A stretch of DNA of 64,000 nucleotides. It comes from an uncultured Holophaga sp. GTDB lineage: Bacteria; Acidobacteriota; Holophagae; Holophagales; Holophagaceae. The notes under the pieces were generated by a model. The model saw only the letters and a list, made by a program, of their open reading frames with translations. It was not told the origin of the DNA and made no database searches. Made by a program: the position numbers and the translations under genes. Shown here piece after piece: positions 1 through 64,000 of this stretch. Numbering within the stretch: the first letter of the stretch is position 1; every line of letters starts with the position of its first letter. Location: the NCBI GenBank assembly GCA_963663375.1, contig OY760195.1, positions 1,881,613 to 1,945,612 on the forward strand, given 5' to 3'.

Positions 1-431
1 CCCCATCGGCGAATCTCGTTCACTTTGGCCCAGGTTCTGCGCTGCCGACCTGGGTGGAAGGACTAGAGCGAGAGGCCTTCGGCGAGGCCTGGGGAACCCT
101 GGAAGACAACGAGCAGATGTGGACCCTGGAAGGGCTCGCCTATGCCCGCTGGAGCTTGGTGCCCGTGGTGGGAGAAGCCGAACTCCTGCGCATCGCGGTG
201 CGCCCCGCAGCTCGCGGCCGGGGCCTAGGCCGCCGCCTGCTCCGCGCGACCACCGAAGCGCTGCGGGATCTGGGCATCACGGAATTGCACCTCGAAGTTC
301 GCGTGTCCAATGGCGCCGCGCGGCACCTCTACGAGGCCGAAGGTTGGCTCATGGCGGGGCTCCGCAAGGGCTACTACCGGGACGGCGAGGATGCGGCACT
401 GTATGGGAAATCGCTTCCCCCGGCAGTCTGA
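1..431 (+). CDS. GNAT family N-acetyltransferase (RimI-like), 5'-truncated at window edge
   Basis: ORF 54..431 carries a GNAT acetyl-CoA motif (RIAVRPAARGRGLGRRLL) and resembles RimI. The reading frame is open to position 1, so the true start is upstream of the window. Confidence 0.6.
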   Translation, partial: PSANLVHFGPGSALPTWVEGLEREAFGEAWGTLEDNEQMWTLEGLAYARWSLVPVVGEAELLRIAVRPAARGRGLGRRLLRATTEALRDLGITELHLEVRVSNGAARHLYEAEGWLMAGLRKGYYRDGEDAALYGKSLPPAV

Positions 432-1673
432 TCAGCCCTTCTCGAACAGCGCGATGCGGTTGCTGTTGGTGCCCTTGGCGTTGTTGTCCACGCCCCAGAT
501 GTTGGCGGTCTTGGTGAAGGTCTGCTCGTTGATGAGCAGCCCCACCGGGCGGAAGCCCGCGCGGATGCCCAGGGGCAGCACGACCTCTTCGAGACGAACG
601 GTACCCTTGCGCACCTCGCCCACTTCGAAGGCCACGAAGCCACCGGGGCGGGTCACCCGGTAGAGTTCCCGGAAGACCCCCTGCATGGTCTCCGCCCAGC
701 CCTCCACGGTGCGGGACATGGTGATGCCCGCTGCGATGGCCTCGGCGTCCAGCCCGCAGAACCAGCAGCGCAGCCAGTTGTCGGCGGCATACTGCACCAC
801 GTCCAGGAAGGGTGGACTGGTGACAGTGAGCTGGATCGAAGCCACCTCCAGGCCCGTCGTCGTTGCCGCATCTCCAGTCAGAAACTGGGCATCCTCGGCG
901 GCGCGGCGCAGGTGCTGGTGTGCGGCCCCATCCAGATCGGACAGCAACTGTCGGGTCTTCTTCAGAATCAACGCCCGGGTATCCCGGTACTCGGGCACCT
1001 GGCCCCGCTTGCGGTTGATTTCCACCTGCTTCTCCGCCCGCAGCGCCTGGTTGGGCGGCAGCGTGTAGACCGAGAAGAAGCCCGGCGAATGGCCCGTGAG
1101 CCGATTGGTGGCCACCATGCGGATCCAGGCATCGACCCCATCGAAGGTGTCCGTTCGCATCCGCTCCAAAAACCAGTGCCGCAGGGCTCGGACCTCCGCC
1201 TCGGTATCGGGGTGGTAGAACATCGAGAGTTCCAGCCCATCCGAGGCCACGCCGTCTCTCGGAATTTGGCAGAGGCGGGCCTTCACCTGTGCGGGATCCG
1301 GGGGAGTGAGCCTGGGGCGCGCCAGAATCTCTGAAAGGGGGTTGATGTCGTTGGCGGCCACCCTGCGGCCCAGCAACGCCGCCTCCAGGGCCGTGGTGCC
1401 CCGGCCGCTGAAGGGGTCGTACACGCGATCCCCGGGGTGGGTCAGCTTCTCGATGAAGAGGCGCGGCAACTGGGGCTTGTAGCAGGCCCGGTAGGAGACC
1501 TCGTGCAAGCTCGAGGCCTGGCGCTGACGGGAGGTCCAGAATTCGCGGCTCCAGCACGGGATGCGCTCGCCCTCGGCCACCACCTCGGACCAGAGGCCAT
1601 CCCCATCCTGGGCGAAGGACTCCAGAAAGGCCTGGCGGACTTCGAAGGGGTCTCTCGCTTTCACCTTGGCCAT
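432..1673 (-). CDS. DNA methyltransferase (N6_N4_Mtase family; motif I DPFSGRGTT, motif IV SPPF)
   Basis: The 413-aa ORF has the AdoMet-binding motif DPFSGRGTTA and the catalytic S-P-P-F motif typical of N4-C/N6-A amino-methyltransferases. No restriction endonuclease partner is visible in the window. Confidence 0.7.
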   Translation of the reverse strand: MAKVKARDPFEVRQAFLESFAQDGDGLWSEVVAEGERIPCWSREFWTSRQRQASSLHEVSYRACYKPQLPRLFIEKLTHPGDRVYDPFSGRGTTALEAALLGRRVAANDINPLSEILARPRLTPPDPAQVKARLCQIPRDGVASDGLELSMFYHPDTEAEVRALRHWFLERMRTDTFDGVDAWIRMVATNRLTGHSPGFFSVYTLPPNQALRAEKQVEINRKRGQVPEYRDTRALILKKTRQLLSDLDGAAHQHLRRAAEDAQFLTGDAATTTGLEVASIQLTVTSPPFLDVVQYAADNWLRCWFCGLDAEAIAAGITMSRTVEGWAETMQGVFRELYRVTRPGGFVAFEVGEVRKGTVRLEEVVLPLGIRAGFRPVGLLINEQTFTKTANIWGVDNNAKGTNSNRIALFEKG

Positions 1674-1705
1674 TCAAGCTCCTGGATCCAGGGTAGCCTT
1701 TCTCG

Positions 1706-3799
1706 ATGGACGCCGAACCCAAGACCAAGCGCAATCGTGAGCTGAATCGCCTGTACGCGGCGGCGCTCCTGGTCGTGCTCATCGGGGTGCTCTTCCGGGG
1801 CTACAAGCTCCTCAGCACCCAGGTGGCTTCTGGCATCGATGCCCCCAGTCGCTGGGCCCTGCTGGCCCTGGGGCTGGCCAATACCCTGGCCATCGGCACC
1901 CTGCTCTTCATCATCGCCCGCTCCCTGGCCAAGCTGTACTTCGAGCGGCGGCGAGGCATTCTCGGCTCCCGCATCCGCACGCGCCTCGTGGTGGCCTTCT
2001 TCGCGGTATGCCTGCTGCCGAGTCTGGCGCTCTTCTTCATGGGCAAGGACTTCATCCGCAAGAACGTGGACCGCTGGTTCATGCCCGAAACCCGCGAACT
2101 GATCCAGGATGGCAAGGTCCTGTCCGAAGCCTATCGGCAGCAACTGGAGGACCGCCTGAGCCTGGCCCTGTTCCGGCTCCCCCATACTCCCGTCGAGGAT
2201 CTGGGCAGGCTGCGGCAGGAGGCGGGCCTCGATCTCCTGGTGCACCTGAATCCCTCTGCCGAGGGGCCCACCCATGATCTCGGGCCGGACCTGATCCTCC
2301 CCACCCTTCCCGCCGAGTTCCACGGCCCAACCCAGGTGGATACGGGCAAGGGACTGTGGTTGGTGGCGCCCTCCCCTGCGGATCGGGCGGCTTCCAGGTT
2401 CGCCGCGGGCATCTTCATCCCCAGGGAACTCCAGGACAGCCTCCTCCGGATGGACAAGCGCGTGCGCGATGCCTCGCAGATTCACGCCTTCCGCAAGAAT
2501 CTGGAGACCCTGCCCCAGGAAACGTTCCTGCTACTCACGCTCTTCACGCTCTTCTTTGCCGTGTGGGTGGGCCTGGCCATCGCCCGCACCATTTCCGAGC
2601 CCGTGCGGGCCCTGGCCAAGGCCGCCCAAAGGGTGGGCACGGGGGACCTGGAGGTCCGGCTGCCGGTCCAGGGGGAGGATGAACTGGCCTTCCTCTCCGG
2701 GAGTTTCAACACCATGATCGGTGACCTGCGCCAGAACCGGGAGGCCATCGAGGCCCAGGCCGCGCGCATCGAGCGCCAGCGAACCTACCTGGACCAGCTC
2801 CTGGAGGCCCTCCCGGTGGGGGTCCTGGGATGGAATCGCGAGGGCGAACTCCGGACCTTCAATCCCACCGCCCGCCGCTGGTTCGGCCTGGAAGCCTGGG
2901 ATCTCTCCGCCTCCATCTGGAGCGAGCTGGCGGCCCAGCCCCGCATGGGCGGCCTTTCCGCCTTGGTGCAGGCGGTGCGCGATACCGGACGCCCCCGCGA
3001 AGAGGAACTCCGCATCGGCGGTGAGGGCGAGGGGCGCCCCGTGCGCGCCATCGTGGTGCCCATCACCGAAGGGGGCGAACTGGCGGTGCTGGAGGATCTC
3101 TCGCTGCTGGCCCAGGCCGAGAAGCGCGCCGCCTGGCAGGAGGTCGCCCGACGCATGGCCCACGAGGTCAAGAATCCCCTCACTCCCATTCAGCTCACGG
3201 CCCAGCGCCTGCTGCGCCGCAGCCGTGAGGGACGCCTGGAGCCCCAGGCCGTCTCCGAAGGAGCCGAAACCATCCTGGCGGAGGTGGCGAGCCTCTCTCG
3301 ATTGGTGGACAGCTTCAGCCGCTTCGCGAAGCTGCCCGCCCCGCAGCCGCAGCTCATGGATGCCTGCGAACTGCTCCGCCAGGTGGAGGCCCTCTACGCC
3401 CCCACCCTTCCCCAGATCGCCTTCGAGCTGACCCTTGCGGGCTGTCCTCTCCAGGTGCGGTGGGATGCCGACATGGTGAAGCGCGCCCTCATCAACTTCG
3501 TGGACAACGCCGTGAGCGCCCTGGACGGCAAGGGCACCATTCACCTCTCGCTGAAGCCCGAGGGGGACCGCATCCGCCTCGAAGTGGAAGACGACGGTCC
3601 CGGCGTGGCCCCGGAGATCCGTGAGCGCCTCTTCGAGCCCTATTTCTCCACCAAGCGGAAGGGCACGGGCCTGGGCCTGGCCATCGTGCGGCGCATCGCC
3701 CAGGATCATGGGGGCGAGGCCCACTACCAGCCCCTCACCCCAGGCAGCCGTTTCAGTCTGGTGCTGCCGATGGAACCCCCGGTGGGCGGTATCCGCTGA
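1706..3799 (+). CDS. Sensor histidine kinase, NtrY-like (TM-HAMP-PAS-HisKA-HATPase)
   Basis: 697 aa. N-terminal TM helices, a HAMP-like segment, an H-box HEVKNPLTPIQL typical of NtrY/AtoS kinases, and C-terminal G-box motifs (GTGLGLAIV). Confidence 0.75.
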   Translation: MDAEPKTKRNRELNRLYAAALLVVLIGVLFRGYKLLSTQVASGIDAPSRWALLALGLANTLAIGTLLFIIARSLAKLYFERRRGILGSRIRTRLVVAFFAVCLLPSLALFFMGKDFIRKNVDRWFMPETRELIQDGKVLSEAYRQQLEDRLSLALFRLPHTPVEDLGRLRQEAGLDLLVHLNPSAEGPTHDLGPDLILPTLPAEFHGPTQVDTGKGLWLVAPSPADRAASRFAAGIFIPRELQDSLLRMDKRVRDASQIHAFRKNLETLPQETFLLLTLFTLFFAVWVGLAIARTISEPVRALAKAAQRVGTGDLEVRLPVQGEDELAFLSGSFNTMIGDLRQNREAIEAQAARIERQRTYLDQLLEALPVGVLGWNREGELRTFNPTARRWFGLEAWDLSASIWSELAAQPRMGGLSALVQAVRDTGRPREEELRIGGEGEGRPVRAIVVPITEGGELAVLEDLSLLAQAEKRAAWQEVARRMAHEVKNPLTPIQLTAQRLLRRSREGRLEPQAVSEGAETILAEVASLSRLVDSFSRFAKLPAPQPQLMDACELLRQVEALYAPTLPQIAFELTLAGCPLQVRWDADMVKRALINFVDNAVSALDGKGTIHLSLKPEGDRIRLEVEDDGPGVAPEIRERLFEPYFSTKRKGTGLGLAIVRRIAQDHGGEAHYQPLTPGSRFSLVLPMEPPVGGIR

Positions 3800-3802
3800 G
3801 CC

Positions 3803-4318
3803 TCAGACCCTCAGCAGGCTGAAGACCGGCAGGCCCTTGAGCTTTTCGCGGCCCGGGAGTTTGTCCACTTCCACGAACAGCGTGAGGGCGATGGGCTGGG
3901 CCCCGGTGCGCTCGATGAGCCTGCGGGCGGCGGCGGCGGTACCGCCTGTGGCCAGCACGTCATCCACGATGAGCACACGGTCACCGGGCTTGAAGGCGCC
4001 CTTGTGGATTTCCAGGGCATCCTCGCTGCCATCCGTCGTCAGGTAGCTTTCCTGGAGGGTCGAGCCCGGCAGCTTGCCGGGCTTGCGGGCGGGCACGAAG
4101 CCCAGACCCAGCTTCTGGGCCAGGGCCGAACCGAAGATGAAGCCCCGGGATTCCAGCCCCAGCACATGGGTGGGCTGGAGGGTGAGCACCGGCGCGGCCA
4201 TGGCCTCCACGGCCCGACTGAAGGCCTGGGCATCCGCCAGCAGGGGCGTGATATCCCAAAAGTCGAAGCTCGGCTTGGGAAAATCGGAGACTTGGCGAAC
4301 GTGCTGCTTAAAATCCAT
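3803..4318 (-). CDS. apt: Adenine phosphoribosyltransferase
   Basis: 171 aa with the PRTase motif VLIVDDVLATGGTA, a full-length match to Apt. Confidence 0.85.
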   Translation of the reverse strand: MDFKQHVRQVSDFPKPSFDFWDITPLLADAQAFSRAVEAMAAPVLTLQPTHVLGLESRGFIFGSALAQKLGLGFVPARKPGKLPGSTLQESYLTTDGSEDALEIHKGAFKPGDRVLIVDDVLATGGTAAAARRLIERTGAQPIALTLFVEVDKLPGREKLKGLPVFSLLRV

Positions 4319-4327
4319 GGCTTCTCT

Positions 4328-4600
4328 CTAAGAGCGAATCTCGAAAGGAAAGGGTAGAGATTCTCCCTCGGATAGCGGGTTCCAGTCCAGCCTGGAAACA
4401 CGCCCAAAGACTGGGCCGCGTTCGAGGGCCACGCGGAAAGCCTCCAGTTCTCCCGGGGCGCCTTCCGCCCGACCCACCACGGTGCGGTCCCACTCATTGC
4501 GCACATAGCCCCGCAAACCCAGCGCCCGAGCCTCATCCCGGGCGAAGGCCCGGAAGCCCACCCCCTGCACATGACCGGATACGGTGAAGGAGACTCTCAC
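4328..4600 (-). CDS. acyP: Acylphosphatase
   Basis: The C-terminal 90 aa of ORF 4328..4912 (VRVSFTVSGHVQGVGFRAF...) carry the acylphosphatase signature. A GTG start is inferred at 4600. The upstream part of the ORF runs into the IS-flanking low-GC sequence and is probably not coding. Confidence 0.7.
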   Translation of the reverse strand: MRVSFTVSGHVQGVGFRAFARDEARALGLRGYVRNEWDRTVVGRAEGAPGELEAFRVALERGPVFGRVSRLDWNPLSEGESLPFPFEIRS

Positions 4601-4875
4601 GACGACTCGCTGTTCGGGTCGGACACAAGCCCCTGAGCCGACTTCATGTTCTCGGCATATGCAATGTTCAGGCACAGGCTCCGCACGCCGAGGCTGCCTG
4701 GCTGGTTGCGATCCGGCAACACCGCCCAACCGAAACCCAGAACCGTCGCGACCAGGGGCTTCAGACCCGGCCCCCAGAGGTCGACATCGTCGGCGAGGAG
4801 AATCAGACACTCGGCCATTGAAGAACATTCTATTAGAGAGGATGCCTTTCGCCCGTGAGAGATAGCCGTCTGAAA

Positions 4876-5992
4876 CCGATTTGCATTCAATAAAATAAAA
4901 CCCATACTTCACTCAGCCCCTCCAAGGAGCCGTGATGAAGACTCTGATCGCCCCCGACGAAGCCACCGTCAACCTTCTCGCCGAGCGACTAAAAACGGCT
5001 CGTCGACACACAGAGTTTCAGCGGATCCAGTGCGTCCTGATCCGCGTCACGCTTGGGAGTTCCGCTTCGGAGATAGCCCGCCTTTTGGGGTGGTCCGTCG
5101 CAACGGTCCACATGCTCCACTCCCGGTATTCCCGGGAAGGAGACGCCCTGTTCGACCTCAAGCCAAAGGGTGGACGGCGCCATCAGAACCTCTCCTTTGA
5201 GGATGAGGCGAAGTTGTTGACGCCCTTCCTGAGCCGGGCGGCCAAGGGCGGAATCCTGGTTGTCTCAGAGGTTCATGCCGCCTACGAAGCCCGGATTGGG
5301 AAGAAGGTTCCACCCAGCACGGTGTATCGGCTGCTGGCCCGACACGAATGGCGGAAGATCGTGCCCCGTCCTCAGCACCCGAAGGCCGACCCGGCAGCGC
5401 AGGCTGCCTTTAAAAAAACTCGAGACAGAGATCGCTGAGATTGTTGCCCGGGAGTCAACCAATGGGTGTTCGGTCCGGCTGATGTTCCAGGATGAGGGCC
5501 GCTTCGGCCTCCTTGGCGATCCCCGACGCTGCTGGGCACCCAAGGGCACCCGCCCCGTGGTTCGGAAACGGCAGCTTCGCCAGTACACCTATGCCTTCGC
5601 CGCCGTGAGCCCTCATGACGGGGTGATGGACAGCCTCGTTCTGCCCTGGGTGGATACAGAAACCATGTCCATGTTCCTGCGAACCGTAGCGGATCGCCAT
5701 CGGGACGAGTTCATCATCATGGTCATGGATCAGGCGGGCTGGCACATCGCCGAAGCGCTCCGGGTGCCGAAGAACATGGAGCTCGCGTTCCTGCCGCCCT
5801 ACAGCCCAGAACTGAACCCCGCCGAGCACCTCTGGGACGACCTGCGGGAGAAGGATTTCGCCAACCGGGCCTTCTCCTCCATGAACGCCGTCGAAGAATC
5901 CCTCGTGCAGGGCCTTCGGCGCCTCGAACAGAACCCGGTAGCCACTCAAAGGCTGACCGGGTTCGGGTGGATTACTTCTATTTCTTTGAATG
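4876..5992 (+). mobile_element. IS630-family insertion sequence (~1.1 kb) with imperfect terminal inverted repeats
   Basis: Two overlapping ORFs encode an IS630/Tc1-type HTH domain and a DDE_3 domain. Candidate TIRs are gatttgcattcaataaaataaaa (~4878-4900) and its imperfect reverse complement (~5967-5989, 18/23 matches). A local GC drop sits at the left junction. Confidence 0.75.
4932..5438 (+). CDS. IS630 transposase OrfA (HTH, DNA-binding part)
   Basis: 168 aa of winged-helix/HTH_Tnp type. It ends just after an A7 run (~5412-5418), where a +1 frame change joins it to OrfB. Confidence 0.75.
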   Translation: MMKTLIAPDEATVNLLAERLKTARRHTEFQRIQCVLIRVTLGSSASEIARLLGWSVATVHMLHSRYSREGDALFDLKPKGGRRHQNLSFEDEAKLLTPFLSRAAKGGILVVSEVHAAYEARIGKKVPPSTVYRLLARHEWRKIVPRPQHPKADPAAQAAFKKTRDRDR

Positions 5993-6000
5993 CGAATTAG
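5260..6000 (+). CDS. IS630 transposase OrfB (DDE_3 catalytic domain); fused to OrfA by frameshift at A7 or inactivated
   Basis: DDE_3 motifs are present (FQDEGRF...MDQAGWH...PPYSPELNPAEHLW). The ORF is in the +1 frame relative to OrfA, and the productive part begins at the A7 tract. Confidence 0.75.
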   Translation: MSQRFMPPTKPGLGRRFHPARCIGCWPDTNGGRSCPVLSTRRPTRQRRLPLKKLETEIAEIVARESTNGCSVRLMFQDEGRFGLLGDPRRCWAPKGTRPVVRKRQLRQYTYAFAAVSPHDGVMDSLVLPWVDTETMSMFLRTVADRHRDEFIIMVMDQAGWHIAEALRVPKNMELAFLPPYSPELNPAEHLWDDLREKDFANRAFSSMNAVEESLVQGLRRLEQNPVATQRLTGFGWITSISLNAN

Positions 6001-6231
6001 TATGAAAGGGCGTTCGTTCCGCCTCTTTTGGCCCGTATTCGCGAGGGGTCAAGGCAACTGTGTTTCGCCTCATTCCGCTCAACACTACATGAGGCTACAA
6101 TTGTTGACTATTCCCCCCCAGCCGCAACTCATTTCGCCGCTTGTCTTGCATTGGGTGTACGGCCAGTTGGACGATCTTCTAACGGAGAAAACTTGGCGCA
6201 CTCTAGATTATCCGGATCTGTCGTACACCGT

Positions 6232-7710
6232 GTGTTGTCCTATTCAGTCCTGACTGCTGGGCTGACACTTGCTCTTGGCTGCGGGGGTCGTGAATCGGAT
6301 GCCGCTTCTCCCGTCATCCAAGGGAGTAGCATCGTCACCTATCACCCACTCTCGGGGGAGTCCGTCAATCGTCCGGAGGATCTCTCCGATCAAATTAACT
6401 TCCCCTCCGGTTCCATCTTGGCCCATCTTCCCAATGGGACGGGCGGGTACACCACATACGCAGGATCGGGAATGGCCGATGGAACCTTCCGCATCAATGC
6501 TGCGCCCACAGGCCACTACTGGCTTCGAGTAGGGTCCACCTACCTCTGGACCGACCAGACAAACATCGACCTTGGATACGATCAAACCGGTCGACCAGAT
6601 TCACGGCGCCCCACTGAACCCACAAACGTGATCTTCAATGTCTCGAACTTGTCTCCGTGGAATGATTCAAGCCACAGGTTCTATTACTACGAGTGCAACA
6701 CTGGCACCAGTTGGGCAGGATTCAGTGCATCAGACCCTGCGAATAATCCCAGCAATGGAGATACAACCCTGTCCGAGATGGCCGTCAATTGGCTCCAGGC
6801 TGACGCCCCGCTGAACGATGGAAGCAAGGGTGACCACCCCTACCTTGTCCAGCTGAGCATCCTTTCCACGACCATAGGGTCATGCAGGATCCCCCAAAAG
6901 GTGTTCGAGCCGACCCCATACACCCAGACCAATGGGAGAAACGTCACGCTTACGGGCGCCTTCACCGAAATCTCTCAGACAGAAACGCTGCGTCTCAACG
7001 TCAAGGCCTCAGAATTCGCACTCGATCTCGCCACGATCGGGCCCAATGCGGTCCCCAGCGATCAACTTTTCAGTTTCGGTGCGATGAAGGGCGCCGCAAC
7101 CTATGGATCTTTCGGAACCGCTGGCGAACTCACTTACTTCGCCTTCTCGACTCCGCAGGTAGCAGATTTTGACCTCGGAGAAATCCCCATCAAGAATCCC
7201 TTCCCATCCACCTGGGACACGTTCCTGTATTCCTACACCTCATACAAAATCAGCCACTCGTTACCGGGAACCACTACCCCCAGAGATTTTTCGGCTTTCT
7301 TGGGTGTTGAGACGTCAAGCCTACCCTCGGCAACGGACCCCCTACGCCCGCTCGTAACACCCGTGCGGAATCCTCGAATCGAGGGCGTGGACCTCCTCAC
7401 GAACCAGAGTGGTGTGGGACTCACTCCCAAACTGTCCTGGCAGGCTCCCGCCGTTGGCTCGCCTTCTGTCTATGTGGTTGACATCTACTGGATTTTTTCG
7501 TCCGGCCTCCACACAAGGGCCTATCTTGGCCCGAGGCTCTTCACGAATTCGACCAGCATGCAGTTACCCCCCGATGTGCTTAGAACCGGTTTGACTTATG
7601 TGTTTCGCGTGTCGGCCATCCAGTGCGGGAACACGAGAGTCTCCTCCCCATTACGCAATTCCATGCCAAACGGCAGAGCAGATGTGATTTCTGGAATCAT
7701 TGCACCGTGA
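6232..7710 (+). CDS. Hypothetical lipoprotein (low-GC, islet-encoded)
   Basis: Long ORF 6028..7710. The plausible start is a GTG near 6232, giving the signal peptide plus lipobox LSYSVLTAGLTLALGC. About 55% GC against ~67% in the flanks. No recognizable catalytic motifs. Confidence 0.5.
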   Translation: MLSYSVLTAGLTLALGCGGRESDAASPVIQGSSIVTYHPLSGESVNRPEDLSDQINFPSGSILAHLPNGTGGYTTYAGSGMADGTFRINAAPTGHYWLRVGSTYLWTDQTNIDLGYDQTGRPDSRRPTEPTNVIFNVSNLSPWNDSSHRFYYYECNTGTSWAGFSASDPANNPSNGDTTLSEMAVNWLQADAPLNDGSKGDHPYLVQLSILSTTIGSCRIPQKVFEPTPYTQTNGRNVTLTGAFTEISQTETLRLNVKASEFALDLATIGPNAVPSDQLFSFGAMKGAATYGSFGTAGELTYFAFSTPQVADFDLGEIPIKNPFPSTWDTFLYSYTSYKISHSLPGTTTPRDFSAFLGVETSSLPSATDPLRPLVTPVRNPRIEGVDLLTNQSGVGLTPKLSWQAPAVGSPSVYVVDIYWIFSSGLHTRAYLGPRLFTNSTSMQLPPDVLRTGLTYVFRVSAIQCGNTRVSSPLRNSMPNGRADVISGIIAP

Positions 7711-7764
7711 CTCCAGAGGATTGACCCCAACATTCAGATGGCTGGTATTGAGGCAAAAACTGGA

Positions 7765-7801
7765 GACAAAAAAAAGGCACCCATCGGGTGCCTCTTTCTT
7801 T
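7765..7801. terminator. Bidirectional rho-independent terminator
   Basis: Hairpin aggcaccc-atcg-ggtgcct with an A9 run upstream and a T-rich run downstream. It serves both the + strand lipoprotein gene and the - strand tRNA. Confidence 0.55.
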
Positions 7802-7878
<77 letters not shown>

Positions 7879-7954
7879 TGAATCGTTGAGTCTACGGGAA
7901 TCGGGGGACGAGGTCAAGACTGGAGCGATCAGGGTAGCCCTGTCGGCTCAGATT

Positions 7955-8563
7955 TTACTCGTCCAGATCCAGGGGCAGCCGGGTCACGGACCACATGCGA
8001 CCAAGGGCACTGGCCTCGGGCTTGGGTTTGCGGGGGCCCTTGGGCGTGGGTTCGGGGAGGGGGATCGCGGGAGCTTCCTCCGATGCTTCCGGCTCCAGGG
8101 GCAGGGCGGGCGGGCTTGGCATTGTCGCCACGACTCGAACGGTCTGGATTCTCGCTTTTCTCGGGCGGGTGGGAGGGCGCAGGACTTCCGGCAGCTCCTC
8201 AGTCTCTATGGAGGGCAGACTCCCGGGAGGCACAGAGAGGCGTCCCAGCACCTTCCGCAAGGCCTGCAAGGCGGTCCACAGGCGCGAGGGCGATACGGCT
8301 GTGGGTTCCGTTTCGCTGTGGGCGGCGGAGATGGGCAGTCCCTGGAGGCGCAGGCGGCAATCCGCCACAGTGCAGCCTTCGGCGAGCCACTGGCGGATGC
8401 GCTGCAGGCGGGCGATCTCCTCCTGGTGGTAGTAGCGCAGGTTGCCCTTAGAACGCCGGGGCTGCAGCTCGGGAATGACCTTCTCCCAGTAGCGCAGCTC
8501 CTTGGGAGTGGCGCCAACACGCCGGGCGGCTTCTCCGATCTTGAACCAGACCCGCTCGATCAT
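7955..8563 (-). CDS. MerR-family HTH transcriptional regulator with Pro-rich C-terminal tail
   Basis: The N-terminus (WFKIGEAARRVGATPKELRYWEK) matches the MerR HTH. The C-terminal ~90 aa are Pro/Glu-rich and low-complexity. Confidence 0.6.
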   Translation of the reverse strand: MIERVWFKIGEAARRVGATPKELRYWEKVIPELQPRRSKGNLRYYHQEEIARLQRIRQWLAEGCTVADCRLRLQGLPISAAHSETEPTAVSPSRLWTALQALRKVLGRLSVPPGSLPSIETEELPEVLRPPTRPRKARIQTVRVVATMPSPPALPLEPEASEEAPAIPLPEPTPKGPRKPKPEASALGRMWSVTRLPLDLDE

Positions 8564-8606
8564 CTCGACCTTCCCGGTCCTGATTCGCTCGAACCAAAGG
8601 CGCGCG

Positions 8607-9986
8607 TCACGGCTCCCTCGTCTCCACGCCGAGGGCCTTCAGGCGCTTGTACAGGTTGGAGCGGTCCAGTCCTAGCTTGTCGGCCACCCGGGTCATGTTG
8701 CCGCTCTGGAGCTTGAGTTCGCGCTGGATGTAGATGGACTCGAACCAGTCTCGGGCCTCCTTCAGGCTCGGGAATTCCGGGAAGGCGAAGGGATCGGGCT
8801 CCGCGAGGTGGCGGGTGGCCAGGGGGCCGAGGTCCCGGGTGGTGATCTCCATGCCCCGCCCCAGGATGAGGGCCCGCTCCATCAGGTTCTTCAGTTCGCG
8901 CACATTGCCAGGCCACTCGTGGTGCAGCAGCGTTTCCCGGGCCTCGGGGGCGAGGCGTTTCGCGGAGCGCCCGTAACTGCGGGCGAAGCGGGCCAGAAAG
9001 GCCTCCGCCAGGGTGATGAGTTCCTCGCCCCGTTCGCGCAAGGGGGGCACCCGCAGGGGCACCACCGCCAGGCGGAAGAAGAGATCCTCCCGGAAGCGCC
9101 CCGCCTTGATCTCTTCGGTGAGGTCCTTGTTGGTGGCAGCGATGACGCGCACATCCACGCTCACGGCGCCGCCGCCGCCCACGGGCTCGATGCGGCCCTC
9201 CTGCAGGGCCCGCAGCACCTTGGCCTGGGTCTTGAGGGACATGTCGCCGATCTCATCCAGGAAGAGCGTGCCGCCGTGGGCCTCGCGGAACTTGCCCTTC
9301 TGATCCCGAATGGCCCCCGTGAAGGCACCCTTCATGTGGCCGAAGAGTTCGGACTCGATGAGTTCCTCGGGGATGGCCGCGCAGTTGACTTCTACGAAGG
9401 GGCCCTTGGCCCGGGCGCTCTGGTCGTGGATGAGGCGCGCGACTTCCTCCTTGCCGCTGCCGTTCTCCCCGGTGAGCAGTACGCGACCCTCCGTGGGGGC
9501 CACCAGCTTCACGTCCGCCAGCAGCCGCTTCATGGCCGGGCTTTCGGCCATGAAGAAGCGATCCTGCTCCACCTCCTGCTGGAGACGCTGGTTTTCCTGC
9601 TCCAGGTGCCGCTGCTTGAGGGCGTTGCTCACCACCAGCAGCAGGCGGTCCAGATCCACGGGCTTTTCCAGGAAGTCGAAGGCCCCCAGCCGGGTGGACT
9701 GGAGGGCCGTGTCGATGTTGCCGTGGCCGCTGATCATCACCACGGGCAATTCGGGCCGCAGAACCTTGGCCCGCTGTAGCGTCTCCAGCCCGTCGATGCC
9801 CGGCAGCCAGACATCCAGCAGCATGAGATGGATGGCGTCGGGATCTGAATTCTCGATGAGCTCCAGGGCCTGCTCGCCCCGCTCCGCCTTGAGCACGGCG
9901 TAGCCCTCCTCGGAGAGGGATTCGCCCAGGGACCGCCGGATGCCCGGCTCGTCGTCCACGATGAGGATGGTCAGCAGGGAGCGCAT
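8607..9986 (-). CDS. Sigma-54-dependent response regulator (REC-AAA+ sigma54 activator-Fis HTH; NtrC/NtrX family)
   Basis: REC domain (LIVDDEPGIRRSL), Walker A GENGSGKE, the GAFTGA motif, and a C-terminal Fis-type HTH. The start is set at MRSLL (9986) inside ORF 8607..10061. Confidence 0.85.
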   Translation of the reverse strand: MRSLLTILIVDDEPGIRRSLGESLSEEGYAVLKAERGEQALELIENSDPDAIHLMLLDVWLPGIDGLETLQRAKVLRPELPVVMISGHGNIDTALQSTRLGAFDFLEKPVDLDRLLLVVSNALKQRHLEQENQRLQQEVEQDRFFMAESPAMKRLLADVKLVAPTEGRVLLTGENGSGKEEVARLIHDQSARAKGPFVEVNCAAIPEELIESELFGHMKGAFTGAIRDQKGKFREAHGGTLFLDEIGDMSLKTQAKVLRALQEGRIEPVGGGGAVSVDVRVIAATNKDLTEEIKAGRFREDLFFRLAVVPLRVPPLRERGEELITLAEAFLARFARSYGRSAKRLAPEARETLLHHEWPGNVRELKNLMERALILGRGMEITTRDLGPLATRHLAEPDPFAFPEFPSLKEARDWFESIYIQRELKLQSGNMTRVADKLGLDRSNLYKRLKALGVETREP

Positions 9987-10038
9987 CCCTAGAGAGTACG
10001 CCCTCGAAGCCCCAGCGTCAGCCAACACCTTTGGCCCG

Positions 10039-13000
10039 TCAGGTCTCCGAGGTGGGGGCAAGGTGCTCCTGATTGGGCATCACCAGAGGCAAAATCACCC
10101 GGAAGGTCGAGCCCTTGTCCACTTCGCTCACCACCTCGATGCGCCCCGAATGGGCCTCCACCAGGGCCTTGCAGATGCTGAGCCCCAGGCCCCATCCCTT
10201 CTGCTCATCTTCGACCCGGGTCTGGCGGAAGGGTTGGAAGAGGCCCGACTGCAGGGAGGGATCGATGCCCCGGCCCGTGTCCCAGACTTCCAGCACCCAG
10301 GTGTCCTCCCCAAGAATCGACCGGATGCCCACCGTGCCGGGCGCCTCGGTGAACTTCAGGGCGTTCTCGATGAGGTTGAAGAGCACCTGCTGAAGGGACG
10401 TGGTGTCCGCCAGGATCCAGGCCTGGTCCGCCCGAGGATCCAGCTCAAGGCTGTGGGAGAGTGCCCGCGCCTCGGCCTTCAACCTCAGGGTGTCCGTGAG
10501 TCCCTCCAGGGCCTCCGAGGGTCGGCACAGCCGCTGGTTGAGGCTCTCGGTGAAGGATTCGGACTTGGCCTGATCCAGCAGACCCCGGATGATCGCCTCC
10601 AGGCGCCGGGCCTCCCGGTCCAGGATATTGAGCATGGGATCATCCGATTCTCGCGCTTCGCCATCCCGGAGACGGTCCACGGAAAGCATGATGCTGGTCA
10701 GCGGTGAGCGCAGGTCGTGGCTCACGGTGCGCATCAATTGCACCCGGCTCTCCAGGGAGCGCTTCAACTGCTGGTGCAGGCGCTCCAGGGACTTGTTGCG
10801 CAGCCTCAGGGCTTCCGTGCGCTCTTCGACCTTGGCCTCCAGGAGGTGGGCCTGGCGCTGGAGCACCCGGAGGCGCAGATAGACCAGCAGGATGATGAGT
10901 CCGGCCCCCGCGAGAGTGAAGACTACGCGGGTGAAGGTGCGCTGATACCACGCCGGCCTCACCCGAATGGGCAGAGGGTCGGCTTCCACCCACTCCCGCC
11001 CGTCGAGGCTGGCCCGCAGGCGGAAACGATAATTGCCCGGCCCCACCTGGGCGACCTGGATACTGTTGGCGTTGTTCTCCACCGCCCGCCAATCGCCATC
11101 CAGCCCCTCGATCATCACCTGGTAGCGGGGCACGGAGGGGGCGGCCGGGAGCCCCGTATCGAAGATCAGATCCAGGGTGCCCGGCGTAGGGGGGAGATCT
11201 ACCCGCTCGGGTAGCCAGCGGGACTCGCTGCCCCAGGCAACCTCCATCACCCGCGGCTTCGGCATCTGCACCTTGGCCAGGGGCTCCCGCGTATCCAGCA
11301 CGCAGGCGCCCCCCTTCATGCCGATCCATAGCCGCTGTCGGCTGTCCAGCATCGCGGCATCGGTGGTGGTCTCGTCCGACAGCAGGCCTCGGTTCTTGGT
11401 GAGCAGCACCACCGATGAGCCCGAGATCAGCGAGACACCCTTGGCGTGGCCTACGGCGAGGGGCCCCGAGGGCAAGCGGCAGATCCAGTTGGGCGTGCCT
11501 TGAATACTGGCCTCCACGGGACCCAGGTGAACCCATTCCCCCGGTTTGCCCTTCACGAAACCGAAGACCCCCTCGTGGGTGGCGACCCAGAGCTGACCCG
11601 AGGGTTCCTCATACATGGTGGCAATGTTGGCGGAATGCACCGGCGTACCCGCAAAGGCCCGCTGGAACAGGCCGACCCCACCCTCCACCCGGAAGGTATA
11701 GAGCCCGACTTGCGTGGCCACCAGGAGCCCCGGCCCCGTGGGCCAAACCCGGGGCAGGATCTTGGGTACGGCGCCGCGCCCCACTTCCTGAGGCAGCGGG
11801 TGGAAGGCGACGAATTGGCCCTCCAGGGTGAGCTCGACCACGCCCTCCCACAGGGTCCCCGCCCACAGGCGCCCGCCGTGAATCAACAGGGAATGGGTCT
11901 GGACATTCCGGAGGCGCTCCGGTCCCGCCTCGATGCGCCCATCGATCCAGCGGAACAAGCCCCGGGTGGTGCCTAGCCAGACTCCTCCCTTGGGGTGGGC
12001 CAGCATGGACCAGATCTCGAGGGAAGGGACCCCCGGCGCGCTCTGCCAGCGTCCCAAGATCTGCGCCTTGTCATCCAGGAGAAACAGCCCCTGGGCGCCG
12101 CCCAGCAGCATGCGGCCCCCAGGGAGCTCATGGAACTGCGCCACCCCACCCAGGCCCAGCCCCGCGCCTGTCAAAGGGTCCGAGTGCAGCACCCGGAGGT
12201 CGGGGATGGCCTGCGCCAAGACGTCGCTGCCATCGGTACCGATCCAGAGCACGCCTCGGCGATCCCGATGCACCACCGCCACCCCGTCCCTGGGTAGGCC
12301 GTCCCGGAAGGTCCAGACTTTCATGTTTCCTTGGCGGTCCTTGATCAGGAGCCCATCGGTCCCCATGGCCAGGAGCATCTCGCCGCGCTCAGAAAAGGAG
12401 AGCGAGGTAAAGAGGGGACTCCCCGGCAGGGCCGGAAGGAACTGGGGCGCCCAATCACCCCCAGGGGTCTGACGGAGGAGCGTCTCAGGAAAGAGGGCCC
12501 AGAGGCTACCTTCCCGATCCCGGACGAGGGCCTGGACGCCCTTGCCCGCCAGGGCCGGTGGCAACACCGCACTCTGAACCGCCTTCCCATCCCAGCGGAA
12601 CAGGTTCCCTTTCCGGGAACCCATCCAGATCCCGCCCTGGGGATCCTCCGCCAGGGCAAAGATCGGCAGGTATTTCCAGGGATCGGGCAGCACCACCCGC
12701 TCGAACCGATCTCCCCGGCGACGGAAGAGCCCCTGGCGACCGCCCACGAGGATTTCGCCGTTCTGGCGCTCCAGGAGCGAATAGACATTGGTGATATCCA
12801 GTCCGTCGGCCTCTCCGAAATTCCGGATGCGGCTCCCCCGGATCTCCGCCACTCCGTATTCCTCGCCACCGACCCAGATGCTGCCTTGCCGATCCTGCAT
12901 CAGGCAGTTCACCTGGGTGGGGCGGAGCTGCTCCTGGGAACGATAGGGCCTAAAGCCCGAGGCGCCCAGTCGCGCCAACCCCTCCAGGGTGCCGATCCAG

Positions 13001-13194
13001 AGGAAGCCCTCGCGGTCCTCCAGGATCGTGCGGACCTGGCTCTGAGGGAGCCCGTCCCGATCATCGAAGCGACGAAAGGCCAGGGGTTGGGCCAGGGCGA
13101 AGGAGGCGACCCAACCCAATAACAGCAGAAGCAAGGCGAGTCCCCTGCCGCAGATGCGACCCAAGCCTGGAACTGGACTTGGGGGAAGGTTCAA
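10039..13194 (-). CDS. Sensor histidine kinase with periplasmic two-component-regulator beta-propeller/Y_Y_Y domain
   Basis: 1051 aa. Signal/TM segment, many beta-propeller repeats of the GxxxG/W-rich type, a Y_Y_Y-like segment, a TM helix, HisKA (VSHDLRSPLTSI) and an HATPase (GWGLGLSICKALVEAHSG). It lies immediately upstream of the sigma-54 response regulator. Confidence 0.8.
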   Translation of the reverse strand: MNLPPSPVPGLGRICGRGLALLLLLLGWVASFALAQPLAFRRFDDRDGLPQSQVRTILEDREGFLWIGTLEGLARLGASGFRPYRSQEQLRPTQVNCLMQDRQGSIWVGGEEYGVAEIRGSRIRNFGEADGLDITNVYSLLERQNGEILVGGRQGLFRRRGDRFERVVLPDPWKYLPIFALAEDPQGGIWMGSRKGNLFRWDGKAVQSAVLPPALAGKGVQALVRDREGSLWALFPETLLRQTPGGDWAPQFLPALPGSPLFTSLSFSERGEMLLAMGTDGLLIKDRQGNMKVWTFRDGLPRDGVAVVHRDRRGVLWIGTDGSDVLAQAIPDLRVLHSDPLTGAGLGLGGVAQFHELPGGRMLLGGAQGLFLLDDKAQILGRWQSAPGVPSLEIWSMLAHPKGGVWLGTTRGLFRWIDGRIEAGPERLRNVQTHSLLIHGGRLWAGTLWEGVVELTLEGQFVAFHPLPQEVGRGAVPKILPRVWPTGPGLLVATQVGLYTFRVEGGVGLFQRAFAGTPVHSANIATMYEEPSGQLWVATHEGVFGFVKGKPGEWVHLGPVEASIQGTPNWICRLPSGPLAVGHAKGVSLISGSSVVLLTKNRGLLSDETTTDAAMLDSRQRLWIGMKGGACVLDTREPLAKVQMPKPRVMEVAWGSESRWLPERVDLPPTPGTLDLIFDTGLPAAPSVPRYQVMIEGLDGDWRAVENNANSIQVAQVGPGNYRFRLRASLDGREWVEADPLPIRVRPAWYQRTFTRVVFTLAGAGLIILLVYLRLRVLQRQAHLLEAKVEERTEALRLRNKSLERLHQQLKRSLESRVQLMRTVSHDLRSPLTSIMLSVDRLRDGEARESDDPMLNILDREARRLEAIIRGLLDQAKSESFTESLNQRLCRPSEALEGLTDTLRLKAEARALSHSLELDPRADQAWILADTTSLQQVLFNLIENALKFTEAPGTVGIRSILGEDTWVLEVWDTGRGIDPSLQSGLFQPFRQTRVEDEQKGWGLGLSICKALVEAHSGRIEVVSEVDKGSTFRVILPLVMPNQEHLAPTSET

Positions 13195-13265
13195 GGCGGG
13201 CCTTTCACTGGAGTCGAGGTGTGGGTTCAGGGCTTCGTCGTGCCAACATGGGGCTGGAGTTCGTC

Positions 13266-14045
13266 ATGCTTGTGGATGCTCACTGTCATCTTCTCGGCAG
13301 TCACCTGGAAGAGCAAAAGCTTAGCCCTCTTTTGGACCGTGCCCGCCTCGCCGGCGTGGGCGGCTTCGTCTCTGTGGCCACGGGGCTGGAGGATTCCCGC
13401 CAAGTGCTGGAACAGGCCCGGACTGCGCCCGATGTCTGCGCGAGCCTGGGCGTTCACCCCCACGAGGCCGCCACCTGGAACGCCGAAACCGGGCCCGCCC
13501 TGGAGTCCCTCCTCCGGGATCCGGCCGCCCGGTTCGTGGGCGAGACGGGTCTCGATTGGCACTATGATTTTTCGCCTCAGGAAACCCAGGAAGCGGTCTT
13601 CCGAGAGCAGATCCGACTGGCCCGGCGGGTGCGGAAACCCTTGATGATCCACACCCGGGAGGCGCCGGAGGCCACCCTGCGCATCCTCCAGGAGGAGGGC
13701 GCCTCGGAAGTGCGGGGCGTCATCCACTGTTTTTCCGAGGATCTGCCCTTCGCCCGGCGGGCCCTGGACCTGGGTTTCTATCTCAGCTTTTCAGGCATCC
13801 TGACCTTCAAGAACGCCCAGGCGATCCGGGAGGCGGCGGTCTTCGCCCCGGCGGACCGCATCCTAGTGGAGACGGACGCCCCCTACCTGGCCCCTGTGCC
13901 CCATCGCGGCAAGATCAATGAACCAGCCTTCGTCACCCTCGTGGCGGAATGCCTGGCCCGATTGCGGGGCCTCCGCCCCGATAACCTGGGTGACCTGACC
14001 ACCCGGAACCTGGAGAACCTGTGCGGCTGGGCCCCCTCTTTCTGA
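13266..14045 (+). CDS. tatD: TatD-family metal-dependent hydrolase
   Basis: VDAHCHL motif and full-length TatD similarity. An RBS, ggag, precedes the ATG at 13266. Confidence 0.8.
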   Translation: MLVDAHCHLLGSHLEEQKLSPLLDRARLAGVGGFVSVATGLEDSRQVLEQARTAPDVCASLGVHPHEAATWNAETGPALESLLRDPAARFVGETGLDWHYDFSPQETQEAVFREQIRLARRVRKPLMIHTREAPEATLRILQEEGASEVRGVIHCFSEDLPFARRALDLGFYLSFSGILTFKNAQAIREAAVFAPADRILVETDAPYLAPVPHRGKINEPAFVTLVAECLARLRGLRPDNLGDLTTRNLENLCGWAPSF

Positions 14046-14689
14046 TTCCGGCCTCCCTCGGGGCCCAGGAGACGCGTCAACTGCCCTGGGCCCAGGCCCC
14101 GAGCCTGCCCTGGCGTGCCTCGCTCCCGGGAGAACTGGCCGATCCTGCGCCCCTGCCCCCGCTCCCCGAGGGTGGCCCCCTTCGGGTCAGCCTCGCCCCG
14201 GATGGCGCCCTGAAGATCATGGATGCCAAGGGTATCGTCCTCCTGCGCACGGGATTGCCAGGGCGCCCCCTGCGCATTTGGCGAGATGGGGGCCGCTTGG
14301 TTTCCGGAACCTCAGGCACGTGGCCCTTTCCCATCCAGACACCCCTCCGGCGAGGCATCGGTGCCCTTCCCTTGGGCCAGCCGGACTTCCGACCCGGTCT
14401 CGAAGGCACCCTCTGGATCCTCGATGATGAGGAACGCCTCCTGACGGTGGTGCATCCTGCCACAGCCCGGGTGGCCTACCTCACCCTTCCCGGGGGCACC
14501 GGCCTGGATCTCCAGTTTCTCCCAGGCCACCTCCTGGTCAGGCAGAACTCCCTGGCCGGCACCCTCGGACGGCCCGGGAACGTCTGGTCCCTGCCCTGGC
14601 TGAGCCTGCTGCCCCAGCTCATTCTCCTGGGCACCCCCCTCCCCGCCCCCAAACCCGGAACGGCCCTGGTTCCCTACCCCCACGGGTAG
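14021..14689 (+). CDS. Hypothetical protein (Pro/Leu-rich, possible secreted)
   Basis: 222-aa ORF overlapping the tatD 3' end. No recognizable domain. Coding status is uncertain. Confidence 0.35.
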   Translation: MRLGPLFLIPASLGAQETRQLPWAQAPSLPWRASLPGELADPAPLPPLPEGGPLRVSLAPDGALKIMDAKGIVLLRTGLPGRPLRIWRDGGRLVSGTSGTWPFPIQTPLRRGIGALPLGQPDFRPGLEGTLWILDDEERLLTVVHPATARVAYLTLPGGTGLDLQFLPGHLLVRQNSLAGTLGRPGNVWSLPWLSLLPQLILLGTPLPAPKPGTALVPYPHG

Positions 14690-14795
14690 ACTTGTGGAAT
14701 GCCTTGGCACGGCCCTGGCATATCCTGCGCAGGGAATCATTCTTGGAATCGAATCCACCCGGATTCGTGGACCCACGGAACGTTGGAGGGATGCC

Positions 14796-16763
14796 ATGAC
14801 GCACGACCTGTTCAACCCCAGCATGCGGACGCTCGCCCTGTTGCTCGCCCCTGCCGCAATCCTGGCGCCATCGCTCAGCGCCCAGGCGCCGGACGATGAT
14901 GCCGACTCCTACCTGGGAGAAAGCCCCGAGCGCTACGCGCAAGTCAAGGTGCTCGAGGGCGATGTGAGCGTCCGTAAGGGCGACTCCGATGAACCCCTGG
15001 CCCGGGGCATCCCCGTGGGCGAGGGGGATGTGGTGGAAAGCCGCGGTCGGGGTGTTCTGCAACTGGGCGACGGCAGCCGCATTGCCTTCGGCAGCGCCAC
15101 TCGCTTCCAGGTCGCCGCCCTCTTCACCGACCAGAAGGGTGAGCGCCAGGTGCTGCTGCGCCTGGACTACGGTCGCATCCGCATCTCCCTGGGCGCCCAG
15201 AGCGAGGCCCGGATCCGCGTGGACACCCCCTCGGGCACCGCCTCCCTGGCCGACAAAGGCAGCGCCACCTTCGAGGTGGATCGGGATCGCACCGTGCGCC
15301 TTCGGGTTCACAGCGGGCGCATCCGCTTCGCCAACGATGCCGATCGGGCCACCATCGCCGCCGGAGAACGCCTCACGGTCTACGGCAATCAGGATCGCCT
15401 GGACCGGGTGCGGAGCTTCAACACCTACGACTCGGACGCCTTCGATGAATGGAGCAGTGGCCAGCTCATGCCCCGCCACCGGGCGAGCTGGGATCGGGTG
15501 CCCAAGGAGATCCGCTACTACGCCGATGACCTGGACGACAACGGCGACTGGGTCTATGTGGATGACACCAGCAGCTGGTGCTGGCGCCCCCGGGTGAGCG
15601 TGGAATGGCGCCCCTACTGGCGGGGCCGCTGGGGCGCCTACGCGGGCGGCATGACCTGGGTCAGCGATGATCCCTGGGGCTATGTCACCCACCATCACGG
15701 CCGCTGGGGCTGGGGCGCGAGCCTCGGCTGGTACTGGATCCCCGGGGTCTACTACAGTCCCGCCTGGGTGGCCTGGAACAACCAGGACAGCTACTTCGGC
15801 TGGGCCCCTCTGGGCTACTGGAACTCCCCCTGCAGCTGGGGCTACGGCTCCTGGGGCGGCGGGTATGCCTGGAACGTGGTGAGCGTGAATCACATCCACC
15901 TCCACAACCTGCACGGACGCATCTACTCCGATGCCAACATCATCCGCAACTTCAATCGCGGCACCGGCGGCTCCACCTGGACCGGCTCCGGCCCCGGGCG
16001 GCCCCTCACCCCCGGCTGGCAGCGTGGTCCCCTGGTCGTCACTCGACAGGAATTCAGTAATCCCGGCCAGTTCCAGCGGGTGGTCGCCCAGCGCCCCCTG
16101 CAGCGGGAACGCATCCAGACCTACAGCCGCCAGGCCGAAACGTCCACAGGCCGCACCATCCTGCGGCGCGATCCCACCGAGACCCGAACCGTTGATCGCG
16201 CCCAGCCCCAGGGCCCGATCCCTGGCCGAGAAGCCCGCCACGTCCCCTTCGAGGACCGCAGTCGCCCCGTTCCTGGGCGCTCCGTGGTGCGCGAACCCCG
16301 CATCGTCTCCCCCGCGAACCCCGATTCACGGGGCGGCCGGCCGGTGGATGCGGGCCGGCTTCCCGGCCCCAGTGACCCCCGCCCCGGTGGCACCCCCGGT
16401 CGGGAAGTCACCCCCCGGGATCAGACTCGAGGCGGGAGCCCCCACGAGGTAGACCGCCCGGCCCCCCGGGAAATGCCCCGCGAAGCTCCCCGGGAAACCC
16501 CTCGGGAACCCATCCGCAGCGAACGTCCCCGGGACTTTGAACGGCCGGCCCCCCGGGAAACGCCTCGCGAATACGAGCGGCCCACGCCTCGAGAAGCCCC
16601 TCGGGAATACGAGCGCCCCGCGCCCCGGGAAGCCCCCAGGGAAACGCCGCGAGAGGCCCCTCGGTATGAGCGGCCCTCATCTCCCGCGCCATCCCCCAGC
16701 CCCAGTCCTGCCCCGCGATCGGCGCCCGACCGCGCCCCCTCGCAGCGACCCCACGGACGGTAG
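14796..16763 (+). CDS. FecR-domain protein with W/Y/G-rich DUF and C-terminal P-R-E tandem-repeat tail
   Basis: Strong RBS ggaggg before the ATG at 14796 and a signal peptide (MRTLALLLAPAAILAPSLSAQAP). The FecR-like segment reads VLQLGDGSRIAFGSATRF. The central region is Trp/Tyr/Gly-rich (YYSPAWVAWNNQDSYFGWAPLGYW). The C-terminus has a PREAPRE / YERP(A/T)PRE repeat array. Confidence 0.6.
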   Translation: MTHDLFNPSMRTLALLLAPAAILAPSLSAQAPDDDADSYLGESPERYAQVKVLEGDVSVRKGDSDEPLARGIPVGEGDVVESRGRGVLQLGDGSRIAFGSATRFQVAALFTDQKGERQVLLRLDYGRIRISLGAQSEARIRVDTPSGTASLADKGSATFEVDRDRTVRLRVHSGRIRFANDADRATIAAGERLTVYGNQDRLDRVRSFNTYDSDAFDEWSSGQLMPRHRASWDRVPKEIRYYADDLDDNGDWVYVDDTSSWCWRPRVSVEWRPYWRGRWGAYAGGMTWVSDDPWGYVTHHHGRWGWGASLGWYWIPGVYYSPAWVAWNNQDSYFGWAPLGYWNSPCSWGYGSWGGGYAWNVVSVNHIHLHNLHGRIYSDANIIRNFNRGTGGSTWTGSGPGRPLTPGWQRGPLVVTRQEFSNPGQFQRVVAQRPLQRERIQTYSRQAETSTGRTILRRDPTETRTVDRAQPQGPIPGREARHVPFEDRSRPVPGRSVVREPRIVSPANPDSRGGRPVDAGRLPGPSDPRPGGTPGREVTPRDQTRGGSPHEVDRPAPREMPREAPRETPREPIRSERPRDFERPAPRETPREYERPTPREAPREYERPAPREAPRETPREAPRYERPSSPAPSPSPSPAPRSAPDRAPSQRPHGR

Positions 16764-16775
16764 CTGACCCCCACG

Positions 16776-16810
16776 AAAAAGCCCCCCGGAATTTCCCGGG
16801 GGGCTTTTTC
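16776..16810. terminator. Bidirectional rho-independent terminator
   Basis: aaaaa-gccccccgg-aatttc-ccggggggc-ttttt sits between convergent genes. Confidence 0.6.
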
Positions 16811-16823
16811 GTTGGCGGTGGTC

Positions 16824-18578
16824 TCAGAAGTGCTCGATGGGGTAGACGCCCTTCTCGATGACCTGGGTGGCGATGCGGTCCCGCAGCTTGGCGCCGGGGA
16901 TGGGCTGGTAGCCGTCGAAGGCCCGCAGGGCGGCGAGAGCCTGGGTCAGGGTTTCACCTTCCAGTACCTCGGCCACCAGGAGGCGGGCGTGGTTGAGCAC
17001 GCGGCCGAAGCTTTCATTCACATAGACCTCGGCGCAATCCTTGGCGAATTCCGCCCAGCGGTGGCTGGAGGCCGCCATCTTCGCGGCGCGCACCACGGCG
17101 CATTCCATGGTGTAGACCTCGCTCACCATGTCGGCGGCCCGGGCGGCGGCTTCCTGGTTCTCGATGAGCTTCTGACCCGTGACCTCCAGACAGGCGGCAA
17201 TGGCGTACTGGGCCTGGCGCTTGGCCAGTTCCACGGCCTGCTCGGCCTTGCCCAGGGGACCGGTGCCGACCTTCGGCAGATCCGCCGTGTCCTTGCGCAG
17301 GGCCAGGGTGCCGTTACCGGACTTCTTGAAGACCTGCCCCGCGATGATCAGGCGGTTGATCTCGTTGGTGCCCTCGAAGAGGCGGTTGATGCGGTTGTCC
17401 CGGTAGATCTTCTCGGGCGGGTACTCCGCGGAGAAACCGTAGCCGCCGAAGCACTGCACGGCATCGTCGGCGATGAGGCCCAAGGCCTCGCTGTCCCAGA
17501 CCTTCATGATGGAGGCTTCCATCTGGAACTCGTCCATGATGTCCATCTTCTGCTTGGCGGCATCGGGCTGATCCCAGTGGGCCGCGTGCATGCCCTCGTT
17601 GATGTAGCCGATGGTGCGGAAGTTCATGCTCTCCGCCACAAAGATGCGCGTGGCCATGTCCGCCAGGTACTTGCGGATGAGGCCAAAGTTGTTGATGGTC
17701 TTGTTGAACTGCATCCGCTCGCCGGTGTACTTCAGGGTGTACTTCAGCACCTCCTTGGCGATGCCGTTGCAACCGGCGCCCAGCTTGAAGCGGCCGATGG
17801 CGAGGATGCCGAAGGCGATGCGATGGCCCTTGCCGATCTCGCCCAGCAGGCGGTCCTTGGGGATGCGGCAGTTGTCGAAGCTGAGGGCGCGGGTGCTGGA
17901 GCCCTTGATGCCCAGCTTGTGCTCCTCGGCGGCGATGGTGAAACCGGGATCGTTCTTCTCCACGATGAAGGCGCTGAACTTGCGGCCGTCCACCTTGGCG
18001 AAGACCACGAAGACATCCGCGAAGCCCGCGTTGGTGATCCACATCTTGGAGCCGTTGAGCACCCAGGTGTCGCCATCCAGGGTGGCCACGGTCTTGGCGT
18101 TCATGGCATCGCTGCCCGCGCCTGGCTCCGTTAGGGCATAGGCCGCCAGCAGCTCGCCGCTGCCAAGCTTGGGCAGGTAAGTGGCCTTCTGCTGCTCGGT
18201 GCCGAAGTAGACGATGGGCAGGGTGCCGATGCCCGTGTGGGCGCCGTAGGACACGGAGAAGGAGGCCTGGCGGCCCAGCTCCTCCAGCACCAGCAGGCCG
18301 GAGATCTTGTCCAGGTCCATGCCGTCGAAGGCTTCGGGAATTTCAAGACTCAGGAGCCCCAGCTCACCGGCCTTGCGGAGCAGATCCTTGGAGAGCTGGA
18401 GGTCGAGCTTGTCGATCTCCGCATCCTTGGGCAGCACCTCGCCCTCGATGAACTCGCGGGCGGCCTGGCCAATGGCCTGGGCGTCTTCGCTCAGCTCTTC
18501 GGGCGTGAACTGGGCCTGACTGCCGATGGGCGCCAGCAGAAAGCTGCCCCCAAAGATCGTCTCGTTCGTTGTTGCCAT
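16824..18578 (-). CDS. Acyl-CoA dehydrogenase (long-chain, FadE-like)
   Basis: 584 aa with all three ACAD domains (N-terminal, middle and C-terminal) readable in the translation. Confidence 0.85.
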   Translation of the reverse strand: MATTNETIFGGSFLLAPIGSQAQFTPEELSEDAQAIGQAAREFIEGEVLPKDAEIDKLDLQLSKDLLRKAGELGLLSLEIPEAFDGMDLDKISGLLVLEELGRQASFSVSYGAHTGIGTLPIVYFGTEQQKATYLPKLGSGELLAAYALTEPGAGSDAMNAKTVATLDGDTWVLNGSKMWITNAGFADVFVVFAKVDGRKFSAFIVEKNDPGFTIAAEEHKLGIKGSSTRALSFDNCRIPKDRLLGEIGKGHRIAFGILAIGRFKLGAGCNGIAKEVLKYTLKYTGERMQFNKTINNFGLIRKYLADMATRIFVAESMNFRTIGYINEGMHAAHWDQPDAAKQKMDIMDEFQMEASIMKVWDSEALGLIADDAVQCFGGYGFSAEYPPEKIYRDNRINRLFEGTNEINRLIIAGQVFKKSGNGTLALRKDTADLPKVGTGPLGKAEQAVELAKRQAQYAIAACLEVTGQKLIENQEAAARAADMVSEVYTMECAVVRAAKMAASSHRWAEFAKDCAEVYVNESFGRVLNHARLLVAEVLEGETLTQALAALRAFDGYQPIPGAKLRDRIATQVIEKGVYPIEHF

Positions 18579-18681
18579 GAAACCTCCAACAGGGTGCGGA
18601 TTCAGACTAAAGGTTCTATTTTACCGGAGCCAGACTACTGGATCCCATGGAGATTTCTACTCACCCCCCGCACCGACCATG

Positions 18682-18720
18682 AAACAAACTGGGGCCGTTG
18701 TAACGGCCCCAGTTTCTCTT
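18682..18720. terminator. Bidirectional rho-independent terminator
   Basis: aaacaaa-ctggggccg-ttgtaa-cggccccag-tttctctt between convergent genes. Confidence 0.55.
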
Positions 18721-18764
18721 GCACGATAGGTGTATGTCGAAACGACCCGTTTTCTCAGACGGAA

Positions 18765-19877
18765 CTATGGTTTCCCTGCCTCAACAAAGGTCATCTGATC
18801 GAGAAACAGCAGGTTTCCGTCTGGCTTGAACCGCCAGTTGAAATTACGCAAATCATCTGCGCACTCGATCCTGGATTTAACGTTTTGGGGAGTCGCAACC
18901 TCATGAAGGCGGCCATCTCCGAGATAAAAGTGCCACCACTGCACAACCGGGAAGGCTTTGGATGATTCGTCTGCATGCCGGTTGTGAAACCTCAGGAACT
19001 CCGACCACCAGGATTCAGAGGAAGTACCGGCAGAATCCGGGTGCTGGAATCGAGTATCGTCACCGAAGAGGCCCGCCGTTTCCGTGCGGGAGGCGATCAA
19101 GAGATCTCCATCCCGAGTGGGCTGAACCCCCAATAGCACGGGAAGCCCTGCCTTTTTTTCGACCACATCCTCGCTCAACCCGTTGAACAGCCGAACGACA
19201 CGCTTGAGGTTCCCTTTTCCCGAATCGACAACCCAGAAGTAGCCACTAGCCTGGGACGCGGCGACTAGATATCCGCCGCACCTAGTTATGGGATAAAGAC
19301 CTAGATCGAAAAGTCCAGGATATTGATGCTTCCCATCCGGCTTGAAGAAGGGTTTCCCCAGCCCCGCGTCGAAGGAATCCGTCACTTCGAAATCACCCGA
19401 GGAGGATACGCGCCAGATGTAGAAGGGCCTTTGGCCCTTGCCCTTGAGCATGCTGCCCACAGAAAGGTATTTCCCGTTACCAAGCTCGTATAGTTCGAAA
19501 GGAACCGGATGCTGGTCCTGCTCCCTGGCGGTAGGCCGCCATTTGCCCTGGGCCAGTACCCGCCATTTTCCTTCTTCGAACACAAAGATGGCTGTAAAGA
19601 AGAAGAGTCCCTCGGCATCCTGGGCGCGCCTGTGTTCCCGAGCATAGAGACGACCGTTGCAGTAGTCGTAGCAAAGCAGGCTGCCCCCCTGTAGGGGTTT
19701 CGGGTGCGGTACCTTCCAAACTATTTTTCCAGTGGGAGATTCACACTGCGCCGCAATGCCCCGTTCCGGATGGGTGACCACGAGATTAGGACCATCCCAG
19801 ATGCAGGGATTTGGAGCAAGAGCATTCTGCGCAACGAGCGCTCCCGAAAGGATCAAGAACAATCCCAGGGCTTTCAT
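18765..19877 (-). CDS. Hypothetical secreted protein (low-GC)
   Basis: The signal peptide MKALGLFLILSGALVAQNA begins at the internal Met, so the start is 19877. About 52% GC. No known domain. Confidence 0.5.
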   Translation of the reverse strand: MKALGLFLILSGALVAQNALAPNPCIWDGPNLVVTHPERGIAAQCESPTGKIVWKVPHPKPLQGGSLLCYDYCNGRLYAREHRRAQDAEGLFFFTAIFVFEEGKWRVLAQGKWRPTAREQDQHPVPFELYELGNGKYLSVGSMLKGKGQRPFYIWRVSSSGDFEVTDSFDAGLGKPFFKPDGKHQYPGLFDLGLYPITRCGGYLVAASQASGYFWVVDSGKGNLKRVVRLFNGLSEDVVEKKAGLPVLLGVQPTRDGDLLIASRTETAGLFGDDTRFQHPDSAGTSSESWWSEFLRFHNRHADESSKAFPVVQWWHFYLGDGRLHEVATPQNVKSRIECADDLRNFNWRFKPDGNLLFLDQMTFVEAGKP

Positions 19878-19896
19878 ACCGCCTCCCAAAAGAAGG

Positions 19897-20085
19897 CTAA
19901 CAATTTTTACCTACAAATTGTTCAAGCCTTGCGGCTGATATCGTGTGACCTTTCCAGTCGGATCGCGTCACTACGATGTACGTGCCATCACTGCAGGAAT
20001 GCACATAGCAATCCCCCTCTGGATATGCAAAGAGTGAGGTTGTCATTAAGGCTAGGACAAACGCCAGATGAATTGCTTTTTTCAT
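19897..20085 (-). CDS. Small secreted Cys-containing protein (62 aa, low-GC)
   Basis: MKKAIHLAFVLALMTTSLFA signal peptide followed by a 42-aa mature part with 4 Cys. It lies immediately downstream of the poly-C/G tract. Confidence 0.4.
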   Translation of the reverse strand: MKKAIHLAFVLALMTTSLFAYPEGDCYVHSCSDGTYIVVTRSDWKGHTISAARLEQFVGKNC

Positions 20086-20124
20086 TATTTGCCTCCATGA
20101 GATTCGAACCAACTTATCAGCGGG

Positions 20125-20139
20125 GGGGGGGGGGGGTGA
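20125..20139. repeat. Homopolymeric G(15)/C(15) tract
   Basis: A run of ~15 G on the + strand 13-40 nt upstream of the small secreted-protein gene start(s) on the - strand. It is flanked by the short palindrome gtgacgggggtcac and the direct repeat CATGA(G/A)ATTCGAA. Confidence 0.8.
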
Positions 20140-20228
20140 CGGGGGTCACGATCACCCCAGCATGAATTCGAATCATCAGAAGTAGCGCACGCCATCGAAG
20201 TGGGCATGCTAGCAATTACGAGGTCACA

Positions 20229-20924
20229 ATGCCCGAGGGTGCCAAGGTCCAGTCCATGTTCAGCGGCATCGCGCCCCGCTACGACCTGCTGAACCATCTG
20301 CTGAGTCTGGGAGTCGATTTCTACTGGTGGCGCTGCATGGCGAGGGCATCTGGGGCCCAGCCCGGCAAGCGGATGCTGGATGTGGCCGCGGGCACGGGCG
20401 ATTCCAGCCTCGCCCTGGCGCGGCGAGGGGCCGAGGTCATCAGCACGGATTTCACCCAGGCCATGCTGGCCCTGGGCCCCGCCAAGTTCCGCCGGAAGCG
20501 CCTGGAAAATCTCGTGTGGGCCAGCGTGGGCGCCGATGCCCAGCGCCTGCCCTTCACGCCGGAATCTTTCGACGGAGTAACCATCTGCTACGGCATCCGC
20601 AACGTGGAACGCCGTCCCCTGGCCTACGCCGAGTTCCTGCGGGTGCTGAAGCCCGGCGGGCGTTTGGCGATCCTGGAATTCAGCCGCCCGCGCTGGGCCT
20701 GGCTGCGCGCCTTCTATGATTTCTACAGCCTGAGGATCCTGCCCCGAATCGGCAGGTGGGTCAGCGGCGACGCCAGCGCCTACACCTACCTGCCGGAGAG
20801 CATCCGCGCCTTTCCGGACCAGCCCGCCCTGGCGGCGGAACTGTCGGCGGCGGGGTTCAGCCGGGTGACGTGGCGGAACCTCACGGGCGGAATCGTGGCC
20901 CTGCACGTGGCGGAAAAGCCCTAA
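20229..20924 (+). CDS. ubiE: Demethylmenaquinone/ubiquinone methyltransferase
   Basis: Class I SAM MTase motif (LDVAAGTGD) and a full-length UbiE/MenG match. The translation was checked codon by codon. Confidence 0.85.
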   Translation: MPEGAKVQSMFSGIAPRYDLLNHLLSLGVDFYWWRCMARASGAQPGKRMLDVAAGTGDSSLALARRGAEVISTDFTQAMLALGPAKFRRKRLENLVWASVGADAQRLPFTPESFDGVTICYGIRNVERRPLAYAEFLRVLKPGGRLAILEFSRPRWAWLRAFYDFYSLRILPRIGRWVSGDASAYTYLPESIRAFPDQPALAAELSAAGFSRVTWRNLTGGIVALHVAEKP

Positions 20925-20999
20925 TCCTCTGGATGCACTACAATGGGGAATCCGTCCGGCCTTCCTCCGTACGCCTTTCCCGCATCCCGAGGTGCCGCT

Positions 21000-21203
21000 A
21001 TGTCCAAGCCCGATCCTTCCATCACCGCCAACCTGCTCGGCACGCTGACGGCCAAACCCACCCAGGAAGGCCACGATGGCCTCAAGCCCGGCAAGCCCGG
21101 CCACGCCGAGCGCCATCCGGCCCCCACCGCCCACAAGCCCTCCAAGCCCGCCCCCAACAAGCAGGCCTCGGCCCACACCCGCAGTACCAATCGCGGGAAG
21201 TAG
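21000..21203 (+). CDS. Small basic Lys/Pro-rich hypothetical protein
   Basis: An RBS, gagg, lies 7 nt before the ATG (MSKPDPS...). The protein is low-complexity. Weak support. Confidence 0.25.
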   Translation: MSKPDPSITANLLGTLTAKPTQEGHDGLKPGKPGHAERHPAPTAHKPSKPAPNKQASAHTRSTNRGK

Positions 21204-21300
21204 CCCTGGATTTGACGATTTGTAGGCCGTGATCCAACGAGGACGACGGCTTGTGTAGCCTGGAGGCACGGGTGACCCCTCGGTCCCCGAGGAGTGGTCC

Positions 21301-21942
21301 ATGGTCGGGTTTCTCAGCACGATGATGTTCGCCTTTCTGGCGCTCTTCCCCATCCTGAATCCTCCGGCCATGGCGCCGGTGTTCGTGCAGCTCACGGCCG
21401 GGGTGAAGGAATCCCAGCGCAACCACCTGGCGGCCCTCATCGGCTTCTATACCTTCGTGTTCCTCACCTCCCTGCTGCTGGTGGGCGGTTGGCTGCTGAA
21501 GCTCCTGGGCATCTCCATCCCCGTCATCGCCATCGCCGGCGGCCTGCTGCTCTTCCACAGCGCCTGGCACATGCTCAACAAGGACCCGCGGATGAGCGAG
21601 TCCGAGAAGGCCGAACTCCAGACCTACATGCTGGACAAGGCCTTCTTTCCCCTGACCCTGCCAGTCACGGCGGGTCCGGGTTCCATGGCGGTCACCCTGA
21701 GCCTAGTGCCCCGGGGCCGCATCTCCGATCCCCACACCCTGCTGGATTTCCTGGCGGTCACCTGCGGCATCGCCCTGGCCGCGGCCACCATCTTCATCTT
21801 CTACCGTTACTCCGCCAAGGTGCTCCGCCGCCTGGGCAACACCGGCGCCGCTACCATCAGCCAGATCTCGGCCTTCATCCTGCTGGCCATCGGCGTCCAG
21901 ATCGTCTGGGGCGGACTCCGGGAACTGATCCGAACCCTATAG
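21301..21942 (+). CDS. MarC-family integral membrane protein (UPF0056)
   Basis: 213 aa with six predicted TM helices and MarC family similarity ([11 protein letters not shown]...). Confidence 0.8.
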
Positions 21943-22022
21943 GCTCGAACTCACCCCGGCCCCGATTTCCGACGATAACTCCCCTGTGGGGCTCCCTGGA
22001 GGATCTCCGCGGAGGGTTCCTC

Positions 22023-23624
22023 ATGCGTGTCAATCAACCCGTCACCAAGGTCGAGAAGCTGGTCCAGGAAGGGGCCTTCCTGGTCTCCATGACGGATACC
22101 CGGGGCATCATCACCTATGCCAACGACGAATTCGTGCGCCTCAGCGGCTTCAGCCGGGACGAGTTGATCGGCCAGCCTCACAATCTGGTGCGCCACCCGG
22201 ACATGCCCCCGGCGGCCTTCGCGGATCTCTGGGCCACGGTGAAGGGCGGCAAGCCCTGGCAGGGCTTTGTGAAGAACCGCTCCAAGGACGGAGGCTTCTA
22301 TTGGGTGGATGCCAATGTAACCCCCGTGGTGGAGCAGGGGCACACGGTGGGCTATGTCTCCATCCGCAGCCGCCCCAGCCGCTCCCAGGTGCGCGAGGCC
22401 GAGCGGGTCTACTCCCTGATGAACCAGGGAAAGAGCCTGGAGGAAACCCAACAAAAGGCCTGGGTTCCTTTTCCTAACCTGACCTTCGGGAACCGACTGC
22501 GCCTCGCCTTCGCCCTGGTCATCGTCCTTTTCGTCGCCACACTGGTCCTGGTCGCCGCCTCCCTGGGATCGGCCCAGGGGCCCCAAGACGGCGTTCTCTG
22601 GCGCCTGGGGCTGGCGGGTGGAGTCGCCGTGGTGGCCTCCATCCTCATCGCCACCCTTGCCGCAAGGGTTGCCCAGGCGCAGATCGGAGGCGACCCCGAC
22701 TACGCCATCCGGGTTACCCGCGCCATCTCCGAGGGAAATCTCCGGATGGAAATCGACACCCGCCCCGGAGACGTCACCAGTGTTTTGGCTACTCTGCGGG
22801 GCATGCAGTCCAACCTCAAGGGCATGATCAACCGCATCCGCTTCGATTCCATGCGGGTGACGGACAACGCCGCGACCTTTGCCTCGGCCACCCACCAGAT
22901 CTCGGCCACCAGTCAGGAACTGGCCCGGAACGCTGAGGAACAGCGCGGCTCCGTGGAACGCATGGCCTCGGCCATGACCGAGCTCACAGCCTCCATCGAG
23001 GAAGTCTCCGGCAACGTGCGATCCAGCCAGCGCCAGGCTGAGGCGGCGGTGGAGGCCACCCAGCTCGGTGACCGATCTGGGGAGGCCGCCATGCAGGCCA
23101 TGGCCCAGGTCGAGCAGTCCACCGCCAAGGTCGTGCAGGCGGTGCGGGTCATCCAGGACATCGCCCGCCAGACCAACCTGCTCTCCCTCAACGCCGCCAT
23201 CGAGGCCGCCAAGGCCGGGGCCATGGGCAAGGGCTTCGCCGTGGTCGCCGAGGAAGTGCGCAAGCTCGCCGAGCGCAGTGCCCAATCCGCCCGGGAGATC
23301 GCCACGCTCATCGAGAGCAGCAACGAAGCGGTGGCCTTGGGCAAGTCCACGGTGCAAGAGGCGGTTCAGGCCCTGGCGGAGATCCGCGAACACATCGGCC
23401 AGGTCACTTCGATGGCCCTGGAGATCAGCTCCTCCACCGAGGAACAGGCCCACGCCAGCGCCGAAGTCACCCAGCAGGTGGAACTGGGCGCCCAGAAGGC
23501 CATGGAGAACGCCAGTGCCAGCGTGGAACTGTCCGCCACCGTGGAGAACAACGCCCAGACCTCCGACCAATTGGCCCGCACCGCCGAGGGTCTTGCGGCC
23601 CTGGTGGCGCGGTTCAGGACCTAG
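22023..23624 (+). CDS. Methyl-accepting chemotaxis protein with N-terminal PAS (Aer-like) sensor
   Basis: PAS_3-like N-terminus ([33 protein letters not shown]), two TM helices, a HAMP domain, and the MCP signalling domain ([34 protein letters not shown]). Confidence 0.85.
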
Positions 23625-23932
23625 GAGCCCGTCCAAGTATTATGCGGGGCCGCGCTGGGGTGCCAGCCGAGCGAGGCAAGGAAGGCGACGAAGGCCCTCT
23701 CGGTATCGGCTTCGCCGATACGCGAGACGAGCTGAAATCTGGTGGCCCCAAGGACAAGGAGCCTGACGCGGCATCGCGACGGCTGGCGCCCCAGCCCGAA
23801 GGGTTGAGCGCAAAGGGCTCGCTGGCTGTGTCGGCGCGTTCGGACGATGGACCCGCATCGCCTCTCACGCGCCTTCGTGCCATCAAGTCCTTTGCACTCA
23901 ACGCGGTTCCCGCAGAATACGTGGACGGGCTC

Positions 23933-25486
23933 CTAGTACGCCGCCTCGGCCTTCCCGCTGAGGCGCAGTAGGCTCTCGCCTTCCATCTCCCCAGGCTGTT
24001 CAATTCCCAGGAGCTCCAGCAGCGTAGGGGCCACATCACACAGCGCCCCCCCGGCGCGCAGTTGGCGACCGGCGAAACCCTCCGCCACGATCACCGCGGG
24101 CACGGGGTTGGAGGTGTGCGCCGTGTGGGGATTTCCGGCCTCGTCTCGCATGCAGTCAGCATTGCCATGATCGGCGGTGATGAACAGCGCGCCCTTGGCC
24201 GCCAGCACCGCCTCCGCCACCTGGCGCAGGGCGTCATCCACGATCCCGCAGGCCATGGTGGCCGCATTGAGATCGCCAGTGTGGCCCACCATGTCGCCGT
24301 TGGCGAGGTTGCAGACGATGAAGCGGTGCTGCCCCGCATGGATGGCCTTCACCAGGCCACGGGTCACCTCGTGGCAACTCATCTCGGGCATCAGGTCGTA
24401 GGTGGCCACCTTGGGAGAGGGCACCAGCAGCCGTTCTTCGCCTAGAAATGGCTCTTCCCGACCACCGTTGAAGAAGAAGGTGACGTGGGCGTACTTCTCC
24501 GTTTCGGCGGTGCGGAGCTGCTTCAGCCCCTTGTTCGCCACCAGCTCGCCCAGGATGTTGGCTAGGTTCTGGGGCGCGTAGGCCACGCTCACAAAGGGAT
24601 CCAGATCTGTCTCGTACTGGGTGAAGGTGAGGAGCTTGATCGCGGGGCGCGTGGGGCGGGGGAAGCCGTCGAAGGCCGGATTCACCAGAGCGTGGCTGAA
24701 CTCCCGGGCCCGATCCGCGCGGAAATTGAAGAAGATGACTCCATCGCCATCCTCCAGCGGGTGGAAGTCCGCCGTGGTGGTGGGGCTCACGAATTCATCG
24801 GTCTCACCCCGGCCGTAGGCGGCCCGGATGCCAGCCTGGGCATCGACCGCCGTGAATTCCCCCGCGCCTTCCACCAGCATCTTCCAGGCCCGGATCACCC
24901 GCTCCCAGCGCTTATCGCGATCCATCACCACGTAGCGCCCGCAGAGGGAACCGATGCGCACCCGAGGGCAGGGTTTCAGGTCTTCGGAGAGCTGGGCCAA
25001 GAAGCCATCGGCGCTCTTCTGCGCCGTGTCGCGCCCATCCAGGAAGGCATGGATCACCGTTGGGACATCCTCCGCCTGGGCCCACTGGGCCAGGGCCACC
25101 AGATGGTTCTGGTGGCTGTGCACGCCGCCGGGGCTCACGAGGCCCATGAGATGCAGGCGCTTGCCGGAGGCCTTGAGTTCGGCCAGCAGGTTCCCCATGG
25201 CCGGGTTTTCCCGAAAGGTGCCCTTCTTGATGGCCGCGTCGATGCGGGTGAGTTCCTGCCACACCACTCGGCCCGCGCCCAGGTTCATGTGCCCCACTTC
25301 CGAATTGCCGAACTGGCCCTCTGGCAGCCCCACGGATTCCCCGCCTGCCTGCAACTGCGTGGCCGCGTACTGCCCGCGCAGGCGGTTGAGATTCGTCATC
25401 CCGGCCCGGAACGTCGCATCGAAGTGGTTGCGTGCGCCATCGGCCACGCCATCGAGAATCAGGAGCACCACGGGGCCCTGGATCAT
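23933..25486 (-). CDS. gpmI: 2,3-bisphosphoglycerate-independent phosphoglycerate mutase
   Basis: iPGM motifs (LILDGVADG, SPGGVHSH). The start is set at MIQGP, which has a gaggt RBS. Confidence 0.85.
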   Translation of the reverse strand: MIQGPVVLLILDGVADGARNHFDATFRAGMTNLNRLRGQYAATQLQAGGESVGLPEGQFGNSEVGHMNLGAGRVVWQELTRIDAAIKKGTFRENPAMGNLLAELKASGKRLHLMGLVSPGGVHSHQNHLVALAQWAQAEDVPTVIHAFLDGRDTAQKSADGFLAQLSEDLKPCPRVRIGSLCGRYVVMDRDKRWERVIRAWKMLVEGAGEFTAVDAQAGIRAAYGRGETDEFVSPTTTADFHPLEDGDGVIFFNFRADRAREFSHALVNPAFDGFPRPTRPAIKLLTFTQYETDLDPFVSVAYAPQNLANILGELVANKGLKQLRTAETEKYAHVTFFFNGGREEPFLGEERLLVPSPKVATYDLMPEMSCHEVTRGLVKAIHAGQHRFIVCNLANGDMVGHTGDLNAATMACGIVDDALRQVAEAVLAAKGALFITADHGNADCMRDEAGNPHTAHTSNPVPAVIVAEGFAGRQLRAGGALCDVAPTLLELLGIEQPGEMEGESLLRLSGKAEAAY

Positions 25487-25544
25487 GAAATTACCTCGCG
25501 AAAGAATCGGGCTTCCCCGAGCTTTCAGGATACCCCGCACATCC

Positions 25545-26420
25545 TTAGGCCATGCTCTCGCGATCATTCCAGGCCAGGCGCCCCTTGGTCTTCAGCAATC
25601 CCACGATTCCAAGGGCCAGCAATCCAACGGCGAGAGCCCAGGTCCAAACGGCGGGCCAGGATCCAACCTGAATCCCCATGGCCGTCGCCAAAGAATCGGG
25701 TGCCCCATTACCGAAGGCATGAGCAAAAAGGCATGGCCACAGGGAGCCCGTTTCCGCAAACAGCCATCCCACAAAGAGGCCGAACACCCCCGCTCCGACG
25801 AATTGCCCCAGGTTCCCATGAGACGCGCCAAAGAGGATTGCACTCGCCAAAATCGCGAACCATTTGGGATAGTGCTTCAGAAAACCTCCCAAGATGATCC
25901 CCCGAAATACCACTTCCTCCCAAAGAGGCGCTCCCACAATCGCCAGCAACCACCCGTGCGCACCAGCACCGGGGCTAGGGTCAGCAGGGCCGATGGAAAT
26001 CAGATTGGTTTGCAGCATCACCAGGAGGAAGCACCACGTAAGTGCCCTTTCGCCAACCGAACCCACCACAATGGACGGCCAGCTTCCCCAGGGAACGGGA
26101 CGAAGCGCGAGCATATCTCCGAACGTGCGCCGTCCCCAGAGCCGCGCCAACAGAGGCGCAGACAGGGACGCGAGGACTACGACAGCCGCCATCGCCACCG
26201 CAGTCGCCCCGTACCATTCCAACCGAATGAAGGGACCGGCGATCAGAAACGCCAAGATGGGCTGGGCCTTACCAATCAGCCACACCATCAGCATGGCTTG
26301 AAGAAGCCCAGGAAAGCCTTCCCGCCGGAGTTCTTGCTTCAAGAGACCCCATGCAGAATTGGATTTCAATGCCTGGATTTCCAGTTCGGGTGGAGAAAGG
26401 GTGTCGACCGCTGGCGCCAT
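25545..26420 (-). CDS. CPBP-family intramembrane metalloprotease (CAAX protease/Abi)
   Basis: EEVVFRG and FGASHG motifs in a multi-TM protein. Confidence 0.65.
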   Translation of the reverse strand: MAPAVDTLSPPELEIQALKSNSAWGLLKQELRREGFPGLLQAMLMVWLIGKAQPILAFLIAGPFIRLEWYGATAVAMAAVVVLASLSAPLLARLWGRRTFGDMLALRPVPWGSWPSIVVGSVGERALTWCFLLVMLQTNLISIGPADPSPGAGAHGWLLAIVGAPLWEEVVFRGIILGGFLKHYPKWFAILASAILFGASHGNLGQFVGAGVFGLFVGWLFAETGSLWPCLFAHAFGNGAPDSLATAMGIQVGSWPAVWTWALAVGLLALGIVGLLKTKGRLAWNDRESMA

Positions 26421-26588
26421 AAGAATCCCAATTCTCAGAGTTTCTTCCCCTACGGAGTTGCGAGACTTCCGTTTACGGGGAATCTCTCATGACCCGCTCA
26501 ACGCTACTGGCCCCCGCAGCGACTTGGGAGGATCATTGGGACCGCCGAGCACACCACCACTGGCATCACGCCATCACAAGGAGACCCC

Positions 26589-27089
26589 ATGGACCGCAGC
26601 AAGAGCATCGCCCTGCTGAATCACGCCGTTGCCGATGAACTGCAGGCTGTTCACCAGTACATGTACTTCCACTTCCATCTCGATGACCAGGGCCTCGCAC
26701 CCCTTTCCATGCTCTTCAAGCGCACGGCCATCGAGGAAATGATGCACGTGGAGAAGCTGGCGGACCGCATCCTCTTCCTGAAGGGCGAGGTGGAAGTAGC
26801 GCCCGCAGGCCCCGTGGCAAAGATCACGGATCCCACCGCCATGCTGAAGAAGGCCATGGAGATGGAGGCCGGCAGTCAGATCGACTACAACAAGGCCGCC
26901 CTGGAGTGCGGCGCCAACGCCGACGCCGTCACCAAGCAGCTCTTCGAGAGCCTGGTGGTGGACGAAGAGCGCCACTTCGACCAGTACGAAAAGCAGTTCG
27001 AGAAAATCGAGCGCTTCGGCCTCAACTATCTGGCCCTTCAGTCCTTCGGCAACTCCGCTGAACCCGGTGCCGCCCACCCCACGGCCTAG
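26589..27089 (+). CDS. bfr: Bacterioferritin
   Basis: 166 aa with ferritin-like di-iron ligands and the heme-Met region. Full-length match to Bfr. Confidence 0.85.
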   Translation: MDRSKSIALLNHAVADELQAVHQYMYFHFHLDDQGLAPLSMLFKRTAIEEMMHVEKLADRILFLKGEVEVAPAGPVAKITDPTAMLKKAMEMEAGSQIDYNKAALECGANADAVTKQLFESLVVDEERHFDQYEKQFEKIERFGLNYLALQSFGNSAEPGAAHPTA

Positions 27090-27090
27090 C

Positions 27091-27267
27091 CGTGAAGAAG
27101 CTGAAGGACAAGGAACTCTGCAAGCTCGTCAAGGATGACGCGCTTGCGGAGTCCCTGGACGCCTTCAAGAAGCTGGTGGAGGCGCCCACCCACCTCTGCC
27201 TCAAGTGCGGGCGCGTCAGCAATGACAAGAAGCGGCTCTGCAAACCGGAGCGACTCACGGGTCAATA
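27091..27267 (+). CDS. Small Lys-rich 4-Cys protein (58 aa) immediately downstream of bfr, possible Bfd-like redox partner
   Basis: GTG start 2 nt after the bfr stop. Cysteines appear as C...CLKC...C. It is absent from the ORF track because it is shorter than 60 aa. Confidence 0.3.
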
Positions 27268-27417
27268 GCGGTAAGGGGCATTCCCGTCTCGCCCGGCGAC
27301 CCGGCTTGAGTTACTAATGGATGCCGAGTGCGCGGGATCGGAATCCTCCAGTTTTTCCTCCCCCTTGGCTTCGAACAGTCGCATGTCTCCACAGGGTGGG
27401 AGGACGAATCAGGTTGG

Positions 27418-27963
27418 TCAGTTCGACGGTACCCCCGGGTCGGAACCCAGGGCCGCAGCCACCCCGTTCACGGTGGCCGCGATGCGGATGGCGTCGTGGA
27501 TCTGCTGTTCGGTGAAGCCACCCTCGATCAGGGTCTTCTCGTGGGCGCGGACGCAAACCTCGCAGCCGTTCACCGCGCTCACCGCCAGACAGTAGAGTTC
27601 GAAGTCCAGCTTGGGGCCCGCCGGTTTGGCGATGCGGTTCATGCGCAGGCGGGCCGGAAGTTGGCCGTAGCTCTCCTTGCCCACCATGTGGCGGAACCGA
27701 TAGAAGATGTTGTTCATCCCCATGAGCGCTGCGGCGGCCAGGGCATCCTCCACCGCGATTTCACCCGCACGGGAAAGCGCCTCCTGGCGGAGCGTCTCCC
27801 GAAGCGCGCCGTGGCGGGTGGCCGTTGCCACCGCCAGGGCCGTGCCGTATTGCTGAAGGGGGCTGAGGCTGGATTCGCCCAGCACCGCCTGGATGTTGAG
27901 TTTCAAATCCTTGGCGTATTCCGGCAGGCTTTCGCGCAGGCCTTCGAGATCCAGGGTCGCCAT
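27418..27963 (-). CDS. ahpD: Alkyl hydroperoxidase AhpD (carboxymuconolactone decarboxylase family)
   Basis: AhpD catalytic motif ELYCLAVSAVNGCEVC. The gene lies 3 nt downstream of ahpC. Confidence 0.8.
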   Translation of the reverse strand: MATLDLEGLRESLPEYAKDLKLNIQAVLGESSLSPLQQYGTALAVATATRHGALRETLRQEALSRAGEIAVEDALAAAALMGMNNIFYRFRHMVGKESYGQLPARLRMNRIAKPAGPKLDFELYCLAVSAVNGCEVCVRAHEKTLIEGGFTEQQIHDAIRIAATVNGVAAALGSDPGVPSN

Positions 27964-27965
27964 GG

Positions 27966-28502
27966 TCACACCTGCAGCGTGGCGTCGCCCTTCTGCCAAT
28001 TGCAGGGGCACAGTTCATCGGTCTGCAGGGCATCCAACACCCGCAGCACTTCTTCTACACTGCGCCCCACGCTCAGGTCGTTGACGCTGACGTGACGGAT
28101 GATCCCCTCGGGATCCACGATGAAGGTGGCCCGCAAGGGCACGCCCGCCTCCTTGTGCAGCACGCCCAGGGCCGTGCTCAGCTCCCGCTTGGTGTCCGCG
28201 AGCATGGGAAAGGGCAGATCCTTCAGATCCGCGTGGTTGTTGCGCCAGGCCAAATGCACGAAGTGGGTGTCCGTGCTGGCGCCCAGCACCTGGGCATCCC
28301 GGTCCAGAAAATCGCCGTTGCGCTTGCCGAAGGCGGCAATCTCCGTGGGGCAGACGAAGGTGAAGTCCATGGGCCAGAGGAAGAGCACCTTCCACTTTCC
28401 CGAGAAACTGTCCTGGGTAAGGGTCTGGAATTCCTTGCCCTTCTCGAGACTGGTCACGGCCTGCAATTCGAAGGAAGGAAGGCGATCGCCAACGGTCAGC
28501 AT
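27966..28502 (-). CDS. ahpC: Peroxiredoxin (AhpC/Tsa 2-Cys)
   Basis: FTFVCPTEI peroxidatic Cys motif. An aggag RBS precedes the ATG at 28502. Confidence 0.85.
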   Translation of the reverse strand: MLTVGDRLPSFELQAVTSLEKGKEFQTLTQDSFSGKWKVLFLWPMDFTFVCPTEIAAFGKRNGDFLDRDAQVLGASTDTHFVHLAWRNNHADLKDLPFPMLADTKRELSTALGVLHKEAGVPLRATFIVDPEGIIRHVSVNDLSVGRSVEEVLRVLDALQTDELCPCNWQKGDATLQV

Positions 28503-28557
28503 CTCAATTCTCCTGTGGGGTGGGGCGCACTCTTCGCGCCGCTTCACCAGCTTCGTT

Positions 28558-28606
28558 CCGAGACTGTTGCGGGTCCAAGATATCGTTTCTATGTTTTTGA
28601 TAGATA
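28558..28606. promoter_or_regulatory. Candidate OxyR-binding site / divergent ahpC-oxyR promoter region
   Basis: AT-rich intergenic sequence tatcgtttctatgtttttgatagataataca with repeated ATAG/CTAT half-site-like elements spaced as in OxyR boxes. Confidence 0.4.
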
Positions 28607-28615
28607 ATACAAATC

Positions 28616-29539
28616 ATGGATGCGACACCTCTACCTTTCACCCTGCGCCAGATGCAGTACGCCCTCGCCGTGGCGGAGACACTCAATTTTCGCCGGGCCG
28701 CCGATCTGTGCGCCGTGGCGCAACCCTCTCTCAGCTCCCAGCTCGCGGCCCTGGAGAATGCCCTGGGTGTCCCGATCTTCGAACGTGGCCGGGGTGGCGT
28801 GCGGGTGACGCCCCCCGGTCAGGCCCTCCTGGCTCGCATGGAACGCATGCTGGCCGAGGGCCGCGAACTGGCCCAGGAGGCCCAGACCTTTCTGGATCCC
28901 TTCGCGGGTTCGCTGCGCCTGGGCATCATCCCCACCCTCGCGCCCTACGCACTGCCCTTTCTGGTGCCCGCCCTGCGGGAGGCCTTTCCCCGCCTGCTTC
29001 CCCTCTGGACCGAGGCGCACACGGACACCCTCGTGGCCGCCCTCCAGAAGAGCGAGTTGGATGGCGCCATCCTGGCTCTGGAGGCCGATCTGGGCGACCT
29101 GGAGCACCTGGTGTTGGGCAAGGATCCCTTCCGCGTCTGTTTGCCGACCACCCATCGCCTCGCCCGACGCAAACAGGCCCTTCGGGAGGAGGAACTTGAA
29201 GGGGAGCGACTGCTCCTGCTGGAGGACGGCCACTGTCTCCGGGGCCAGGCCCTCGCGGCCTGCAGGGGGGCTCGCCTGGAGGAACTGGGCTACCGCGCCA
29301 CCAGCCTGCCCACCCTGGTGCAGATGGTGGCCAGCGGTGCAGGCATCACCCTGCTCCCCCGGCTGGCGGTGGCCACCGAAGCGGCCCGCGCCTCGGTGGT
29401 GATGCGTCCCCTGGCGGAGCCCGTGCCCTTCCGTACCCTGGTCCTGGTGTGGCGCCGGGGCACTTTCGCCCAAGGGGCCCTGCGGCGTCTCGGCCCCGTG
29501 GCCGCAAAGGCCTTCCGGAAGAATCCCGACGGGATGTGA
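28616..29539 (+). CDS. oxyR: LysR-family hydrogen-peroxide sensor OxyR
   Basis: LysR HTH N-terminus and the redox Cys pair in GHCLRGQALAAC (the C199/C208 equivalent). The gene is divergent from ahpCD. Confidence 0.8.
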   Translation: MDATPLPFTLRQMQYALAVAETLNFRRAADLCAVAQPSLSSQLAALENALGVPIFERGRGGVRVTPPGQALLARMERMLAEGRELAQEAQTFLDPFAGSLRLGIIPTLAPYALPFLVPALREAFPRLLPLWTEAHTDTLVAALQKSELDGAILALEADLGDLEHLVLGKDPFRVCLPTTHRLARRKQALREEELEGERLLLLEDGHCLRGQALAACRGARLEELGYRATSLPTLVQMVASGAGITLLPRLAVATEAARASVVMRPLAEPVPFRTLVLVWRRGTFAQGALRRLGPVAAKAFRKNPDGM

Positions 29540-29597
29540 TTTTCTCCACCCTGCCCTCGGTCTAAGCTCAAGTCGGCCCTATGCCTGGAGGTTGACC

Positions 29598-29765
29598 ATG
29601 TCCCACACCATTACCGATTCCTGCATCGCCTGCGGCGCCTGCCTGCCCGAGTGCCCCACCGAAGCCATCAGCGAAGGCGATATCTACGTCATCGACGGCG
29701 AAAAGTGCACCGACTGCGGCACCTGCGTTGATGCCTGCCCCACGGGCTCCATCGTCGCCGGTTGA
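29598..29765 (+). CDS. 4Fe-4S ferredoxin (55 aa)
   Basis: MSHTITDSCIACGACLPECP...KCTDCGTCVDACP contains two CxxCxxCxxxCP clusters. It is not in the ORF track because it is shorter than 60 aa. Confidence 0.7.
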   Translation: MSHTITDSCIACGACLPECPTEAISEGDIYVIDGEKCTDCGTCVDACPTGSIVAG

Positions 29766-29848
29766 AGCGCTGCATAGATCAAGCGAACGGGCCCGCGAAT
29801 GCGGGCCTTTTCATTTCAATGCCAAGCCACGGCTCGCAACCGACCAGG

Positions 29849-30571
29849 CTATGGATGGGCACGCGTCAGGTCCCTGAATTTCGAGTTGCGGCTCAATGGA
29901 ACGAATCGAGGTTCTTCCCTCGCCTCCGTTGCCAGCCTTGGCTCGCGCGAAATGGCATCTTCAAGGTCGAAAAGGGCCCTGTCCGTGCGTTTCCCCGCAG
30001 CAAAGGCCATGGCTCGGAAATACCTATACTTTGCGATCCCCGGTTGGTGATGGATCAATTTCGTATAGGTCTCCGCGGCCCGACGATAGTAACCCAGCTG
30101 GAATTCGGCCTCCGCCATCAGGAGCAAAACCTTGGCTTTGGGTGCATCCAACGGGAGCCCATCCTGCATTCGCAAGACCAATCCCGGATCCGATTCCACC
30201 AGCTCTCGAATGTTGGTGGCTCGAGCCGCCCGAATCAGGCTGTCTTCATCCATCTGTGTGATCTGGTTGAAGGTCGCCGTGGTGGCAGGAAGCGCTGGAT
30301 TAACAGCGCGGGTCACCGCGGGGATCTTCTCGATCGGTGAGCCCTGGGCTGTCTTTGACCCGGGCGGCAGCGAAGGGCCTGGCATAGCAGGCTGCTCGGC
30401 GGAGGGTTTGGGTTGATCGCCCTGAGCCAACTCTGAATCCTTGAACGCCACCAGCATCGCGATAAAAAGCGCCCCAACGACCAGCGCGATCGTGACTCGC
30501 CGGAAATACCAAGGCTGAGGGCTGGAGGCCCACAGGTTGAGATCGGGCACATGAACGCGGGGATTGGCCAT
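29849..30571 (-). CDS. Membrane-anchored TPR-like repeat protein (hypothetical)
   Basis: Start at MANPRV. One TM helix (VTIALVVGALFIAMLVAF) followed by a TPR-like C-terminus. Confidence 0.4.
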   Translation of the reverse strand: MANPRVHVPDLNLWASSPQPWYFRRVTIALVVGALFIAMLVAFKDSELAQGDQPKPSAEQPAMPGPSLPPGSKTAQGSPIEKIPAVTRAVNPALPATTATFNQITQMDEDSLIRAARATNIRELVESDPGLVLRMQDGLPLDAPKAKVLLLMAEAEFQLGYYRRAAETYTKLIHHQPGIAKYRYFRAMAFAAGKRTDRALFDLEDAISREPRLATEAREEPRFVPLSRNSKFRDLTRAHP

Positions 30572-30833
30572 GAATATGGAGCGCCTTCTAGAGGGAAGGA
30601 CCTGACCACCTGGATCGTGGCCGGATTCAGGGTCCGAGTCTATCGTCGATCCGCCCACGATGGGCCTCTGTAGGGGCAGTGGAGAAACCGGCTGGACCGT
30701 CGATTGGTACCGATGAGCCCATGGCGGCCTCCGATTGGCCTGGGGCATCGACGCTCTCCCCGGTTTCGGATCACCCTGTCTGAGTCATCATGGTGCGAGA
30801 AATCCGCCCGAACACCCACCCTTGAAAGGACCC

Positions 30834-33164
30834 GCAATGGAAGCCCAACTGTCGACCCTCTGGCTGCCGGTGGTCGGTGGCCTCGCCGCCCTCCTGATCC
30901 TGCTGAAATCCTTCACCATCGCCAAGGGCAACCAGATCATCCTGCTGGAGCGCCGATGGTTCGGCAGGCAGATGCCCGATGGCCGCACCGTGGCGCTGCG
31001 CAACGAAGTGGGCGTGCAGGCCCGGGTGCTCGGCCCCGGCTTCCACTTGCTGATCCCCTTCATCTACAAGGTGATCAAGCGGGATTTCTGCATCATCCAG
31101 GAGAACAAGGTGGGGGTGGTGCGGGCGGTGGCAGGGGCACCCATCCCCAGTGGACAGTTCATGGCCAAAGCCGTGGAGTGCGATCTCTTCCAGGACGGCG
31201 AGGCCTTCCTGCGCAACGGTGGTGAGAAGGGCCCCCAGCTGGCGATCCTCCCCGAGGGTGAATACAAGATCAATCCCCACCTCTTCGATGTGGAAGAAGT
31301 GGACGCCACCATGATCCACGACGACGAAGTGGGCTACGTGGAATCCATCGCCGGACAGCCCGTCACCCGCGAGGGCGGGAACTTCGGCTCTCCCGTGGCC
31401 TGCGACAGTTTCCAGGACGCCCAGGCCTTCATCCTGAATGGCGGCCAGAAGGGACCGCAGATCGCCTTCCTGCAGCCCGGCTACTACCGCATCAACACGC
31501 TGATGTTCAAAGTCCAGAAGGTGCCCATCACCAAGATCCCCGGCGGCAAGGTCGGCCTGGTGGAGGCGGCAGACGGCGCCCGCATCCCCGAGGGGCGCCT
31601 GCTGGCGGCACGGGTGAAGGGTCACGGAAACTTCTTCGATGGCGAGGCCTTCATCAAGAACGGCGGCGAGCGCGGTCGGCAGCTGGATGTGCTCATGCCC
31701 GGCGTCTACCGCCTGAATCCCAGACTCTTCCGGGTCATCGATATCGTGGACTGGACGCACATCGAGGCCGATCAGGTGGGCATCGTCACCATCAACGAAG
31801 GCAAGCCCATCGTCGACTCCTCCAAGATCGCCGCGGAGGAGCTGCCCCTGGGCACCCACGACAACTTCCAGGATGCGGATGCCTTCCTGAAGGCGGGCGG
31901 CCAGAAGGGCCTCCAGATCCCCGTGCTCCGCGCAGGCAACTACGCCATCAACCCCTGGTTCGCCACCATCGAAAAGGTGGACATGATCCGCGTGGACATC
32001 GGCAACTGCGGGGTAGTGACCAGCTACGTGGGCAGCGAAGGTGCCGATCTCACCGATGATGCCGTGAACGCCAAGATCGTGGCCAACGGCAGCAAGGGCA
32101 TCTGGGCGGACCCGCTTCAACCAGGCAAACACCCGCTGAACACCAAGATCTGCAAGGTGGATATCGTGCCCACCACCCAGATTCTCCTCAACTGGGCCGA
32201 TAACCGCAGCAGCGCCCACGAGCTGGATTCCAACCTCAAGACCATCACCCTGCGCACCGCCGACGCCTTCAACGTGAACATGGATGTCAGCGTCATCATC
32301 CACATCCCCATGAAGAATGCACCCAAGGTGATCGCCAATCTGGGCTCCGTGCGCAACATGATCAGCCAGGTGCTGGAACCGGCCATCAGCAGCCACTTCC
32401 GCAATGCCGCCCAGTACATCAAGGCCCTGGATCTATACACCCAGCGCAAGGAACTGCAGGAGAAGGCCAAGGAGCACATCGATACCGTGCTGCGCGTCCA
32501 CCACATCGATTCCAAGGACACGCTCATCGCCGATGTGGTGCTGCCGGTGGAACTCACCAAGACCGTGACGGATCGCCAGATCGCCGAACAGGAGAAGAAG
32601 ACCTTCGCCACCCAGAAGGAAGCTCAGGATGAGCGGCGCAACCTGGAGAACGCCAAGGCCCAGGCCAACATGCAACCCCAGGTGGTGGAATCGGAACGTA
32701 ACGTGGAGATCCAGAAGAATCTCGCCGAGGGCCGCATCAAGGAGGCTGAAGGCTCCAAGCAGGCGGCGATCCTGATGGCCGAAGGCCAGGCCACGGCGGT
32801 GAAACTGCAGGCAGGCGGCAAGGCCGAGGCCACCAAGGTCAATGCCGATGCGGATTCCGAGGCCATCAAGAAGGTCGGTGGCGCCGAGGCCGAGATCATC
32901 CTGGCCAAGGGGGTCTCCACCGCCGAGGCCTACAAGCTCGAAGTGGCCGCCATGGGGCGCGAAGTCTTCGGCCAGATCCGAGTGGTCGAGAAGATCGCCG
33001 CCAGCGACCTCAAGCTCATCCCCGACAACCTGATCCTGGGCGGTGGCGGCAGCGACGGCAACGCCATGGTGAACGGCCTCTTCGGCATCGCCCTGTTAGA
33101 GAAACTCAGTGGCCGCAGCTTCGTGGTCAAGGATGGCGCAGAAGCCGCGCCCAAGACCCTCTAA
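30834..33164 (+). CDS. Flotillin-like SPFH/band-7 domain protein with five internal N-terminal repeats
   Basis: N-terminal TM helix. Five ~48-aa repeats (F(Q/D)DxxAFxxNGGxKGxQxxxLxxGxYxINPxxF...). Long C-terminal coiled-coil with EA-rich flotillin-type repeats (AEGQATAVKLQAGGKAEATK...). Confidence 0.65.
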   Translation, partial: AMEAQLSTLWLPVVGGLAALLILLKSFTIAKGNQIILLERRWFGRQMPDGRTVALRNEVGVQARVLGPGFHLLIPFIYKVIKRDFCIIQENKVGVVRAVAGAPIPSGQFMAKAVECDLFQDGEAFLRNGGEKGPQLAILPEGEYKINPHLFDVEEVDATMIHDDEVGYVESIAGQPVTREGGNFGSPVACDSFQDAQAFILNGGQKGPQIAFLQPGYYRINTLMFKVQKVPITKIPGGKVGLVEAADGARIPEGRLLAARVKGHGNFFDGEAFIKNGGERGRQLDVLMPGVYRLNPRLFRVIDIVDWTHIEADQVGIVTINEGKPIVDSSKIAAEELPLGTHDNFQDADAFLKAGGQKGLQIPVLRAGNYAINPWFATIEKVDMIRVDIGNCGVVTSYVGSEGADLTDDAVNAKIVANGSKGIWADPLQPGKHPLNTKICKVDIVPTTQILLNWADNRSSAHELDSNLKTITLRTADAFNVNMDVSVIIHIPMKNAPKVIANLGSVRNMISQVLEPAISSHFRNAAQYIKALDLYTQRKELQEKAKEHIDTVLRVHHIDSKDTLIADVVLPVELTKTVTDRQIAEQEKKTFATQKEAQDERRNLENAKAQANMQPQVVESERNVEIQKNLAEGRIKEAEGSKQAAILMAEGQATAVKLQAGGKAEATKVNADADSEAIKKVGGAEAEIILAKGVSTAEAYKLEVAAMGREVFGQIRVVEKIAASDLKLIPDNLILGGGGSDGNAMVNGLFGIALLEKLSGRSFVVKDGAEAAPKTL

Positions 33165-33179
33165 CGACCCTCTACCCTT

Positions 33180-33220
33180 GCGACCCGCGCATCAAATTCG
33201 ATGCGCGGGTCGCTCTTTAC
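33180..33220 (+). terminator. Rho-independent terminator after flotillin-like gene
   Basis: 14-bp stem gcgacccgcgcatc / gatgcgcgggtcgc followed by ctcttt. Confidence 0.55.
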
Positions 33221-33348
33221 CGAGCAAATGCCAAGACAGACCCGCCATCGAAGGATCCGGGCAATTTGCAGGAAGATCCATTGGCCACAAAGAACGCAAA
33301 AGGCGCAAAAAAGGAAGAGCCGCGGACCTTTGCCCTTTCAGAATTTCG

Positions 33349-34029
33349 CTACTTCCGAGGAGGGAAGTTGATCGCCCACTTGGAATCCCGAACGACCTTC
33401 ATTTCCGCGGGATTGACCACCGCCAGGTGATAGCCCGACTGATCGCGGTACACCACCCTGGCCTCCTCGCGGCTCATCGTGAACACACCGTCGATTCCCA
33501 CGTCCCCCTTGGCCACCGTCACTTGCCGGGTGCCCTTGGGATCGGCGAAGACGAGGGCCGTCTGTGGCTTCTTATCCGCACCCTCGGAAGCAATGGAGTA
33601 GAGCTTCCCGAGGGGGGTAGAAATCCCACTCTCCACCATCGAAACGTCCTGTTCCCCCGCGATGACGGAGTCCGAATCAGGGAGCAGCCACCAGGATTTC
33701 CCATCACTGGTGTCCACGAAGAGGATGTTGCGAGTCGCGGATGGGGAACCCTTGAGACTGAAGGAACGTCCCCCCGTTTCGTGCAACTCGGCTCGAGCCA
33801 CGCTGGTGCCCTCCAGCCGCTGGAAGGAGCCCAGCCGGAGTTCCGGTTTCCCCGGCTCCTGAGGTACCGATTCGGGCGCCGCGGCCTGGGTCCCAGGGGA
33901 GGACCGAAACAGCTCCGAGAGGAGCGTGGCAGAGAGCCCCACCACCGCCAGCCCCACCACCAGGAAGATGCCCACCGCATTCACGCGCCAGACGATCCGG
34001 AAGACTTTGGACCAGGTAAGGGCTCTCAT
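33349..34029 (-). CDS. Hypothetical membrane-anchored periplasmic protein
   Basis: N-terminal TM helix (VGIFLVVGLAVVGLSATLL) followed by a beta-rich domain. No known motif. Confidence 0.4.
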   Translation of the reverse strand: MRALTWSKVFRIVWRVNAVGIFLVVGLAVVGLSATLLSELFRSSPGTQAAAPESVPQEPGKPELRLGSFQRLEGTSVARAELHETGGRSFSLKGSPSATRNILFVDTSDGKSWWLLPDSDSVIAGEQDVSMVESGISTPLGKLYSIASEGADKKPQTALVFADPKGTRQVTVAKGDVGIDGVFTMSREEARVVYRDQSGYHLAVVNPAEMKVVRDSKWAINFPPRK

Positions 34030-34092
34030 GCCGACTCCTTGAAAAGAGGCCCGCAGCGCGGGCCTCGTGACACCATGACGCGCAGAGACGGG

Positions 34093-35052
34093 TTAAGGCA
34101 CCTGCTCCCCGTGGGGATTGGACAGGAGATACAGCACGGCCATTCGCACGGGTACGCCGTTGGTCACCTGCTCGAGGATCACGTTGTTGGGGCCATCAGC
34201 CACTTCCGAGGTGATCTCGAAGCCGCGGTTGATGGGGCCGGGATGGAGCACGGCCACATCCTTCTTCGCGCGCTTCATGCGGGCCGCGTTGAGCTGGTAG
34301 TAGCGGATGTACTCGCCCTGGCCGGGGATGTACTGGCCCGTGCCCCGCTCGAACTGGGCCCGCAGCATCATGATGGCATCCATGTCGGGGATGACGGAAT
34401 CCAGGTCGTAGCTGAAGTCCACCATGGGCCAGGTCTCCCGCAGCTCCGTGGGCAGCAGGGTGGGCGGTCCCACCAGAGTCACCTTGGCGCCCATCTTAGT
34501 GAGCAGCCAGAGATTGGAGCGCACCACGCGGCTGTGGCGGATATCGCCGACGATTGCGACCTTGAGGCCCTCGAACTTGCCGAAGCGCTGGCGCAGGGTG
34601 TAGGCGTCCAGCAGGGCCTGGGTGGGATGTTCGTGGGCGCCGTCCCCGGCATTGATGATGCTGGCCTTCATGTGCCGGGACAGCAGCGCATGAGCGCCGG
34701 GTGCGCTGTGGCGCATCACGATGAGATCCGGATGCATGGCCTCCAGGTTCATGGCCGTGTCGATGAGCGTCTCGCCCTTGCTCAGGGAGCTAGTATCGGC
34801 GTCGAAGTTGATGATCTCGGCGGACAGGCGCTTTTCGGCGATCTCGAAGCTGTTGCGGGTGCGGGTGGAGTTCTCGAAGAAGAGGTTCACCACCATCCGC
34901 TTGCGCAGGGCGGGCACGATCTTGATATCGGGGCGTTCGCAGACTTCTTCAAAGGCCTCCGCCTGATCCAGCAGGGCCGTGATGTCCTGGGGACTGAGGG
35001 GTTCGATGCCCAGCAGGTGCTTGTGGGGAAAGATGTACCGCGTCGTGGTCAT
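34093..35052 (-). CDS. pyrB: Aspartate carbamoyltransferase catalytic subunit
   Basis: ATCase motifs (STRTR, HPTQ, LHPGP...). The start is at MTTTRYIF. Confidence 0.9.
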
Positions 35053-35053
35053 T

Positions 35054-35599
35054 TCAACTCCGTCCTTCCAGGAATACCCCATCCACCTTGTCGATTTCTA
35101 CCACACGCACGGAGACCCTCTGGTTGAGAGGCACTTCCAGCTTCAGGCCCACGAAATCCGCCTGGATGGGCAACTCGCGACCGCCGCGGTCCACCAGCAC
35201 CGCCAGCCACACCCGGGAGGGCCGACCATGATCCTGGAGGGCATCCAGGGCCGCGCGGATGGTGCGGCCCGTGAAGAGCACGTCATCCACCAGCACCACG
35301 GTCTTGCCCTTGAGGCGGAATGGGATCTCCGTGGGACGCACGATGGGGCTGCCCGCCATCTCCGTGAGGTCATCGCGATACAGGGAGATGTCCAGGATGC
35401 CGATGGGCACCTCCCGGTTCAGGATGGTGTTGAGCTTGGCCCCCAGGCGCTCCGCCAGGGGCAGGCCACGACTGCGGATGCCCACCAACACCAGATTTTC
35501 ATCGTGGCCGAAGGCTGCCGCGATCTCCCGGGAAACCCGCAGGAGATAGGCATCCATCTGCTGGGGATCGAGCAGGCAGGGTGCATGGGCATCGGTCAT
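35054..35599 (-). CDS. pyrR: Bifunctional pyrimidine operon regulator / uracil phosphoribosyltransferase
   Basis: PRTase motif [13 protein letters not shown] and a full-length PyrR match. It lies directly upstream of pyrB. Confidence 0.9.
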
Positions 35600-35693
35600 G
35601 GGAGGCCTCCGGACGGGAACCCCTCCAGTTTAGCCCAAGGACCTCCCCTTCCCGTTCTCATGAGGTCGGCTGTCCCCGCCAGCCCCGGCGCCA

Positions 35694-37346
35694 TCAGTGC
35701 TTCGGTCGCTCCAGGTAGGTCGCCGCGCCCTTCATCTCGGCGGTGGGGCCGTGGGCTGGCCCCTTGGCCTTGCTGCGCCGTGCGCCATGGGCCCACTGGA
35801 CCTTCAGGGCCGTGGCCTCGGGATGGCCCGGGGCGAGCCGGAGCACTTCGGCCAGATCGGCGAGGGCCTCGGCGCGCCGCCCCAGCTTCTCCCGGAGGAG
35901 GGCCTGCTTCAGGAAACCCCAGGTATTGCCGGGTTCCTGGGCCACAATCTCCGCGTATTCGGCCTCGGCCTCGATGAACCGCCCTCCCTCCTCCGCAACC
36001 TCCCCGCACAGAAGATTCGTCACCGTGCAGAAGCCCAGCCAAGCCTTTTGCTCCGCGAATTCCCGAGGCGAGTATGCGGCCTTCCGCTTGATCTGATTTG
36101 CCACGGCGTCCAGGTGGCGCAGGGCCCGCTCCGTGTGGACATCCACCCGGGCGAAGACCTCCGCATCGCCGGTGGCCCGGAAGAAATCCTTCGCGATGCG
36201 CCCCTCTTCCCGATAGCGGTCGAAGAGTCGGGTGCCGGGATAGAGCGCCAACGGGGAGATCTGCACATCGTGAGGGCGGACCTCGCGGATGAAGGCGGCG
36301 CTCTCCTCTACATCCTCCCAGGTCTCGCCGGGAATGCCGGTGATGAGAAAGACGCCGAGGTTGAGCCCTACCTTGCGCACCAGGGACAGCGCGTTGCGCG
36401 CCTGGCGCATGTTGGTGCCCTTGTCCAAAAGCGCCAGCACCCGCTCGCTGGCGTGCTCCACACCGAACTGCATGAACTCGCAGCCCGCCCGTTTCATGGC
36501 CACCAGGCGATCCTCGTCCACCAGATTCACGCGGCTCTGGCAGTTCCAAATGGGATGCAGCCCACTCCCCTGGATCAGCTCCATGAGTTTGAGAATGCGC
36601 CCCCTGTTGGCGGTGAAGGTGTCATCCCGGAAGGAGAAGTAGGTGAGCCCGTGCCGTGCCCGCAGCAGGTTCATCTCCTGAAGCACCGCCTCGGGACTGC
36701 GGAAGCGGATGGAACTGCCCCAGAATTCCGGCGTGTTGCAGAAGTTGCAGGTGGCCGGGCAGCCCCGGCTGGTGCTGAGGTACGCCAGCTGGCCCACGTC
36801 ATCGAGGAAATCAGCCTCGAAGTGCTGGGCGGGGAAACCGATGACATCGAGGTTCTCGAGGGGCGCCTGGCTCAGAGTCTCGCCCTCCCGCAGGATGAGG
36901 CCCGGCGCCCGTCTCCAGAGATCCGAACCCGGTGCCGCAGCCAGTCGTTCCACCACCCCCAGGAGGGGCAACTCGCCCTCGCCCTTCACGATGGCATCCA
37001 GGGCCGGACATTCCTGGAAGACCTCCGTGGCGAGATGGGTGGGATGGGGCCCACCCGCCAGCAGCACCGCGGCGGGATGGGCTTCCCGCGCCCACTGCAG
37101 CAGCTCGAAGCTCCGCTTGCGGTTGAAGGTGAACATGGAGATGCCGATGACCTCGGCTCTCTGCGACTGGAAGTAGGCCAACGCGTCCTTGCGGGACATC
37201 CCGGAGAGGTTGGCCAAGCGGCAGGGGTAACCCTTCTGCTTGAGCGCCGCCTGGAGATACCCCAGCCCGATGGGAAGGAAGCGCATCCACTCGTCGCCGA
37301 AACCGCTGCGGGGGGCGCTGTACACCAACAGAACCGAGGGCTTCAC
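35694..37346 (-). CDS. B12-binding domain radical SAM protein with C-terminal TPR region
   Basis: N-terminal cobalamin-binding domain (Rossmann-like), the radical SAM cluster motif CPATCNFC, and C-terminal TPR-like repeats. GTG start overlapping the stop of the upstream PilZ gene. Confidence 0.8.
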   Translation of the reverse strand: MKPSVLLVYSAPRSGFGDEWMRFLPIGLGYLQAALKQKGYPCRLANLSGMSRKDALAYFQSQRAEVIGISMFTFNRKRSFELLQWAREAHPAAVLLAGGPHPTHLATEVFQECPALDAIVKGEGELPLLGVVERLAAAPGSDLWRRAPGLILREGETLSQAPLENLDVIGFPAQHFEADFLDDVGQLAYLSTSRGCPATCNFCNTPEFWGSSIRFRSPEAVLQEMNLLRARHGLTYFSFRDDTFTANRGRILKLMELIQGSGLHPIWNCQSRVNLVDEDRLVAMKRAGCEFMQFGVEHASERVLALLDKGTNMRQARNALSLVRKVGLNLGVFLITGIPGETWEDVEESAAFIREVRPHDVQISPLALYPGTRLFDRYREEGRIAKDFFRATGDAEVFARVDVHTERALRHLDAVANQIKRKAAYSPREFAEQKAWLGFCTVTNLLCGEVAEEGGRFIEAEAEYAEIVAQEPGNTWGFLKQALLREKLGRRAEALADLAEVLRLAPGHPEATALKVQWAHGARRSKAKGPAHGPTAEMKGAATYLERPKH

Positions 37347-38458
37347 GTGGGCTCCCTGGGCGCCATGACGCCTTCGCCGCCCTCGTAGTGGCGGCGCAGC
37401 ACGCCCTGGAGCAGCCGCTGAAAGAAGGGCCCCGGCTTGGGGCCGATGACTACGGAGGCCGATGCCTTCAGTTCCGTGCCCAGTTCCATGAGCCCCGATG
37501 CCTCCACCCCCGTGCCTACCAGCAGGAAGGGTTGCCGGGGCGGGAGCACCTCCACCAGAGTGCGCAGGCGCTTGCGTTCGTCCAAGCCCAGGCTGGGCAG
37601 GTGGAAGAGGAGGAGCGCGGGATGGGCCATGACCGCCTCCTTCATGGCCGCCATGGTGGGTGGAATGCGGCGCAGGGGCGGGAGGTCCACCAGGTAGTTC
37701 CGCAACCCCTCTTCCATCTCGGCGGAGGTCGATACCAGCACCAGGCCCCCCGCGCCGGTGGTGGGGGCGGGGCTGAGGGGCGTACCCAGGCTTCGCAGGC
37801 GATCACTGTCTTCCTCCCGTCGCTGGAAGACCCACCGGGAGAGGGGCGTGAGCACGGGCTCCGGCAGGATGGGCACGAACTCGAGCCCCAGCGCGCGCCC
37901 CTGGATCCACCGCACCACGGCGGGAGCGTTGATCTTGAGTTCCTCCGCCACGGGAATCGTGACGGTCATGGGATTCCCGATCTCGAAGAGTGCATCCAGT
38001 TTTTCCTGCTGGGAGTAAATGCGCGCCCCCGTGGCGCTGAGACTCGCCAAAAGTCCGGTGCGGATCTCGAAGCGGGGGGTGCTGAAGGTGACCTCAATGC
38101 GCCCGACGCGCTCGGCGCGATAGGCCCCCCGCTGGTCATCCTCCCGAAGCGTCTTGGGCAGTTCCAGCCGCAGGCTGCGGCGCCCCTCCACCATGCCGAA
38201 GCCCAGCAGCCGCGTCTTGCCTTCCAGAAAGCGGGTGGCGTGGGGGAAGCGGAACCGCAGATCGGCGCTGCGCAGGCCGAACATCGCATCCTCGGCCCCC
38301 ATGGTGGCCCGGGCTTGGAGGGCACCTTGCTCCATCTGCAGGAAGTTGGATTCGAAGCGGAGGTAAGGCGTAACAAGGATCATCAGTTCGCGGTTGGCGC
38401 AAGCCTGGGCCAGGATCCCCTGGACCTCCCCCGCCGCACTCACCACGAAATGCCCCAT
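37343..38458 (-). CDS. YcgR-like PilZ-domain protein, paralog 1 (PilZN + PilZ + degenerate REC-like C-terminus)
   Basis: RxxxR (QRGAYRAER) and a degenerate (D/N)xSxxG motif (SLSATGARI). The N-terminus is shared with the two downstream paralogs (AQACxxRELxIL(A/V)TPYLRFES). The C-terminal ~130 aa form a receiver-like fold that lacks the acidic pocket. Confidence 0.6.
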   Translation of the reverse strand: MGHFVVSAAGEVQGILAQACANRELMILVTPYLRFESNFLQMEQGALQARATMGAEDAMFGLRSADLRFRFPHATRFLEGKTRLLGFGMVEGRRSLRLELPKTLREDDQRGAYRAERVGRIEVTFSTPRFEIRTGLLASLSATGARIYSQQEKLDALFEIGNPMTVTIPVAEELKINAPAVVRWIQGRALGLEFVPILPEPVLTPLSRWVFQRREEDSDRLRSLGTPLSPAPTTGAGGLVLVSTSAEMEEGLRNYLVDLPPLRRIPPTMAAMKEAVMAHPALLLFHLPSLGLDERKRLRTLVEVLPPRQPFLLVGTGVEASGLMELGTELKASASVVIGPKPGPFFQRLLQGVLRRHYEGGEGVMAPREPT

Positions 38459-38561
38459 GACCTCCCCGTTTGGCCTGCGCTCAGGCTGGTTCCACCATAG
38501 TTGGTGTAGTTCTTAAACTGTATCCTCATCCCTGCACGATAAGAGAAGGCGGGAGGCTTCG

Positions 38562-39692
38562 GTGACCATCACCATCAAGGACCAGAGTGACATCCGCGAA
38601 CTGCTGGCCCAGGCCTGCACCCGCCGGGAGCTGCTCATCCTGGCCACGCCCTACCTGCGCTTCGAGTCCAGCTTCGTGGCGCTGGAAGAAAACGAACTCC
38701 ACGTGCTGGCCACCATGAGCCGGGACGATGCGGCCTTCGGGCTCAAGACCAGCGACCTCAAGATCCGCTTTCCCCAGGGCCTTGGATTCTTCGAGTCCTC
38801 GGTTCAGATGCTCGGCCTGGGCCTCTACGAAGGGCGGCGCACGGTGCGCCTCTCCATCCCCAGGAGCGTCCAGGAGAATGACCAGCGAGTGGCCTTTCGG
38901 GTGGAGCGCCTGGGCAAGGTGGAGGTGACCTTCAGCACCCCCAGGGCCGATCTCTATACCGCCACTCTGCTGGATGTGAGCACCTCCGGCGCCCGGATTC
39001 ACACCCGTGTGGACCTGCCTGAGGGGGCGATGTACGCCGGGGATCCCATCCGGGTCTCCATTCCCCTCGACCACGGCATTCGCATCGAGGGGGGCGCGCG
39101 GGTGCGGCACATGCGGGGCCGCAGCGTGGGCCTGCAGTACCAGCCGGAGCTGGGCCCCGAGGTCCTGGAACCCCTCTCCCGGTGGGTCTTCCTGCGCCGG
39201 GAGGAGGAGCGGGAACGAATGGCCCGGCGCCTGGAGCAGGCGGCCTGGTCGGAACCCCAGGGCAGTGGCATCGCCGAACTGAGCATCCTCCTGATCAGCG
39301 CCGATCCCGATCTGGAACAGGAACTGAAGGAGGCTCTGGCGGGAGTTCGTCCCCTCACCCGCCTCGCCCCCGCGGCCCAGGCCCTCAAGGACGCCCTGTC
39401 CGCCAAGCCCTCGTTGGCCATCTTCCATGTGGGCGGCGCCGGACTGGACGAGCGGCGGCGCCTCAAGACCCTCCTCGAGATCGCCCAACGCAAGGTCCCC
39501 ACCCTCCTGCTGGGCACCGAGGTGGATGGCGCCACCCTCTTCGAGCTGGCCAGCGAATGGAAGGCCTCCAGCGCCATGAGCTGGAATCACGGGCGCGGCC
39601 CCTTCCTCGAGCGGCTGGTGCGTGGCATGATCCGGCGCCACATGGACTCGGGGGAAGGCCCCATGGCCCCCTTCGAGGCCGGGGAGCCCTGA
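38562..39692 (+). CDS. YcgR-like PilZ-domain protein, paralog 2
   Basis: Canonical c-di-GMP-binding motifs QRVAFRVER (RxxxR) and DVSTSGARI (DxSxxG). The C-terminus is a pseudo-receiver domain. Confidence 0.65.
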   Translation: MTITIKDQSDIRELLAQACTRRELLILATPYLRFESSFVALEENELHVLATMSRDDAAFGLKTSDLKIRFPQGLGFFESSVQMLGLGLYEGRRTVRLSIPRSVQENDQRVAFRVERLGKVEVTFSTPRADLYTATLLDVSTSGARIHTRVDLPEGAMYAGDPIRVSIPLDHGIRIEGGARVRHMRGRSVGLQYQPELGPEVLEPLSRWVFLRREEERERMARRLEQAAWSEPQGSGIAELSILLISADPDLEQELKEALAGVRPLTRLAPAAQALKDALSAKPSLAIFHVGGAGLDERRRLKTLLEIAQRKVPTLLLGTEVDGATLFELASEWKASSAMSWNHGRGPFLERLVRGMIRRHMDSGEGPMAPFEAGEP

Positions 39693-40819
39693 TGAAACTG
39701 CCCTTTCGGGAGTCCTCCAAGGCCCCGGGAGCCCTGGAGGGCGTCCAGCGGGACGAGGTTCTCGCGGAATTATGCACGCGCCACCAGGCCTGCCTGCTGG
39801 CCACCCCCTACCTCAGCTTCGAATCCCGGATGCTGGAAGTGACGCCCAGCGAACTCTGCGTGCGGGCCACCATGAGCCGCGAGGCGGCCAAGCACGCCCT
39901 GGGTCAACAGCCGCTGAAGCTGCGATTTCCCTGGGGCCTCACCTTCTACTCGGGTACGACCAAGGTGCTCGGCTACGAGCAGGGCGAGCAGCGCCGCACC
40001 CTGCGCCTGGCGATTCCACCCTGGCTGGAGCCCGATGAGCAGCGCAAGGCCTTCCGCCTGGAGCGGGTGGGCCGCTGTCACGGCGCCCTGGGAAACCAGG
40101 AGGGAAACCTGCTGCGCATCACCCTGGAAAACATCTCGCAGCATGGCGCGGGGGTCTTCTGCCTGGAACCCATTCCCCCCGAGGGTTTCCAGACTGGGCG
40201 CGTCCTGTCGCTGGCCCTGGGGCTGGACCAGGGGCCCAGCCTGCGCTTCGAGGCGCGGGTCTGCCACGGCCAGGGCCAATACCTCGGCCTCCGGTTCGAT
40301 CCCAGGCCGGGACCGGAAACCGCCGGGGCCCTCCAGGAATGGCTGGACCCGCGCATCGAAGACACTCAGCGCCGGTGGGACGACCGCGCCGAACTCAGGG
40401 CCCATGCCGAACAGGCGGCCAGACCCAAGCTCCCCCCCGCCGGTGTGCTGTTGCTCTCCAGGGATCCGACTCTGACCGCCCAGGTGGCCGAAGCGCTGGA
40501 CAACCTCCAGCCCGTGCGGAGCGCCCCCCCCAGCATGGCTGCCTACAAGGAGACCCTCGAACCGCCGCCCCTGCTGTTGCTTTTAGATATTTCGGGAGCC
40601 GACGGCGAGGAACGCCATCGGCTGCGGGGACTGTTGGAGGGCCAGCCGCCCGGCTGTCCAATCCTGGTGCTCGGTCGCGAAGGCGACCCGGACACCTGGC
40701 GCACCCTGGCCTCGGACCTGAAGGCGCGGCTCTACCTCACCTGGAATCCCACCCAGATGGTGTTTTTCCGCAGGCTGGTGCTGGGCCTGATTCAGCGGCA
40801 CTGGAAACAGGCCGAGTAG
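39692..40819 (+). CDS. YcgR-like PilZ-domain protein, paralog 3
   Basis: Its ATG overlaps the paralog-2 stop (tgATG). RxxxR (QRKAFRLER) and NxSxxG (ENISQHGAGV). The C-terminal receiver-like domain keeps Asp residues at the beta1 and beta3 positions. Confidence 0.65.
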   Translation: MKLPFRESSKAPGALEGVQRDEVLAELCTRHQACLLATPYLSFESRMLEVTPSELCVRATMSREAAKHALGQQPLKLRFPWGLTFYSGTTKVLGYEQGEQRRTLRLAIPPWLEPDEQRKAFRLERVGRCHGALGNQEGNLLRITLENISQHGAGVFCLEPIPPEGFQTGRVLSLALGLDQGPSLRFEARVCHGQGQYLGLRFDPRPGPETAGALQEWLDPRIEDTQRRWDDRAELRAHAEQAARPKLPPAGVLLLSRDPTLTAQVAEALDNLQPVRSAPPSMAAYKETLEPPPLLLLLDISGADGEERHRLRGLLEGQPPGCPILVLGREGDPDTWRTLASDLKARLYLTWNPTQMVFFRRLVLGLIQRHWKQAE

Positions 40820-40870
40820 AATCGACCCAGGACGCGCGATCGGCGCGCTTCCCAACCGCCCTTTTGTGGA

Positions 40871-41692
40871 ATGCCCATGCACCCTTGCGTCCCGACCCTG
40901 ATTGCGGTCCTTCTGGCCAGCCATCCCAGCGCTTCTCAGCCTTCCGCCTCGCCCTCCATTGAAGCTCCCGCTCCCGCGTCGGTACCCCCGCCCGAGGCCG
41001 TGAAGAGCCCCTCGGGCCTGGCGACCCTGCGCCTGAAGGCCGGTCGCAATGCCGTGCAACCCGGGCACAAGGATTACGTCACCCTGCACTACACGGGCTG
41101 GACCCGGGACGGAAAAGTCTTCGACAGCACCCGTACCCGCCAGGAGCCCATGATCCTGGGCCTGGAGCGCTTGATGAAGGGCATGGGCGAAGGCCTGCAG
41201 CTCATGGTCGAAGGGGAGACGCGGCGCATGTGGATTCCCGAGGCCCTGGCCTTCGCCGGAGCTCCGGGGCGTCCCCAGGGCGATCTGGTCCTCGAGGTGG
41301 AATTGCTCTCGGTGGATCCCCCGCCCACCCAGGCTCCCGTAGATGTGGCCCAGCCCCCGGCCGAGGCCCGCATCACCAGCTCGGGGCTCGCCTTCCGCAC
41401 CCTGCGCCCGGGCACCGGTTCCCAGCACCCCACCCGTCGGAGTCATGTCAACGTCCACTACACCGGCTGGACCACCGACGGAAAGATGTTCGATAGCTCC
41501 GTCCTCCGCCGGGAATCCTCCGGCTTTCGCCTCAGCGAAGTCATCCCCGGCTGGACCGAAGGCATCCAGCTCATGGTGCAGGGCGAGAAGACCCGCTTCT
41601 GGATCCCCCAGAAACTCGCCTACCGCGGCGAGCGCGGCAAGCCCTCGGGTGTGCTTGTCTTCGACGTGGAGCTGCTGAGCTTCTGGGAGTAG
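40871..41692 (+). CDS. FKBP-type peptidyl-prolyl cis-trans isomerase, tandem FKBP domains, secreted
   Basis: Signal peptide followed by two FKBP domains (each of the form V..HYTGW..DGK.FDSS......G..IPGW.EG...M..GE.....IP..LAYG..G). Both repeats are readable in the translation. Confidence 0.8.
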   Translation: MPMHPCVPTLIAVLLASHPSASQPSASPSIEAPAPASVPPPEAVKSPSGLATLRLKAGRNAVQPGHKDYVTLHYTGWTRDGKVFDSTRTRQEPMILGLERLMKGMGEGLQLMVEGETRRMWIPEALAFAGAPGRPQGDLVLEVELLSVDPPPTQAPVDVAQPPAEARITSSGLAFRTLRPGTGSQHPTRRSHVNVHYTGWTTDGKMFDSSVLRRESSGFRLSEVIPGWTEGIQLMVQGEKTRFWIPQKLAYRGERGKPSGVLVFDVELLSFWE

Positions 41693-41764
41693 GTCGCCAA
41701 CGTCAGTGAGGAAACCCACAGGAGCGAGGGGGTATCATGCCTCCATCGCCCCCGCGGAGTCCTC

Positions 41765-43369
41765 ATGTCCCGTGAAGCCATGTCTCCATGCGTCTTCGAT
41801 CGCCGCAGCTTCCTGGCTGTAGGGGGTGCTGCCCTGGCGGGGGGCGTGATGCTGCAGGGCGCCAAACCCAGTCCCTCGGCTTCCTTGTCCCTGGAAGAGG
41901 CCACCCTCGACCAGCTCCAGGCGGAACTTGCGGCGGGCCGTCTGACCTGCCGGAAACTGACATCCAAATACCTCGCCCGTATCCGTGCCCTCGACCAAGG
42001 CGGACCCGCCTTGCATTCGGTAATCGAGATCAATCCGGATGCCCTCGCCCTCGCCGAAGAACTCGATGCGGAACGGCAGAAAACCGGCCCTCGGAGCGCC
42101 CTGCACGGCATCCCCGTCCTGCTCAAGGACAACCTCGACACGGCGGATCGCATGAAGACCACAGCGGGCTCCCTGGCCCTGGCCGATGCGCCCGCCCCCA
42201 GTCGCGACGCCTTCATCGTGCAGCGTCTGCGGGAAACGGGCGCCCTGATTCTCGGGAAGACCAATCTCAGCGAGTGGGCCAACTTCCGTTCCACCCGCAG
42301 CACCAGTGGCTGGAGCGGGCGCGGCGGCCAGACTCGCAATCCCTACGCCCTGGATCGCAGTCCCTCGGGGTCTTCCTCCGGCAGCGCCGTGGCCGTGGCG
42401 GCCAACCTCTGTGCGGTGGCCGTGGGCACGGAAACCGACGGCTCCATCGTGAGCCCCGCCAGCATGGCCAGCCTGGTGGGCCTGAAACCCACGGTGGGGC
42501 TCCTGAGCCGCAGTGGCATCATCCCCATTTCCCACACCCAGGACACCGCAGGGCCGATGACCCGCACCGTGCGGGATGCCGCGATCCTGCTCACCCTGCT
42601 GGCGGGCCCGGACCCTCGGGATCCCGCCACCACGGAAGGCGGCCGCCCAGCCCCTACGGACTACGCTCGGCATCTGGATTCGAAGGGCCTGCAGGGCGCA
42701 CGCCTGGGGCTGGTTTCCGGCCTGCTCGGGCAGCACGGCCCCCTGGACCGCGCCCTTCGGCCCGCCCTGGAGGCGCTGAAGACCTGCGGCGCCACGGTGG
42801 TGGACGTGGAACTCACGTCCAGCGCCTACGACAAGGCCGAGCTGGAGATTCTGCTCTACGAGTTCAAGGCCGATCTGGAGGCCTACCTCGCGGGCCGGGG
42901 AGGGGCCGTGAAGAACCTCGCCGACCTCATCGCCTTCAACGAACGACACAAGGAGAAGGAGATGCCCTTCTTCGACCAGGAACTCCTGCATCAGGCCCGG
43001 GCCAAGGGACCGCTCACCGAGCCCGCCTACCTGAAGGCCCTGGAGGCCACTCGCCAGGCTCGACGGGATATCGAAGACGTTCTCAAAAAACACCAACTCG
43101 CGGCCCTGATCGCACCCACGGGCGCACCGGCCTGGCTCACGGATCCGGTGAATGGCGATGCCTCCGGTTTCAGCTGTTCCAGCTTCGCCGCCGTGGCGGG
43201 AACCCCGCACATCACCGTGCCCGCAGGGTTCGTCTGCGGCCTGCCCGTGGGCCTCAGCTTCTTCGGCCGGGCCTGGAGCGAGCCCACCCTGCTCGCCCTC
43301 GCCTATGCCTTCGAGCAGGCCACCCAGGCCCGGCGCATGCCCCGGTTCGCGCCCACGGCGAGCCTGTGA
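41765..43369 (+). CDS. Amidase-signature family enzyme with Tat signal peptide
   Basis: Twin-arginine motif [16 protein letters not shown]. Amidase signature [13 protein letters not shown] with catalytic Ser and Lys residues. Confidence 0.8.
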
Positions 43370-43371
43370 TC

Positions 43372-43899
43372 ATGCGCCCCTTCCGCCTCCTTCCCCTACT
43401 TCACGGACTGGCCCTGCTGGTGCTCTTCGCGCTCCCCTGGATGACCGTGAGCTGCCCCCACAAATCGACTCAGGTTCGGCCGGACACGATTCCCATCAGC
43501 GGCCTGGAGCTGGCCCTTGTCCCAGGCTCCATGCCCAAGCCGCAGCCTCCCGAAGGGTGGCCCACACCGACGAACACCGAGGTAAAGCGGGATCGTCCCG
43601 TACTCGACGCGGAGCATCCCTCCTACTGGCTGATCCCCGTGGCCGCGATCCTCGGGGGACTGCTCGCCTTCGGTCGACTCGGAACCTCCCATGGCCTGCG
43701 CCGCGCCGCCCTCCTGGCCTGGACTCTGGCCTGCCTCGCTCTGGCCCAAGGGGCGATCCGGGACACGCGGACCTTTCATGGATCGCCCTGGGGCTACCGC
43801 CTGGAGTGGCGGCTGTCCTTCTGGCTCACGGTGGCGCTGCTGCCGCCTTTAGGCCTCTGGGCCATCAAGCCCCGCCCCGCAACCAGACCAATCACGTAG
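43372..43899 (+). CDS. Hypothetical small membrane protein
   Basis: The ATG is 3 nt after the amidase stop. Four predicted TM helices. No known domain. Confidence 0.4.
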   Translation: MRPFRLLPLLHGLALLVLFALPWMTVSCPHKSTQVRPDTIPISGLELALVPGSMPKPQPPEGWPTPTNTEVKRDRPVLDAEHPSYWLIPVAAILGGLLAFGRLGTSHGLRRAALLAWTLACLALAQGAIRDTRTFHGSPWGYRLEWRLSFWLTVALLPPLGLWAIKPRPATRPIT

Positions 43900-44995
43900 C
43901 CGCGGCGCGCAATTCGTCCTCGCGCTCCTGCAGATCCCTCAGGAGCGCGAACTGGACCCGGGCGCGGTCCAGGTTGTGGCCCTCACGGTGGATGCGGAAG
44001 TAGCGATCACCTTCCAGGAAATCCGTGAGGAACCGCAGGCCCAAGGTGTAGGCGAAGACCTGGGTGGCACCCACCAGGTTCTCCCGTTCCACGGCGTTCA
44101 GCCCCTCACCGGTCCCTTCGAGAAATCCCTTGGCCAGGGCACCGAAGAGACTCGGCTCCACGCGCACCTTATCCAGCCGGGACTCGTCTTCGACCGCGCC
44201 ACAGGCCGCGCTGCGGGCGAGATCCCCGAAATCATAGAGGGGCAGCCCGGGCATCACCGTATCCAGATCGACCACGCAGAGGGCCGTATCCGCGGTGGCC
44301 TCGAAGAGCAGGTTGTCGAGCTTGGTGTCGTTGTGGACGATCCGCTCGCGCATGTCGCCTCGGGCGATGAACCCCGCGAAAAAATCCGCCAGGACGCGAT
44401 TGCCGAAGGCGAACCGGATCTCCGGCACGGCCTGGCTGGCCCGGTTGTGGGGATCCTGGTCCAGGGCCTCGCTGAAGGCCTGGAAACGCAGGCCTGCGTC
44501 ATGGAAGCGCGGGATGGTGGGGACGAGACTGGGCGGGGGCAGATCGCTCAAGAGCCGCTGAAAGACGCCATAGGCCCGGGCAGCTTCAAAGGCCTGGGCG
44601 GTGTTCTCCACCGCACCCAGGGTCCGGGTGCCCTCGATGAAGGGGAAGCAGCGCCAGTAGCCGCCTTCCTCATCCTGCACGAAATCGGCCCCCTCCTTCG
44701 AGGGGACCAGAGCGAGGGCGCGGCGCTCGAGATCCTCAACGCCTTCCTGGGCGAGCCGTGCGCGCACATGCCGGGTGACTCGGCCAAGGTTTCCCATGAG
44801 GGCCCGCGGATCCTGGAAGACACTGGCGTTGATCCGCTGCAGCAGGCAGCGGCGCTCGCCTCCGGGTTCACGGCATCCCACTAGAAAGGTCGCGTTGATG
44901 TGGCCGTTGCCGTAGGGCTTGGCCCAGCAGACTTCGGGTGCGAGCTGAAACCGCCGCGCGATGTCCCTTGGGTCGGGCGCCGCGGGGGCCTCCAC
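43892..44995 (-). CDS. Phosphotransferase-family kinase (APH/NahK-like)
   Basis: N-terminal G-rich loop GNGHINATF and catalytic HNDTKLDN, followed by a DxD motif. A GTG start at 44995 overlaps the stop of the upstream AraC gene. Confidence 0.6.
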   Translation of the reverse strand: MEAPAAPDPRDIARRFQLAPEVCWAKPYGNGHINATFLVGCREPGGERRCLLQRINASVFQDPRALMGNLGRVTRHVRARLAQEGVEDLERRALALVPSKEGADFVQDEEGGYWRCFPFIEGTRTLGAVENTAQAFEAARAYGVFQRLLSDLPPPSLVPTIPRFHDAGLRFQAFSEALDQDPHNRASQAVPEIRFAFGNRVLADFFAGFIARGDMRERIVHNDTKLDNLLFEATADTALCVVDLDTVMPGLPLYDFGDLARSAACGAVEDESRLDKVRVEPSLFGALAKGFLEGTGEGLNAVERENLVGATQVFAYTLGLRFLTDFLEGDRYFRIHREGHNLDRARVQFALLRDLQEREDELRAAAT

Positions 44996-44996
44996 G

Positions 44997-45857
44997 TCAG
45001 CCCTTCTTGGGGAACTGACGATCGTAGGCCTCCTGGGCGTACTTGCTGGGAGGCACACTGAAGCGCCGCTTGAAGGCCCGAGTGAAGGCACTGGCATCGT
45101 AGAAGCCAAGGTTGGTGGCCACATCTGAGGGCCGCTCGCCGTCGGAGAGCATCTGCACGGCGCGCTGGAGGCGTCGCTCAATCAGGTACTGATGGGGCGT
45201 CGTGCTGGTTGCTTCCCGGAAGAGGCGGATGAAGTGATCCGGCGTGCAGCGGGCGAGCTTGGCGAGATCCGGCACGGAGTTCTTGGAGCCGATGTGGGCC
45301 TCCATGTGATCCAGCACCAGTTGCAGGGTAGAGCGGGACAGGCGATAGGGGAAACGGCCCCGATCCTCTTTTTCCGTGAGGCGCTGAAGCTCGGCGCCTA
45401 GAAGGATGAGGAAGAGCTCCCGGGTCATGAGCTGAAGCCCGTCCGGATGGGACATTTCCAGGGTAAAGATATCGAAGAGCTGCTTCAGGCTCTGGCTGCG
45501 AAGGGACGCGAAGCTCTGCTCCTGCCACTTGCGGGGCGGGTGCTGAAGGATGCTCACCAGGGGCTCGGGGAAGGGCCCATCCAACTGCAGGGCGGTGAAG
45601 CCGAAGGGTTGATCGGCCACGTGGCGCTTCAGGTTGTGGCCGAAACCCGGCAGCAGGAGCGCCAGGCTCCCCCGAGGCACGATGCCTTCCTCGTGGTCTT
45701 CGCCCGTGCAGACCCGCACGGGGCCGGTGGGCAGGAGAAGCGTCCAGGAATCACGGCTGGGAGCGGCCTTGGCGGGCACGGGATCCCGCTTGAGGATGAC
45801 GAGCCGCAGTGAGCCGCTGGTGCAGGTTTGGAGGTTTTTGGGATCGTGGTTGGGCAT
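44997..45857 (-). CDS. AraC-family transcriptional regulator (cupin + HTH)
   Basis: C-terminal AraC HTH pair (QYLIERRLQRAVQML...) and an N-terminal cupin-like domain. The start is at MPNHD. Confidence 0.7.
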   Translation of the reverse strand: MPNHDPKNLQTCTSGSLRLVILKRDPVPAKAAPSRDSWTLLLPTGPVRVCTGEDHEEGIVPRGSLALLLPGFGHNLKRHVADQPFGFTALQLDGPFPEPLVSILQHPPRKWQEQSFASLRSQSLKQLFDIFTLEMSHPDGLQLMTRELFLILLGAELQRLTEKEDRGRFPYRLSRSTLQLVLDHMEAHIGSKNSVPDLAKLARCTPDHFIRLFREATSTTPHQYLIERRLQRAVQMLSDGERPSDVATNLGFYDASAFTRAFKRRFSVPPSKYAQEAYDRQFPKKG

Positions 45858-45968
45858 GGCAGCTGTGAAAAATCCGAATAGAAATACAAGGAAGGATGGC
45901 ACCGTTCCCGGGGTACGTCATGTTTTTTTCTAGGTCGGCATTTTTTCCCGCCTGGATTTTTTGCCGAA

Positions 45969-46409
45969 CTAAGGGTCATTCCTCGCAACTCGAGGGTTTG
46001 TAAAATCCTTCAATTCCTCCAGCCGCCGCCGGATCTCGTCCCGGGCCGCCCGAAACCGTTCGCGCATCTGGTCAGGCATGAGGCTCGGATCGTCGCTGGC
46101 GGGATCGGGAATGGGCCAATGGAGGCGCTCCGCCTGGCCCAAGAAGAGCGGACAGACCTCCTCGGCGCACAGGGTGATCACGAGATCCACGGTGGCGGGG
46201 TCGATATCCTGCACAGATTTCGAGGTGTGGGACCTGGCATCGATGTCGAGCTCGGCCAGGACCTCGATGGCATAAGGGTTCACGCGGCTGGGGCGACTGC
46301 CCGCGCTCTGGATGCGGAGGCCGGGAAACATCTGGCGGGCGAGGCCCTCTCCCATCTGGGAGCGGGCGCTGTTGGCGACACAGAGAAACAGGAGGCCGGT
46401 GGGGGTCAT
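45969..46409 (-). CDS. arsC: Arsenate reductase (LMW-PTP family, thioredoxin-coupled ArsC)
   Basis: P-loop [16 protein letters not shown] (CX5R) and a downstream Cys pair typical of Trx-coupled ArsC. The start is at MTPTG. Confidence 0.8.
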
Positions 46410-46846
46410 GGGGATTCCTTGGGATGGGGTGAGGCCGCTCGGTCCTTCCTGGATCTCATGACACAGGCGCACTCGCCGTGAAGCAGCGCCTCCGGGTCGG
46501 TGACGAGAGGCATGTCCGCCTGGTCCCAGGCCAGCATGCCGCCATTCAGGCAGGCGAGCCTTTCGAAGCCGAGCGCCTTGAGGGCCGCAGCCGCGCCCTT
46601 GGTGTAGACACCAGAGGAATCGGCCAAGACCAGCAGGCGGTCCTGGGGAAGTTCCAGCGCGCGCTCCGCGAGGACGGCATGGGGAAGGTGGATCACTTCA
46701 GGAACCGAGAAGGCCTTCATCTCGACCAGATCATCACTGCGAAGATCTACCAGCACCGCCCCCTGCTGGAGGACGGCCAGGGCCTCCTGGGGCGCCAGGA
46801 AAAGGAGCCCCTGGATGAGCATTCCCGGCGCTCGATTTTCGGTCAT
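46406..46846 (-). CDS. Rhodanese-domain protein in ars operon
   Basis: Single rhodanese fold (LVDLRSDDL...CLNGGMLAW). It is translationally coupled to arsC (ATGA overlap). A catalytic-loop Cys is present, but the loop is atypical. Confidence 0.55.
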
Positions 46847-46874
46847 CGAAACCTCCTTCCCAGGAGTCGCGGAC

Positions 46875-47951
<1,077 letters not shown>

Positions 47952-47964
47952 GTGGGCTCCGAAT

Positions 47965-48798
47965 TCACGCGGGCTTGCGGGCGGAAATGATCAGACTGGC
48001 GATGAAATGGGAGGGCTGGGTTCCTTCCGGAAGATGATCCCGCACCAGGATGGCCATGGAATCCCAGGCGGGGAGCATGGCCTCCACGGCGCCCTCCTTG
48101 GGCGTCAGGACCAGATCCACCAGCCCCGCCTCGGCGACCATCTGCTTGAGCTCCTCCTGGAGTGCTGCTCCCGCGATGCAGCCCACCAGAGCCTCAACGC
48201 TCGCGCGGAGGGCCTCCGGCAGCGGCTGCAGCAGAACCATGTCGGAGATCGACACGCGTCCGCCAGGTTTCAGCACCCGGGCGATCTCCTTCCAGACCCT
48301 GCCCTGGTCGGGGCTGAGGTTCAGGACACAGTTGGAGATCACCACATCCACCGAGGCGTCCGGCAGGGGCAGCGCCTCGATCTGGCCGTGATGGAACGCC
48401 ACATTGTCCAGGCCCGTCCGCAAACGGAAGGCCTCGGCATTCCGCTGGGCCTTGGCGATCATTTCGAGGGTCATGTCCACGCCGATGGCCCGGCCCCCGA
48501 AGCCCACTCGCTGGGCCGCCAGGAACACATCCAACCCGGCGCCACTGCCCAGATCCAGAACGGTTTCTCCGGGCTTCAATTCCGCCAGGGCCGTGGGATT
48601 GCCGCAGGAGAGGCCGAGATTCGCGCCCTCGGGCAGGGTGGCCAGTTCGGCATCGGAATACCCAACACCCAGGGCGACCTCCGCGGCGCGCCCGCCGCAG
48701 CAGGATGACTGAGGCCCACAGCAACCGCCCCCGGCCACCGCGATGCGGCCGTAGGCCTGGCGGACAGATTCATGGATGGGATGGCTGGAGGTGTCCAT
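47965..48798 (-). CDS. arsM: Arsenite S-adenosylmethionine methyltransferase
   Basis: ArsM N-terminus with arsenite-binding Cys pairs ([11 protein letters not shown]), the SAM motif VLDLGSGAG, and a downstream conserved Cys (LVGCIAGA). The start is at MDTSSHP. Confidence 0.8.
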
Positions 48799-48809
48799 GG
48801 GGAATCCTT

Positions 48810-49130
48810 TCAGAAGCTCTTGCGGGTACAGCAACCGCTTCCACCCTTGCAGCAGTCCTCCCAGAGGTACTCGGTGAGGCTTTGCAGGATGGCGAAATCC
48901 GCCCGGTAGCGGAGGAAGGTGCCTTCGCGCTCCACCTTGACCAGGCTCGCCTCGGCCAGGGCCGCAAGGTGATGACTCAGGGTGGAGGCGGGAATGCCAA
49001 GGCGATCCTGGAGTTCCCCCGCGGGCGTGCCCCCCTCGGGCCCCTGGACCACGAAACGAAGAATGGAGAGCCGCACCGGATGGCCCAGGGCCTTCAGGCG
49101 ACCGGCATTCAGCTCCAGGCGTTTGACCAC
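48810..49130 (-). CDS. arsR: ArsR/SmtB-family arsenic-responsive repressor
   Basis: Winged HTH (HPVRLSILRFV...STLSHHLAAL) and a C-terminal Cys cluster (CCKGGSGCC), a candidate As(III) sensing site. GTG start with a gggagg RBS. Confidence 0.8.
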   Translation of the reverse strand: MVKRLELNAGRLKALGHPVRLSILRFVVQGPEGGTPAGELQDRLGIPASTLSHHLAALAEASLVKVEREGTFLRYRADFAILQSLTEYLWEDCCKGGSGCCTRKSF

Positions 49131-49149
49131 GGTGGCCTCCCGCCTTTAA

Positions 49150-49200
49150 TTCTAGAATTCTCGAAATAGTCCGCAAGGGATTATTTCGAGAATTCTAGAA
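49150..49200. promoter_or_regulatory. Perfect 19-bp inverted repeat (ttctagaattctcgaaata - 13 nt - tatttcgagaattctagaa): candidate ArsR operator
   Basis: Exact 19/19 reverse-complement arms located between the CMD-like gene and arsR. The region is AT-rich relative to the genome, and the arms themselves contain nested tctaga/gaattc/ttcgaa palindromes. Confidence 0.6.
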
Positions 49201-49231
49201 ACAACCGCTCTCCTCTGTTGCCTCGTGGCGC

Positions 49232-49579
49232 TCAGTGGCAGCCGCAGCCGCCCTCGCCGCAGCCTTCCTCGCTGCACTCGCCCTCTTCGCAGCCGCACTC
49301 GCCGCCGCCGCCACAGCAGCCACCCTCGGGCTTAGCGCCGCCCACGAGGTAATGCTCGGCCATCTCCACCAGGGAGCGGTGGGGTGCCATCTTGACCTGG
49401 AGCGCGATGTTCACGGCCTTGATCATGTCCTCCCGGGCCACCCCCAGCTTGTGCAAGCGGAAGTGGTGGACCTGGAAGGCCTCCTCATTGTTGGCGGCCA
49501 TGGCCGCGCCCAGGGCGATGAGCTCCGTGACGGCTTCGTTGATCTGGGTTTCGGCGGGGGCGGCGGCTTCTTGACTCAT
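49232..49579 (-). CDS. Carboxymuconolactone decarboxylase (AhpD-like) family protein with C-terminal Cys/Gly/Glu-rich tail
   Basis: CMD-domain core (HHFRLHKLGVAREDMIKAVNIAL). A C-terminal 35 aa (CCGGGGECGCEEGECSEEGCGEGGCGCH) carries 10 Cys. It lies directly upstream of, and co-directional with, the ars operon. Confidence 0.55.
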   Translation of the reverse strand: MSQEAAAPAETQINEAVTELIALGAAMAANNEEAFQVHHFRLHKLGVAREDMIKAVNIALQVKMAPHRSLVEMAEHYLVGGAKPEGGCCGGGGECGCEEGECSEEGCGEGGCGCH

Positions 49580-49836
49580 GGGAGGCTCCAGAGAGAACGG
49601 GTGAGGCCTGATCGGGAAGTCGGTTCACCCGCATTCCTGGCCATCTCCTAGGATGCCAGAAGGGGTGTGCATGAGCCCAACAGGAACGAGGGGGGACCGC
49701 CTGCTTCCTTCGGTCGCGATGTCCCCCCTCTGACCCCCACGTGGTGTCCGGGGCAAGCCCAGACACCCCGTCCGGGCCCTGGCTCACGCCTCACAATCAT
49801 CGTATTATGATGCCTTTGCCTCCGCGCTGGAGTTCC

Positions 49837-50736
49837 ATGCCCTACATCGGTGAATTCGCCTCGATCCTCACGGCCATCTGCTGGTCTGCCAACTCCGTGT
49901 GTTTCACCATCGCCGGGCGGCGGGTGGGCAGTTCCACGGTGAACATCGTCCGGCTCTGGATCGCCTTGCTCGCCATGCTGCTGCTGCACCTGGCCATGTC
50001 CGGCAGCCTGTTTCCCCATCCCGAACCCTGGCGGCTGAGCGTGCTGGGCATCTCGGGGCTCATCGGCTTCGCCCTCGGGGATGCCGTGCTCTTCGAGGCC
50101 CTGGTGCTGCTGGGGCCGCGACTCACCATGCTCATCATGACGCTGTGGCCGGTCTTCGCGGCGGTGCTGGCCTGGGCGCTGCTTGGCCAGACCATGAGCT
50201 GGCCCCGGATCCTGGCCATGGCCACGACCCTGGGGGGCATCGCCCTAGTGGTGGGCGATCACTCCTCCGCCGCAGACGGCGGGAAACCGAAGAGGCTCAC
50301 CCTGGGCATCCTGCTCGCCCTGGGCGGCGCGCTGGGTCAGGCCATCGGTTTCCTTCTATCCAAGTACGGCATGGCGGGTGACTATAGCCCCATCTCCGCC
50401 AATCTCATTCGCGTGAGCGCCGGCACCCTCGCCCTTTCCATCTGGCTTCTGCTGCGTAAGCAACTGCTGGACAATTTCCTGCGCCTCAAGGATCGCCGCG
50501 CCTTCGCCTTCATCGCCCTGGGCGCGGTCACGGGCCCGGTGCTGGGCGTAGTGCTCTCCCTCTTCGCCATCGGCCATGCCAAGTATCTCGGCGTGGCCTC
50601 CACGCTCATGTCCCTCTCCCCGGTAATCCTTTTGCCGGTCTCGTTCTTTGCCTTCAAGGAGCGCGTGACGCCCCTCGCCATTCTGGGCACCCTCATCACC
50701 CTGGCGGGGGCCGCGGCGCTCTTCTTCCTGAAGTGA
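49837..50736 (+). CDS. DMT-superfamily transporter (EamA/RarD-like)
   Basis: Ten TM helices with duplicated EamA domains. The start is at MPYIGEF. Confidence 0.7.
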   Translation: MPYIGEFASILTAICWSANSVCFTIAGRRVGSSTVNIVRLWIALLAMLLLHLAMSGSLFPHPEPWRLSVLGISGLIGFALGDAVLFEALVLLGPRLTMLIMTLWPVFAAVLAWALLGQTMSWPRILAMATTLGGIALVVGDHSSAADGGKPKRLTLGILLALGGALGQAIGFLLSKYGMAGDYSPISANLIRVSAGTLALSIWLLLRKQLLDNFLRLKDRRAFAFIALGAVTGPVLGVVLSLFAIGHAKYLGVASTLMSLSPVILLPVSFFAFKERVTPLAILGTLITLAGAAALFFLK

Positions 50737-50749
50737 CCTACGCAGAGAA

Positions 50750-52201
50750 TCAGGGAGACGGTGCATCCCCCATATCTCTCAGCAACGGGAAAAAGATCCG
50801 AAACACGCTGCCCTCGCCGCACCTGGATTCGACAGCCACCACTGCGCCGTGCGCATGGATGATGCCCAGCACCACCGGGAGGCCCAAGCCTCGCCCTGCG
50901 AACTTGGTGGTGAAGAAGGGATCGAAGAGTTTCTCGATGTCTGTCACCGGAACGCCTACACCCGTGTCCGCCACCTCGAGACAGGCATATTCGGGGTCCT
51001 GCGCCTGCCAATCGACGGGAAAGCGGTGGACGGTAGGAATGTCGCTCCCCGCACAAATCCGCAGTGCGAGGCGAACACTCCCCTGGCCTTGGCCCGCCGC
51101 CTCCCAAGCATTGGTGACAAGGTTCACGATGGCCTGCTGAACCAGTCCAGGATGGGCGTTGATTACCGGTCCCGGGGTGGGCAGCGCAACCTCGAGGGCC
51201 ACGTTTTCGGGCTGGAAGCACTGGACCGAGACCAGGCTCTCGCGGCAGAGTTCCGATAGGAACCGGGGCTCCAGATGCACCTCTCCCTTCCCGAGATACA
51301 CCAGGAGCAGACGGCTCACTTCCGCGGCCCGTTCGGCGGCCTGCTGGCCACAGGTCAGGCATCTGCTGAAGCTCGCTCCCCGGGGGAGTTCTCCCAGGAG
51401 ATCCAGACTCCCCATCACGATTTGAAGCTGGTTGTTGAAGAGATGGGCGATGGCCCCTGCCATGCGAGCTAGGCTTTCGGATTTCTGGAGCTGGCGGTTT
51501 TCGGCCTCCATCCGGCGGTGTTCGCTCACATCTGCCACCACGAGGTGAACCACACGATTCCCATCATTCTTCCCGACCACCTGGCATTCCAGGAGCGCCC
51601 AGAAGACCGTCGCCCTTCCAGTCAGCATCTGCAGCTCGCAGGCTCGCGGCGATTCGGTTTCTGCTGACTGGCCGCCAAGGCTATCAAAGATCGCTCGATC
51701 CGAAGGCAGGATGAAGCCCGATAGGGGGCGCCCCAGGAGTGCAGCGCGATCCTCACCCAGCAGCGCGGCAAATCGCGGATTCACCTCAGTGATCCGCCCC
51801 TGACCATCCAGGCTGCAATAGCCCACCGGAGCCTGATCGTAGAGGTCCGCGTAGCGGGCCCTGGCCGCCTCCAGATCCAGCTTGGTGCGTGCCAATTCCT
51901 CGTTCCTGAGTTCGAGTTCGGATTGGTGTTGCCGCAATTCACGGAGAATCTTCCCGGTGTCTTCGGGGGAGAGGGATTCACAGAGATCCAGGAGGGCTTC
52001 CACCCGCAGGGCCTCCTCGGTCTTGCCCCGCCGTTCCACGACCACCCCCAGCGCGGTCCCCACCGGCCCCGGAGAAAACAGCAATCGGCCCGCCTCGGCC
52101 AAGCGCCCCGCTGGCGCGTTTCGTCGGCGATCGCGGGTCTGCCTGCGCTCACCCGCCCTTCGGCGGTCGGGGGCTTCGCGCTGGTGGAGGAAGTGGTCCA
52201 T
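50750..52201 (-). CDS. PAS-domain sensor histidine kinase (cytoplasmic)
   Basis: Coiled-coil followed by PAS (YDQAPVGYCSLDGQGRITEVNPRFAALLG), HisKA (AGAIAHLFNNQL) and HATPase (DTGVGVP...GRGLGL). The start is at MDHFLHQ. Confidence 0.7.
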   Translation of the reverse strand: MDHFLHQREAPDRRRAGERRQTRDRRRNAPAGRLAEAGRLLFSPGPVGTALGVVVERRGKTEEALRVEALLDLCESLSPEDTGKILRELRQHQSELELRNEELARTKLDLEAARARYADLYDQAPVGYCSLDGQGRITEVNPRFAALLGEDRAALLGRPLSGFILPSDRAIFDSLGGQSAETESPRACELQMLTGRATVFWALLECQVVGKNDGNRVVHLVVADVSEHRRMEAENRQLQKSESLARMAGAIAHLFNNQLQIVMGSLDLLGELPRGASFSRCLTCGQQAAERAAEVSRLLLVYLGKGEVHLEPRFLSELCRESLVSVQCFQPENVALEVALPTPGPVINAHPGLVQQAIVNLVTNAWEAAGQGQGSVRLALRICAGSDIPTVHRFPVDWQAQDPEYACLEVADTGVGVPVTDIEKLFDPFFTTKFAGRGLGLPVVLGIIHAHGAVVAVESRCGEGSVFRIFFPLLRDMGDAPSP

Positions 52202-52313
52202 GGCACCCTCCGTAACCGCCCAGGCTCGTTCGCGCCCGGATAGAAACCGAAGGGAGCATTTTACGCTCGGAGCCAAATACTTCCCCCAACGAATTCCTGG
52301 ATCCGAAATCTCG

Positions 52314-53057
52314 TCAGGCCAGTCCTTCGACGGCCCTCAGGATCAGGGAGTGCGCCCGTTCCAGGAGCCGCCCGCCCTCCACTCGGTCCACCGGGATCAC
52401 GCCCCGCAGGGCGTTGGCCAGAAAGACGCCCTCCGCCCCTTCCAGATCGCTCCAGGTAAGCGTTGCCTCGGCCACTTGCCCAGCCTCGAGCAGCACCCGC
52501 CGGGCGATGCCGGGCAGGGCGCCATCTTCCACGGGCGGCGTCCAGACACGCCCTCCCAGCACCACGAAGAGCGAGGTGCGCCCACCATCGCAGAGATGGC
52601 CCATCTCGTTCAGAGCGAGTAACTCGAAGAGGCCCCGGCCTTGGGCCTCCTCGGCCAGACGCAGGTTCTCCAGGTAGGAGAGGGTCTTGAAACGATTCAG
52701 GGGATTGCGGCTGAATCGCACGGTCTCCAGGCTGCGTCCCAACCCCACGGAAGCAGGCAAGGCCGGGGGCGAGGGCTCGACGAAGATCCGCAGGAAGCCA
52801 TCGGCGGCGATCAATCGCAGGACACCTCGCCCGATCTTCGCGCACTCGCCATGGGTGCGCAGGAAGGCGCGAACCATAGCCGCCTGGGGCGGAGGCGCCA
52901 TCCCCAGAAACGCGCAGCCCCCGGCCAATCGTTCCAGATGCAGCTCCAGCCAGTGGGCCTCCCCCTCCTGCACCCGGATCGTCTCGAAGAGCCCCCGCCC
53001 GTGGCGGATTCCGCTGGTTCTCAGATCCACCTGAGTGGCGGCGCTCAACTCAAGCAT
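52314..53057 (-). CDS. pabC: Aminodeoxychorismate lyase / class IV aminotransferase
   Basis: Fold-type IV PLP enzyme motifs (GRGLFETI...EVFLANALRGVIPV). The start is at MLELSA, and the gene overlaps the pabB stop. Confidence 0.65.
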   Translation of the reverse strand: MLELSAATQVDLRTSGIRHGRGLFETIRVQEGEAHWLELHLERLAGGCAFLGMAPPPQAAMVRAFLRTHGECAKIGRGVLRLIAADGFLRIFVEPSPPALPASVGLGRSLETVRFSRNPLNRFKTLSYLENLRLAEEAQGRGLFELLALNEMGHLCDGGRTSLFVVLGGRVWTPPVEDGALPGIARRVLLEAGQVAEATLTWSDLEGAEGVFLANALRGVIPVDRVEGGRLLERAHSLILRAVEGLA

Positions 53058-54301
53058 CGGACTAGGCTCCTTCCCTTGTGCAGCGTTTCCTCGTATTCCT
53101 CGCGGGGATCGGAATCCCAGATAATGCCGCCCCCCACCCCGAAGCGCAGCTCGCGGCCAAAGGCCCAGGCCGTGCGAATGGCGATGGCGAATTCCGCCTG
53201 GCGGAGATCCGACCGACACCAGCCCAGGGCCCCCGTGTAGATGCGCCTGGGCATGGATTCCAGCTCACGGATGAGCGCCATGGCAGCGAGTTTGGGACAG
53301 CCGGTGATGGAGCCGCCGGGGAAGGTGGCCCGGAGCAGCGCGTCCAGGGTCACCTCGGACCGCAGGGCCCCCGAGACCTCCGCCACGAGGTGATGCACGT
53401 TGGCGTAGCTTTCGAGCACAGGGAAGACGTCCACCCGTACCGAGGGGACCTGGCAAACCCGGTTCAGATCGTTGCGCAACAGATCCACGATCATGGCCAG
53501 CTCGCTGCGGTTCTTGGCGCTCGCCAGCAGCTGCGAACCCAGGCCCCGATCTTCGTCTTCGGTGCGCCCCCTGGGCGCGGTGCCCTTGATGGGACGGGTA
53601 ATCAGGCGCCCGGCCTCGATGCGCAGGAAGGATTCCGGCGAGGAGGAGACGAGGCTCCACCCGGGACCCGCCACCAGGGCGGAGTAGGGCGCCGGATTGA
53701 GGTCGCAGAGGCGTTGGGCGAAACCGGACAGATCCCCTTCCCAGCGCCACTGTTCCTGACGGGTGAGGTTCACCTGGTACACATTGCCTCGGGCGATCTC
53801 CTCCCGGATGCGCTCGACCTTCGCTTCGTAGCCCCGGCGGTCGTCGCTGTCGCCGATCTTGCGGGCCGCGAAAGCGCCCCTTCCCAAGGCATGAAGACGG
53901 GCCTCGGTGGTGCGCTCGGTTTCACGCTCCGCCGTGTACAGGCGCCCTTCCACGCGGTCATAGAGCCGCACTTGGCGATACAGCACCAGCTGGAAATCCG
54001 GGAGCGGGTCGATAGAGGCCGGAGCGGGCGGCAGCGTCGGATCCAGTCGGTATCCGTACTCGTAGTTCACATGGCCGATGAGATCCGGCTGGATCGGCGG
54101 CAGGGCTCCCCTTCTCTCGAAAAGGAATCCGTCTAGACATGCCCTGTCCAAACAGACCATGGGATCCTCCGCCAGCATGAGCCACCGGCCGCTCCCGTAC
54201 AGGAAGGCGAAGGGACAAGAGGGCAGCTCGGCGAAAAAATCCGAGGTCTCCAGGCGGCGGGCCTCCACCCGCCAGGTTTCAGAAACAGCCCGCGAGTGCA
54301 T
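53045..54301 (-). CDS. pabB: Aminodeoxychorismate synthase component I (chorismate-binding)
   Basis: Chorismate-binding enzyme motifs (FPGGSITGCPK, GGGIIWDSDP). Confidence 0.8.
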   Translation of the reverse strand: MHSRAVSETWRVEARRLETSDFFAELPSCPFAFLYGSGRWLMLAEDPMVCLDRACLDGFLFERRGALPPIQPDLIGHVNYEYGYRLDPTLPPAPASIDPLPDFQLVLYRQVRLYDRVEGRLYTAERETERTTEARLHALGRGAFAARKIGDSDDRRGYEAKVERIREEIARGNVYQVNLTRQEQWRWEGDLSGFAQRLCDLNPAPYSALVAGPGWSLVSSSPESFLRIEAGRLITRPIKGTAPRGRTEDEDRGLGSQLLASAKNRSELAMIVDLLRNDLNRVCQVPSVRVDVFPVLESYANVHHLVAEVSGALRSEVTLDALLRATFPGGSITGCPKLAAMALIRELESMPRRIYTGALGWCRSDLRQAEFAIAIRTAWAFGRELRFGVGGGIIWDSDPREEYEETLHKGRSLVRCLS

Positions 54302-54845
54302 GGCGAAAGATCACGGAACCCTGAGGGGTGAGAAAGGAGTCGGGGTGGAACTGCACCCCGGCGATGGGAAGGTCGCGATGACGGAGGCCCATGACGAGGC
54401 CCTCCTCGCTCCAGGCCGTGGCCTCGAGACAGTCGGGCAGCCGGGTCACCGCGAGACTGTGGTAGCGCCCAGCCTCGAAGGGATCGGGCAAGCCCTCGAA
54501 GAGGCCGCGTCCCTCGTGGCGAATGCGGGAGACTTTTCCGTGCACGGGCACGGGAGCGCGGCCCACAGATCCGCCGAAGGCCAGGGCCAGACACTGGTGA
54601 CCCAGACACACGCCCAGGATCGACAGGCGCCCCGCCAGGGCCTGGATGGCCTCCAGCGAGAGCGTGGCGTCTTCGGGTCGGCCCGGACCGGGACTGATGA
54701 CCAGGAGATCCGTCTCGGCCGCCAGGATCTCGGCCAGGCTCACCTGGTCCCGTCGCAGCACCCGCACCTCGGCTCCCGCCTCCACTAGGCCCTGACGGAC
54801 GTTGTGGGTGAAGGAGTCGAGGTTGTCCAGCAGCAAGGCGCGCAT
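54279..54845 (-). CDS. pabA: Aminodeoxychorismate/anthranilate synthase component II (glutamine amidotransferase)
   Basis: Class I GATase catalytic triad region (GVCLGHQ, HP.S). The gene overlaps pabB. Confidence 0.85.
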   Translation of the reverse strand: MRALLLDNLDSFTHNVRQGLVEAGAEVRVLRRDQVSLAEILAAETDLLVISPGPGRPEDATLSLEAIQALAGRLSILGVCLGHQCLALAFGGSVGRAPVPVHGKVSRIRHEGRGLFEGLPDPFEAGRYHSLAVTRLPDCLEATAWSEEGLVMGLRHRDLPIAGVQFHPDSFLTPQGSVIFRHALAGCF

Positions 54846-54894
54846 CTATCCGGTGTACCGGTTCTGCCGCACTCCGTCAAAGGAAGCCTTCCTG

Positions 54895-56112
54895 CTACCT
54901 CCGCTTCCGCTGCATCTCGGCGATGTCTTTCACGCCCGCGATGGCGGCATCGATGTGGGCCTCGGTATTGAAAGCGCCGATGCCGAAGCGCACGGCGCCG
55001 TGGAGCTTGTCCGTGCCCAGGTGCTCATGGACCATGGGCGTGCAGTGCAGGCCCGTGCGGCAGGCGATGTTGTTGTCCACGTCCAGCATGGTGCCGGTGT
55101 CCATGGCTTCCAGCCCGTCGATGTTGAAGGAGAGCACGCTGATGCGGGGCTTGCCGGTGTCCTCGGCACAGTACATCGTCACGCCCTCAATTCCCGCCAG
55201 GCCGTCCCGCAGCTTCTTCCAGAGCGCCATCTCGTGGCGATGGATGGCCTCGATGCCCAGGCTGCTGACCCACTTCACCCCCGCGTTGAGCCCCGCGATG
55301 CCCGGCAGGTTGGGCGTGCCGTACTCCATGCGGTAGGGGTATTCGTCCAGATGGCTTCGCTGGGCGCTCTTAACGCCGGTGCCGCCGGCGCGGGTGTGGG
55401 CGATCTCCACGCCTTCGCGCACGTACATCCCGCCGATGCCCATGGGGCCCATCAGGCTCTTGTGGCCGGTGAAACACACGATGTCCGCACACAGTTCATC
55501 CATCTTCACGGGCACCATGCCCGCCGTCTGGCTCACATCCAGGATCAACAGGATGCCCTTGGCCCGACAGGCCTTCCCCACCGTGGCCACATCCTGCACG
55601 GTACCGATGACATTGGAGCCATGGTTCATCACCACGGCCTTGGTGTTGGGCTTGAACTTGGAAATGATCTCCTGGGGGTCGACGTAGCCTTGGGCATCGA
55701 AGTCCACCCAGTCCACCTGGGTGCCGTCCTGCTCCAGTTTCCAGAGAGGGCGCAGCGTGGCATTGTGCTCGAGGTGCGTGGTGACGACATGGTCGCCGGG
55801 CTCGATGGTGCCCCAGATGGCCAGGTTCAGGGCATCCGTGGAGTTGTAGCTGAAGACCAGGCGATTGGAATCCGTGCCCCCGAAGAAGGCCGTCAGCAGC
55901 TTGCGGGTTTCATCCACCAGGGTTCCCGCCTCCAGGCAGAGATCGAAGCCGCTGCGCCCAGGGTTCACACCCGCGCTGCGGTAGAAGCTGTCCATGTAGG
56001 CATAGACCTCCGCCGGCTTGGGGAAGGAGGTCGCCCCGTTGTCGAGGTAGATCATCTTCACTTCGGGCGGGATGGGGAGATTGAGGAAGGGGCTGGCAGC
56101 GTTCATGGACAC
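54895..56112 (-). CDS. Class V aminotransferase / cysteine desulfurase-family protein
   Basis: PLP-Lys motif (FTGHKSLMGPMGIGG) and the class V fold. A persulfide-loop Cys candidate is present (CRTGLHC). Confidence 0.7.
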   Translation of the reverse strand: MSMNAASPFLNLPIPPEVKMIYLDNGATSFPKPAEVYAYMDSFYRSAGVNPGRSGFDLCLEAGTLVDETRKLLTAFFGGTDSNRLVFSYNSTDALNLAIWGTIEPGDHVVTTHLEHNATLRPLWKLEQDGTQVDWVDFDAQGYVDPQEIISKFKPNTKAVVMNHGSNVIGTVQDVATVGKACRAKGILLILDVSQTAGMVPVKMDELCADIVCFTGHKSLMGPMGIGGMYVREGVEIAHTRAGGTGVKSAQRSHLDEYPYRMEYGTPNLPGIAGLNAGVKWVSSLGIEAIHRHEMALWKKLRDGLAGIEGVTMYCAEDTGKPRISVLSFNIDGLEAMDTGTMLDVDNNIACRTGLHCTPMVHEHLGTDKLHGAVRFGIGAFNTEAHIDAAIAGVKDIAEMQRKRR

Positions 56113-56293
56113 CTCGGAATGTTGGGAACGAATGACGGGAGGAACTGATGAACCACAGAGGTCACAGAGAAAAGAAAGAGGACAAAGAGAGTAAGAGGGT
56201 CTCTGTTTCTGCTTTTCTCTGTGCTCTCCATTTCTCTGCGCTCTCTGCGGTTCAGTTTTTTGTTGGTTTCGGGCCCAAACGAAAAATGAGCCA

Positions 56294-57619
56294 TCAGGTC
56301 ACGATCGCCTCCGCCACCACCTCGGCGACAGTCTTGATCTGGACCTTCAGCTTGTATTCCTTGTTCAGCTCTGAGAGCTGATCCACGCAGTTGTGGCAGG
56401 GGGTGACCACCACTTCGGCGGCGGTGGCCTTGATCTGGGCTGCCTTGATGCCCCCCGCCTCCAAGCGTCGGGATTTGTAGCGGGCCATGGCCAGCTGCCC
56501 CCCGCCGCCACCGCAGCAGAAGTTGTGCTCGCGGTTGGGCGTCATCTCCACGAAGTTCGCCGCGCTGGCCCGCAGCACTCGCCGCTGGGCCTCGCTGATT
56601 CCGCCGTGGCGCACCAGGTTGCAGGGGTCGTGAAGCGTCACAGGCGCGGGGTTTTTCGTGGGGTCGACTTTTATCCGCCCATCCCGGAGGTACTCGTCCA
56701 TCAGCTCCAGGATGCTCATGACCTTGAACGGATATTCCCGCTGCAGCCACTCCGGGCCTTCCCAGCGGGCTGACGCGAAGCCGTGGCCGCACTCGCCGAT
56801 GACCAGGGTCTCGCAGCCCAGGCGCGCCATGGCATCCACTAGGTTCTGGGTGAGGACGCCGGCCTCCTCGTCCTTGCAGTTGAAGAGGCCGTAGTTGGTG
56901 AGATCCCAGCCGGGATCGGAGGTGAGGGTCCAGTCCTCCTTGGCGGCCCAGAAGACCTTGGCGCTGGCCTGCAGGCTCAAAGGGAAGAACTTGGGTTCCC
57001 GGGGATTCACGGTGAAGAGGATCTTGGCGCCCACCTTGTCCAAGGGCAGCCGCGCCTCGGGATCGCCGGTCTCCATCTGGAGTTCCTCCTCGATCCACTG
57101 CACGGTCTCCACCCAGTCGGTCTTGGCGATGCCCATGTTGTTGCCGTGCTGGAGGGCCATGTCCACCGTGGCCTGGAGATCCGGCGGCGTGAGGCCCATG
57201 GCGCCGAGGGCCGCGCGGGCGGCCCGAAACAACCGAGGCAGGGCGATGCCCACGGTGCAGTTGAGGGAGCAACGCCCACACAGGGAGCAGCGCCCGAACA
57301 CCGCGTCCACCCAGGCCCGGGCCATGTCCTTGTCCAGGGCCTTGGCCCCCACTAATCCTGGGACCAGCTTGCCCATGGTGGTGAACTCGCGCTTGAACAC
57401 CGCGGCGATCTTCTCCAGCTTGGCGGCGGGAACGTTCTCCAGCTCCGGCTGGGCGCGGTAGTAGTGGCAGCTCTCCGCGCAGAGGCCGCAGTGGACACAG
57501 GTATTCAGATAGGACGCATCCGCGGCCCCCAGCTTGGCCCTGAAGACTTCCAGACCGCGCTTGAAGTCCGCTTCCGTGAGCGCCTCCAGGCGGGATTCCA
57601 GTTCATCGTGCTCCGACAT
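56294..57619 (-). CDS. (Fe-S)-binding oxidoreductase with two 4Fe-4S ferredoxin motifs and two CCG domains (HdrD/DsrK/GlpC-like)
   Basis: CVHCGLCAESCHYY and CSLCGRCSLNC ferredoxin clusters. Two Cys-rich CCG domains (HDPCNLVRHGG..., CCGGGGGQLA...TPCHNC). Confidence 0.75.
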   Translation of the reverse strand: MSEHDELESRLEALTEADFKRGLEVFRAKLGAADASYLNTCVHCGLCAESCHYYRAQPELENVPAAKLEKIAAVFKREFTTMGKLVPGLVGAKALDKDMARAWVDAVFGRCSLCGRCSLNCTVGIALPRLFRAARAALGAMGLTPPDLQATVDMALQHGNNMGIAKTDWVETVQWIEEELQMETGDPEARLPLDKVGAKILFTVNPREPKFFPLSLQASAKVFWAAKEDWTLTSDPGWDLTNYGLFNCKDEEAGVLTQNLVDAMARLGCETLVIGECGHGFASARWEGPEWLQREYPFKVMSILELMDEYLRDGRIKVDPTKNPAPVTLHDPCNLVRHGGISEAQRRVLRASAANFVEMTPNREHNFCCGGGGGQLAMARYKSRRLEAGGIKAAQIKATAAEVVVTPCHNCVDQLSELNKEYKLKVQIKTVAEVVAEAIVT

Positions 57620-57628
57620 GGCGGCTCC

Positions 57629-58243
57629 TCAGGCTCGGCCCAGACCCGGCGGGAACACGCCTCGACGCCCGAAGAACGCGCCGGAGTGGTACCGGGTGGA
57701 GAAGAAGAAGACGCAGTGCCGAATCTTTCCCAGGGGCACATAGATCAGGAGCGCGGCGGTTTCCAGCATCCAGGCAGAGACGAGGCCCGGAAAGAAGACC
57801 GCGAGTCCCGCCAGGGCGGCGAAGGCCGTGGCGAGGCCGTTGGAGAGGTAGTCATCGACACAGGAAAGCCCGCGCAGATGAGCTTTGAGGATCCGCTTGA
57901 ACAGCAGCGAGAGGCCACCCAGTGCGCCTCCCAGCGCCAGGACTGCCAGGACCCGGGAGTCGCCCCAGCCCGCCAGGCGCAGCGCCAGCAAGGCAAAGGC
58001 GGCGAAAACCCCCATGTGGTAGAGCATCCCGGCGAGATAGGAGACGGGATTTATCCTCACGCTCTCCTTGGCCTGGGGGGCCATGCCCTTGGTGAAGGCG
58101 TAGCGCACGCCCGCCTGGGCATCCCCGCTGGGGGTCGCGAAGAGGCGTCGCGTGCCGAAGGCCCGGGCGTGGCCAAAGGCCACGACCAGCGCCACCGCGC
58201 ACCAGGCCGCCGCCAGAAGCACCACCACATCAAGGGTGGCCAT
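57629..58243 (-). CDS. NarI-like di-heme cytochrome b membrane subunit (HdrE/DsrM-like)
   Basis: Five TM helices with conserved His residues in TM2 and TM5 (YHMGVF...RYHSGAFF). It lies 9 nt downstream of the CCG Fe-S gene. Confidence 0.55.
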   Translation of the reverse strand: MATLDVVVLLAAAWCAVALVVAFGHARAFGTRRLFATPSGDAQAGVRYAFTKGMAPQAKESVRINPVSYLAGMLYHMGVFAAFALLALRLAGWGDSRVLAVLALGGALGGLSLLFKRILKAHLRGLSCVDDYLSNGLATAFAALAGLAVFFPGLVSAWMLETAALLIYVPLGKIRHCVFFFSTRYHSGAFFGRRGVFPPGLGRA

Positions 58244-58245
58244 GC

Positions 58246-58566
58246 CTACACGCAGCCGTCGGGCTTGGGCAGGCCCGCCAGCTTGCAGGCCCCCTTGGCG
58301 GGTCCGCTGGGGAAGAGATCATAGATGCGCTTGAGGGGAACGCCCGTAGTCTTGCAGATGGAGCGCACCATGGGCGCCGCCTGGTGTTCCTGGAAGTGCT
58401 GACGAATGAAGCGGATCACCGCCCAGTGGTCCTCGCTCAACTCCGCCAGGTTCTCTTCCTTCTGGGCCAGCACCAGGGCGAGCTCCTCGCTCCAGGCACC
58501 CGGGTCCACCAGGAAGCCTTCCTCGTTCAGTTCAATCTGGGTCCCATTGAATTCAAGGGCAGCCAT
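58246..58566 (-). CDS. DsrC/TusE-family sulfur-relay protein
   Basis: The C-terminal arm carries the two conserved Cys (...GACKLAGLPKPDGCV-COOH). The DsrE/DsrC fold helix (WAVIRFIRQHFQEH) is present. The start is at MAALEF. Confidence 0.75.
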   Translation of the reverse strand: MAALEFNGTQIELNEEGFLVDPGAWSEELALVLAQKEENLAELSEDHWAVIRFIRQHFQEHQAAPMVRSICKTTGVPLKRIYDLFPSGPAKGACKLAGLPKPDGCV

Positions 58567-58800
58567 GGCGCCTCCGGCAGAATGGAGAGGGAAGTCCCAC
58601 AGGGGATCATTCAGATTGCATATGCAGAATAATATTCCGTTATGCAGCACCGAAGAGCATAGTCCACTCGGCTTTGTTTCGCAATATCTTCTTATTTCTG
58701 ACGGCTAACGCAGGCCCCAGGGGCCCTTGGGGAGAATCCGCCACCCCGGAATATGTATGTTCACCCCATTCGGGTTTCCCGGGGAGCCGGGAATGAACGT

Positions 58801-59424
58801 TCAGCCTTCCCTTTCGCCCACCATCAGGAATACCGGGAATTCCCGGATTCCTGCGGGAGTCTGCCGCAGCACCACACAGGGCCTGGTGAACCGGATATAC
58901 CCGAAGCCAGCCTCCTGCATCTTCCGGGTCAGGGCTTCGCGATCAAAACCCCTGTGGCCGTCAAAATCCGGCCCGTGGAAGGAGCCGTCCTCGAGGTCCA
59001 GGTCCGCAATGCAGAGTGCGCCCCCGTCCCGCAGCAAGGCATGGAACCGCGCCAGGATCGCGGCGATATCCGGGATGTGATGCAAGGTCATCAGCGTGCA
59101 GATCAGATCGAAGCGGAGCTCCGGGAGCGGCCCCACGCTCAGATCCAAGGCCAGCGAGGTCACGTTGCGAGCGCCGCAGGCAGCAATTTTTTCTTCGAGT
59201 ACCTGCAGCATGCCCCGGGAGGTGTCCGCCAGGGTGAGGTGCGCCACATGGGGCTGCAGCACGAAGCCCAGCAGACCCGTGCCGCATCCATATTCGAGGA
59301 CTTCCCGGTCGGCCAGGGAGCCCACCGCACCTCGGATGGCCTCGGCCACGCGCTGGGCCCGGTCCACCTTGGCGGGATCCGCATCCCAGGTGCGCGCTTT
59401 CTCATCGAACTCATTCATGGTCAT
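58801..59424 (-). CDS. Class I SAM-dependent methyltransferase
   Basis: Motif I VLEYGCGTGLLG and post-I acidic LADTS. The start is the ATG at MTMNEF, which has a gagagg RBS. Confidence 0.6.
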   Translation of the reverse strand: MTMNEFDEKARTWDADPAKVDRAQRVAEAIRGAVGSLADREVLEYGCGTGLLGFVLQPHVAHLTLADTSRGMLQVLEEKIAACGARNVTSLALDLSVGPLPELRFDLICTLMTLHHIPDIAAILARFHALLRDGGALCIADLDLEDGSFHGPDFDGHRGFDREALTRKMQEAGFGYIRFTRPCVVLRQTPAGIREFPVFLMVGEREG

Positions 59425-59450
59425 GCCTCTCTCTGATTCTTCCAGCGGGT

Positions 59451-60542
59451 TCAAAAGGCAGCCGTCAGGCTGAGGCCCAGCCCCATGTCGGCCGTGTTCT
59501 CGTTGTGGGTGATGTTATTGAGGTAGCGGAAGGTCAGGGTGGCGTTCTTCCAGACGGGCCAGTGGAAACCCAGATCGTGCTGGAGGCTGCCCCGATCCAG
59601 TTTCTGGTAGAGCTGGGGCTGCAGGTACCCGCTCTGCGCATAGAGCTGAAGGAAGGGCCGGAAGCGCGGCCATCGGCGGTATTCCCAGGTTCCGTGGGCG
59701 CCCCAACCGTTGCGCATGCCCCCGAATGCGAGCTGATTGTAGGGCGTGCTTCCCGGGGGTCGCCCCACGTAGGCGCCCCCGAAATAGAACACGTGCCGAG
59801 GCGCAGGCTGCCAGCGCCCCGTCAACCCCAGGGAATGATCCCAACCGGAGCGATAAATATCGTAGGTGGTCGTCGTCGGCGGTTTGAGAGTGAACTGCGC
59901 CGAAAGGGACCAGGTGGGACTCTCCAAGAATCGATGCACCACGCCGAGGAGCGAATCCTGGGTCTTGCCGCGAATGGTCTGGTCGCTGTAGAAATCCAGG
60001 TTGCCCCGGGTCATCACCACCAGCGTCAGACGATTCTTGGCGATCCGATCCCGTCCAAACTGCTCGAATCCAAGGGAATGGAAACCCTCGATGACGTTGT
60101 CCAGGTAGCCACCTCCGTGGCTCTGGAAGGGAAGCTCCGCCCAGAGATCCGTATTCGCGGTCAGCCCGTATCGCACCCGCAGCGTGGTGCGGCTGATCTC
60201 CTCGTCGAAGAAGAAGATCACGGGCACCGCGGCGTAATCCGCGGCATGGGCCAGCACGAACTCCCGAGTGAGGGTCACTCGCCCCTGGGCATCCCGGGGC
60301 GCTTGGGTCTTGAATACATCCGAGAATTCAAAGGTATTGGCCCGAATGGTATCCAAGGCCACCCGCCACCGGCCTTGGCCCACCGGAGTCGGGTCCACCG
60401 GCTGATAGGCCAGGGTGGGCAGGTAGAGGGGAAACATCTCCCGCGTGGGAATGGGCCCCATCTCCATGGGCTCCTGGGCCACCAACCGTGGCGCCAGCAG
60501 CGCCGCGAGCACCCCGCGCCCAACCCTTTGTGTCCACTCCAT
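59451..60542 (-). CDS. Outer-membrane beta-barrel protein (hypothetical), signal peptide, C-terminal Phe
   Basis: Signal sequence GVLAALLAPRLVAQ. Alternating amphipathic beta-strands rich in aromatics, and a terminal ...LSLTAAF typical of OMPs. Confidence 0.5.
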   Translation of the reverse strand: MEWTQRVGRGVLAALLAPRLVAQEPMEMGPIPTREMFPLYLPTLAYQPVDPTPVGQGRWRVALDTIRANTFEFSDVFKTQAPRDAQGRVTLTREFVLAHAADYAAVPVIFFFDEEISRTTLRVRYGLTANTDLWAELPFQSHGGGYLDNVIEGFHSLGFEQFGRDRIAKNRLTLVVMTRGNLDFYSDQTIRGKTQDSLLGVVHRFLESPTWSLSAQFTLKPPTTTTYDIYRSGWDHSLGLTGRWQPAPRHVFYFGGAYVGRPPGSTPYNQLAFGGMRNGWGAHGTWEYRRWPRFRPFLQLYAQSGYLQPQLYQKLDRGSLQHDLGFHWPVWKNATLTFRYLNNITHNENTADMGLGLSLTAAF

Positions 60543-60566
60543 GGTGCTTCGCCGTTCTCCGAAAGG

Positions 60567-60926
60567 TCAGAGCACCCGCTGCCAGGGGCCTGCGTTGTAC
60601 ACCTCGACATACCCAGCCTGCTTCAAGAACCGCTGGGCGTAGGCGCTGCGACTTCCAGACGCGCAGCAGAGAATGATGGGTTTGGCCTTGGTCAATTCCC
60701 CCATCCGCTGGGGCAGCTGGTCCAAGGGGATGTTCAGGCTGCCAGGGGCTGAAGCCTGAGCGAATTCACCCGAGGTTCGCACATCCACGATTAGGGCCCC
60801 CTTGGCCTTGAGTTCGTTCATTTCATCCACGCGAATGCCTCCCCTCACCAGGAGTAGGATGCGCCGGAGCACGAAGAGTGCCGCGAAGGCGACAACAACA
60901 TAGAGGATGAGACGGAAGGGATTCAT
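60567..60926 (-). CDS. Membrane-anchored single-domain rhodanese (sulfurtransferase)
   Basis: N-terminal TM helix followed by a rhodanese fold with active-site loop CCASGSRS. The start is at MNPFRL. Confidence 0.7.
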   Translation of the reverse strand: MNPFRLILYVVVAFAALFVLRRILLLVRGGIRVDEMNELKAKGALIVDVRTSGEFAQASAPGSLNIPLDQLPQRMGELTKAKPIILCCASGSRSAYAQRFLKQAGYVEVYNAGPWQRVL

Positions 60927-60934
60927 CTGCAGGC

Positions 60935-61267
60935 TCAGGTCAGCGCTTGATAGGAGGCCTTGGCCCGCTCGCTGACATGGCCGCACACCAGTTCACAGAG
61001 ATCCGCCACCAGGGGCAGGACGGGCCGGAAGAACACCGTGTTCCCCTCGGGACTTCGCGTGACGAGCCCCACCCGCACCAGGCAGGCCAGGTGCTTGCTC
61101 GCGTTGGCCTGGGAGAGGCCCGCTACCTCGGCAACGCCCCCCTGACTCAGGGGCTCCTTGGACTCCAGCAGCGCCCGCAGGATCTTCAACCGCGAGGCAT
61201 CCCCCATGGCGTCGAAGAGACAACTCACTTCATCGATCATCGCGTCGCTGGCCAGGAATGGTTTCAT
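60935..61267 (-). CDS. ArsR/SmtB-family transcriptional regulator (possible persulfide/metal sensor)
   Basis: wHTH (ASRLKILRALL...QANASKHLACLVRVGLV) with Cys residues near the N-terminus (SCLF) and the C-terminus (CELVCGH). It is the first gene of the minus-strand sulfur cluster. Confidence 0.75.
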   Translation of the reverse strand: MKPFLASDAMIDEVSCLFDAMGDASRLKILRALLESKEPLSQGGVAEVAGLSQANASKHLACLVRVGLVTRSPEGNTVFFRPVLPLVADLCELVCGHVSERAKASYQALT

Positions 61268-61366
61268 TTCTACTCCACAACCAAACGGTAATATTCCAAG
61301 CCGGTATTGTCAATGCCCAAGCTGTGACCAAGGGGCCTTTCGTTAAACTCCTCCCCAGGAGTACCC

Positions 61367-61891
61367 ATGCCCACCCTAGAGGAACGCGCCAAAGCCATCC
61401 GCCTGGTCTGCACGGACGTGGACGGGGTGCTCACCAACGGCCTGTTGCACGTTGGTCTCGAGGGCACCCACACCAAGGCCTTTCATGTGCGGGATGGCGC
61501 GGCCACGGTCTACCTGCAGCGCTGCGGCATCAAGGTGGCCTTCATCTCCGGCCTGGACAGCCCCTCCACCTGGGCCCGGGCCAAGCATCTGGGCGTGGAG
61601 GACTGCTTCGCGGGCAACCTGGAAAAGGGCCCGGTTCTGGAACAGCTCTGCGCGAAGTACGGCCTCGCCCCCGAGCAGGTGGCCCACCTGGGCGATGATC
61701 TACCGGACCTGCCCATCCTGCGCCGGGTGGGCCTCGCCTGCTGCCCCGAGGATGCCGTGGCCGAAGTGAAACAGGTCTGCCACCTGATCGTGCCCGTGCG
61801 CGGCGGTCAGGGCGTACTGCGCCCCGTGGCCGAATTGATCCTGAAGACCCAGAATCTCTGGGACAGTGTCGTAGATAAATACCGGGAGTGA
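61367..61891 (+). CDS. kdsC: 3-deoxy-D-manno-octulosonate 8-phosphate phosphatase (HAD family)
   Basis: HAD motifs DVDGVLT and GDDLPDL, with a full-length KdsC match. Confidence 0.8.
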   Translation: MPTLEERAKAIRLVCTDVDGVLTNGLLHVGLEGTHTKAFHVRDGAATVYLQRCGIKVAFISGLDSPSTWARAKHLGVEDCFAGNLEKGPVLEQLCAKYGLAPEQVAHLGDDLPDLPILRRVGLACCPEDAVAEVKQVCHLIVPVRGGQGVLRPVAELILKTQNLWDSVVDKYRE

Positions 61892-61896
61892 CCTTC

Positions 61897-62454
61897 ATGC
61901 GCCTGCGCCCCGCCCTGCTCTCTCTCCTCCTCGCCCTTCCCATGACTGCCCAGGTGCTGGAACCCAGCATGCTGGGCATTCAGGGGCGCATCAGCATCCC
62001 CGAGGGCAGCATGCGCGACGCCCTGGGTGGCCTGCGAATTCCCGGCTTCGGTGCGAGCCTCTTTGCCGAGCTGGACCTGGGAGACAGCCTGCACGGACGC
62101 GCCAACCTCGGCGCCGACCTCTGGCCCCAGGGCAAAGGCAACCTGAGCAGCGAAGATCGCCAGATCCAGGCCTTCCATCTGGGCGGCGAAGTGCTCTACT
62201 TCCTCCGGGATGAGGGCGAAAAGGAACTGCGCGGCCCTTACGTAACCGTCGGCCTGGCGGGCTACGCCTGGTCCCTGGGCAAGGATGTGAGTGCGAACGG
62301 ACAGAAGCGCCGCGTGCTTCACGCCGCCGCCACCCTCGGCCTCGGCTGGCGCCTCGCCCGCCACCTGGATGCCGAGGTGAAGGTGCTCGCCGGGAAGATC
62401 GACCCCGGCGTGGATGCCATGGCGCTGATGGCGGCGCTCAACTATCGATTCTGA
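61897..62454 (+). CDS. Small outer-membrane beta-barrel protein (OmpW/porin-like), hypothetical
   Basis: Signal peptide MRLRPALLSLLLALPMTAQV, alternating beta-strands, C-terminal ...LNYRF. gggag RBS. Confidence 0.45.
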   Translation: MRLRPALLSLLLALPMTAQVLEPSMLGIQGRISIPEGSMRDALGGLRIPGFGASLFAELDLGDSLHGRANLGADLWPQGKGNLSSEDRQIQAFHLGGEVLYFLRDEGEKELRGPYVTVGLAGYAWSLGKDVSANGQKRRVLHAAATLGLGWRLARHLDAEVKVLAGKIDPGVDAMALMAALNYRF

Positions 62455-63593
62455 GAACCCTGATTCAGCTTCGCCAGCAGATGCTCGGCCACACGTTCCG
62501 CAGCGCCTGGTTGGCCGAGGTGGGCGCGCACTTCCGCCAGATCCTTGCGGATCATTGAGGCGTTCGCAGGATCCAGGAGCTTGGACAGTTCCTGTCCAAG
62601 GCGCTGAGGGTTGACCTCGCCCTGGAGGAGTTCCGGCGCGATTTGGCGGCCCGCCACCACGTTGGCCAGGCCGAAGAAGGGCACCTTCACGAAGCGGCGG
62701 GCCAGCGCCAGCGTCAGGGGGCTCATGCGGTAGAGGATGGCGAAGGGCGTGCCCAGGAGGGCCGTCTCCAGAGTGGCTGTGCCGGAGCACACCAGGGCAG
62801 CATCGGCATAGGCCCGGGGCGCGTAGTTCTGGTCTTTCACCAGAACGATGGGGGCGCCCTCCAGGAAACCTTCGACGAAGGCTCTTTCCAGGGTGGGGGC
62901 CACCGGCAGCACCCACTGGACTTCGCGATGAGCGGGATCTCCGCGCCAGGCCTTGGCCAACTGGGCGAGGGGCGGCACCAGGCGCTGGATCTCCTCCCGG
63001 CGGCTGCCCGGCAGCAGGGCCACCAGCGGGCGCTGGGGATCCAGCCCTGTTGCATGGAAGAACGTCTCACGGTCCACCTCGGGCCGCACGGTCTCCACCA
63101 GGGGATTGCCCACCCAGAGGGCCTCCACGGGAAGTCCCTGGAAGAGCCGGGGCTCAAAGTCGAAGAGGCAGTACAGCGCATCGAAGAGACGGCCCATCAC
63201 GGGAATGCGTCCCGCCTTCCAGGCCCAGACCTGGGGGCAGACGTACTGGTGCAGCCGCACCGAGGGCAGGGCCTTCCGCAGGGACTTGGCCAGGCTCAGG
63301 TTGAAGCTCTGGTAGTCGATGAGCAGGGCCGCATCGATTTTTTCTTCGACCGCCACCCGCAGGATTTCCTTCTTCAGGGCCAGCAGTTTGGGAATATGGC
63401 GCAGCACTTCCACGAAGCCCACCACGCCCAGTTCGCCCACATCCGCCAGCTTGCGATCCAGGTACGGCGTCATGCCCGCACCGCCCACGCCGATGATGCG
63501 CAGCCCCGGCTCCCGGGCCTTCAGCTCCCGCAGAAGCTCGGCGCCATGGAGATCGCCACTGGCCTCACCGGCCACCACCAGGAGCGTTGTCAC
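62442..63593 (-). CDS. lpxB: Lipid-A-disaccharide synthase
   Basis: GT19 family N-terminus LLVVAGEASGDLHGAELLRELK and a full-length LpxB match. GTG start near 63593. Confidence 0.85.
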   Translation of the reverse strand: MTTLLVVAGEASGDLHGAELLRELKAREPGLRIIGVGGAGMTPYLDRKLADVGELGVVGFVEVLRHIPKLLALKKEILRVAVEEKIDAALLIDYQSFNLSLAKSLRKALPSVRLHQYVCPQVWAWKAGRIPVMGRLFDALYCLFDFEPRLFQGLPVEALWVGNPLVETVRPEVDRETFFHATGLDPQRPLVALLPGSRREEIQRLVPPLAQLAKAWRGDPAHREVQWVLPVAPTLERAFVEGFLEGAPIVLVKDQNYAPRAYADAALVCSGTATLETALLGTPFAILYRMSPLTLALARRFVKVPFFGLANVVAGRQIAPELLQGEVNPQRLGQELSKLLDPANASMIRKDLAEVRAHLGQPGAAERVAEHLLAKLNQGSQNR

Positions 63594-64000
63594 GGGGTCA
63601 CCTCGGGGAAGTAGATCATGGGGTGGGCGGCCTCGAGCCGCCCTATCGCACGCATCGTGGTTTCGGGGCTGGAAGCCGGAACGGCCACGTTCCAACGGTA
63701 GCCCAGGCGACGGAGCCCTGCGAAGTCATCGCCTTCTTCCCCTACGGCGCAGAAGAGGCGGTCCGAAAGGATTTCCAGATCGGCCCCCACACCCGCATCC
63801 CAGCAATAGCCCACGGCGTCGCAGTTCATTTCCTTGAGCAGGGTCACCAGGGCTGGACCCGCACCGGGGGCCGGGCGCAGCGCGAGCTTGACGCCACGAC
63901 CCTGCAGCGCCTCCAGCAGAGCCTCCAGGGCTCCCAGGAAATGGGCCGATTCCGCCCGGTTCCCGGGCGCTCCGGTGGGAAGGATCAGAAAATCGACACC
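63590..64000 (-). CDS. Hypothetical protein, C-terminal part only (gene continues beyond window end); possibly TIM-barrel sugar-phosphate isomerase/epimerase-like
   Basis: The frame is open from the window edge to the stop at 63590. It is upstream of, and overlaps, the lpxB start. No confident motif. Confidence 0.3.
   Translation of the reverse strand, partial: GVDFLILPTGAPGNRAESAHFLGALEALLEALQGRGVKLALRPAPGAGPALVTLLKEMNCDAVGYCWDAGVGADLEILSDRLFCAVGEEGDDFAGLRRLGYRWNVAVPASSPETTMRAIGRLEAAHPMIYFPEVTP

What the first reader, a model, noticed from the sequence alone, without database searches (positions are those of the whole stretch)
19897..20230. ~15-nt poly-G/C homopolymer with flanking palindrome and direct repeat upstream of a low-GC small secreted-protein locus: candidate phase-variation switch
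A G15 run is extremely unusual in a ~67% GC genome that otherwise lacks long homopolymers. It lies 13-40 nt upstream of the start(s) of a 62-aa signal-peptide-bearing, 4-Cys protein, which is followed by a 370-aa secreted protein. Both are ~52% GC, which suggests horizontal acquisition. Tracts of this length undergo slipped-strand mispairing and classically switch expression of surface or secreted proteins. Two other features flank the tract. One is a short palindrome (gtgacgggggtcac). The other is a ~12-nt direct repeat, CATGA(G/A)ATTCGAA, which contains a GGTTCGAATC-like tRNA T-loop motif on the opposite strand. That motif may be a remnant of an integration site.
Basis: seen in the sequence. 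Interest (0 to 1): 0.6.

Follow-up and report, generated by a model that had tools for sequence, protein, structure and literature searches.

The report
Unstable G15 tract before acquired cassette
A run of 15 G's sits in the control region of a strain-specific, horizontally acquired pair of secreted-protein genes in an uncultured Holophagaceae bacterium, and it is probably a slippage-prone on/off or volume switch of a known kind, though length variation is shown only as a one-base difference between two assemblies.

Summary
The G15 run is real (window 20122-20136). It is the only homopolymer longer than 8 nt in the 64 kb, and it is longer than any run (maximum 10) in 969 kb of related Holophagaceae DNA.

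It lies in a 143-nt divergent intergenic region. It is 36 nt upstream of the ATG of a 62-aa signal-peptide gene, which is followed by a 370-aa secreted beta-propeller gene, and 92 nt upstream of ubiE.

The two genes belong to a 1.63-kb low-GC segment. This segment replaces the 98-nt ACAD-ubiE spacer found in five near-identical relatives and in most other Holophagaceae, so horizontal acquisition is strongly supported.

The 370-aa protein is not an orphan. It has 209 remote homologues, and five of the six gene neighbourhoods examined (counting the window) have the same small Cys peptide plus propeller pair. That pair always has lower GC than its neighbours.

The closest homologous cassette carries a different repeat, (TG)13, between TTGACA and TAGTGT in its promoter.

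Two assemblies of the same population are identical over 33.8 kb except for G14 versus G15. This fits slippage, but it also fits long-read homopolymer error.

Verdict: a credible candidate promoter phase-variation tract and a new member of a known kind. The tRNA/integration-remnant idea is not supported.

The parts
20122..20136 (+). G15 homopolymer (C15 on the strand of the small gene). It is G14 in the ENA assembly of the same population.
20136..20149 (.). Palindrome GTGAC-GGGG-GTCAC (equivalently GTGA-N6-TCAC), abutting the tract. It could be a regulator-binding site or a small hairpin. An alternative pairing is GGGGTGA (20133-20139) with TCACCCC (20152-20158).
   Evidence: not significant on its own
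20111..20119 (-). Candidate extended -10 element TGATAAGTT (TGnTAAGTT), 2 nt downstream of the C-tract on the minus strand. Inferred, not mapped.
   Evidence: read from the sequence; spacing simulation; the strict consensus scan finds no promoter
20096..20108 (.). Repeat copy 1, CATGAGATTCGAA. It contains the TTCGAA palindrome, and GGTTCGAATC lies on the opposite strand. It overlaps the GGAGG ribosome-binding site (20092-20096) of the small gene.
20161..20172 (.). Repeat copy 2, CATGAATTCGAA. It lies inside the imperfect palindrome ATGA-ATTCGAAT-CAT.
19897..20085 (-). 62-aa gene: signal peptide followed by a 3-Cys mature peptide. ATG at 20085, GGAGG 6 nt upstream, 45% GC.
18765..19877 (-). 370-aa secreted beta-propeller protein from an uncharacterised family (209 remote homologues). 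55% GC.
18686..18715 (-). Perfect 14-bp inverted repeat, followed on the minus strand by a T-rich stretch. It is terminator-like and lies downstream of the 370-aa gene.
   Evidence: (I4)
18599..20228 (.). Strain-specific 1630-nt low-GC segment that replaces the ancestral 98-nt ACAD-ubiE intergenic region. The right break is exactly at the ubiE ATG.
20229..20924 (+). ubiE/menG methyltransferase. Its entire ancestral upstream region has been replaced, so its ribosome-binding site and promoter now lie in the acquired DNA that holds the tract.
16824..18578 (-). Acyl-CoA dehydrogenase (ACAD), the conserved left flank of the insertion.

Best explanation
The G15/C15 run is a hypermutable simple-sequence repeat in the promoter region of a horizontally acquired two-gene operon. 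The operon encodes a small disulfide-type secreted peptide and a secreted beta-propeller protein.

Proposed mechanism: slipped-strand mispairing during replication adds or removes single G:C pairs. This changes the distance and helical phase between upstream promoter or activator elements (the GTGAC-GGGG-GTCAC palindrome, or a weak -35-like GTCACC at the tract edge) and an extended -10-like TGATAAGTT that lies 2 nt downstream of the tract. The operon is then expressed at different levels in different cells. The divergent ubiE gene has lost its ancestral upstream region and may be affected as well.

Shown:
- the tract, its rarity and its position
- that the cassette is foreign
- a 14/15 length difference between assemblies
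- an independent repeat in the promoter of a homologous cassette

Inferred:
- the promoter elements
- that the length difference is biological
- that length affects transcription
For: 1. Rarity. It is the only run longer than 8 nt in 64 kb, with expectation 0.004-0.01. There is no run longer than 10 nt and no mono- or dinucleotide repeat of 12 nt or more in 969 kb of related loci.

2. Position. The tract lies 36-50 nt upstream of the ATG of the small gene. The Bordetella homopolymer survey treats 21-80 nt upstream as the class most likely to overlap a promoter. In that work the fim2 and fim3 C-stretches of 10-15 and 13-18 nt lie between the activator site and the -10 box (PMC1891110).

3. Length difference. 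The window and the Logan contig of ERR12015700 have G15. The 3.39-Mb ENA contig has G14. This is the sole difference in 12.7 + 21.1 kb compared.

4. Independent repeat. The nearest homologue (39% identity) sits in the same small-peptide plus propeller arrangement and has TTGACA-(TG)13-TAGTGT just upstream. Both assemblies of that locus break at or next to the repeat. Given a background of no comparable repeat in about 1 Mb, one further hit in roughly 750 nt of five other cassette upstream regions is unlikely by chance.

5. Promoter type. Another cassette member has a canonical TTGACG-18-AAGAAT promoter at the same place, so these cassettes appear to use sigma-70-type promoters.

6. Spacing. 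With 14 or 15 C's, the -35-like GTCACC sits 17 or 18 nt from TAAGTT. This is weak evidence because the match is 3 of 6.

7. Gene products. Both carry signal peptides, and the cassette is recently acquired. This is the usual class of genes under this kind of control.
Against: - The 14-versus-15 difference is exactly what long-read homopolymer miscounting gives. Homopolymer length is the main HiFi error (PMC7545148). The contig name suggests metaMDBG, which compresses homopolymers and then polishes them (PMC11392814). No read-level data were available.
- The strict sigma-70 consensus scan finds no promoter in the region. The proposed -35 and -10 elements each match only 3 of 6 positions.
- The palindrome is not statistically unusual.
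- Only 2 of 6 cassette neighbourhoods have a repeat.
- Phase variation has not been described in Acidobacteriota in the literature I could search.
- The (TG)13 spacer is 26 nt, so that promoter as assembled would be off or use other elements.
Confidence: 0.5

Rival explanations
1. Passenger tract. The run arose by chance expansion, or came in with the foreign DNA, and has no selected switching role. It is unstable, but its length changes are neutral. The cassette is expressed from elements that are not sensitive to tract length.
For: - The cassette is very recent and strain-specific, so there has been little time to purge an unstable tract.
- Four of six cassette contexts have no repeat.
- No recognisable strong promoter spans the tract.
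Against: - Long G/C runs are strongly avoided in this lineage. Runs of 8 nt or more number 2 in the window against 11-16 expected, and the maximum is 10 in 969 kb.
- A second, different repeat at the equivalent place in the closest homologous cassette is hard to explain by accident.
Confidence: 0.25
2. Structural promoter element. Poly(G)·poly(C) here, and (TG)n in the homologous cassette, act through non-B DNA (G-quadruplex or H-DNA, and Z-DNA respectively), or by excluding or recruiting DNA-binding proteins. They tune or insulate the two divergent promoters in a supercoiling-dependent way rather than through length mutation.
For: - G15 is the minimum length for a three-tetrad intramolecular quadruplex with 1-nt loops (read from the sequence).
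- (TG)13 is a classical Z-DNA former.
- Both lie just upstream of -10-like hexamers in homologous cassettes.
- The tract lies between two divergent genes.
Against: - Ordinary single-strand folding of the region is no better than shuffled sequence (z = -0.4 and -0.1).
- Nothing tested here addresses non-B DNA.
- Such tracts mutate in length regardless, so this rival is not exclusive of the main explanation.
Confidence: 0.12
3. Sequencing or assembly artefact. The run, or its length, is produced by the platform or assembler and does not exist as such in the genome.
For: - The length differs between assemblies.
- Long-read homopolymer calls are error-prone.
Against: - A 14-15-nt run with identical unique flanks is present in three assemblies made by different programs: the window, the ENA contig and the Logan k-mer contig.
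- It is internal to multi-megabase contigs, not at a read or contig end.
- Only the exact count is uncertain, not the existence of the tract.
Confidence: 0.05
4. Remnant of a tRNA-linked integration site. The TTCGAA-containing direct repeats would be att-like duplications from a tRNA T-arm.
For: - GGTTCGAATC is present on the minus strand.
- Two 12-13-nt repeat copies flank the tract.
Against: - No tRNA or tRNA fragment is detected by ARAGORN or Rfam.
- The flanks of TTCGAAT (GTTGG / CTCAT) are not complementary.
- The ancestral locus in relatives is a plain 98-nt spacer without a tRNA.
- The segment has no integrase.
- The repeats bracket about 50 nt, not the 1.63-kb segment.
- There is no other copy of the region in the window or in the fetched loci.
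Confidence: 0.03

Closest known systems
Bordetella pertussis/bronchiseptica fim2, fim3, fimX promoter 'C-stretch' (Willems et al. 1990; Gogol et al. 2007, PMC1891110)
   Same: - An uninterrupted poly-C run of about 10-18 nt lies on the coding strand, just upstream of the -10 box and downstream of an activator-binding region.
- It controls genes for exported or surface proteins.
- One-base length changes alter transcription.
- The organism is high-GC.
   Different: - No BvgA-type activator site or 'fim box' is known here.
- The promoter is unmapped.
- The organism is an uncultured, free-living Holophagaceae.
- The target is an uncharacterised peptide plus beta-propeller pair, not fimbriae.
- The tract is shared with a divergent housekeeping gene (ubiE).
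Neisseria meningitidis porA / opc poly-G / poly-C tracts in the -35/-10 spacer (my own knowledge; general background in PMC5084427)
   Same: - A homopolymer occupies most of the promoter spacer, so its length sets the spacer distance.
- It gives graded or on/off expression of an outer-surface protein.
   Different: - Those promoters have mapped -35 and -10 elements and tracts of about 9-14 nt.
- Here the -35-like element matches only 3 of 6 positions, and nothing has been mapped.
Haemophilus influenzae hifA/hifB (TA)n repeat between divergent promoters (my own knowledge)
   Same: - A repeat in a divergent intergenic region sets the spacing of promoter hexamers.
- This is the best analogue for the TTGACA-(TG)13-TAGTGT arrangement in the homologous cassette (L092), and for a tract shared by two divergent genes.
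   Different: - That system uses a dinucleotide repeat in a low-GC pathogen.
- Both of its genes belong to one fimbrial system, whereas here one partner is a housekeeping gene.
Homopolymer-tract phase variation in Mycobacterium tuberculosis (PMC10334774)
   Same: It is a precedent for G/C homopolymer slippage as an adaptive mechanism in a high-GC organism that is not one of the classical mucosal pathogens (Neisseria, Haemophilus).
   Different: Those tracts are mostly short (7-10 nt) and lie within coding sequence, acting through frameshifts. They are not 15-nt promoter tracts.

Membership tests
Simple-sequence-repeat promoter phase-variation locus (contingency locus) | Uninterrupted repeat far longer than composition predicts | tested here: met
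   G15 against an expectation of 0.004-0.01 per window. The next longest run is 8 nt. The maximum is 10 in 969 kb of relatives.
Simple-sequence-repeat promoter phase-variation locus (contingency locus) | Repeat lies within or between core promoter elements, or within about 21-80 nt of the start codon | tested here: inconclusive
   The distance criterion is met: 36-50 nt upstream of the ATG (criterion from PMC1891110). The promoter hexamers are only weak matches (TGnTAAGTT; GTCACC 3 of 6), and the strict scan finds none.
Simple-sequence-repeat promoter phase-variation locus (contingency locus) | Repeat length is polymorphic within or between populations | tested here: inconclusive
   G14 (ENA contig) versus G15 (window and Logan contig) is the only difference in 33.8 kb. 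This cannot be separated from long-read homopolymer error.
Simple-sequence-repeat promoter phase-variation locus (contingency locus) | Expression changes reversibly with repeat length | not testable with these tools
   Needs reporter fusions, or paired read-length and transcript data.
Simple-sequence-repeat promoter phase-variation locus (contingency locus) | Controlled genes encode surface or secreted products. Related loci carry repeats independently. | tested here: met
   Both products have N-terminal signal peptides (family consensus). The closest homologous cassette has (TG)13 in its promoter.
Horizontally acquired gene cassette / genomic islet | Absent from close relatives at an otherwise conserved locus | tested here: met
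   Five relatives with flanks 92-98% identical to the window, and about 65 of 80 Holophagaceae loci, have ACAD and ubiE about 100-150 nt apart with no cassette.
Horizontally acquired gene cassette / genomic islet | Atypical composition and codon usage | tested here: met
   GC is 0.536 against 0.64-0.66 in the flanks. GC3 is 0.44 and 0.61 against 0.85-0.91. Homologous cassettes are also lower in GC than their neighbours in every locus, and they sit in different genomic contexts.
tRNA-linked integrative element (att remnant) | tRNA gene or 3' fragment at the boundary, an integrase, and direct repeats bounding the element | tested here: not met
   There is no tRNA and no integrase. The repeats bracket only about 50 nt around the tract. 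The ancestral site has no tRNA.
CRP/FNR-type class II activator site | TGTGA-N6-TCACA-like palindrome centred near -41.5 | tested here: inconclusive
   A GTGA-N6-TCAC core is present, centred about 38.5 nt upstream of an inferred start site. The motif occurs twice in the window against 0.75 expected, and 17 of 100 shuffles reach that count. The start site is not mapped.
Methylamine dehydrogenase-like pair (small Cys-rich subunit plus beta-propeller heavy chain, with MauE) | Sequence or specific fold similarity to MauA/MauB | tested here: not met

The most novel reading that the evidence does not exclude
The small-peptide plus beta-propeller pair is a previously undescribed mobile secreted-protein cassette of high-GC environmental bacteria. 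It lands in different genomic sites and repeatedly carries different hypermutable repeats at its promoter-proximal edge: G15 here and (TG)13 in the nearest relative. This would make it the first contingency-locus family recognised in free-living Acidobacteriota. The repeat might also mark, or take part in, the cassette boundary.
Probability: 0.25. Interest if true: 0.65.

Novelty: new member of a known kind. Interest (0 to 1): 0.45.

Why it matters
Repeat-driven phase variation is known almost entirely from host-adapted pathogens. A convincing case in an uncultured Holophagaceae would extend the strategy to free-living Acidobacteriota, especially with an independent repeat at the same place in a homologous cassette. 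It would also mark an uncharacterised secreted peptide/beta-propeller cassette as being under fluctuating selection, for example from phage, predators or competitors.

There is a practical lesson too. In long-read metagenome assemblies, the single base that differs between assemblies can be the biologically interesting one. Homopolymer polishing can hide it or invent it.

Tried and rejected
- tRNA/att remnant: ARAGORN and Rfam find nothing at the site. Rejected.
- Structured RNA or DNA element: folding of the intergenic region is no better than shuffles, and there is no Rfam hit.
- Repeated or mobile mini-element (MITE-like): there is no second copy of the 143-nt region in the window or in any fetched locus.
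- Homology of the right-hand part of the insert to the ancestral spacer: not significant (16 of 200 shuffles reach the observed score). Only about 30 nt at the left edge look like a diverged spacer.
- Scan of JGI metagenomes for G10+TGACGGGGGTCAC: one hit (L091), in an unrelated, very GC-rich contig that has several poly-G runs. Judged to be chance.
- Orphan status of the 370-aa protein: the word-indexed search found only the protein itself, but the full HMMER scan found 209 homologues.
- Function of the cassette: no hits in Pfam, NCBIfam, PADLOC or PDB sequences. Fold searches give only generic beta-propellers.
- A third tract-length measurement from run ERR12015701: the look-ups collapsed that contig as 'similar place not shown', and the marC look-up did not expose it.
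- AlphaFold database (afdb50) fold search: the library was unavailable.

Full report
**1. The observation**

The sequence at 20120-20150 reads gc-G15-TGACGGGGGTCAC.
- A census of the window finds G15 at 20122-20136. Every other homopolymer is 8 nt or shorter.
- From base or dinucleotide composition, 0.004-0.01 G/C runs of 15 or more are expected.
- Runs of 8 or more are under-represented: 2 seen against 11-16 expected. Long runs are therefore avoided in this genome.
- In 969 kb from 85 related Holophagaceae loci, the longest G/C run is 10 (once). There is no mono- or dinucleotide repeat of 12 nt or more. The longest repeats are trinucleotides repeated four times.
- The palindrome (20136-20149) and the two CATGA(G)ATTCGAA copies (20096-20108 and 20161-20172) are present.
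- The palindrome core GTGA-N6-TCAC is not significant by itself: 2 in the window against 0.75 expected.

**2. Gene context**

The tract lies in a 143-nt divergent intergenic region.
- On the minus strand is a 62-aa gene (ATG at 20085, GGAGG 6 nt upstream, stop at 19897). It was called as 62 aa in an independent assembly.
- A 370-aa gene follows 19 nt later (18765-19877). A perfect 14-bp hairpin (18686-18715) lies downstream of it.
- On the plus strand is ubiE/menG (20229-20924, Pfam E = 5e-60).
- The tract is 36 nt from the ATG of the small gene and 92 nt from the ubiE ATG.

**3. Organism and the insertion**

The window matches a 3.39-Mb ENA metagenome contig (ERZ21878447, ctg45502l) and Logan contigs of runs ERR12015700 and ERR12015701. 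The best relatives are Holophaga and other Holophagaceae metagenome-assembled genomes, plus Geothrix.
- In about 65 of 80 related loci, ACAD and ubiE are adjacent and divergent, 100-150 nt apart.
- Five close relatives have flanks 92-98% identical to the window. They carry an identical 67-aa protein downstream of ubiE and a conserved 98-nt spacer.
- In the window that spacer is replaced by 1630 nt (18599-20228). Similarity stops about 20 nt before the ACAD start on one side and exactly at the ubiE ATG on the other.
- Only the first ~30 nt of the insert resemble the old spacer.
- The segment is 53.6% GC against 64-66% in the flanks. GC3 is 0.44 and 0.61 against 0.85-0.91.
- Divergence from the nearest relative rises next to both junctions: 14 differences in 300 nt on the ACAD side against about 0.8% further away, and 14 in 200 nt on the ubiE side against about 2.6%. 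This fits import by homologous recombination from a more distant donor that already had the cassette at this locus. That is an inference.
- One consequence is that the ancestral upstream region of ubiE is gone. The ubiE ribosome-binding site and promoter now lie in the acquired DNA that contains the tract.

**4. The cassette**

- The word-indexed searches found only self-hits for both proteins.
- A full HMMER scan of 1.84 billion representatives found 209 homologues of the 370-aa protein. They share at most 39% identity and are mostly 350-410 aa.
- There are no hits in Pfam, NCBIfam, PADLOC or PDB sequences.
- Gene neighbourhoods of five homologues were examined. Four have a 60-75-aa ORF immediately upstream. 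These ORFs were often not called by the gene finders, and one has an internal stop. Each has a signal peptide, a Cys just after the cleavage site and a Cys near the C-terminus. The fifth has none.
- In every locus the cassette has lower GC than its neighbours, and the flanking genes differ from locus to locus.
- This is therefore a recurrent, apparently mobile two-gene module of unknown function.

**5. Evidence bearing on a switch**

(a) *Length.* Over 12.7 kb around the site and a further 21.1 kb (27343-48458), the ENA contig and the window are identical except for G14 versus G15. The Logan contig of ERR12015700 has G15. This is what a hypermutable tract would give. It is also what long-read homopolymer miscounting would give.
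- Homopolymer length is the main HiFi error (PMC7545148).
- metaMDBG, which the contig name suggests (an inference), compresses homopolymers and then polishes them (PMC11392814).
- I could not obtain reads or the ERR12015701 contig.

(b) *Independent repeat.* The closest homologous cassette (P0003, loci L092 and L093) has CTTGACA-(TG)13-TAGTGT about 40 nt upstream of the ribosome-binding site of its small gene.
- One assembly starts 14 nt before the repeat, and the other starts inside it.
- Repeats of this size are absent from about 1 Mb of background sequence, so a second one at the equivalent spot is unlikely to be coincidence.
- The other four contexts have no repeat. One of them has a canonical TTGACG-18-AAGAAT promoter at this position.

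(c) *Promoter geometry (inferred).* On the minus strand the sequence reads GTGACCCCCGTCA-C15-GC-TGATAAGTT-...-GGAGG-N6-ATG.
- TGnTAAGTT is an extended -10-like motif 2 nt after the tract.
- With 14 or 15 C's, the -35-like GTCACC at the upstream edge of the tract is 17 or 18 nt away.
- The palindrome would be centred near -38.5.
- The hexamer matches are weak (3 of 6), and the strict consensus scan reports no promoter.

(d) *Structure.* Folding of the region as DNA or RNA is not better than shuffles.

**6. Comparison with known systems**

The arrangement works like the Bordetella fim C-stretch promoters. There, C10-15 in fim2 and C13-18 in fim3 lie between an activator site and the -10 box, and single-base changes alter transcription (PMC1891110). 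It also resembles the Neisseria porA/opc spacer tracts. The (TG)13 relative resembles the Haemophilus hif (TA)n spacer. The last two comparisons rest on my own knowledge.

Membership in the class is only partly testable. Repeat length and position are met. Polymorphism is inconclusive. The effect on expression is untestable here.

**7. The tRNA/integration idea**

- There is no tRNA or fragment at the site.
- The bases around TTCGAAT cannot form a T-stem.
- The ancestral locus has no tRNA, and there is no integrase.
- The repeats bracket about 50 nt rather than the cassette.
- Because TTCGAA is self-complementary, the two copies are also an inverted pair around the tract.
- No other copy of the region exists in the sequences held.

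**8. Verdict**

The phase-variation reading is the best explanation, but I hold it at about 0.5. The main rivals are a neutral passenger tract (0.25) and a structural non-B-DNA promoter element (0.12). An artefact is unlikely for the existence of the tract but quite possible for the 14/15 count. It is a new member of a known kind of switch, attached to an uncharacterised cassette family. Interest is moderate.

Noticed in passing
L092 1-100 (JGI Ga0116245_10015556) and L093 1-26 (Logan SRR7903765): A (TG)13 dinucleotide repeat lies between a perfect TTGACA and TAGTGT, upstream of the closest homologous small-peptide plus propeller cassette. Both assemblies end at or within 14 nt of the repeat. 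This could reflect repeat-length heterogeneity or a cassette presence/absence boundary.
   Followed up: partly
window 18300-18598 and 20229-20430: Divergence from the nearest relative (L085) is several-fold higher within 200-300 nt of both insertion junctions than further away. This suggests the cassette came in by homologous recombination, with flanking ACAD and ubiE sequence from a more distant donor.
   Followed up: partly
window 21000-21203 (+): A 67-aa Pro/Lys-rich ORF lies just downstream of ubiE. It is 100% identical in several relatives and conserved (40-70% identity) across many Holophagaceae loci. It has no Pfam or NCBIfam match.
   Followed up: no
window about 37343-40819: Three consecutive ~371-376-aa PilZ-domain paralogues (two on one strand, one divergent) lie next to a B12-binding radical SAM gene, according to the annotation of the matching ENA contig (L101).
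   Followed up: no
L091 177-206 (JGI Ga0115007_10024360): An unrelated, very GC-rich contig has a run of 19 G's followed by the same 15 nt, TGACGGGGGTCACGA. The contig has further poly-G runs, including one at its end. Probably a chance match in an enormous database.
   Followed up: partly
L098 2423-3250 / L099 3251-4078: In one homologous cassette the propeller gene is followed, with a 4-nt overlap, by a MauE-family (PF07291) membrane protein gene. Small Cys peptide plus propeller plus MauE loosely recalls methylamine dehydrogenase gene clusters.
   Followed up: partly
L100 1388-1570: The small-peptide ORF upstream of homologue P0006 has an in-frame TAG stop. It is either a pseudogene or a sequencing error.
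   Followed up: no
window 18536 and 21528: The Logan contig of ERR12015700 that carries the cassette ends at these positions, inside ACAD and inside marC. The complete marC product was also found on no Logan contig. This hints at strain-level branching in the population near the cassette.
   Followed up: no

Follow-up and report, generated by a model that had tools for sequence, protein, structure and literature searches.

Several described systems resemble parts of the locus analysed here. YcgR, PP4397 (FlgZ), PlzD and MotI are c-di-GMP receptors composed of a YcgR-N and a PilZ domain, and MrkH of Klebsiella is a YcgR-like, c-di-GMP-dependent activator that targets fimbrial genes. PixA of Myxococcus xanthus carries a receiver fold after its PilZ domain and is an orphan, with no histidine kinase gene in its neighbourhood (PMC8316039). 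BcsA PilZ, Alg44 and MapZ-CheR1 embody the concept of a PilZ domain that, once loaded with c-di-GMP, gates a partner enzyme through direct contact. Class B radical SAM enzymes, such as AprD4, MgmA, OxsB, TsrM, CysS and TokK, combine a B12-binding Rossmann domain, a radical SAM core and a CxxxCxxC motif. The literature we searched contained no report of a PilZ protein linked to a B12 radical SAM enzyme, in keeping with the original prediction that this locus is not a described system.

Gene layout and translational coupling

The window is a stretch of 64,000 nucleotides from an uncultured Holophaga sp. (GCA_963663375.1 OY760195.1:1881613-1945612), with positions counted from its first letter. 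It encodes three PilZ proteins (P1, P2 and P3) beside a radical SAM enzyme with a B12-binding domain (rSAM). The features are:

35694-37346 (-): rSAM gene, B12-binding-domain radical SAM, 550 aa, GTG start
35790-36140 (-): TPR-like helical repeat of the rSAM, residues about 403-519, from AF2 helices
36738-36761 (-): CxxxCxxC cluster motif of the rSAM, C196-P-A-T-C200-N-F-C203, read from the sequence
37343-38458 (-): P1 gene, YcgR-N-like, PilZ and pseudo-receiver, 371 aa
37346-37381 (-): P1 C-terminal tail GGEGVMAPREPT, a variant of the family motif, also encoding the Shine-Dalgarno-like sequence of the rSAM gene
38459-38561 (.): P1-P2 divergent intergenic region, 103 nt, with a conserved CTTAAAC-N19-ACGATAAG box upstream of P2
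38562-39692 (+): P2 gene, YcgR-N-like, PilZ, pseudo-receiver and conserved tail, 376 aa
39282-39647 (+): P2 receiver-fold domain (pseudo-receiver), residues 241-362
39648-39689 (+): P2 disordered C-terminal tail SGEGPMAPFEAGEP, fitting the family motif GG[ED][SGA]P[MLI][AV]PxE
39692-40819 (+): P3 gene, YcgR-N-like, PilZ and pseudo-receiver, with Asp at the Asp57 equivalent and without the tail motif, 375 aa

All four genes lie where the original prediction had placed them, and the 1-nt overlap that it gave for P2 and P3 was found as well, the P2 stop and the P3 start sharing one nucleotide (TGATG). The overlap of P1 with the rSAM gene, given there as 2 nt, is actually 4 nt (GTGA). A check of the rSAM start located its GTG inside the end of P1, with a Shine-Dalgarno-like AGGGAG 5 nt upstream, within the final P1 codons. 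Together, the GTGA overlap and the AGGGAG support a tight translational coupling of P1 and rSAM. The co-translation that had been proposed can be kept for P1 but not for P2, the representative of the conserved partner lineage, which is divergently transcribed. In window-type loci, P1 and the rSAM gene either overlap (GTGA) or abut, and in 15 loci a P1-clade gene precedes the rSAM gene in the same orientation.

The layout that is conserved consists of two divergent genes separated by an intergenic region of 70-110 nt with conserved boxes; the box upstream of P2 was found by comparing these regions across loci. Across groups, we saw no palindromic operator that was conserved. Within the P1-P2 intergenic region, no riboswitch was found, and a scan for the sigma-70 consensus returned nothing.

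PilZ paralogues and their c-di-GMP motifs

The presence of three YcgR-like PilZ paralogues of about 370 aa (371, 376 and 375 aa) was borne out by the profile search suggested to check it. All three proteins matched Pfam PilZ (PF07238) above the gathering cut-off of 22.5 bits, with 33.1 bits for P1 (residues 110-211), 38.0 for P2 and 33.7 for P3. They share 31-43% identity (P1/P2 43%, P1/P3 31%). No sequence match to Pfam YcgR (PilZN, PF07317) or YcgR_2 (PF12945) was obtained for the paralogues, and their YcgR-N-like, PilZ and receiver-like architecture was recovered by structure. The best structural matches of the PilZ proteins were the flagellar brakes YcgR and MotI; YcgR and PP4397 outscored MrkH, and BcsA PilZ, Alg44 and MapZ-CheR1 were among the matches of the PilZ domain. 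The proteins depart from the flagellar-brake type, being 371-376 aa long with a third domain and a tail, compared with about 230-250 aa for the two-domain receptors.

All three window paralogues have the RxxxR motif ahead of the barrel, and its arginines (R109/R113 in P2 numbering) are invariant in 99 out of 99 family members. The second motif, [D/N]xSxxG, reads DVSTSG in P2, NISQHG in P3 and SLSATG in the window P1, where Ser replaces D/N. The motifs reported as canonical in P2 and P3 and degenerate in P1 are therefore as they were read in the window. The P1 Ser is nonetheless a substitution peculiar to this strain, as 16 of the 17 P1-clade proteins carry the canonical Asn, and in the family alignment D/NxSxxG is canonical across all clades bar isolated sequences. 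The graded loss of ligand-binding residues described earlier does not hold. The P3 clade is itself conserved in 11 loci, including that of H. foetida.

A pseudo-receiver and a conserved C-terminal tail

The REC-like C-terminal domain was confirmed by the fold check that had been named for it. It has the (beta-alpha)5 CheY-like topology of receivers, with no match to Response_reg (PF00072) at E<=1 in either Pfam or NCBIfam. The phospho-acceptor pocket is absent from every paralogue. In P2, as mapped by predicted secondary structure and sequence alignment rather than 3D superposition, the equivalents of Asp12/Asp13 are S246/A247, that of Asp57 is H289 and that of Lys109 is W341. Across the family, every clade has Ser and a small residue in place of the acidic pair and an aromatic or aliphatic residue at the Lys109 equivalent. 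At the Asp57 equivalent, 85 out of 88 proteins of the P1, P2, Geothrix and unlinked groups have His, and 8 out of 11 P3 proteins have Asp. A progressive loss of acidic phospho-acceptor residues across the three paralogues had been proposed; the acidic pair is missing from all clades alike, and the domain is, by these alignments, a fixed pseudo-receiver in every clade and not a decaying one.

The P2 tail is predicted to be disordered (pLDDT <50 for residues 365-376). Among 67 proteins of the P2 and Geothrix clades, P367 and P370 are conserved in 99% and G364 in 94%, and the mean conservation of the tail (0.77) compares with 0.70-0.72 for the folded domains and 0.36 for the other disordered linker. 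The tail motif is found in 62 of these 67 proteins, in none of the 11 P3 proteins and in none of the four paralogues unlinked to an rSAM. The near-invariant GGESPMAPxE tail is almost always present on one copy per locus. P1 tails of the type seen in the window are kept only in its close relatives (loci L004, L006, L007 and L008), the motif having been lost from most other P1-clade proteins. This distribution shows the conserved unit to be a single tail-bearing PilZ protein together with the rSAM, and not the receptor triplet that had been put forward as the system.

The radical SAM enzyme

As originally described, the enzyme is a B12-binding radical SAM protein with a CPATCNFC motif: it matched Radical_SAM (PF04055) with 81.8 bits and B12-binding (PF02310) with 49.9 bits, and C196, C200 and C203 are invariant in a 48-sequence family alignment. 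The AF2 model (pLDDT 89.1, pTM 0.89) places a helical repeat at residues 403-519, followed by a disordered tail. The TPR repeats attributed to the enzyme are supported by this helical region and not by Pfam, since its TPR matches are weak and fall below the gathering score (TPR_2 21.5 bits against a cut-off of 27). TPR domains are recorded in the precomputed Pfam lists of many family members, and the TPR-like region is conserved across Holophagales.

The solved folds nearest to the model are AprD4, the best match, MgmA (MCR glutamine methylase), the second-best, OxsB, TsrM, CysS and TokK, although identity to any solved class B member is only 16-21%. The enzyme has the full cobalamin-dependent (class B) architecture of B12-binding domain, radical SAM core and CxxxCxxC. 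AprD4 possesses a B12-binding domain and is not known to use cobalamin; therefore, the domain alone is no proof of cobalamin use. No functionally defined subfamily could be assigned, as all 45 NCBIfam matches scored far below their equivalog cut-offs, including BchE, the best (146 bits against 481), ApyD (143 against 750) and HpnJ (129 against 578). The rSAM belongs to an uncharacterised B12-rSAM-TPR family also represented in Geobacteraceae and other Acidobacteriota.

Conservation of the rSAM-PilZ pair

Of the 74 Holophagales loci with sufficient contig reach, nearly all have a PilZ family member adjoining the rSAM gene, and the pair is kept in about 70 loci despite changing flanks, counts that shared ancestry inflates, as all loci come from this one order. 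The flanks comprise pyrR/pyrB, GGDEF or PurL genes on one side and an amidase gene 0-6 kb away on the other. While rSAM identity across Holophagales is 67-95%, a distant relative in the order, with an rSAM only 54% identical and unrelated flanks, also retains the pair, its tail being GHGESPMAPLEAE. The rSAM gene is followed immediately, on the same strand, by a gene for a Reg_prop-GGDEF diguanylate cyclase in the loci of H. foetida and of the Mesoterricola type. No flagellar genes were found in the inspected loci, whose gene calls reached 7-10 kb on each side.

Outside the order, related rSAMs in Geobacter, Polarisedimenticolia and Wallbacteria have no adjacent PilZ gene. These relatives are 35-42% identical, share the same architecture and have a conserved TPR-like region too. 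Within the order, Geothrix fermentans has retained the rSAM, but its locus contains a 378-nt gap and no PilZ gene; conservation of the TPR-like region in this enzyme is 0.78-0.88, against a mean of 0.85 among other Geothrix. The paralogues unlinked to an rSAM are divergent from another enzyme gene, which encodes a CBS-DRTGG-DHH pyrophosphatase. Overall, neighbourhood conservation, one of the checks proposed for this locus, supports a PilZ-rSAM link much stronger than was visible from the window sequence. Such a recurring sensor-enzyme pair suggests an undescribed connection between c-di-GMP and radical chemistry in Holophagales.

Possible functions of the pair

The explanation that we favour, tentatively and at less than even confidence, is a module specific to Holophagales that provides a B12-binding-domain rSAM with a dedicated c-di-GMP receptor. 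In the receptor, a YcgR-like double barrel formed by YcgR-N and PilZ, its RxxxR and D/NxSxxG motifs intact, would be extended by the pseudo-receiver and the GGESPMAPxE tail. Binding of c-di-GMP at the YcgR-N/PilZ junction, as in YcgR, would rearrange the domains and alter the contact of the pseudo-receiver and tail with the rSAM, most plausibly via its TPR-like repeat, and the enzyme would thereby be switched, recruited or stabilised; here we infer the ligand binding, the physical contact and the direction of control. The Holophaga lineage, to which the window belongs, would have triplicated an ancestral single gene, with P2 staying in the original divergent position and keeping the tail, P1 moving into the rSAM operon to become translationally coupled and P3 losing the tail. 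The probable role of P1 and P3 is to modulate P2, for instance by pairing through their receiver-like domains.

The PilZ scores and canonical motifs, the persistence of the pair, the conservation and distribution of the tail, the P1/rSAM coupling, the conserved TPR-like repeat (TPR domains commonly bind peptides) and the downstream GGDEF gene of some loci all speak for such adaptors. Against them, the copy with the tightest coupling to the rSAM, P1, lacks the tail motif in most genomes, and the TPR-like region of the G. fermentans enzyme is about as conserved with no PilZ gene at its locus. The conservation of this region in relatives with no adjacent PilZ gene means, moreover, that its ligand need not be the PilZ tail. 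A more specific version, which we consider possible but somewhat doubtful, is that c-di-GMP directly gates a cobalamin-type rSAM, that the tail docks on the TPR-like repeat or is itself the substrate, and that the three-paralogue set of Holophaga tunes the response. If true, radical SAM chemistry would be a new output class of c-di-GMP signalling.

The link might instead operate at the DNA level and not between proteins, the PilZ proteins being MrkH-type c-di-GMP-dependent transcription factors that, by binding the short sequence between the divergent genes, control their own transcription as well as that of the rSAM operon. A divergent pair with a short intergenic region is typical of a regulator and its target, and the 70-110 nt spacing with conserved boxes conforms to it, as does the equally divergent placement of the rSAM-unlinked paralogues; the loss of a regulator in G. 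fermentans with retention of the enzyme would also be easily explained. We regard this as unlikely, however: the proteins have no recognisable DNA-binding domain and resemble YcgR and PP4397 more than MrkH, no palindromic operator recurs across groups, and neither the near-invariant disordered tail, confined to rSAM-adjoining clades, nor the translational coupling of P1 would be accounted for. Still less probable is a conventional role in motility, with the proteins acting as YcgR-type regulators such as flagellar brakes and their adjacency to a functionally unlinked rSAM being inherited synteny. The structural matches to YcgR and MotI and the origin of every locus in one order are compatible with it, and several newly isolated, related Acidobacteriota are reported to have flagella (PMC13362970). 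G. fermentans, which has few motility COGs (PMC8841776), is also the genome without a PilZ gene at the locus. Yet the adjacency outlasts rearrangement on both sides, down to 54% rSAM identity, window-type loci have P1 fused into the rSAM operon, the inspected neighbourhoods are devoid of flagellar genes, and the extra pseudo-receiver and tail are foreign to YcgR.

A further reading, to which we give the least credence, makes the PilZ tail the substrate of the rSAM, with a residue in GESPMAP modified post-translationally, e.g. by C-methylation, so as to tune the receptor. The genes for modifying enzymes often neighbour those of their substrates, some B12-domain rSAMs do modify proteins or peptides, and a tail that is disordered yet near-invariant, restricted to the clades that keep their place beside the rSAM, is what would be expected. 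MgmA ranks second among the structural matches, and there is sub-threshold NCBIfam similarity to ApyD and the MCR methylase family. These structural matches are, however, generic to the class (21% identity) and indicate no substrate, and family members of the same architecture in other lineages (35-42% identical) lack an adjacent PilZ gene. Moreover, the G. fermentans enzyme is undegraded with no PilZ gene at its locus, making another substrate very likely.

Comparison with known systems

Compared with YcgR, PP4397, PlzD and MotI, the proteins described here have an additional receiver fold of about 130 aa and a tail, are not matched by the Pfam YcgR/YcgR_2 profiles and are encoded beside a radical SAM enzyme instead of flagellar genes. 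With MrkH they share the two-domain PilZ fold, and the divergent layout with its short conserved intergenic region would suit a regulator and its target, although the boxes fit MrkH-type factors without being specific to them; MrkH has neither a receiver-like domain nor a tail. PixA displays the same order of PilZ and C-terminal receiver fold, but it retains the phosphorylation residues, including Asp180, whereas no clade of the present family has the acidic pair or the Lys, and P1 and P2 carry His at the acceptor position; PixA also lacks a YcgR-N domain and an rSAM partner. The atypical N-terminal receivers of TadZ/CpaE are likewise pseudo-receivers, in a different context, that of TadZ being fused to a ParA/MinD-type ATPase involved in pilus localisation. 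The rSAM shares its domains and cluster motif with the class B enzymes and differs from them in its low identity (16-21%), its C-terminal TPR-like repeat and its sub-cut-off NCBIfam scores. With BcsA PilZ, Alg44 and MapZ-CheR1, the module would have in common the gating of an enzyme by contact, the partner in this case being a radical SAM enzyme.

Gene organisation at the locus

The gene for the B12-binding radical SAM enzyme (rSAM) of the window lies beside three genes for PilZ paralogues (P1, P2 and P3), delimited as follows by listing the ORFs and reading the junctions.

35694-37346, minus strand: rSAM, 550 aa, GTG start
37343-38458, minus strand: P1, 371 aa
38562-39692, plus strand: P2, 376 aa, GTG start
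39692-40819, plus strand: P3, 375 aa

The boundaries of all four genes are identical in an independent public gene call for the same genome. The overlap between the end of P1 and the start of rSAM spans 4 nt (GTGA) rather than the 2 nt of the original prediction, and a Shine-Dalgarno-like sequence, AGGGAG, is found within the last P1 codons, 5 nt upstream of the rSAM GTG. The 1-nt overlap proposed for P2 and P3 is present in the junction, which reads TGATG. P1 and P2 are divergent, separated by an intergenic region of 103 nt; full-length identity is 43% between P1 and P2 and 31% between P1 and P3. Rfam searches of the whole window at gathering score, and of 35400-41000 at E<=1, detected no cobalamin or c-di-GMP riboswitch. 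A scan of 34900-41900 for sigma-70 promoters and terminators returned nothing exceeding shuffled expectation.

Elsewhere in the window, 5260-7878 is low in GC (0.557 for 6001-8000 vs about 0.65 elsewhere). This stretch contains an IS630-like transposase ORF (5260-6000, identity read by eye), a low-GC ORF of 560 aa (6028-7710) and a minus-strand tRNA gene (7805-7878), and it resembles a small tRNA-associated island. A second low-GC stretch (18765-19889, 0.572) holds a minus-strand ORF of 374 aa without the high-GC3 signature, whose N-terminus resembles a signal peptide.

Conservation of the rSAM-PilZ pair in Holophagales

Homologues of P2 were found only in Holophagales (Holophaga, Geothrix, Mesoterricola and many MAGs). 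In 77 loci mapped by tblastn, an rSAM gene, 67-95% identical, adjoins a member of the PilZ family nearly wherever the contig reaches, in three layouts.

rSAM and P1 sharing a strand, P2 (alone or followed by P3) pointing away from them: the window, H. foetida and relatives
rSAM with one divergent PilZ gene: Geothrix and relatives
GGDEF and rSAM sharing a strand, P2 (alone or followed by P3) pointing away from them: Mesoterricola-type loci

The H. foetida locus carries GGDEF, rSAM, P1, P2 and P3 together. The flanks vary by locus, with pyrR/pyrB, GGDEF or PurL on one side and an amidase 0-6 kb away on the other. In a distant Holophagales bacterium the rSAM is only 54% identical, yet a divergent family member of 379 aa is retained, and the neighbours are wholly different, with CutC, SDR and SpoIIE on one flank and MFS on the opposite one. 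The PilZ-rSAM neighbourhood, the conservation of which was checked in this way, is thus kept across Holophagales loci while its flanks change. The predicted feature is itself real, and its conservation across loci makes the PilZ-rSAM link stronger than the window alone could reveal.

A neighbour-joining tree separated the family into P1, P2, P3, Geothrix-type and unlinked clades, the last comprising paralogues that are not beside an rSAM. Since the P1, P2 and P3 clades are each represented by one gene in H. foetida, the triplication predates the divergence of H. foetida from the lineage of the window. The conserved module consists of two genes, and the triplet is an elaboration of it specific to the lineage.

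In seven loci, belonging to H. foetida and Mesoterricola-type genomes, rSAM is followed directly by a Reg_prop-GGDEF cyclase gene of the same orientation, with a gap of 20 nt in H. foetida. These genes encode Reg_prop (beta-propeller) GGDEF diguanylate cyclases of ~1,000 aa; the loci that carry one include the following.

L001, 2125-5223: Reg_prop-GGDEF gene
L003, 3076-6120: Reg_prop-GGDEF gene
L014, L023, L025 and L072: Reg_prop-GGDEF gene also present

The downstream GGDEF gene ties the locus to c-di-GMP synthesis. In the window, its place downstream of rSAM is occupied by pyrR and pyrB. A match to the H. foetida GGDEF protein at 10762-13098 of the window was considered as the missing cyclase, but it is only 24% identical and located 22 kb away. 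The stretch 8607-13194 of the window encodes a 1,051-aa protein with distant similarity (24%) to the H. foetida Reg_prop-GGDEF protein and, downstream of it, a 484-aa ORF whose N-terminus reads as receiver-like (LTILIVDDEPGIRR).

Domain architecture and a putative pseudo-receiver

PilZ was the sole domain found by Pfam, above gathering score, in P1, P2 and P3, and NCBIfam assigned none of the three to a family. An AlphaFold2 model of P2, built from a 69-sequence alignment, had a mean pLDDT of 84.9, with three well-predicted domains and two disordered segments, a linker (225-234) and a C-terminal tail (365-376). The best Foldseek match of this model in the PDB was E. coli YcgR (E=1.6e-13); PP4397, MrkH and PlzD came next, and the YcgR-N domain taken alone reached a target-normalised TM-score of 0.81. 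The predicted YcgR-N-like, PilZ and receiver-like architecture is upheld by the Pfam hits together with the P2 model and its fold matches; the two domains flanking PilZ are recognisable by structure only.

We aligned 99 family members (77 related loci plus the window) and counted the residues at key positions per clade, mapping the receiver-like positions from predicted strands. The RxxxR motif is invariant (99/99), and the second c-di-GMP motif is canonical in all clades except for isolated substitutions. The degenerate second motif described for P1 does exist in the window protein, which has Ser, but it is not a property of the paralogue: 16 of the 17 P1-clade members have Asn, and Ser occurs only in the window P1, indicating a single-strain substitution. 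At the equivalents of Asp12/Asp13, every clade has Ser and a small residue. His occupies the position equivalent to Asp57 in 85 of 88 proteins of the P1, P2, Geothrix-type and unlinked clades, and Asp does so in 8 of 11 P3 proteins. At the Lys109 equivalent, the residue is aromatic or aliphatic. This census contradicts the graded loss of motif and acceptor residues that had been proposed. Judging by the aligned residues, the receiver-like domain is a stable pseudo-receiver in all clades. Genuine receiver function was rejected, since none of the clades has the acceptor pocket.

Two further residues were recorded. The Cys of the YcgR-N-like AQAC motif (P2 C19, 38616-38618) is kept in 91 of 99 family members, and P2 H289 (39426-39428) is the His at the receiver phospho-acceptor position; both have equivalents in P1 and P3.

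A constrained C-terminal tail

Among P2-clade and Geothrix-type proteins, 62 of 67 carry the C-terminal tail motif, GG[ED][SGA]P[MLI][AV]PxE, and a variant, GEG[VI][ML]AP[KR]EP, is found in P1 of the close relatives of the window. It occurs in none of 11 P3 proteins and in none of four paralogues that do not adjoin an rSAM. Its counterpart in the distant Holophagales genome is GHGESPMAPLEAE. The distribution of the tail tracks the rSAM. Its mean conservation (0.77) compares with 0.70-0.72 for the folded domains and 0.36 for the other disordered linker, with P367 and P370 conserved at 99% and G364 at 94%. Predicted to be disordered yet so constrained, the tail behaves like a short linear motif that a partner may recognise or an enzyme may modify. 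Being near-invariant, it offers a handle for interaction and modification experiments.

The radical SAM enzyme and its wider family

Pfam detected B12-binding and Radical_SAM domains in the rSAM, with weak TPR matches, and every NCBIfam equivalog scored far below its cut-off. The CxxxCxxC cysteines (C196, C200 and C203) are invariant across the family. The AlphaFold2 model is confident (pLDDT 89.1, pTM 0.89), with residues 403-519 forming a helical repeat and the end of the protein (523-550) disordered. The closest solved structures are AprD4, the MCR glutamine methylase MgmA, OxsB, TsrM, CysS and TokK, at 16-21% identity; these folds place the modelled enzyme in the B12-domain radical SAM class and point to no substrate. 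Its disordered C-terminal tail, KGPAHGPTAEMKGAxxYLxRPK (window 35694-35783, residues ~521-550), is kept between the window and Geothrix and is missing in H. foetida, whose rSAM has 514 aa.

Searching 1.84 billion cluster representatives, and then searching with a profile, placed the rSAM in a widespread B12-rSAM-TPR family of equal length and architecture, 35-42% identical, with members in Geobacter, Geomonas, Polarisedimenticolia and Wallbacteria. No PilZ gene was found beside the B12-rSAM-TPR gene in the three genomes inspected (Geobacter, Polarisedimenticolia and Wallbacteria). The start of that gene is overlapped by a NUDIX hydrolase gene in Geobacter (locus L080, 6610-7023) and by a CN_hydrolase gene in Polarisedimenticolia (locus L081, 6096-7004), which are possible clues to the substrate of the family. 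A TLC/MFS-type transporter gene adjoins rSAM in both the distant Holophagales genome and the Wallbacteria genome (L082, 8622-9920; L083, 5461-6873).

In Geothrix fermentans DSM 14018, rSAM adjoins PurL, as in G. rubra, and the PilZ gene usually located between the two is absent at the locus (L078, 9623-10001), where a 378-nt gap gave no tblastn signal. The TPR-like region of this rSAM shows no drift (0.78-0.88 vs 0.85 on average in other Geothrix), giving no support for co-dependence of tail and TPR. Together, the relatives without PilZ and the G. fermentans case indicate that the enzyme has its own function and substrate. The PilZ protein was gained in Holophagales as an accessory.

The unlinked proteins are a fourth clade of the PilZ/pseudo-receiver family, without the tail motif and sharing 42-47% identity with P1. 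Their genes in three genomes are divergent from the gene for a 551-aa CBS-DRTGG-DHH/DHHA2 family II pyrophosphatase and convergent with a GlpX-type FBPase gene.

L070, 9521-11077: unlinked paralogue locus
L071, 8179-11083: unlinked paralogue locus
L073, 8175-11083: unlinked paralogue locus

The unlinked paralogue and the pyrophosphatase look like a second receptor-enzyme gene pair, suggesting that this receptor family tends to pair with a particular enzyme gene.

Possible roles of the PilZ protein

The best-supported reading, which we put forward tentatively, is that the PilZ protein is a c-di-GMP-responsive adaptor acting on the rSAM through protein contact. The tail and the pseudo-receiver would form the interface, with the TPR-like repeat of the rSAM as the likely docking site. 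In the Holophaga lineage, the receptor was triplicated. MrkH-like transcriptional control of the divergent operon appears unlikely. MrkH is among the fold matches of P2, and the intergenic regions across loci are short, with group-specific conserved boxes resembling promoters (one of them, CTTAAAC-N19-ACGATAAG, upstream of P2).

We give less credence still to the proteins being ordinary YcgR-like motility regulators, linked to rSAM only by synteny. YcgR is indeed the closest fold. That the tail is a substrate of the rSAM is the least probable of these accounts. Enzymatic modification would suit so constrained a motif, but an enzyme with its own function and a PilZ protein that is accessory to it argue against the tail as sole substrate and favour a regulatory role.

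Flagellar braking, polysaccharide synthases, control of a chemotaxis methyltransferase and transcription are among the known outputs of PilZ receptors. The literature searched contained nothing linking PilZ with a B12 radical SAM enzyme, and a radical SAM enzyme as a dedicated PilZ partner is undescribed there. Holophagales, which include Geothrix, Holophaga and Mesoterricola, are an environmentally abundant order, and the conservation of the pair across them provides a testable entry to the function of the B12-rSAM-TPR family and to c-di-GMP signalling in Acidobacteriota. The PilZ protein is a receptor with a new architecture and a candidate new class of partner. PilZ-REC fusions are already known, among them PixA of M. 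xanthus, which is likewise such a fusion but has a phosphorylatable Asp (PMC8316039).

Follow-up and report, generated by a model that had tools for sequence, protein, structure and literature searches.

Which genes work together with a DsrC protein that lies beside a membrane/Fe-S protein pair, and what might they do in a locus that holds no DsrAB? The question arises from a 64-kb stretch of DNA (the window, meaning the whole stretch analyzed), in which a sequence-only reading had described seven tightly spaced genes as a persulfide-inducible relay from rhodanese to DsrC and on to the quinone pool. Seven co-directional ORFs were indeed found on the minus strand between 56294 and 61267 (Table 1), and the window, judged by its gene calls and large ORFs, holds neither dsrAB nor dsrEFH nor sox, both as that reading had it; DsrJOP, DsrD, DsrN and DsrT are likewise absent from the locus. 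The tight spacing holds inside two blocks and is broken at two places, by 234 nt between the methyltransferase gene and dsrC, carrying a conserved box, and by 187 nt between the CCG-type Fe-S protein gene (CCG gene) and the cysteine desulfurase gene, carrying a long hairpin. This desulfurase, already noted as a class V enzyme directly downstream, passes its family model.

Table 1. Module genes, accessory genes and candidate regulatory elements, with positions in the window
Feature	Position	Strand	Evidence
Cysteine desulfurase family protein, 403 aa, TIGR01977 clade	54895..56106	-	395.6 bits (cutoff 377); Aminotran_5 8e-84
Long purine/pyrimidine-armed hairpin	56144..56257	-	In 187-nt CCG gene-desulfurase spacer
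Cytoplasmic Fe-S protein, DsrK/TmcB/HmcF type, 441 aa	56294..57619	-	TmcB 2e-92, HmcF 6e-89, DsrK 2e-65
Five-helix membrane protein, NarI/EtfD-like fold, 204 aa	57629..58243	-	H76 and H176 candidate heme ligands
DsrC, 106 aa, two-cysteine respiratory type (CysB C94, CysA C105)	58246..58566	-	PF04358 1e-35
Conserved box GGAATATTATTCTGCATATGCAAT, about 50-70 nt upstream of dsrC start codon	58614..58638	-	Two palindromes, GAATATTATTC and TGCATATGCA
Class I SAM-dependent methyltransferase, 205 aa	58801..59418	-	Methyltransf_23 5e-17
DUF3187 protein, probable outer-membrane barrel	59451..60542	-	PF11383 2e-22; signal peptide, C-terminal Phe
Single-domain rhodanese, one N-terminal transmembrane helix, 119 aa	60567..60926	-	PF00581 6e-16
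ArsR/SmtB-family regulator, 110 aa	60935..61267	-	NF033788 61.6 bits (cutoff 55)
GGAATATTACC element, arsR promoter region, downstream of TTGACA hexamer	61287..61297	-	Recurs upstream of dsrC

The DsrC protein ends in ACKLAGLPKPDGCV, i.e., Cys-X10-Cys-Val, the C-terminal cysteine arm that had been reported for it, and is of the genuine two-cysteine type. It scores 108 bits with TIGR03342 (cutoff 53.5) and 79 bits with the TusE equivalog (cutoff 191), and its nearest solved relatives are DsrC proteins of sulfate reducers (2xsj_C, 7e-30; 106.6 to 95.9 bits), with 89.5 bits for the oxidative-type DsrC of A. vinosum. We rejected a TusE identity, which a missing arm would have implied, on the equivalog score, the retained CysB and the weaker match to TusE (7syb_A, 1.7e-8). 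The C-terminus ACK[LVI]AGLPKPDGCV is kept in 67 of 70 family loci, and three DsrC proteins of the family are missing CysB. In TusE/DsrC-family proteins of organisms without DsrAB, CysB is almost always replaced, and two-cysteine DsrC is reportedly nearly confined to DsrAB-bearing organisms (PMC3397948).

The membrane protein has no Pfam match and weak matches to TmcC (6e-6) and HmcE (2e-5). Only H76 and H176 are invariant in its family, both aligning with the proximal-heme ligands of NarI; a third histidine, at position 65, is found in 88% of the family and is Asn here. The di-heme NarI-like cytochrome proposed earlier was rejected because only the proximal-heme histidines are invariant, and the conserved histidines and the fold suggest that the protein is probably a mono-heme b, quinone-interacting anchor, like mycobacterial EtfD. 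Its Fe-S partner has two CX2CX2CX3C motifs, a single complete CXnCCGXnCX2C motif (C333, C368, C369, C408, C411; motif as defined in PMC10861901) and a lone cysteine, C277, in IGECGHG, with all 14 motif cysteines and H279 invariant among 72 family members. An HdrD-type protein with two CCG motifs, as claimed before, was rejected, since one CCG motif plus a GECGH cysteine is the arrangement of DsrK, TmcB and HmcF. The protein scores 310 bits with TmcB, 299 with HmcF and 221 with DsrK, all under the equivalog cutoffs. What survives of the earlier "DsrMK/HdrDE-like pair" is thus a DsrMK-like membrane/Fe-S pair beside a two-cysteine DsrC, without the HdrD type and the second heme; profile searches with the DsrC, TusE and DsrK models were similarly divided, DsrC passing TIGR03342 and the Fe-S protein falling short of the DsrK cutoff of 400 bits. 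The natural reading is that the DsrC cysteine pair is coupled to the quinone pool.

Conservation draws the unit differently from the seven-gene description. Comparison of 80 related loci, which span six phyla or more, gives a core of dsrC, the small membrane protein, the Fe-S protein of DsrK/TmcB type and, as fourth member, the cysteine desulfurase, an adjacency seen in Holophagae, Thermoanaerobaculia, Aminicenantes, Eisenbacteria, Ignavibacteria, Zixibacteria, Fermentibacteria and Fischerbacteria. Among evaluable loci, dsrC adjoins the membrane protein gene in 73 of 75 (DsrC is missing in two), the CCG gene is in place in 73/73 and the desulfurase in 60 of 64 (missing in four); in P0367 the membrane and CCG proteins are naturally fused. 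Because this adjacency is kept across phyla, the core arrangement is more than chance, whereas the seven-gene order is not, being restricted to a few close relatives; gene-order conservation therefore holds for the dsrC-membrane-CCG trio and fails for the full row. The functional unit had been wrongly drawn: the desulfurase belongs to the core and the accessories do not. The rhodanese cast as sulfur donor occurs in 5 of 58 loci, in contrast to the desulfurase that had been left outside.

The desulfurase has a SufS-like active-site loop, GLHC, and among 59 members neither its PLP lysine (K218) nor its catalytic cysteine (C357) varies. SufS-type desulfurases normally require a dedicated sulfur acceptor. 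The gene runs in the direction of the other three in Holophagae, Thermoanaerobaculia and Eisenbacteria. In Aminicenantes, Ignavibacteria and Zixibacteria it is convergent to them and therefore not co-transcribed with them. The spacer between CCG gene and desulfurase measures about 20 nt in most related loci as against the 187 nt seen here. Its hairpin, single-copy in the window, has a predicted RNA fold of -61.3 kcal/mol (z = -4.3; none of 200 shuffles as stable) and splits the desulfurase from the CCG gene at this locus, which, like the convergent arrangement, is a counterpoint to a four-gene unit. Variable neighbors share a theme with the core: in about 10 loci the desulfurase is followed by a cysteine-synthase-like gene, in 6 a CoA-disulfide-reductase/rhodanese fusion comes after the module, and in 24 a MocR-type PLP-dependent regulator lies divergently upstream, taking the place of ArsR in most acidobacterial relatives; the rhodanese of this locus is another such neighbor. 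No account of the four-gene module was found in the literature searched; this desulfurase-DsrC-membrane reductase set, without sulfite reductase, is hosted by anaerobic Acidobacteria and several other phyla and looks undescribed.

From the observed gene content, motifs, fold and conserved adjacency we infer transfer steps, a direction of electron flow and a physiological role. In the reading that we favor, at a probability of roughly 45%, the desulfurase loads sulfane sulfur from cysteine on DsrC, where the membrane complex uses menaquinol to reduce it and sets sulfide free. The PLP enzyme would convert L-cysteine to L-alanine and hold the sulfur as a persulfide on C357, from which it would pass to the penultimate cysteine of DsrC, C105, possibly via the membrane-anchored rhodanese in its own clade; IscS with cysteine has been found to persulfurate DsrC at the penultimate position in vitro (PMC3397948). 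C94 would then resolve the persulfide, giving sulfide and a DsrC disulfide, or a trisulfide, and the membrane complex would re-reduce DsrC, much as DsrK with menadiol reduces DsrC-trisulfide and releases sulfide (PMC10861901). Electrons from menaquinol, bound close to the cytoplasmic face, would pass one heme b and then two [4Fe-4S] clusters before arriving at a noncubane CCG cluster and Cys277; the solved structure of EtfD shows a CCG-type electron wire to menaquinone with five helices and one heme (PMC13083937). The net reaction would be cysteine + menaquinol to alanine + H2S + menaquinone, and the menaquinol-DsrC step is probably not electrogenic because the distal heme is missing. If this is true, cysteine sulfur is turned into sulfide by respiratory electrons without a sulfite reductase, along a route that looks undescribed. 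Menaquinol reduction of a persulfide or disulfide is not obviously favorable, a counterpoint to the reductive direction.

Taking all seven genes as one operon would instead have ArsR respond to persulfide, the rhodanese feed DsrC, a DsrMK-type pair connect DsrC to quinone, and the barrel and methyltransferase export or methylate a sulfur species. In its favor, all seven are true genes lying on one strand, L002, L003, L006 and L007 repeat the order rhodanese-DUF3187-dsrC, a GGAATATTA element is common to the arsR and dsrC upstream regions, and desulfurase-rhodanese cooperation has precedent (PMC8931425). GGAATATTAYY occurs only twice in the window, upstream of arsR and dsrC (about 0.33 matches expected by chance), and the GGAATATTACC element is kept upstream of arsR in L002, L006 and L007. 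The dsrC box, near-identical in L001, L002, L003, L005, L006 and L007 between differing flanks, probably serves the dsrC unit as promoter or operator; it is, however, retained in L003 and L005 with no adjacent arsR. A SqrR/BigR-type persulfide sensor was rejected, as the ArsR protein scores 18 bits with the BigR model (cutoff 155) and does not have the SqrR/BigR cysteine positions: C62, C91 and C95 are conserved and C16, the N-terminal cysteine previously invoked, is not (Gly in L007), while in alignment with the HlyU proteins, its closest solved relatives within the HlyU/BigR group, their N-terminal Cys falls on R31. "Persulfide-inducible" thus loses its support. The transmembrane rhodanese with CCASGSRS (C87-C88-ASGSR) is as described. 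ArsR is found in 4 of 58 evaluable loci, DUF3187 in 5/58 and the methyltransferase in 2/58, namely this genome and a near-identical relative only, against their proposed part in the module. DUF3187 homologues in Geothrix fuzhouensis, G. limicola and Mesoterricola sediminis sit in unrelated contexts, unlinked to sulfur genes. The best NCBIfam match of the methyltransferase is CpaM (49 bits, cutoff 180), and a comparison of its gene with the ArsM-like gene nearby rejected paralogy. ArsR, rhodanese, DUF3187 and methyltransferase are accessories of one Holophagaceae clade, outside the mechanism, and a seven-gene operon, which omits the sole conserved sulfur-donating partner, appears unlikely.

Running the complex in the oxidative direction, so that persulfurated or reduced DsrC is converted to trisulfide or disulfide with electrons going to menaquinone, would serve sulfane-sulfur detoxification, storage or signaling. 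DsrMK-type complexes have been proposed to oxidize persulfurated DsrC in sulfur oxidizers (PMC6018796), and the related EtfD sends electrons towards menaquinone (PMC13083937), but neither the window nor the conserved content of the loci offers DsrAB, sHdr, Sox, SQR or PDO to process sulfur past the trisulfide, and DsrC is slightly nearer to its sulfate-reducer than to its A. vinosum counterparts; we consider this direction improbable. Very doubtful is the idea that spare DsrC/DsrMK paralogues serve a canonical DsrAB pathway elsewhere in the genome, beside an unrelated desulfurase. The reported near-confinement of two-cysteine DsrC speaks for it, as do the dsrM2K2-type paralogues frequent in sulfate reducers (PMC6018796) and the presence of dsrAB in some Acidobacteriota and Zixibacteria. 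However, dsrAB lies within 10 kb at none of the 80 loci and is not in the window; Holophagae, Aminicenantes, Ignavibacteria and Eisenbacteria go unmentioned in the text of a 950-genome dsrAB survey; both complex subunits stand well under the DsrK cutoff, with DsrM-type di-heme ligation missing; and the desulfurase adjacency persists across phyla. The same desulfurase could supply a TusE-like carrier for tRNA thiolation, Fe-S or cofactor synthesis, the membrane complex giving two electrons for sulfide release. In E. coli, a protein of the DsrC family and a desulfurase likewise act together in IscS-TusA-TusBCD-TusE (PMC3397948), and the TIGR01977 clade has no assigned function, but this DsrC fails the TusE equivalog and keeps CysB, the surroundings of the module conserve neither tusBCD nor mnmA nor an Fe-S scaffold gene, and a quinone-linked membrane reductase features in no known thiolation pathway, making a biosynthetic relay a remote prospect.

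The favored four-gene module can be compared with several known systems. CoA-disulfide reductase-rhodanese fusions, a type of NADH-dependent persulfide/polysulfide reductase, also reduce sulfane sulfur to sulfide; unlike the module, they are soluble NAD(P)H flavoproteins, neither quinone-linked nor DsrC-using. In the E. coli 2-thiouridine relay, too, a cysteine desulfurase supplies sulfane sulfur for the penultimate cysteine of a protein of the DsrC family, whereas the module has a two-cysteine DsrC as carrier and an attached membrane redox complex, without TusA, TusBCD or MnmA. EtfD (PDB 9ojn) and HdrDE share with the module a five-helix NarI-like domain, Fe-S clusters and CCG domains forming a wire to a heme-side quinone site, and mycobacterial EtfD has the single heme b proposed here. 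In contrast, EtfD is a single fused chain, carries a linear [3Fe-4S] cluster besides its two CCG domains and takes electrons from ETF rather than from a thiol/disulfide, and methanogen HdrDE, with two hemes and two CCG motifs, reduces CoM-S-S-CoB. TmcBC of TmcABCD and HmcEF of HmcABCDEF, from Desulfovibrio transmembrane redox complexes, score best for both subunits, and TmcB and HmcF are of the same single-CCG plus GECGH type. The module nevertheless scores far under their equivalog cutoffs (735, 750, 240 and 275 bits), has no periplasmic multiheme cytochrome c (TmcA, HmcA) or other Tmc/Hmc subunit, and is hosted by lineages not known as sulfate reducers. DsrC-DsrMK(JOP), the terminal menaquinol:DsrC-trisulfide reductase of sulfite/sulfate respiration, resembles it in the two-cysteine DsrC with a flexible C-terminal arm, in a cytoplasmic subunit that combines a pair of [4Fe-4S] motifs with one CCG motif and a conserved (T/G)ECGH cysteine, and in a membrane partner of NarI fold. 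It differs in its Dsr companions, its higher-scoring DsrK and its fuller heme ligation, while the conserved neighbor of the module is a cysteine desulfurase. The module would thus be a quinol-linked sink for cysteine-derived sulfane sulfur, akin to the terminal step of sulfite respiration with a desulfurase replacing DsrAB.

The seven co-directional minus-strand genes that the sequence-only reading had placed at 56294-61267, and the cysteine desulfurase-like gene that it noted directly downstream, are present as claimed: seven ORFs with Pfam and NCBIfam assignments match those coordinates, and the downstream gene belongs to the TIGR01977 clade. The reported lack of dsrAB, dsrEFH and sox was borne out among the called genes and large ORFs of the 64-kb window, in which sqr was likewise not found. 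Gaps of 8, 24 and 32 nt separate the genes of the accessory block from arsR to the methyltransferase gene, while dsrC and the membrane protein gene are 2 nt apart and the membrane protein and CCG Fe-S protein genes 9 nt.

Features of the window and of related loci (L numbers denote loci fetched for neighbourhood comparison; coordinates without an L number refer to the window)
Feature	Coordinates	Strand	Length	Assignment or remark
ArsR/SmtB regulator		minus	110 aa	NF033788, 61.6 bits, above cutoff
Rhodanese		minus	119 aa	Single N-terminal hydrophobic helix; loop CCASGSRS
DUF3187 protein		minus	363 aa	Signal peptide and C-terminal Phe
Class I SAM methyltransferase		minus	205 aa	Methyltransf_23, 5e-17
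DsrC		minus	106 aa	PF04358, 1e-35
Membrane protein	57629-58243	minus	204 aa	No Pfam match; weak TmcC and HmcE matches
CCG Fe-S protein		minus	441 aa	TmcB 310 bits (equivalog cutoff 735), HmcF 299 (750), DsrK 221 (400); none reached
Cysteine desulfurase	54895-56106	minus		TIGR01977, 395.6 bits (cutoff 377); directly downstream of CCG gene
Hairpin in CCG-desulfurase spacer	56144-56257	minus	~110 nt	One purine-rich and one pyrimidine-rich arm
ars operon	45969-49130	minus		About 6 kb beyond desulfurase
Three PilZ-domain paralogues, side by side	37343-40819	two on one strand, one opposite	~370 aa each	Adjoined by a B12-binding radical SAM gene
Region with transposase, tRNA gene and low G+C	5260-8000
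DDE_3 transposase	5260-6000
tRNA gene	7805-7878	minus
Low-G+C stretch	6001-8000			G+C 0.56
Second low-G+C stretch	18001-20000			G+C 0.57
Box ATTGTCATGCACACAAT	L060, ~9570-9590			Equivalent position in L008-L031, L038, L045, L070, L079
Six-gene run	L018, 11971-16113			Also in L010, L013, L014, L015, L025

We scanned one genome per GTDB species with a pattern derived from the membrane protein alignment, which returned 216 relatives, and fetched the best 80 loci. These belong to Holophagae (among them the cultured Geothrix limicola), Thermoanaerobaculia, Aminicenantes, Eisenbacteria, Ignavibacteria, Zixibacteria, Fermentibacteria and Fischerbacteria. Adjacency was counted by phmmer and tblastn with the window proteins over the evaluable loci among these best 80. 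DsrC is encoded immediately upstream of the membrane protein in 73 of 75 loci, the CCG protein immediately downstream in 73/73, and a cysteine desulfurase is adjacent in 60 of 64. ArsR is adjacent in 4 of 58 loci, the rhodanese and the DUF3187 protein in 5 of 58 each and the methyltransferase in 2 of 58, one of which is the window's own genome. The conserved unit therefore consists of four genes, including the desulfurase gene, which the earlier reading had left outside its module and which is instead a core member; the ArsR, rhodanese, DUF3187 and methyltransferase genes that it had counted in a seven-gene unit are additions in one Holophagaceae clade. The desulfurase gene shares the direction of the others in Holophagae, Thermoanaerobaculia and Eisenbacteria; in Aminicenantes, Ignavibacteria and Zixibacteria it is convergent with them, and in the Fermentibacteria and Fischerbacteria loci it lies upstream. 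All-against-all clustering of the neighbouring ORFs of the 80 loci revealed no further gene conserved across phyla, any other neighbour recurring in at most 24 of them; DsrJOP, TmcA/D and HmcA-D were not among the recurrent neighbours, and dsrAB was absent within 10 kb in all 80. The divergence of the four core proteins co-varies (Spearman 0.66-0.88), which is compatible with co-inheritance, although we give this little weight because it is expected of any vertically inherited genes.

The variable neighbours include a cysteine-synthase-like gene, which follows the desulfurase gene in about 10 loci, and a CoA-disulfide-reductase/rhodanese fusion, present in 6. The module and these two genes make up a six-gene run, an extension seen in some Holophagae and Thermoanaerobaculia loci. 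Together with the rhodanese and a PLP-fold regulator, these neighbours fit a shared cysteine/sulfane-sulfur theme. A functional link of the DUF3187 protein to the module was rejected, as its homologues in Geothrix fuzhouensis, G. limicola and Mesoterricola sediminis lie in unrelated neighbourhoods.

DsrC scored 122.5 bits against PF04358 (cutoff 24.9) and 108.2 bits against TIGR03342 (cutoff 53.5), and its full length aligned with DsrC of D. vulgaris and of Desulfomicrobium norvegicum. Its C-terminus, ACKLAGLPKPDGCV, carries the CysB-X10-CysA-Val arrangement on an AGLPKPxGCV arm. Both C94 (CysB) and the penultimate C105 (CysA) are present, so that the protein passes as a genuine DsrC by the test that the earlier reading had itself proposed, and equivalents of the two redox cysteines are kept in 67 of 70 family loci. 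Solved DsrC proteins of sulfate reducers were matched at 7e-30 (2xsj_C) and 6e-28 (2v4j_C), compared with only 1.7e-8 for the solved TusE 7syb_A. An identity as TusE of tRNA thiolation was rejected, given 79.1 bits against the equivalog NF008562 (cutoff 191) and the retention of CysB. According to Stockdreher et al., organisms without DsrAB have almost always lost the second DsrC cysteine, with few exceptions (PMC3397948). The rhodanese scored 59.1 bits against PF00581 (cutoff 22.2), has the catalytic loop C88-ASGSR and reaches neither the PspE nor the GlpE equivalog of NCBIfam.

The CCG Fe-S protein contains two CX2CX2CX3C motifs (C41/44/47/51 and C111/114/117/121), a single complete CXnCCGXnCX2C motif (C333/368/369/408/411), and C277 with H279 in IGECGHG, corresponding to the conserved Cys of the (T/G)ECGH motif. 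All of these cysteines and H279 are invariant in 72 members. Barbosa et al. reported the same signature for DsrK, HmcF and TmcB, HdrD and HdrB having two CCG motifs instead (PMC10861901). The earlier description of an HdrD-like double-CCG protein was thus right in placing it with DsrK rather than GlpC/LutA but wrong in detail, because one CCG motif plus C277 is the DsrK/HmcF/TmcB signature; HdrD itself was rejected, the first CCG motif being reduced to C277 in GECGH. Judged by its sequence, the protein is a separate subfamily of the DsrK/TmcB/HmcF superfamily.

The membrane protein has a NarI-like transmembrane fold in which, among 127 diverse representatives, only two histidines are conserved, H76 (99%) and H176 (96%). 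In the alignment with E. coli NarI, MLYH76MG corresponds to NLFH56IG and PLGKIRH176 to PFSRLIH205, which provide the proximal heme ligands in NarI, whereas the distal ligands H66 and H187 are lost and replaced by L86 and W158. The protein thus does not have the four histidines that hold two hemes b in NarI, DsrM and HdrE, and it is probably not the di-heme cytochrome b proposed from the sequence; the histidines of DsrM are reported to be highly conserved (PMC10504309). The strongly conserved loops all face the cytoplasm. The protein scored 25.9 bits against TmcC (cutoff 240) and 24.4 bits against HmcE (cutoff 275), it matched no Pfam family, nitrate reductase gamma included, and a sequence search of the PDB with its profile gave zero matches. 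The family is small, with 482 clusters (50% identity) at E <= 0.001 among 1.84 billion representatives. A third histidine, at residue 65 on the cytoplasmic start of helix 2, occurs in 88% of the wider family and may have a part in a quinone site or in how the Fe-S subunit docks; the residue is Asn in the window genome and its close relatives. From the residues retained, the membrane protein and CCG pair would apparently be a naturally minimal, one-heme version of the DsrMK/HdrDE architecture. P0367, a protein of 670 aa from our representative library, is a natural single-chain fusion of the two with the architecture of mycobacterial EtfD.

In the desulfurase, the PLP lysine K218 (HK motif) and the catalytic C357 (GLHC, in a SufS-like loop) are invariant in 59 members. 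C59 and C182 are also invariant in all 59 module-linked desulfurases. Desulfurases with a SufS-like loop usually work with a dedicated sulfur acceptor. The score against SclA (290 bits, cutoff 525) shows that the enzyme is not a selenocysteine lyase, and a selenium reading was rejected on this score and because selD was not found nearby.

The 234-nt, AT-rich spacer between the methyltransferase gene and dsrC carries the box GGAATATTATTCTGCATATGCAAT, which is nearly invariant in 6 loci of the clade while its flanks vary, and which is kept in two of them (L003 and L005) despite the absence of an adjacent arsR. The sequence GGAATATTAYY occurs twice in the window, in this spacer and in the arsR promoter region, against about 0.33 copies expected by chance, and a common regulator for the two promoters is possible. 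The ArsR protein itself had been likened to the persulfide-sensing SqrR/BigR repressors. This likeness failed: the score against the BigR equivalog was 18 bits (cutoff 155), and the conserved cysteine pair of helices alpha2 and alpha5 is not matched. The N-terminal Cys of HlyU, among the solved ArsR relatives, aligned with R31; C16 is not conserved (Gly in L007, a locus of the near clade), and C62, C91 and C95 are. In 24 other acidobacterial loci, a divergent MocR-type regulator (GntR helix-turn-helix plus aminotransferase fold) lies upstream of dsrC; it is EhuR-like (404 bits, cutoff 480), with cysteine or a related amino compound as our guess for its effector. The regulator's start codon lies within ATTGTCATGCACACAAT, a palindromic box that is conserved.

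The spacer between the CCG protein and desulfurase genes measures 187 nt here versus about 20 nt in most loci. The hairpin within it (-61 kcal/mol, z = -4.3) is single-copy in the window; it may have been inserted as an element, may stabilise the transcript or may act as an attenuator. No riboswitch was found in the gaps upstream of dsrC and the desulfurase gene, an Rfam scan of the whole window detecting tRNA only. Between 54.5 and 61.8 kb, a consensus promoter scan gave no sigma-70-like sites and terminator-like sites were no commoner than chance.

Elsewhere, the window encodes signalling and housekeeping functions, PilZ paralogues and an ars operon, its first 27 kb having been annotated by Pfam scan; the closest named relatives of the source are Holophaga MAGs, Thermoanaerobaculaceae and Mesoterricola silvestris. 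The ars operon runs in the order ArsR, ArsM-like methyltransferase (277 aa), ACR3/SBF permease, rhodanese (146 aa) and LMW phosphatase-type ArsC. Three of these proteins have counterparts next to the module (ArsR, methyltransferase and rhodanese), but recent paralogy with the operon, 7 kb away, was rejected (28-31% identity, partial alignments). The 5260-8000 region and the second low-G+C stretch may be acquired DNA.

The four genes are associated across lineages, their cofactor and catalytic motifs are intact, and the membrane protein combines a NarI/EtfD fold with one histidine pair. We have high confidence that they form one redox and sulfur-transfer module, and moderate confidence that it runs reductively and serves as an electron sink. 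The best overall explanation, to which we assign a probability of roughly 45%, is a desulfurase-fed DsrC that is reduced by a menaquinol-linked membrane complex. The desulfurase would draw sulfur from cysteine and pass it to C105 of DsrC; IscS and cysteine load A. vinosum DsrC in vitro, for which the penultimate cysteine is required (PMC3397948). C94 would then resolve the persulfide to a disulfide and sulfide, or a trisulfide would form. The CCG subunit would re-reduce DsrC with electrons passing from menaquinol through one heme b and two cubane clusters, a reduction that DsrMKJOP performs with menadiol and DsrC-trisulfide (PMC10861901). The net reaction would be cysteine + MKH2 -> alanine + H2S + MK. 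As the distal heme is gone, quinol oxidation would be at the cytoplasmic face, so the step itself would not be electrogenic, leaving upstream dehydrogenases as the source of any energy gain. In the window's clade, the rhodanese may act between desulfurase and DsrC, and such desulfurase-rhodanese partnerships are documented (PMC8931425).

The same components could in principle run in the oxidative direction, which we consider unlikely; the loci have no conserved gene whose product could take the sulfur onward. It is quite improbable that they are a spare DsrC/DsrMK set serving DsrAB encoded elsewhere in the genome: the lineages in which they occur, their divergence from DsrMK and the conserved desulfurase partner speak against this, and the text of a 950-genome dsrAB survey does not name Holophagae, Aminicenantes, Ignavibacteria or Eisenbacteria. 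A biosynthetic sulfur relay of the TusE kind has a similarly slim chance, as it conflicts with the two-cysteine type of DsrC and with the presence of a membrane reductase. Building on menaquinol-linked reduction of a desulfurase-loaded DsrC, it is tempting to speculate, with considerable doubt, that DsrC serves as a "bacterial heterodisulfide" beyond sulfite respiration in DsrAB-less bacteria of six or more phyla, loaded by the desulfurase and reduced with menaquinol by a mono-heme TmcBC-like complex, with the sulfane sulfur of cysteine as respiratory acceptor ("cysteine respiration").

Genes for DsrC and DsrMK-like proteins are widely taken to indicate dissimilatory sulfite or sulfur metabolism, and a module of this kind in lineages not known to possess DsrAB would alter how they are read in metagenomes. 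If the carriers lack DsrAB, the family would be a large further exception to the rule linking two-cysteine DsrC to DsrAB (PMC3397948). The module suggests a candidate route from cysteine to sulfide, with re-oxidation of the quinone pool, in anaerobes that degrade protein and amino acids (Geothrix, Holophaga, Aminicenantes, Ignavibacteria, Zixibacteria); if cysteine respiration is real, sulfide in anoxic soils, sediments and sludge would have a source that had gone unrecognised. Since Geothrix limicola and Mesoterricola silvestris are cultured carriers, every step is directly testable, and a one-heme minimal complex would be of use for mechanistic work on the DsrMK/HdrDE architecture.

We found no published account of the dsrC-membrane reductase-desulfurase combination in the full-text literature that was available, so an earlier mention may exist. 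As proposed, the module resembles the terminal DsrC/DsrMK step in its working and TmcBC/HmcEF and EtfD/HdrDE in its architecture; in the solved EtfD, five helices hold one heme b, with menaquinone 4-5 Å from the heme, alongside CCG domains (PMC13083937). It falls outside the DsrK, TmcB, HmcF, TmcC and HmcE equivalog families because every cutoff was missed. In contrast to the DsrMK, Tmc and Hmc complexes, it is without their partner subunits, and its membrane protein is probably without the distal heme of NarI-type di-heme proteins; the conserved partner that sets it apart from those complexes is the cysteine desulfurase.
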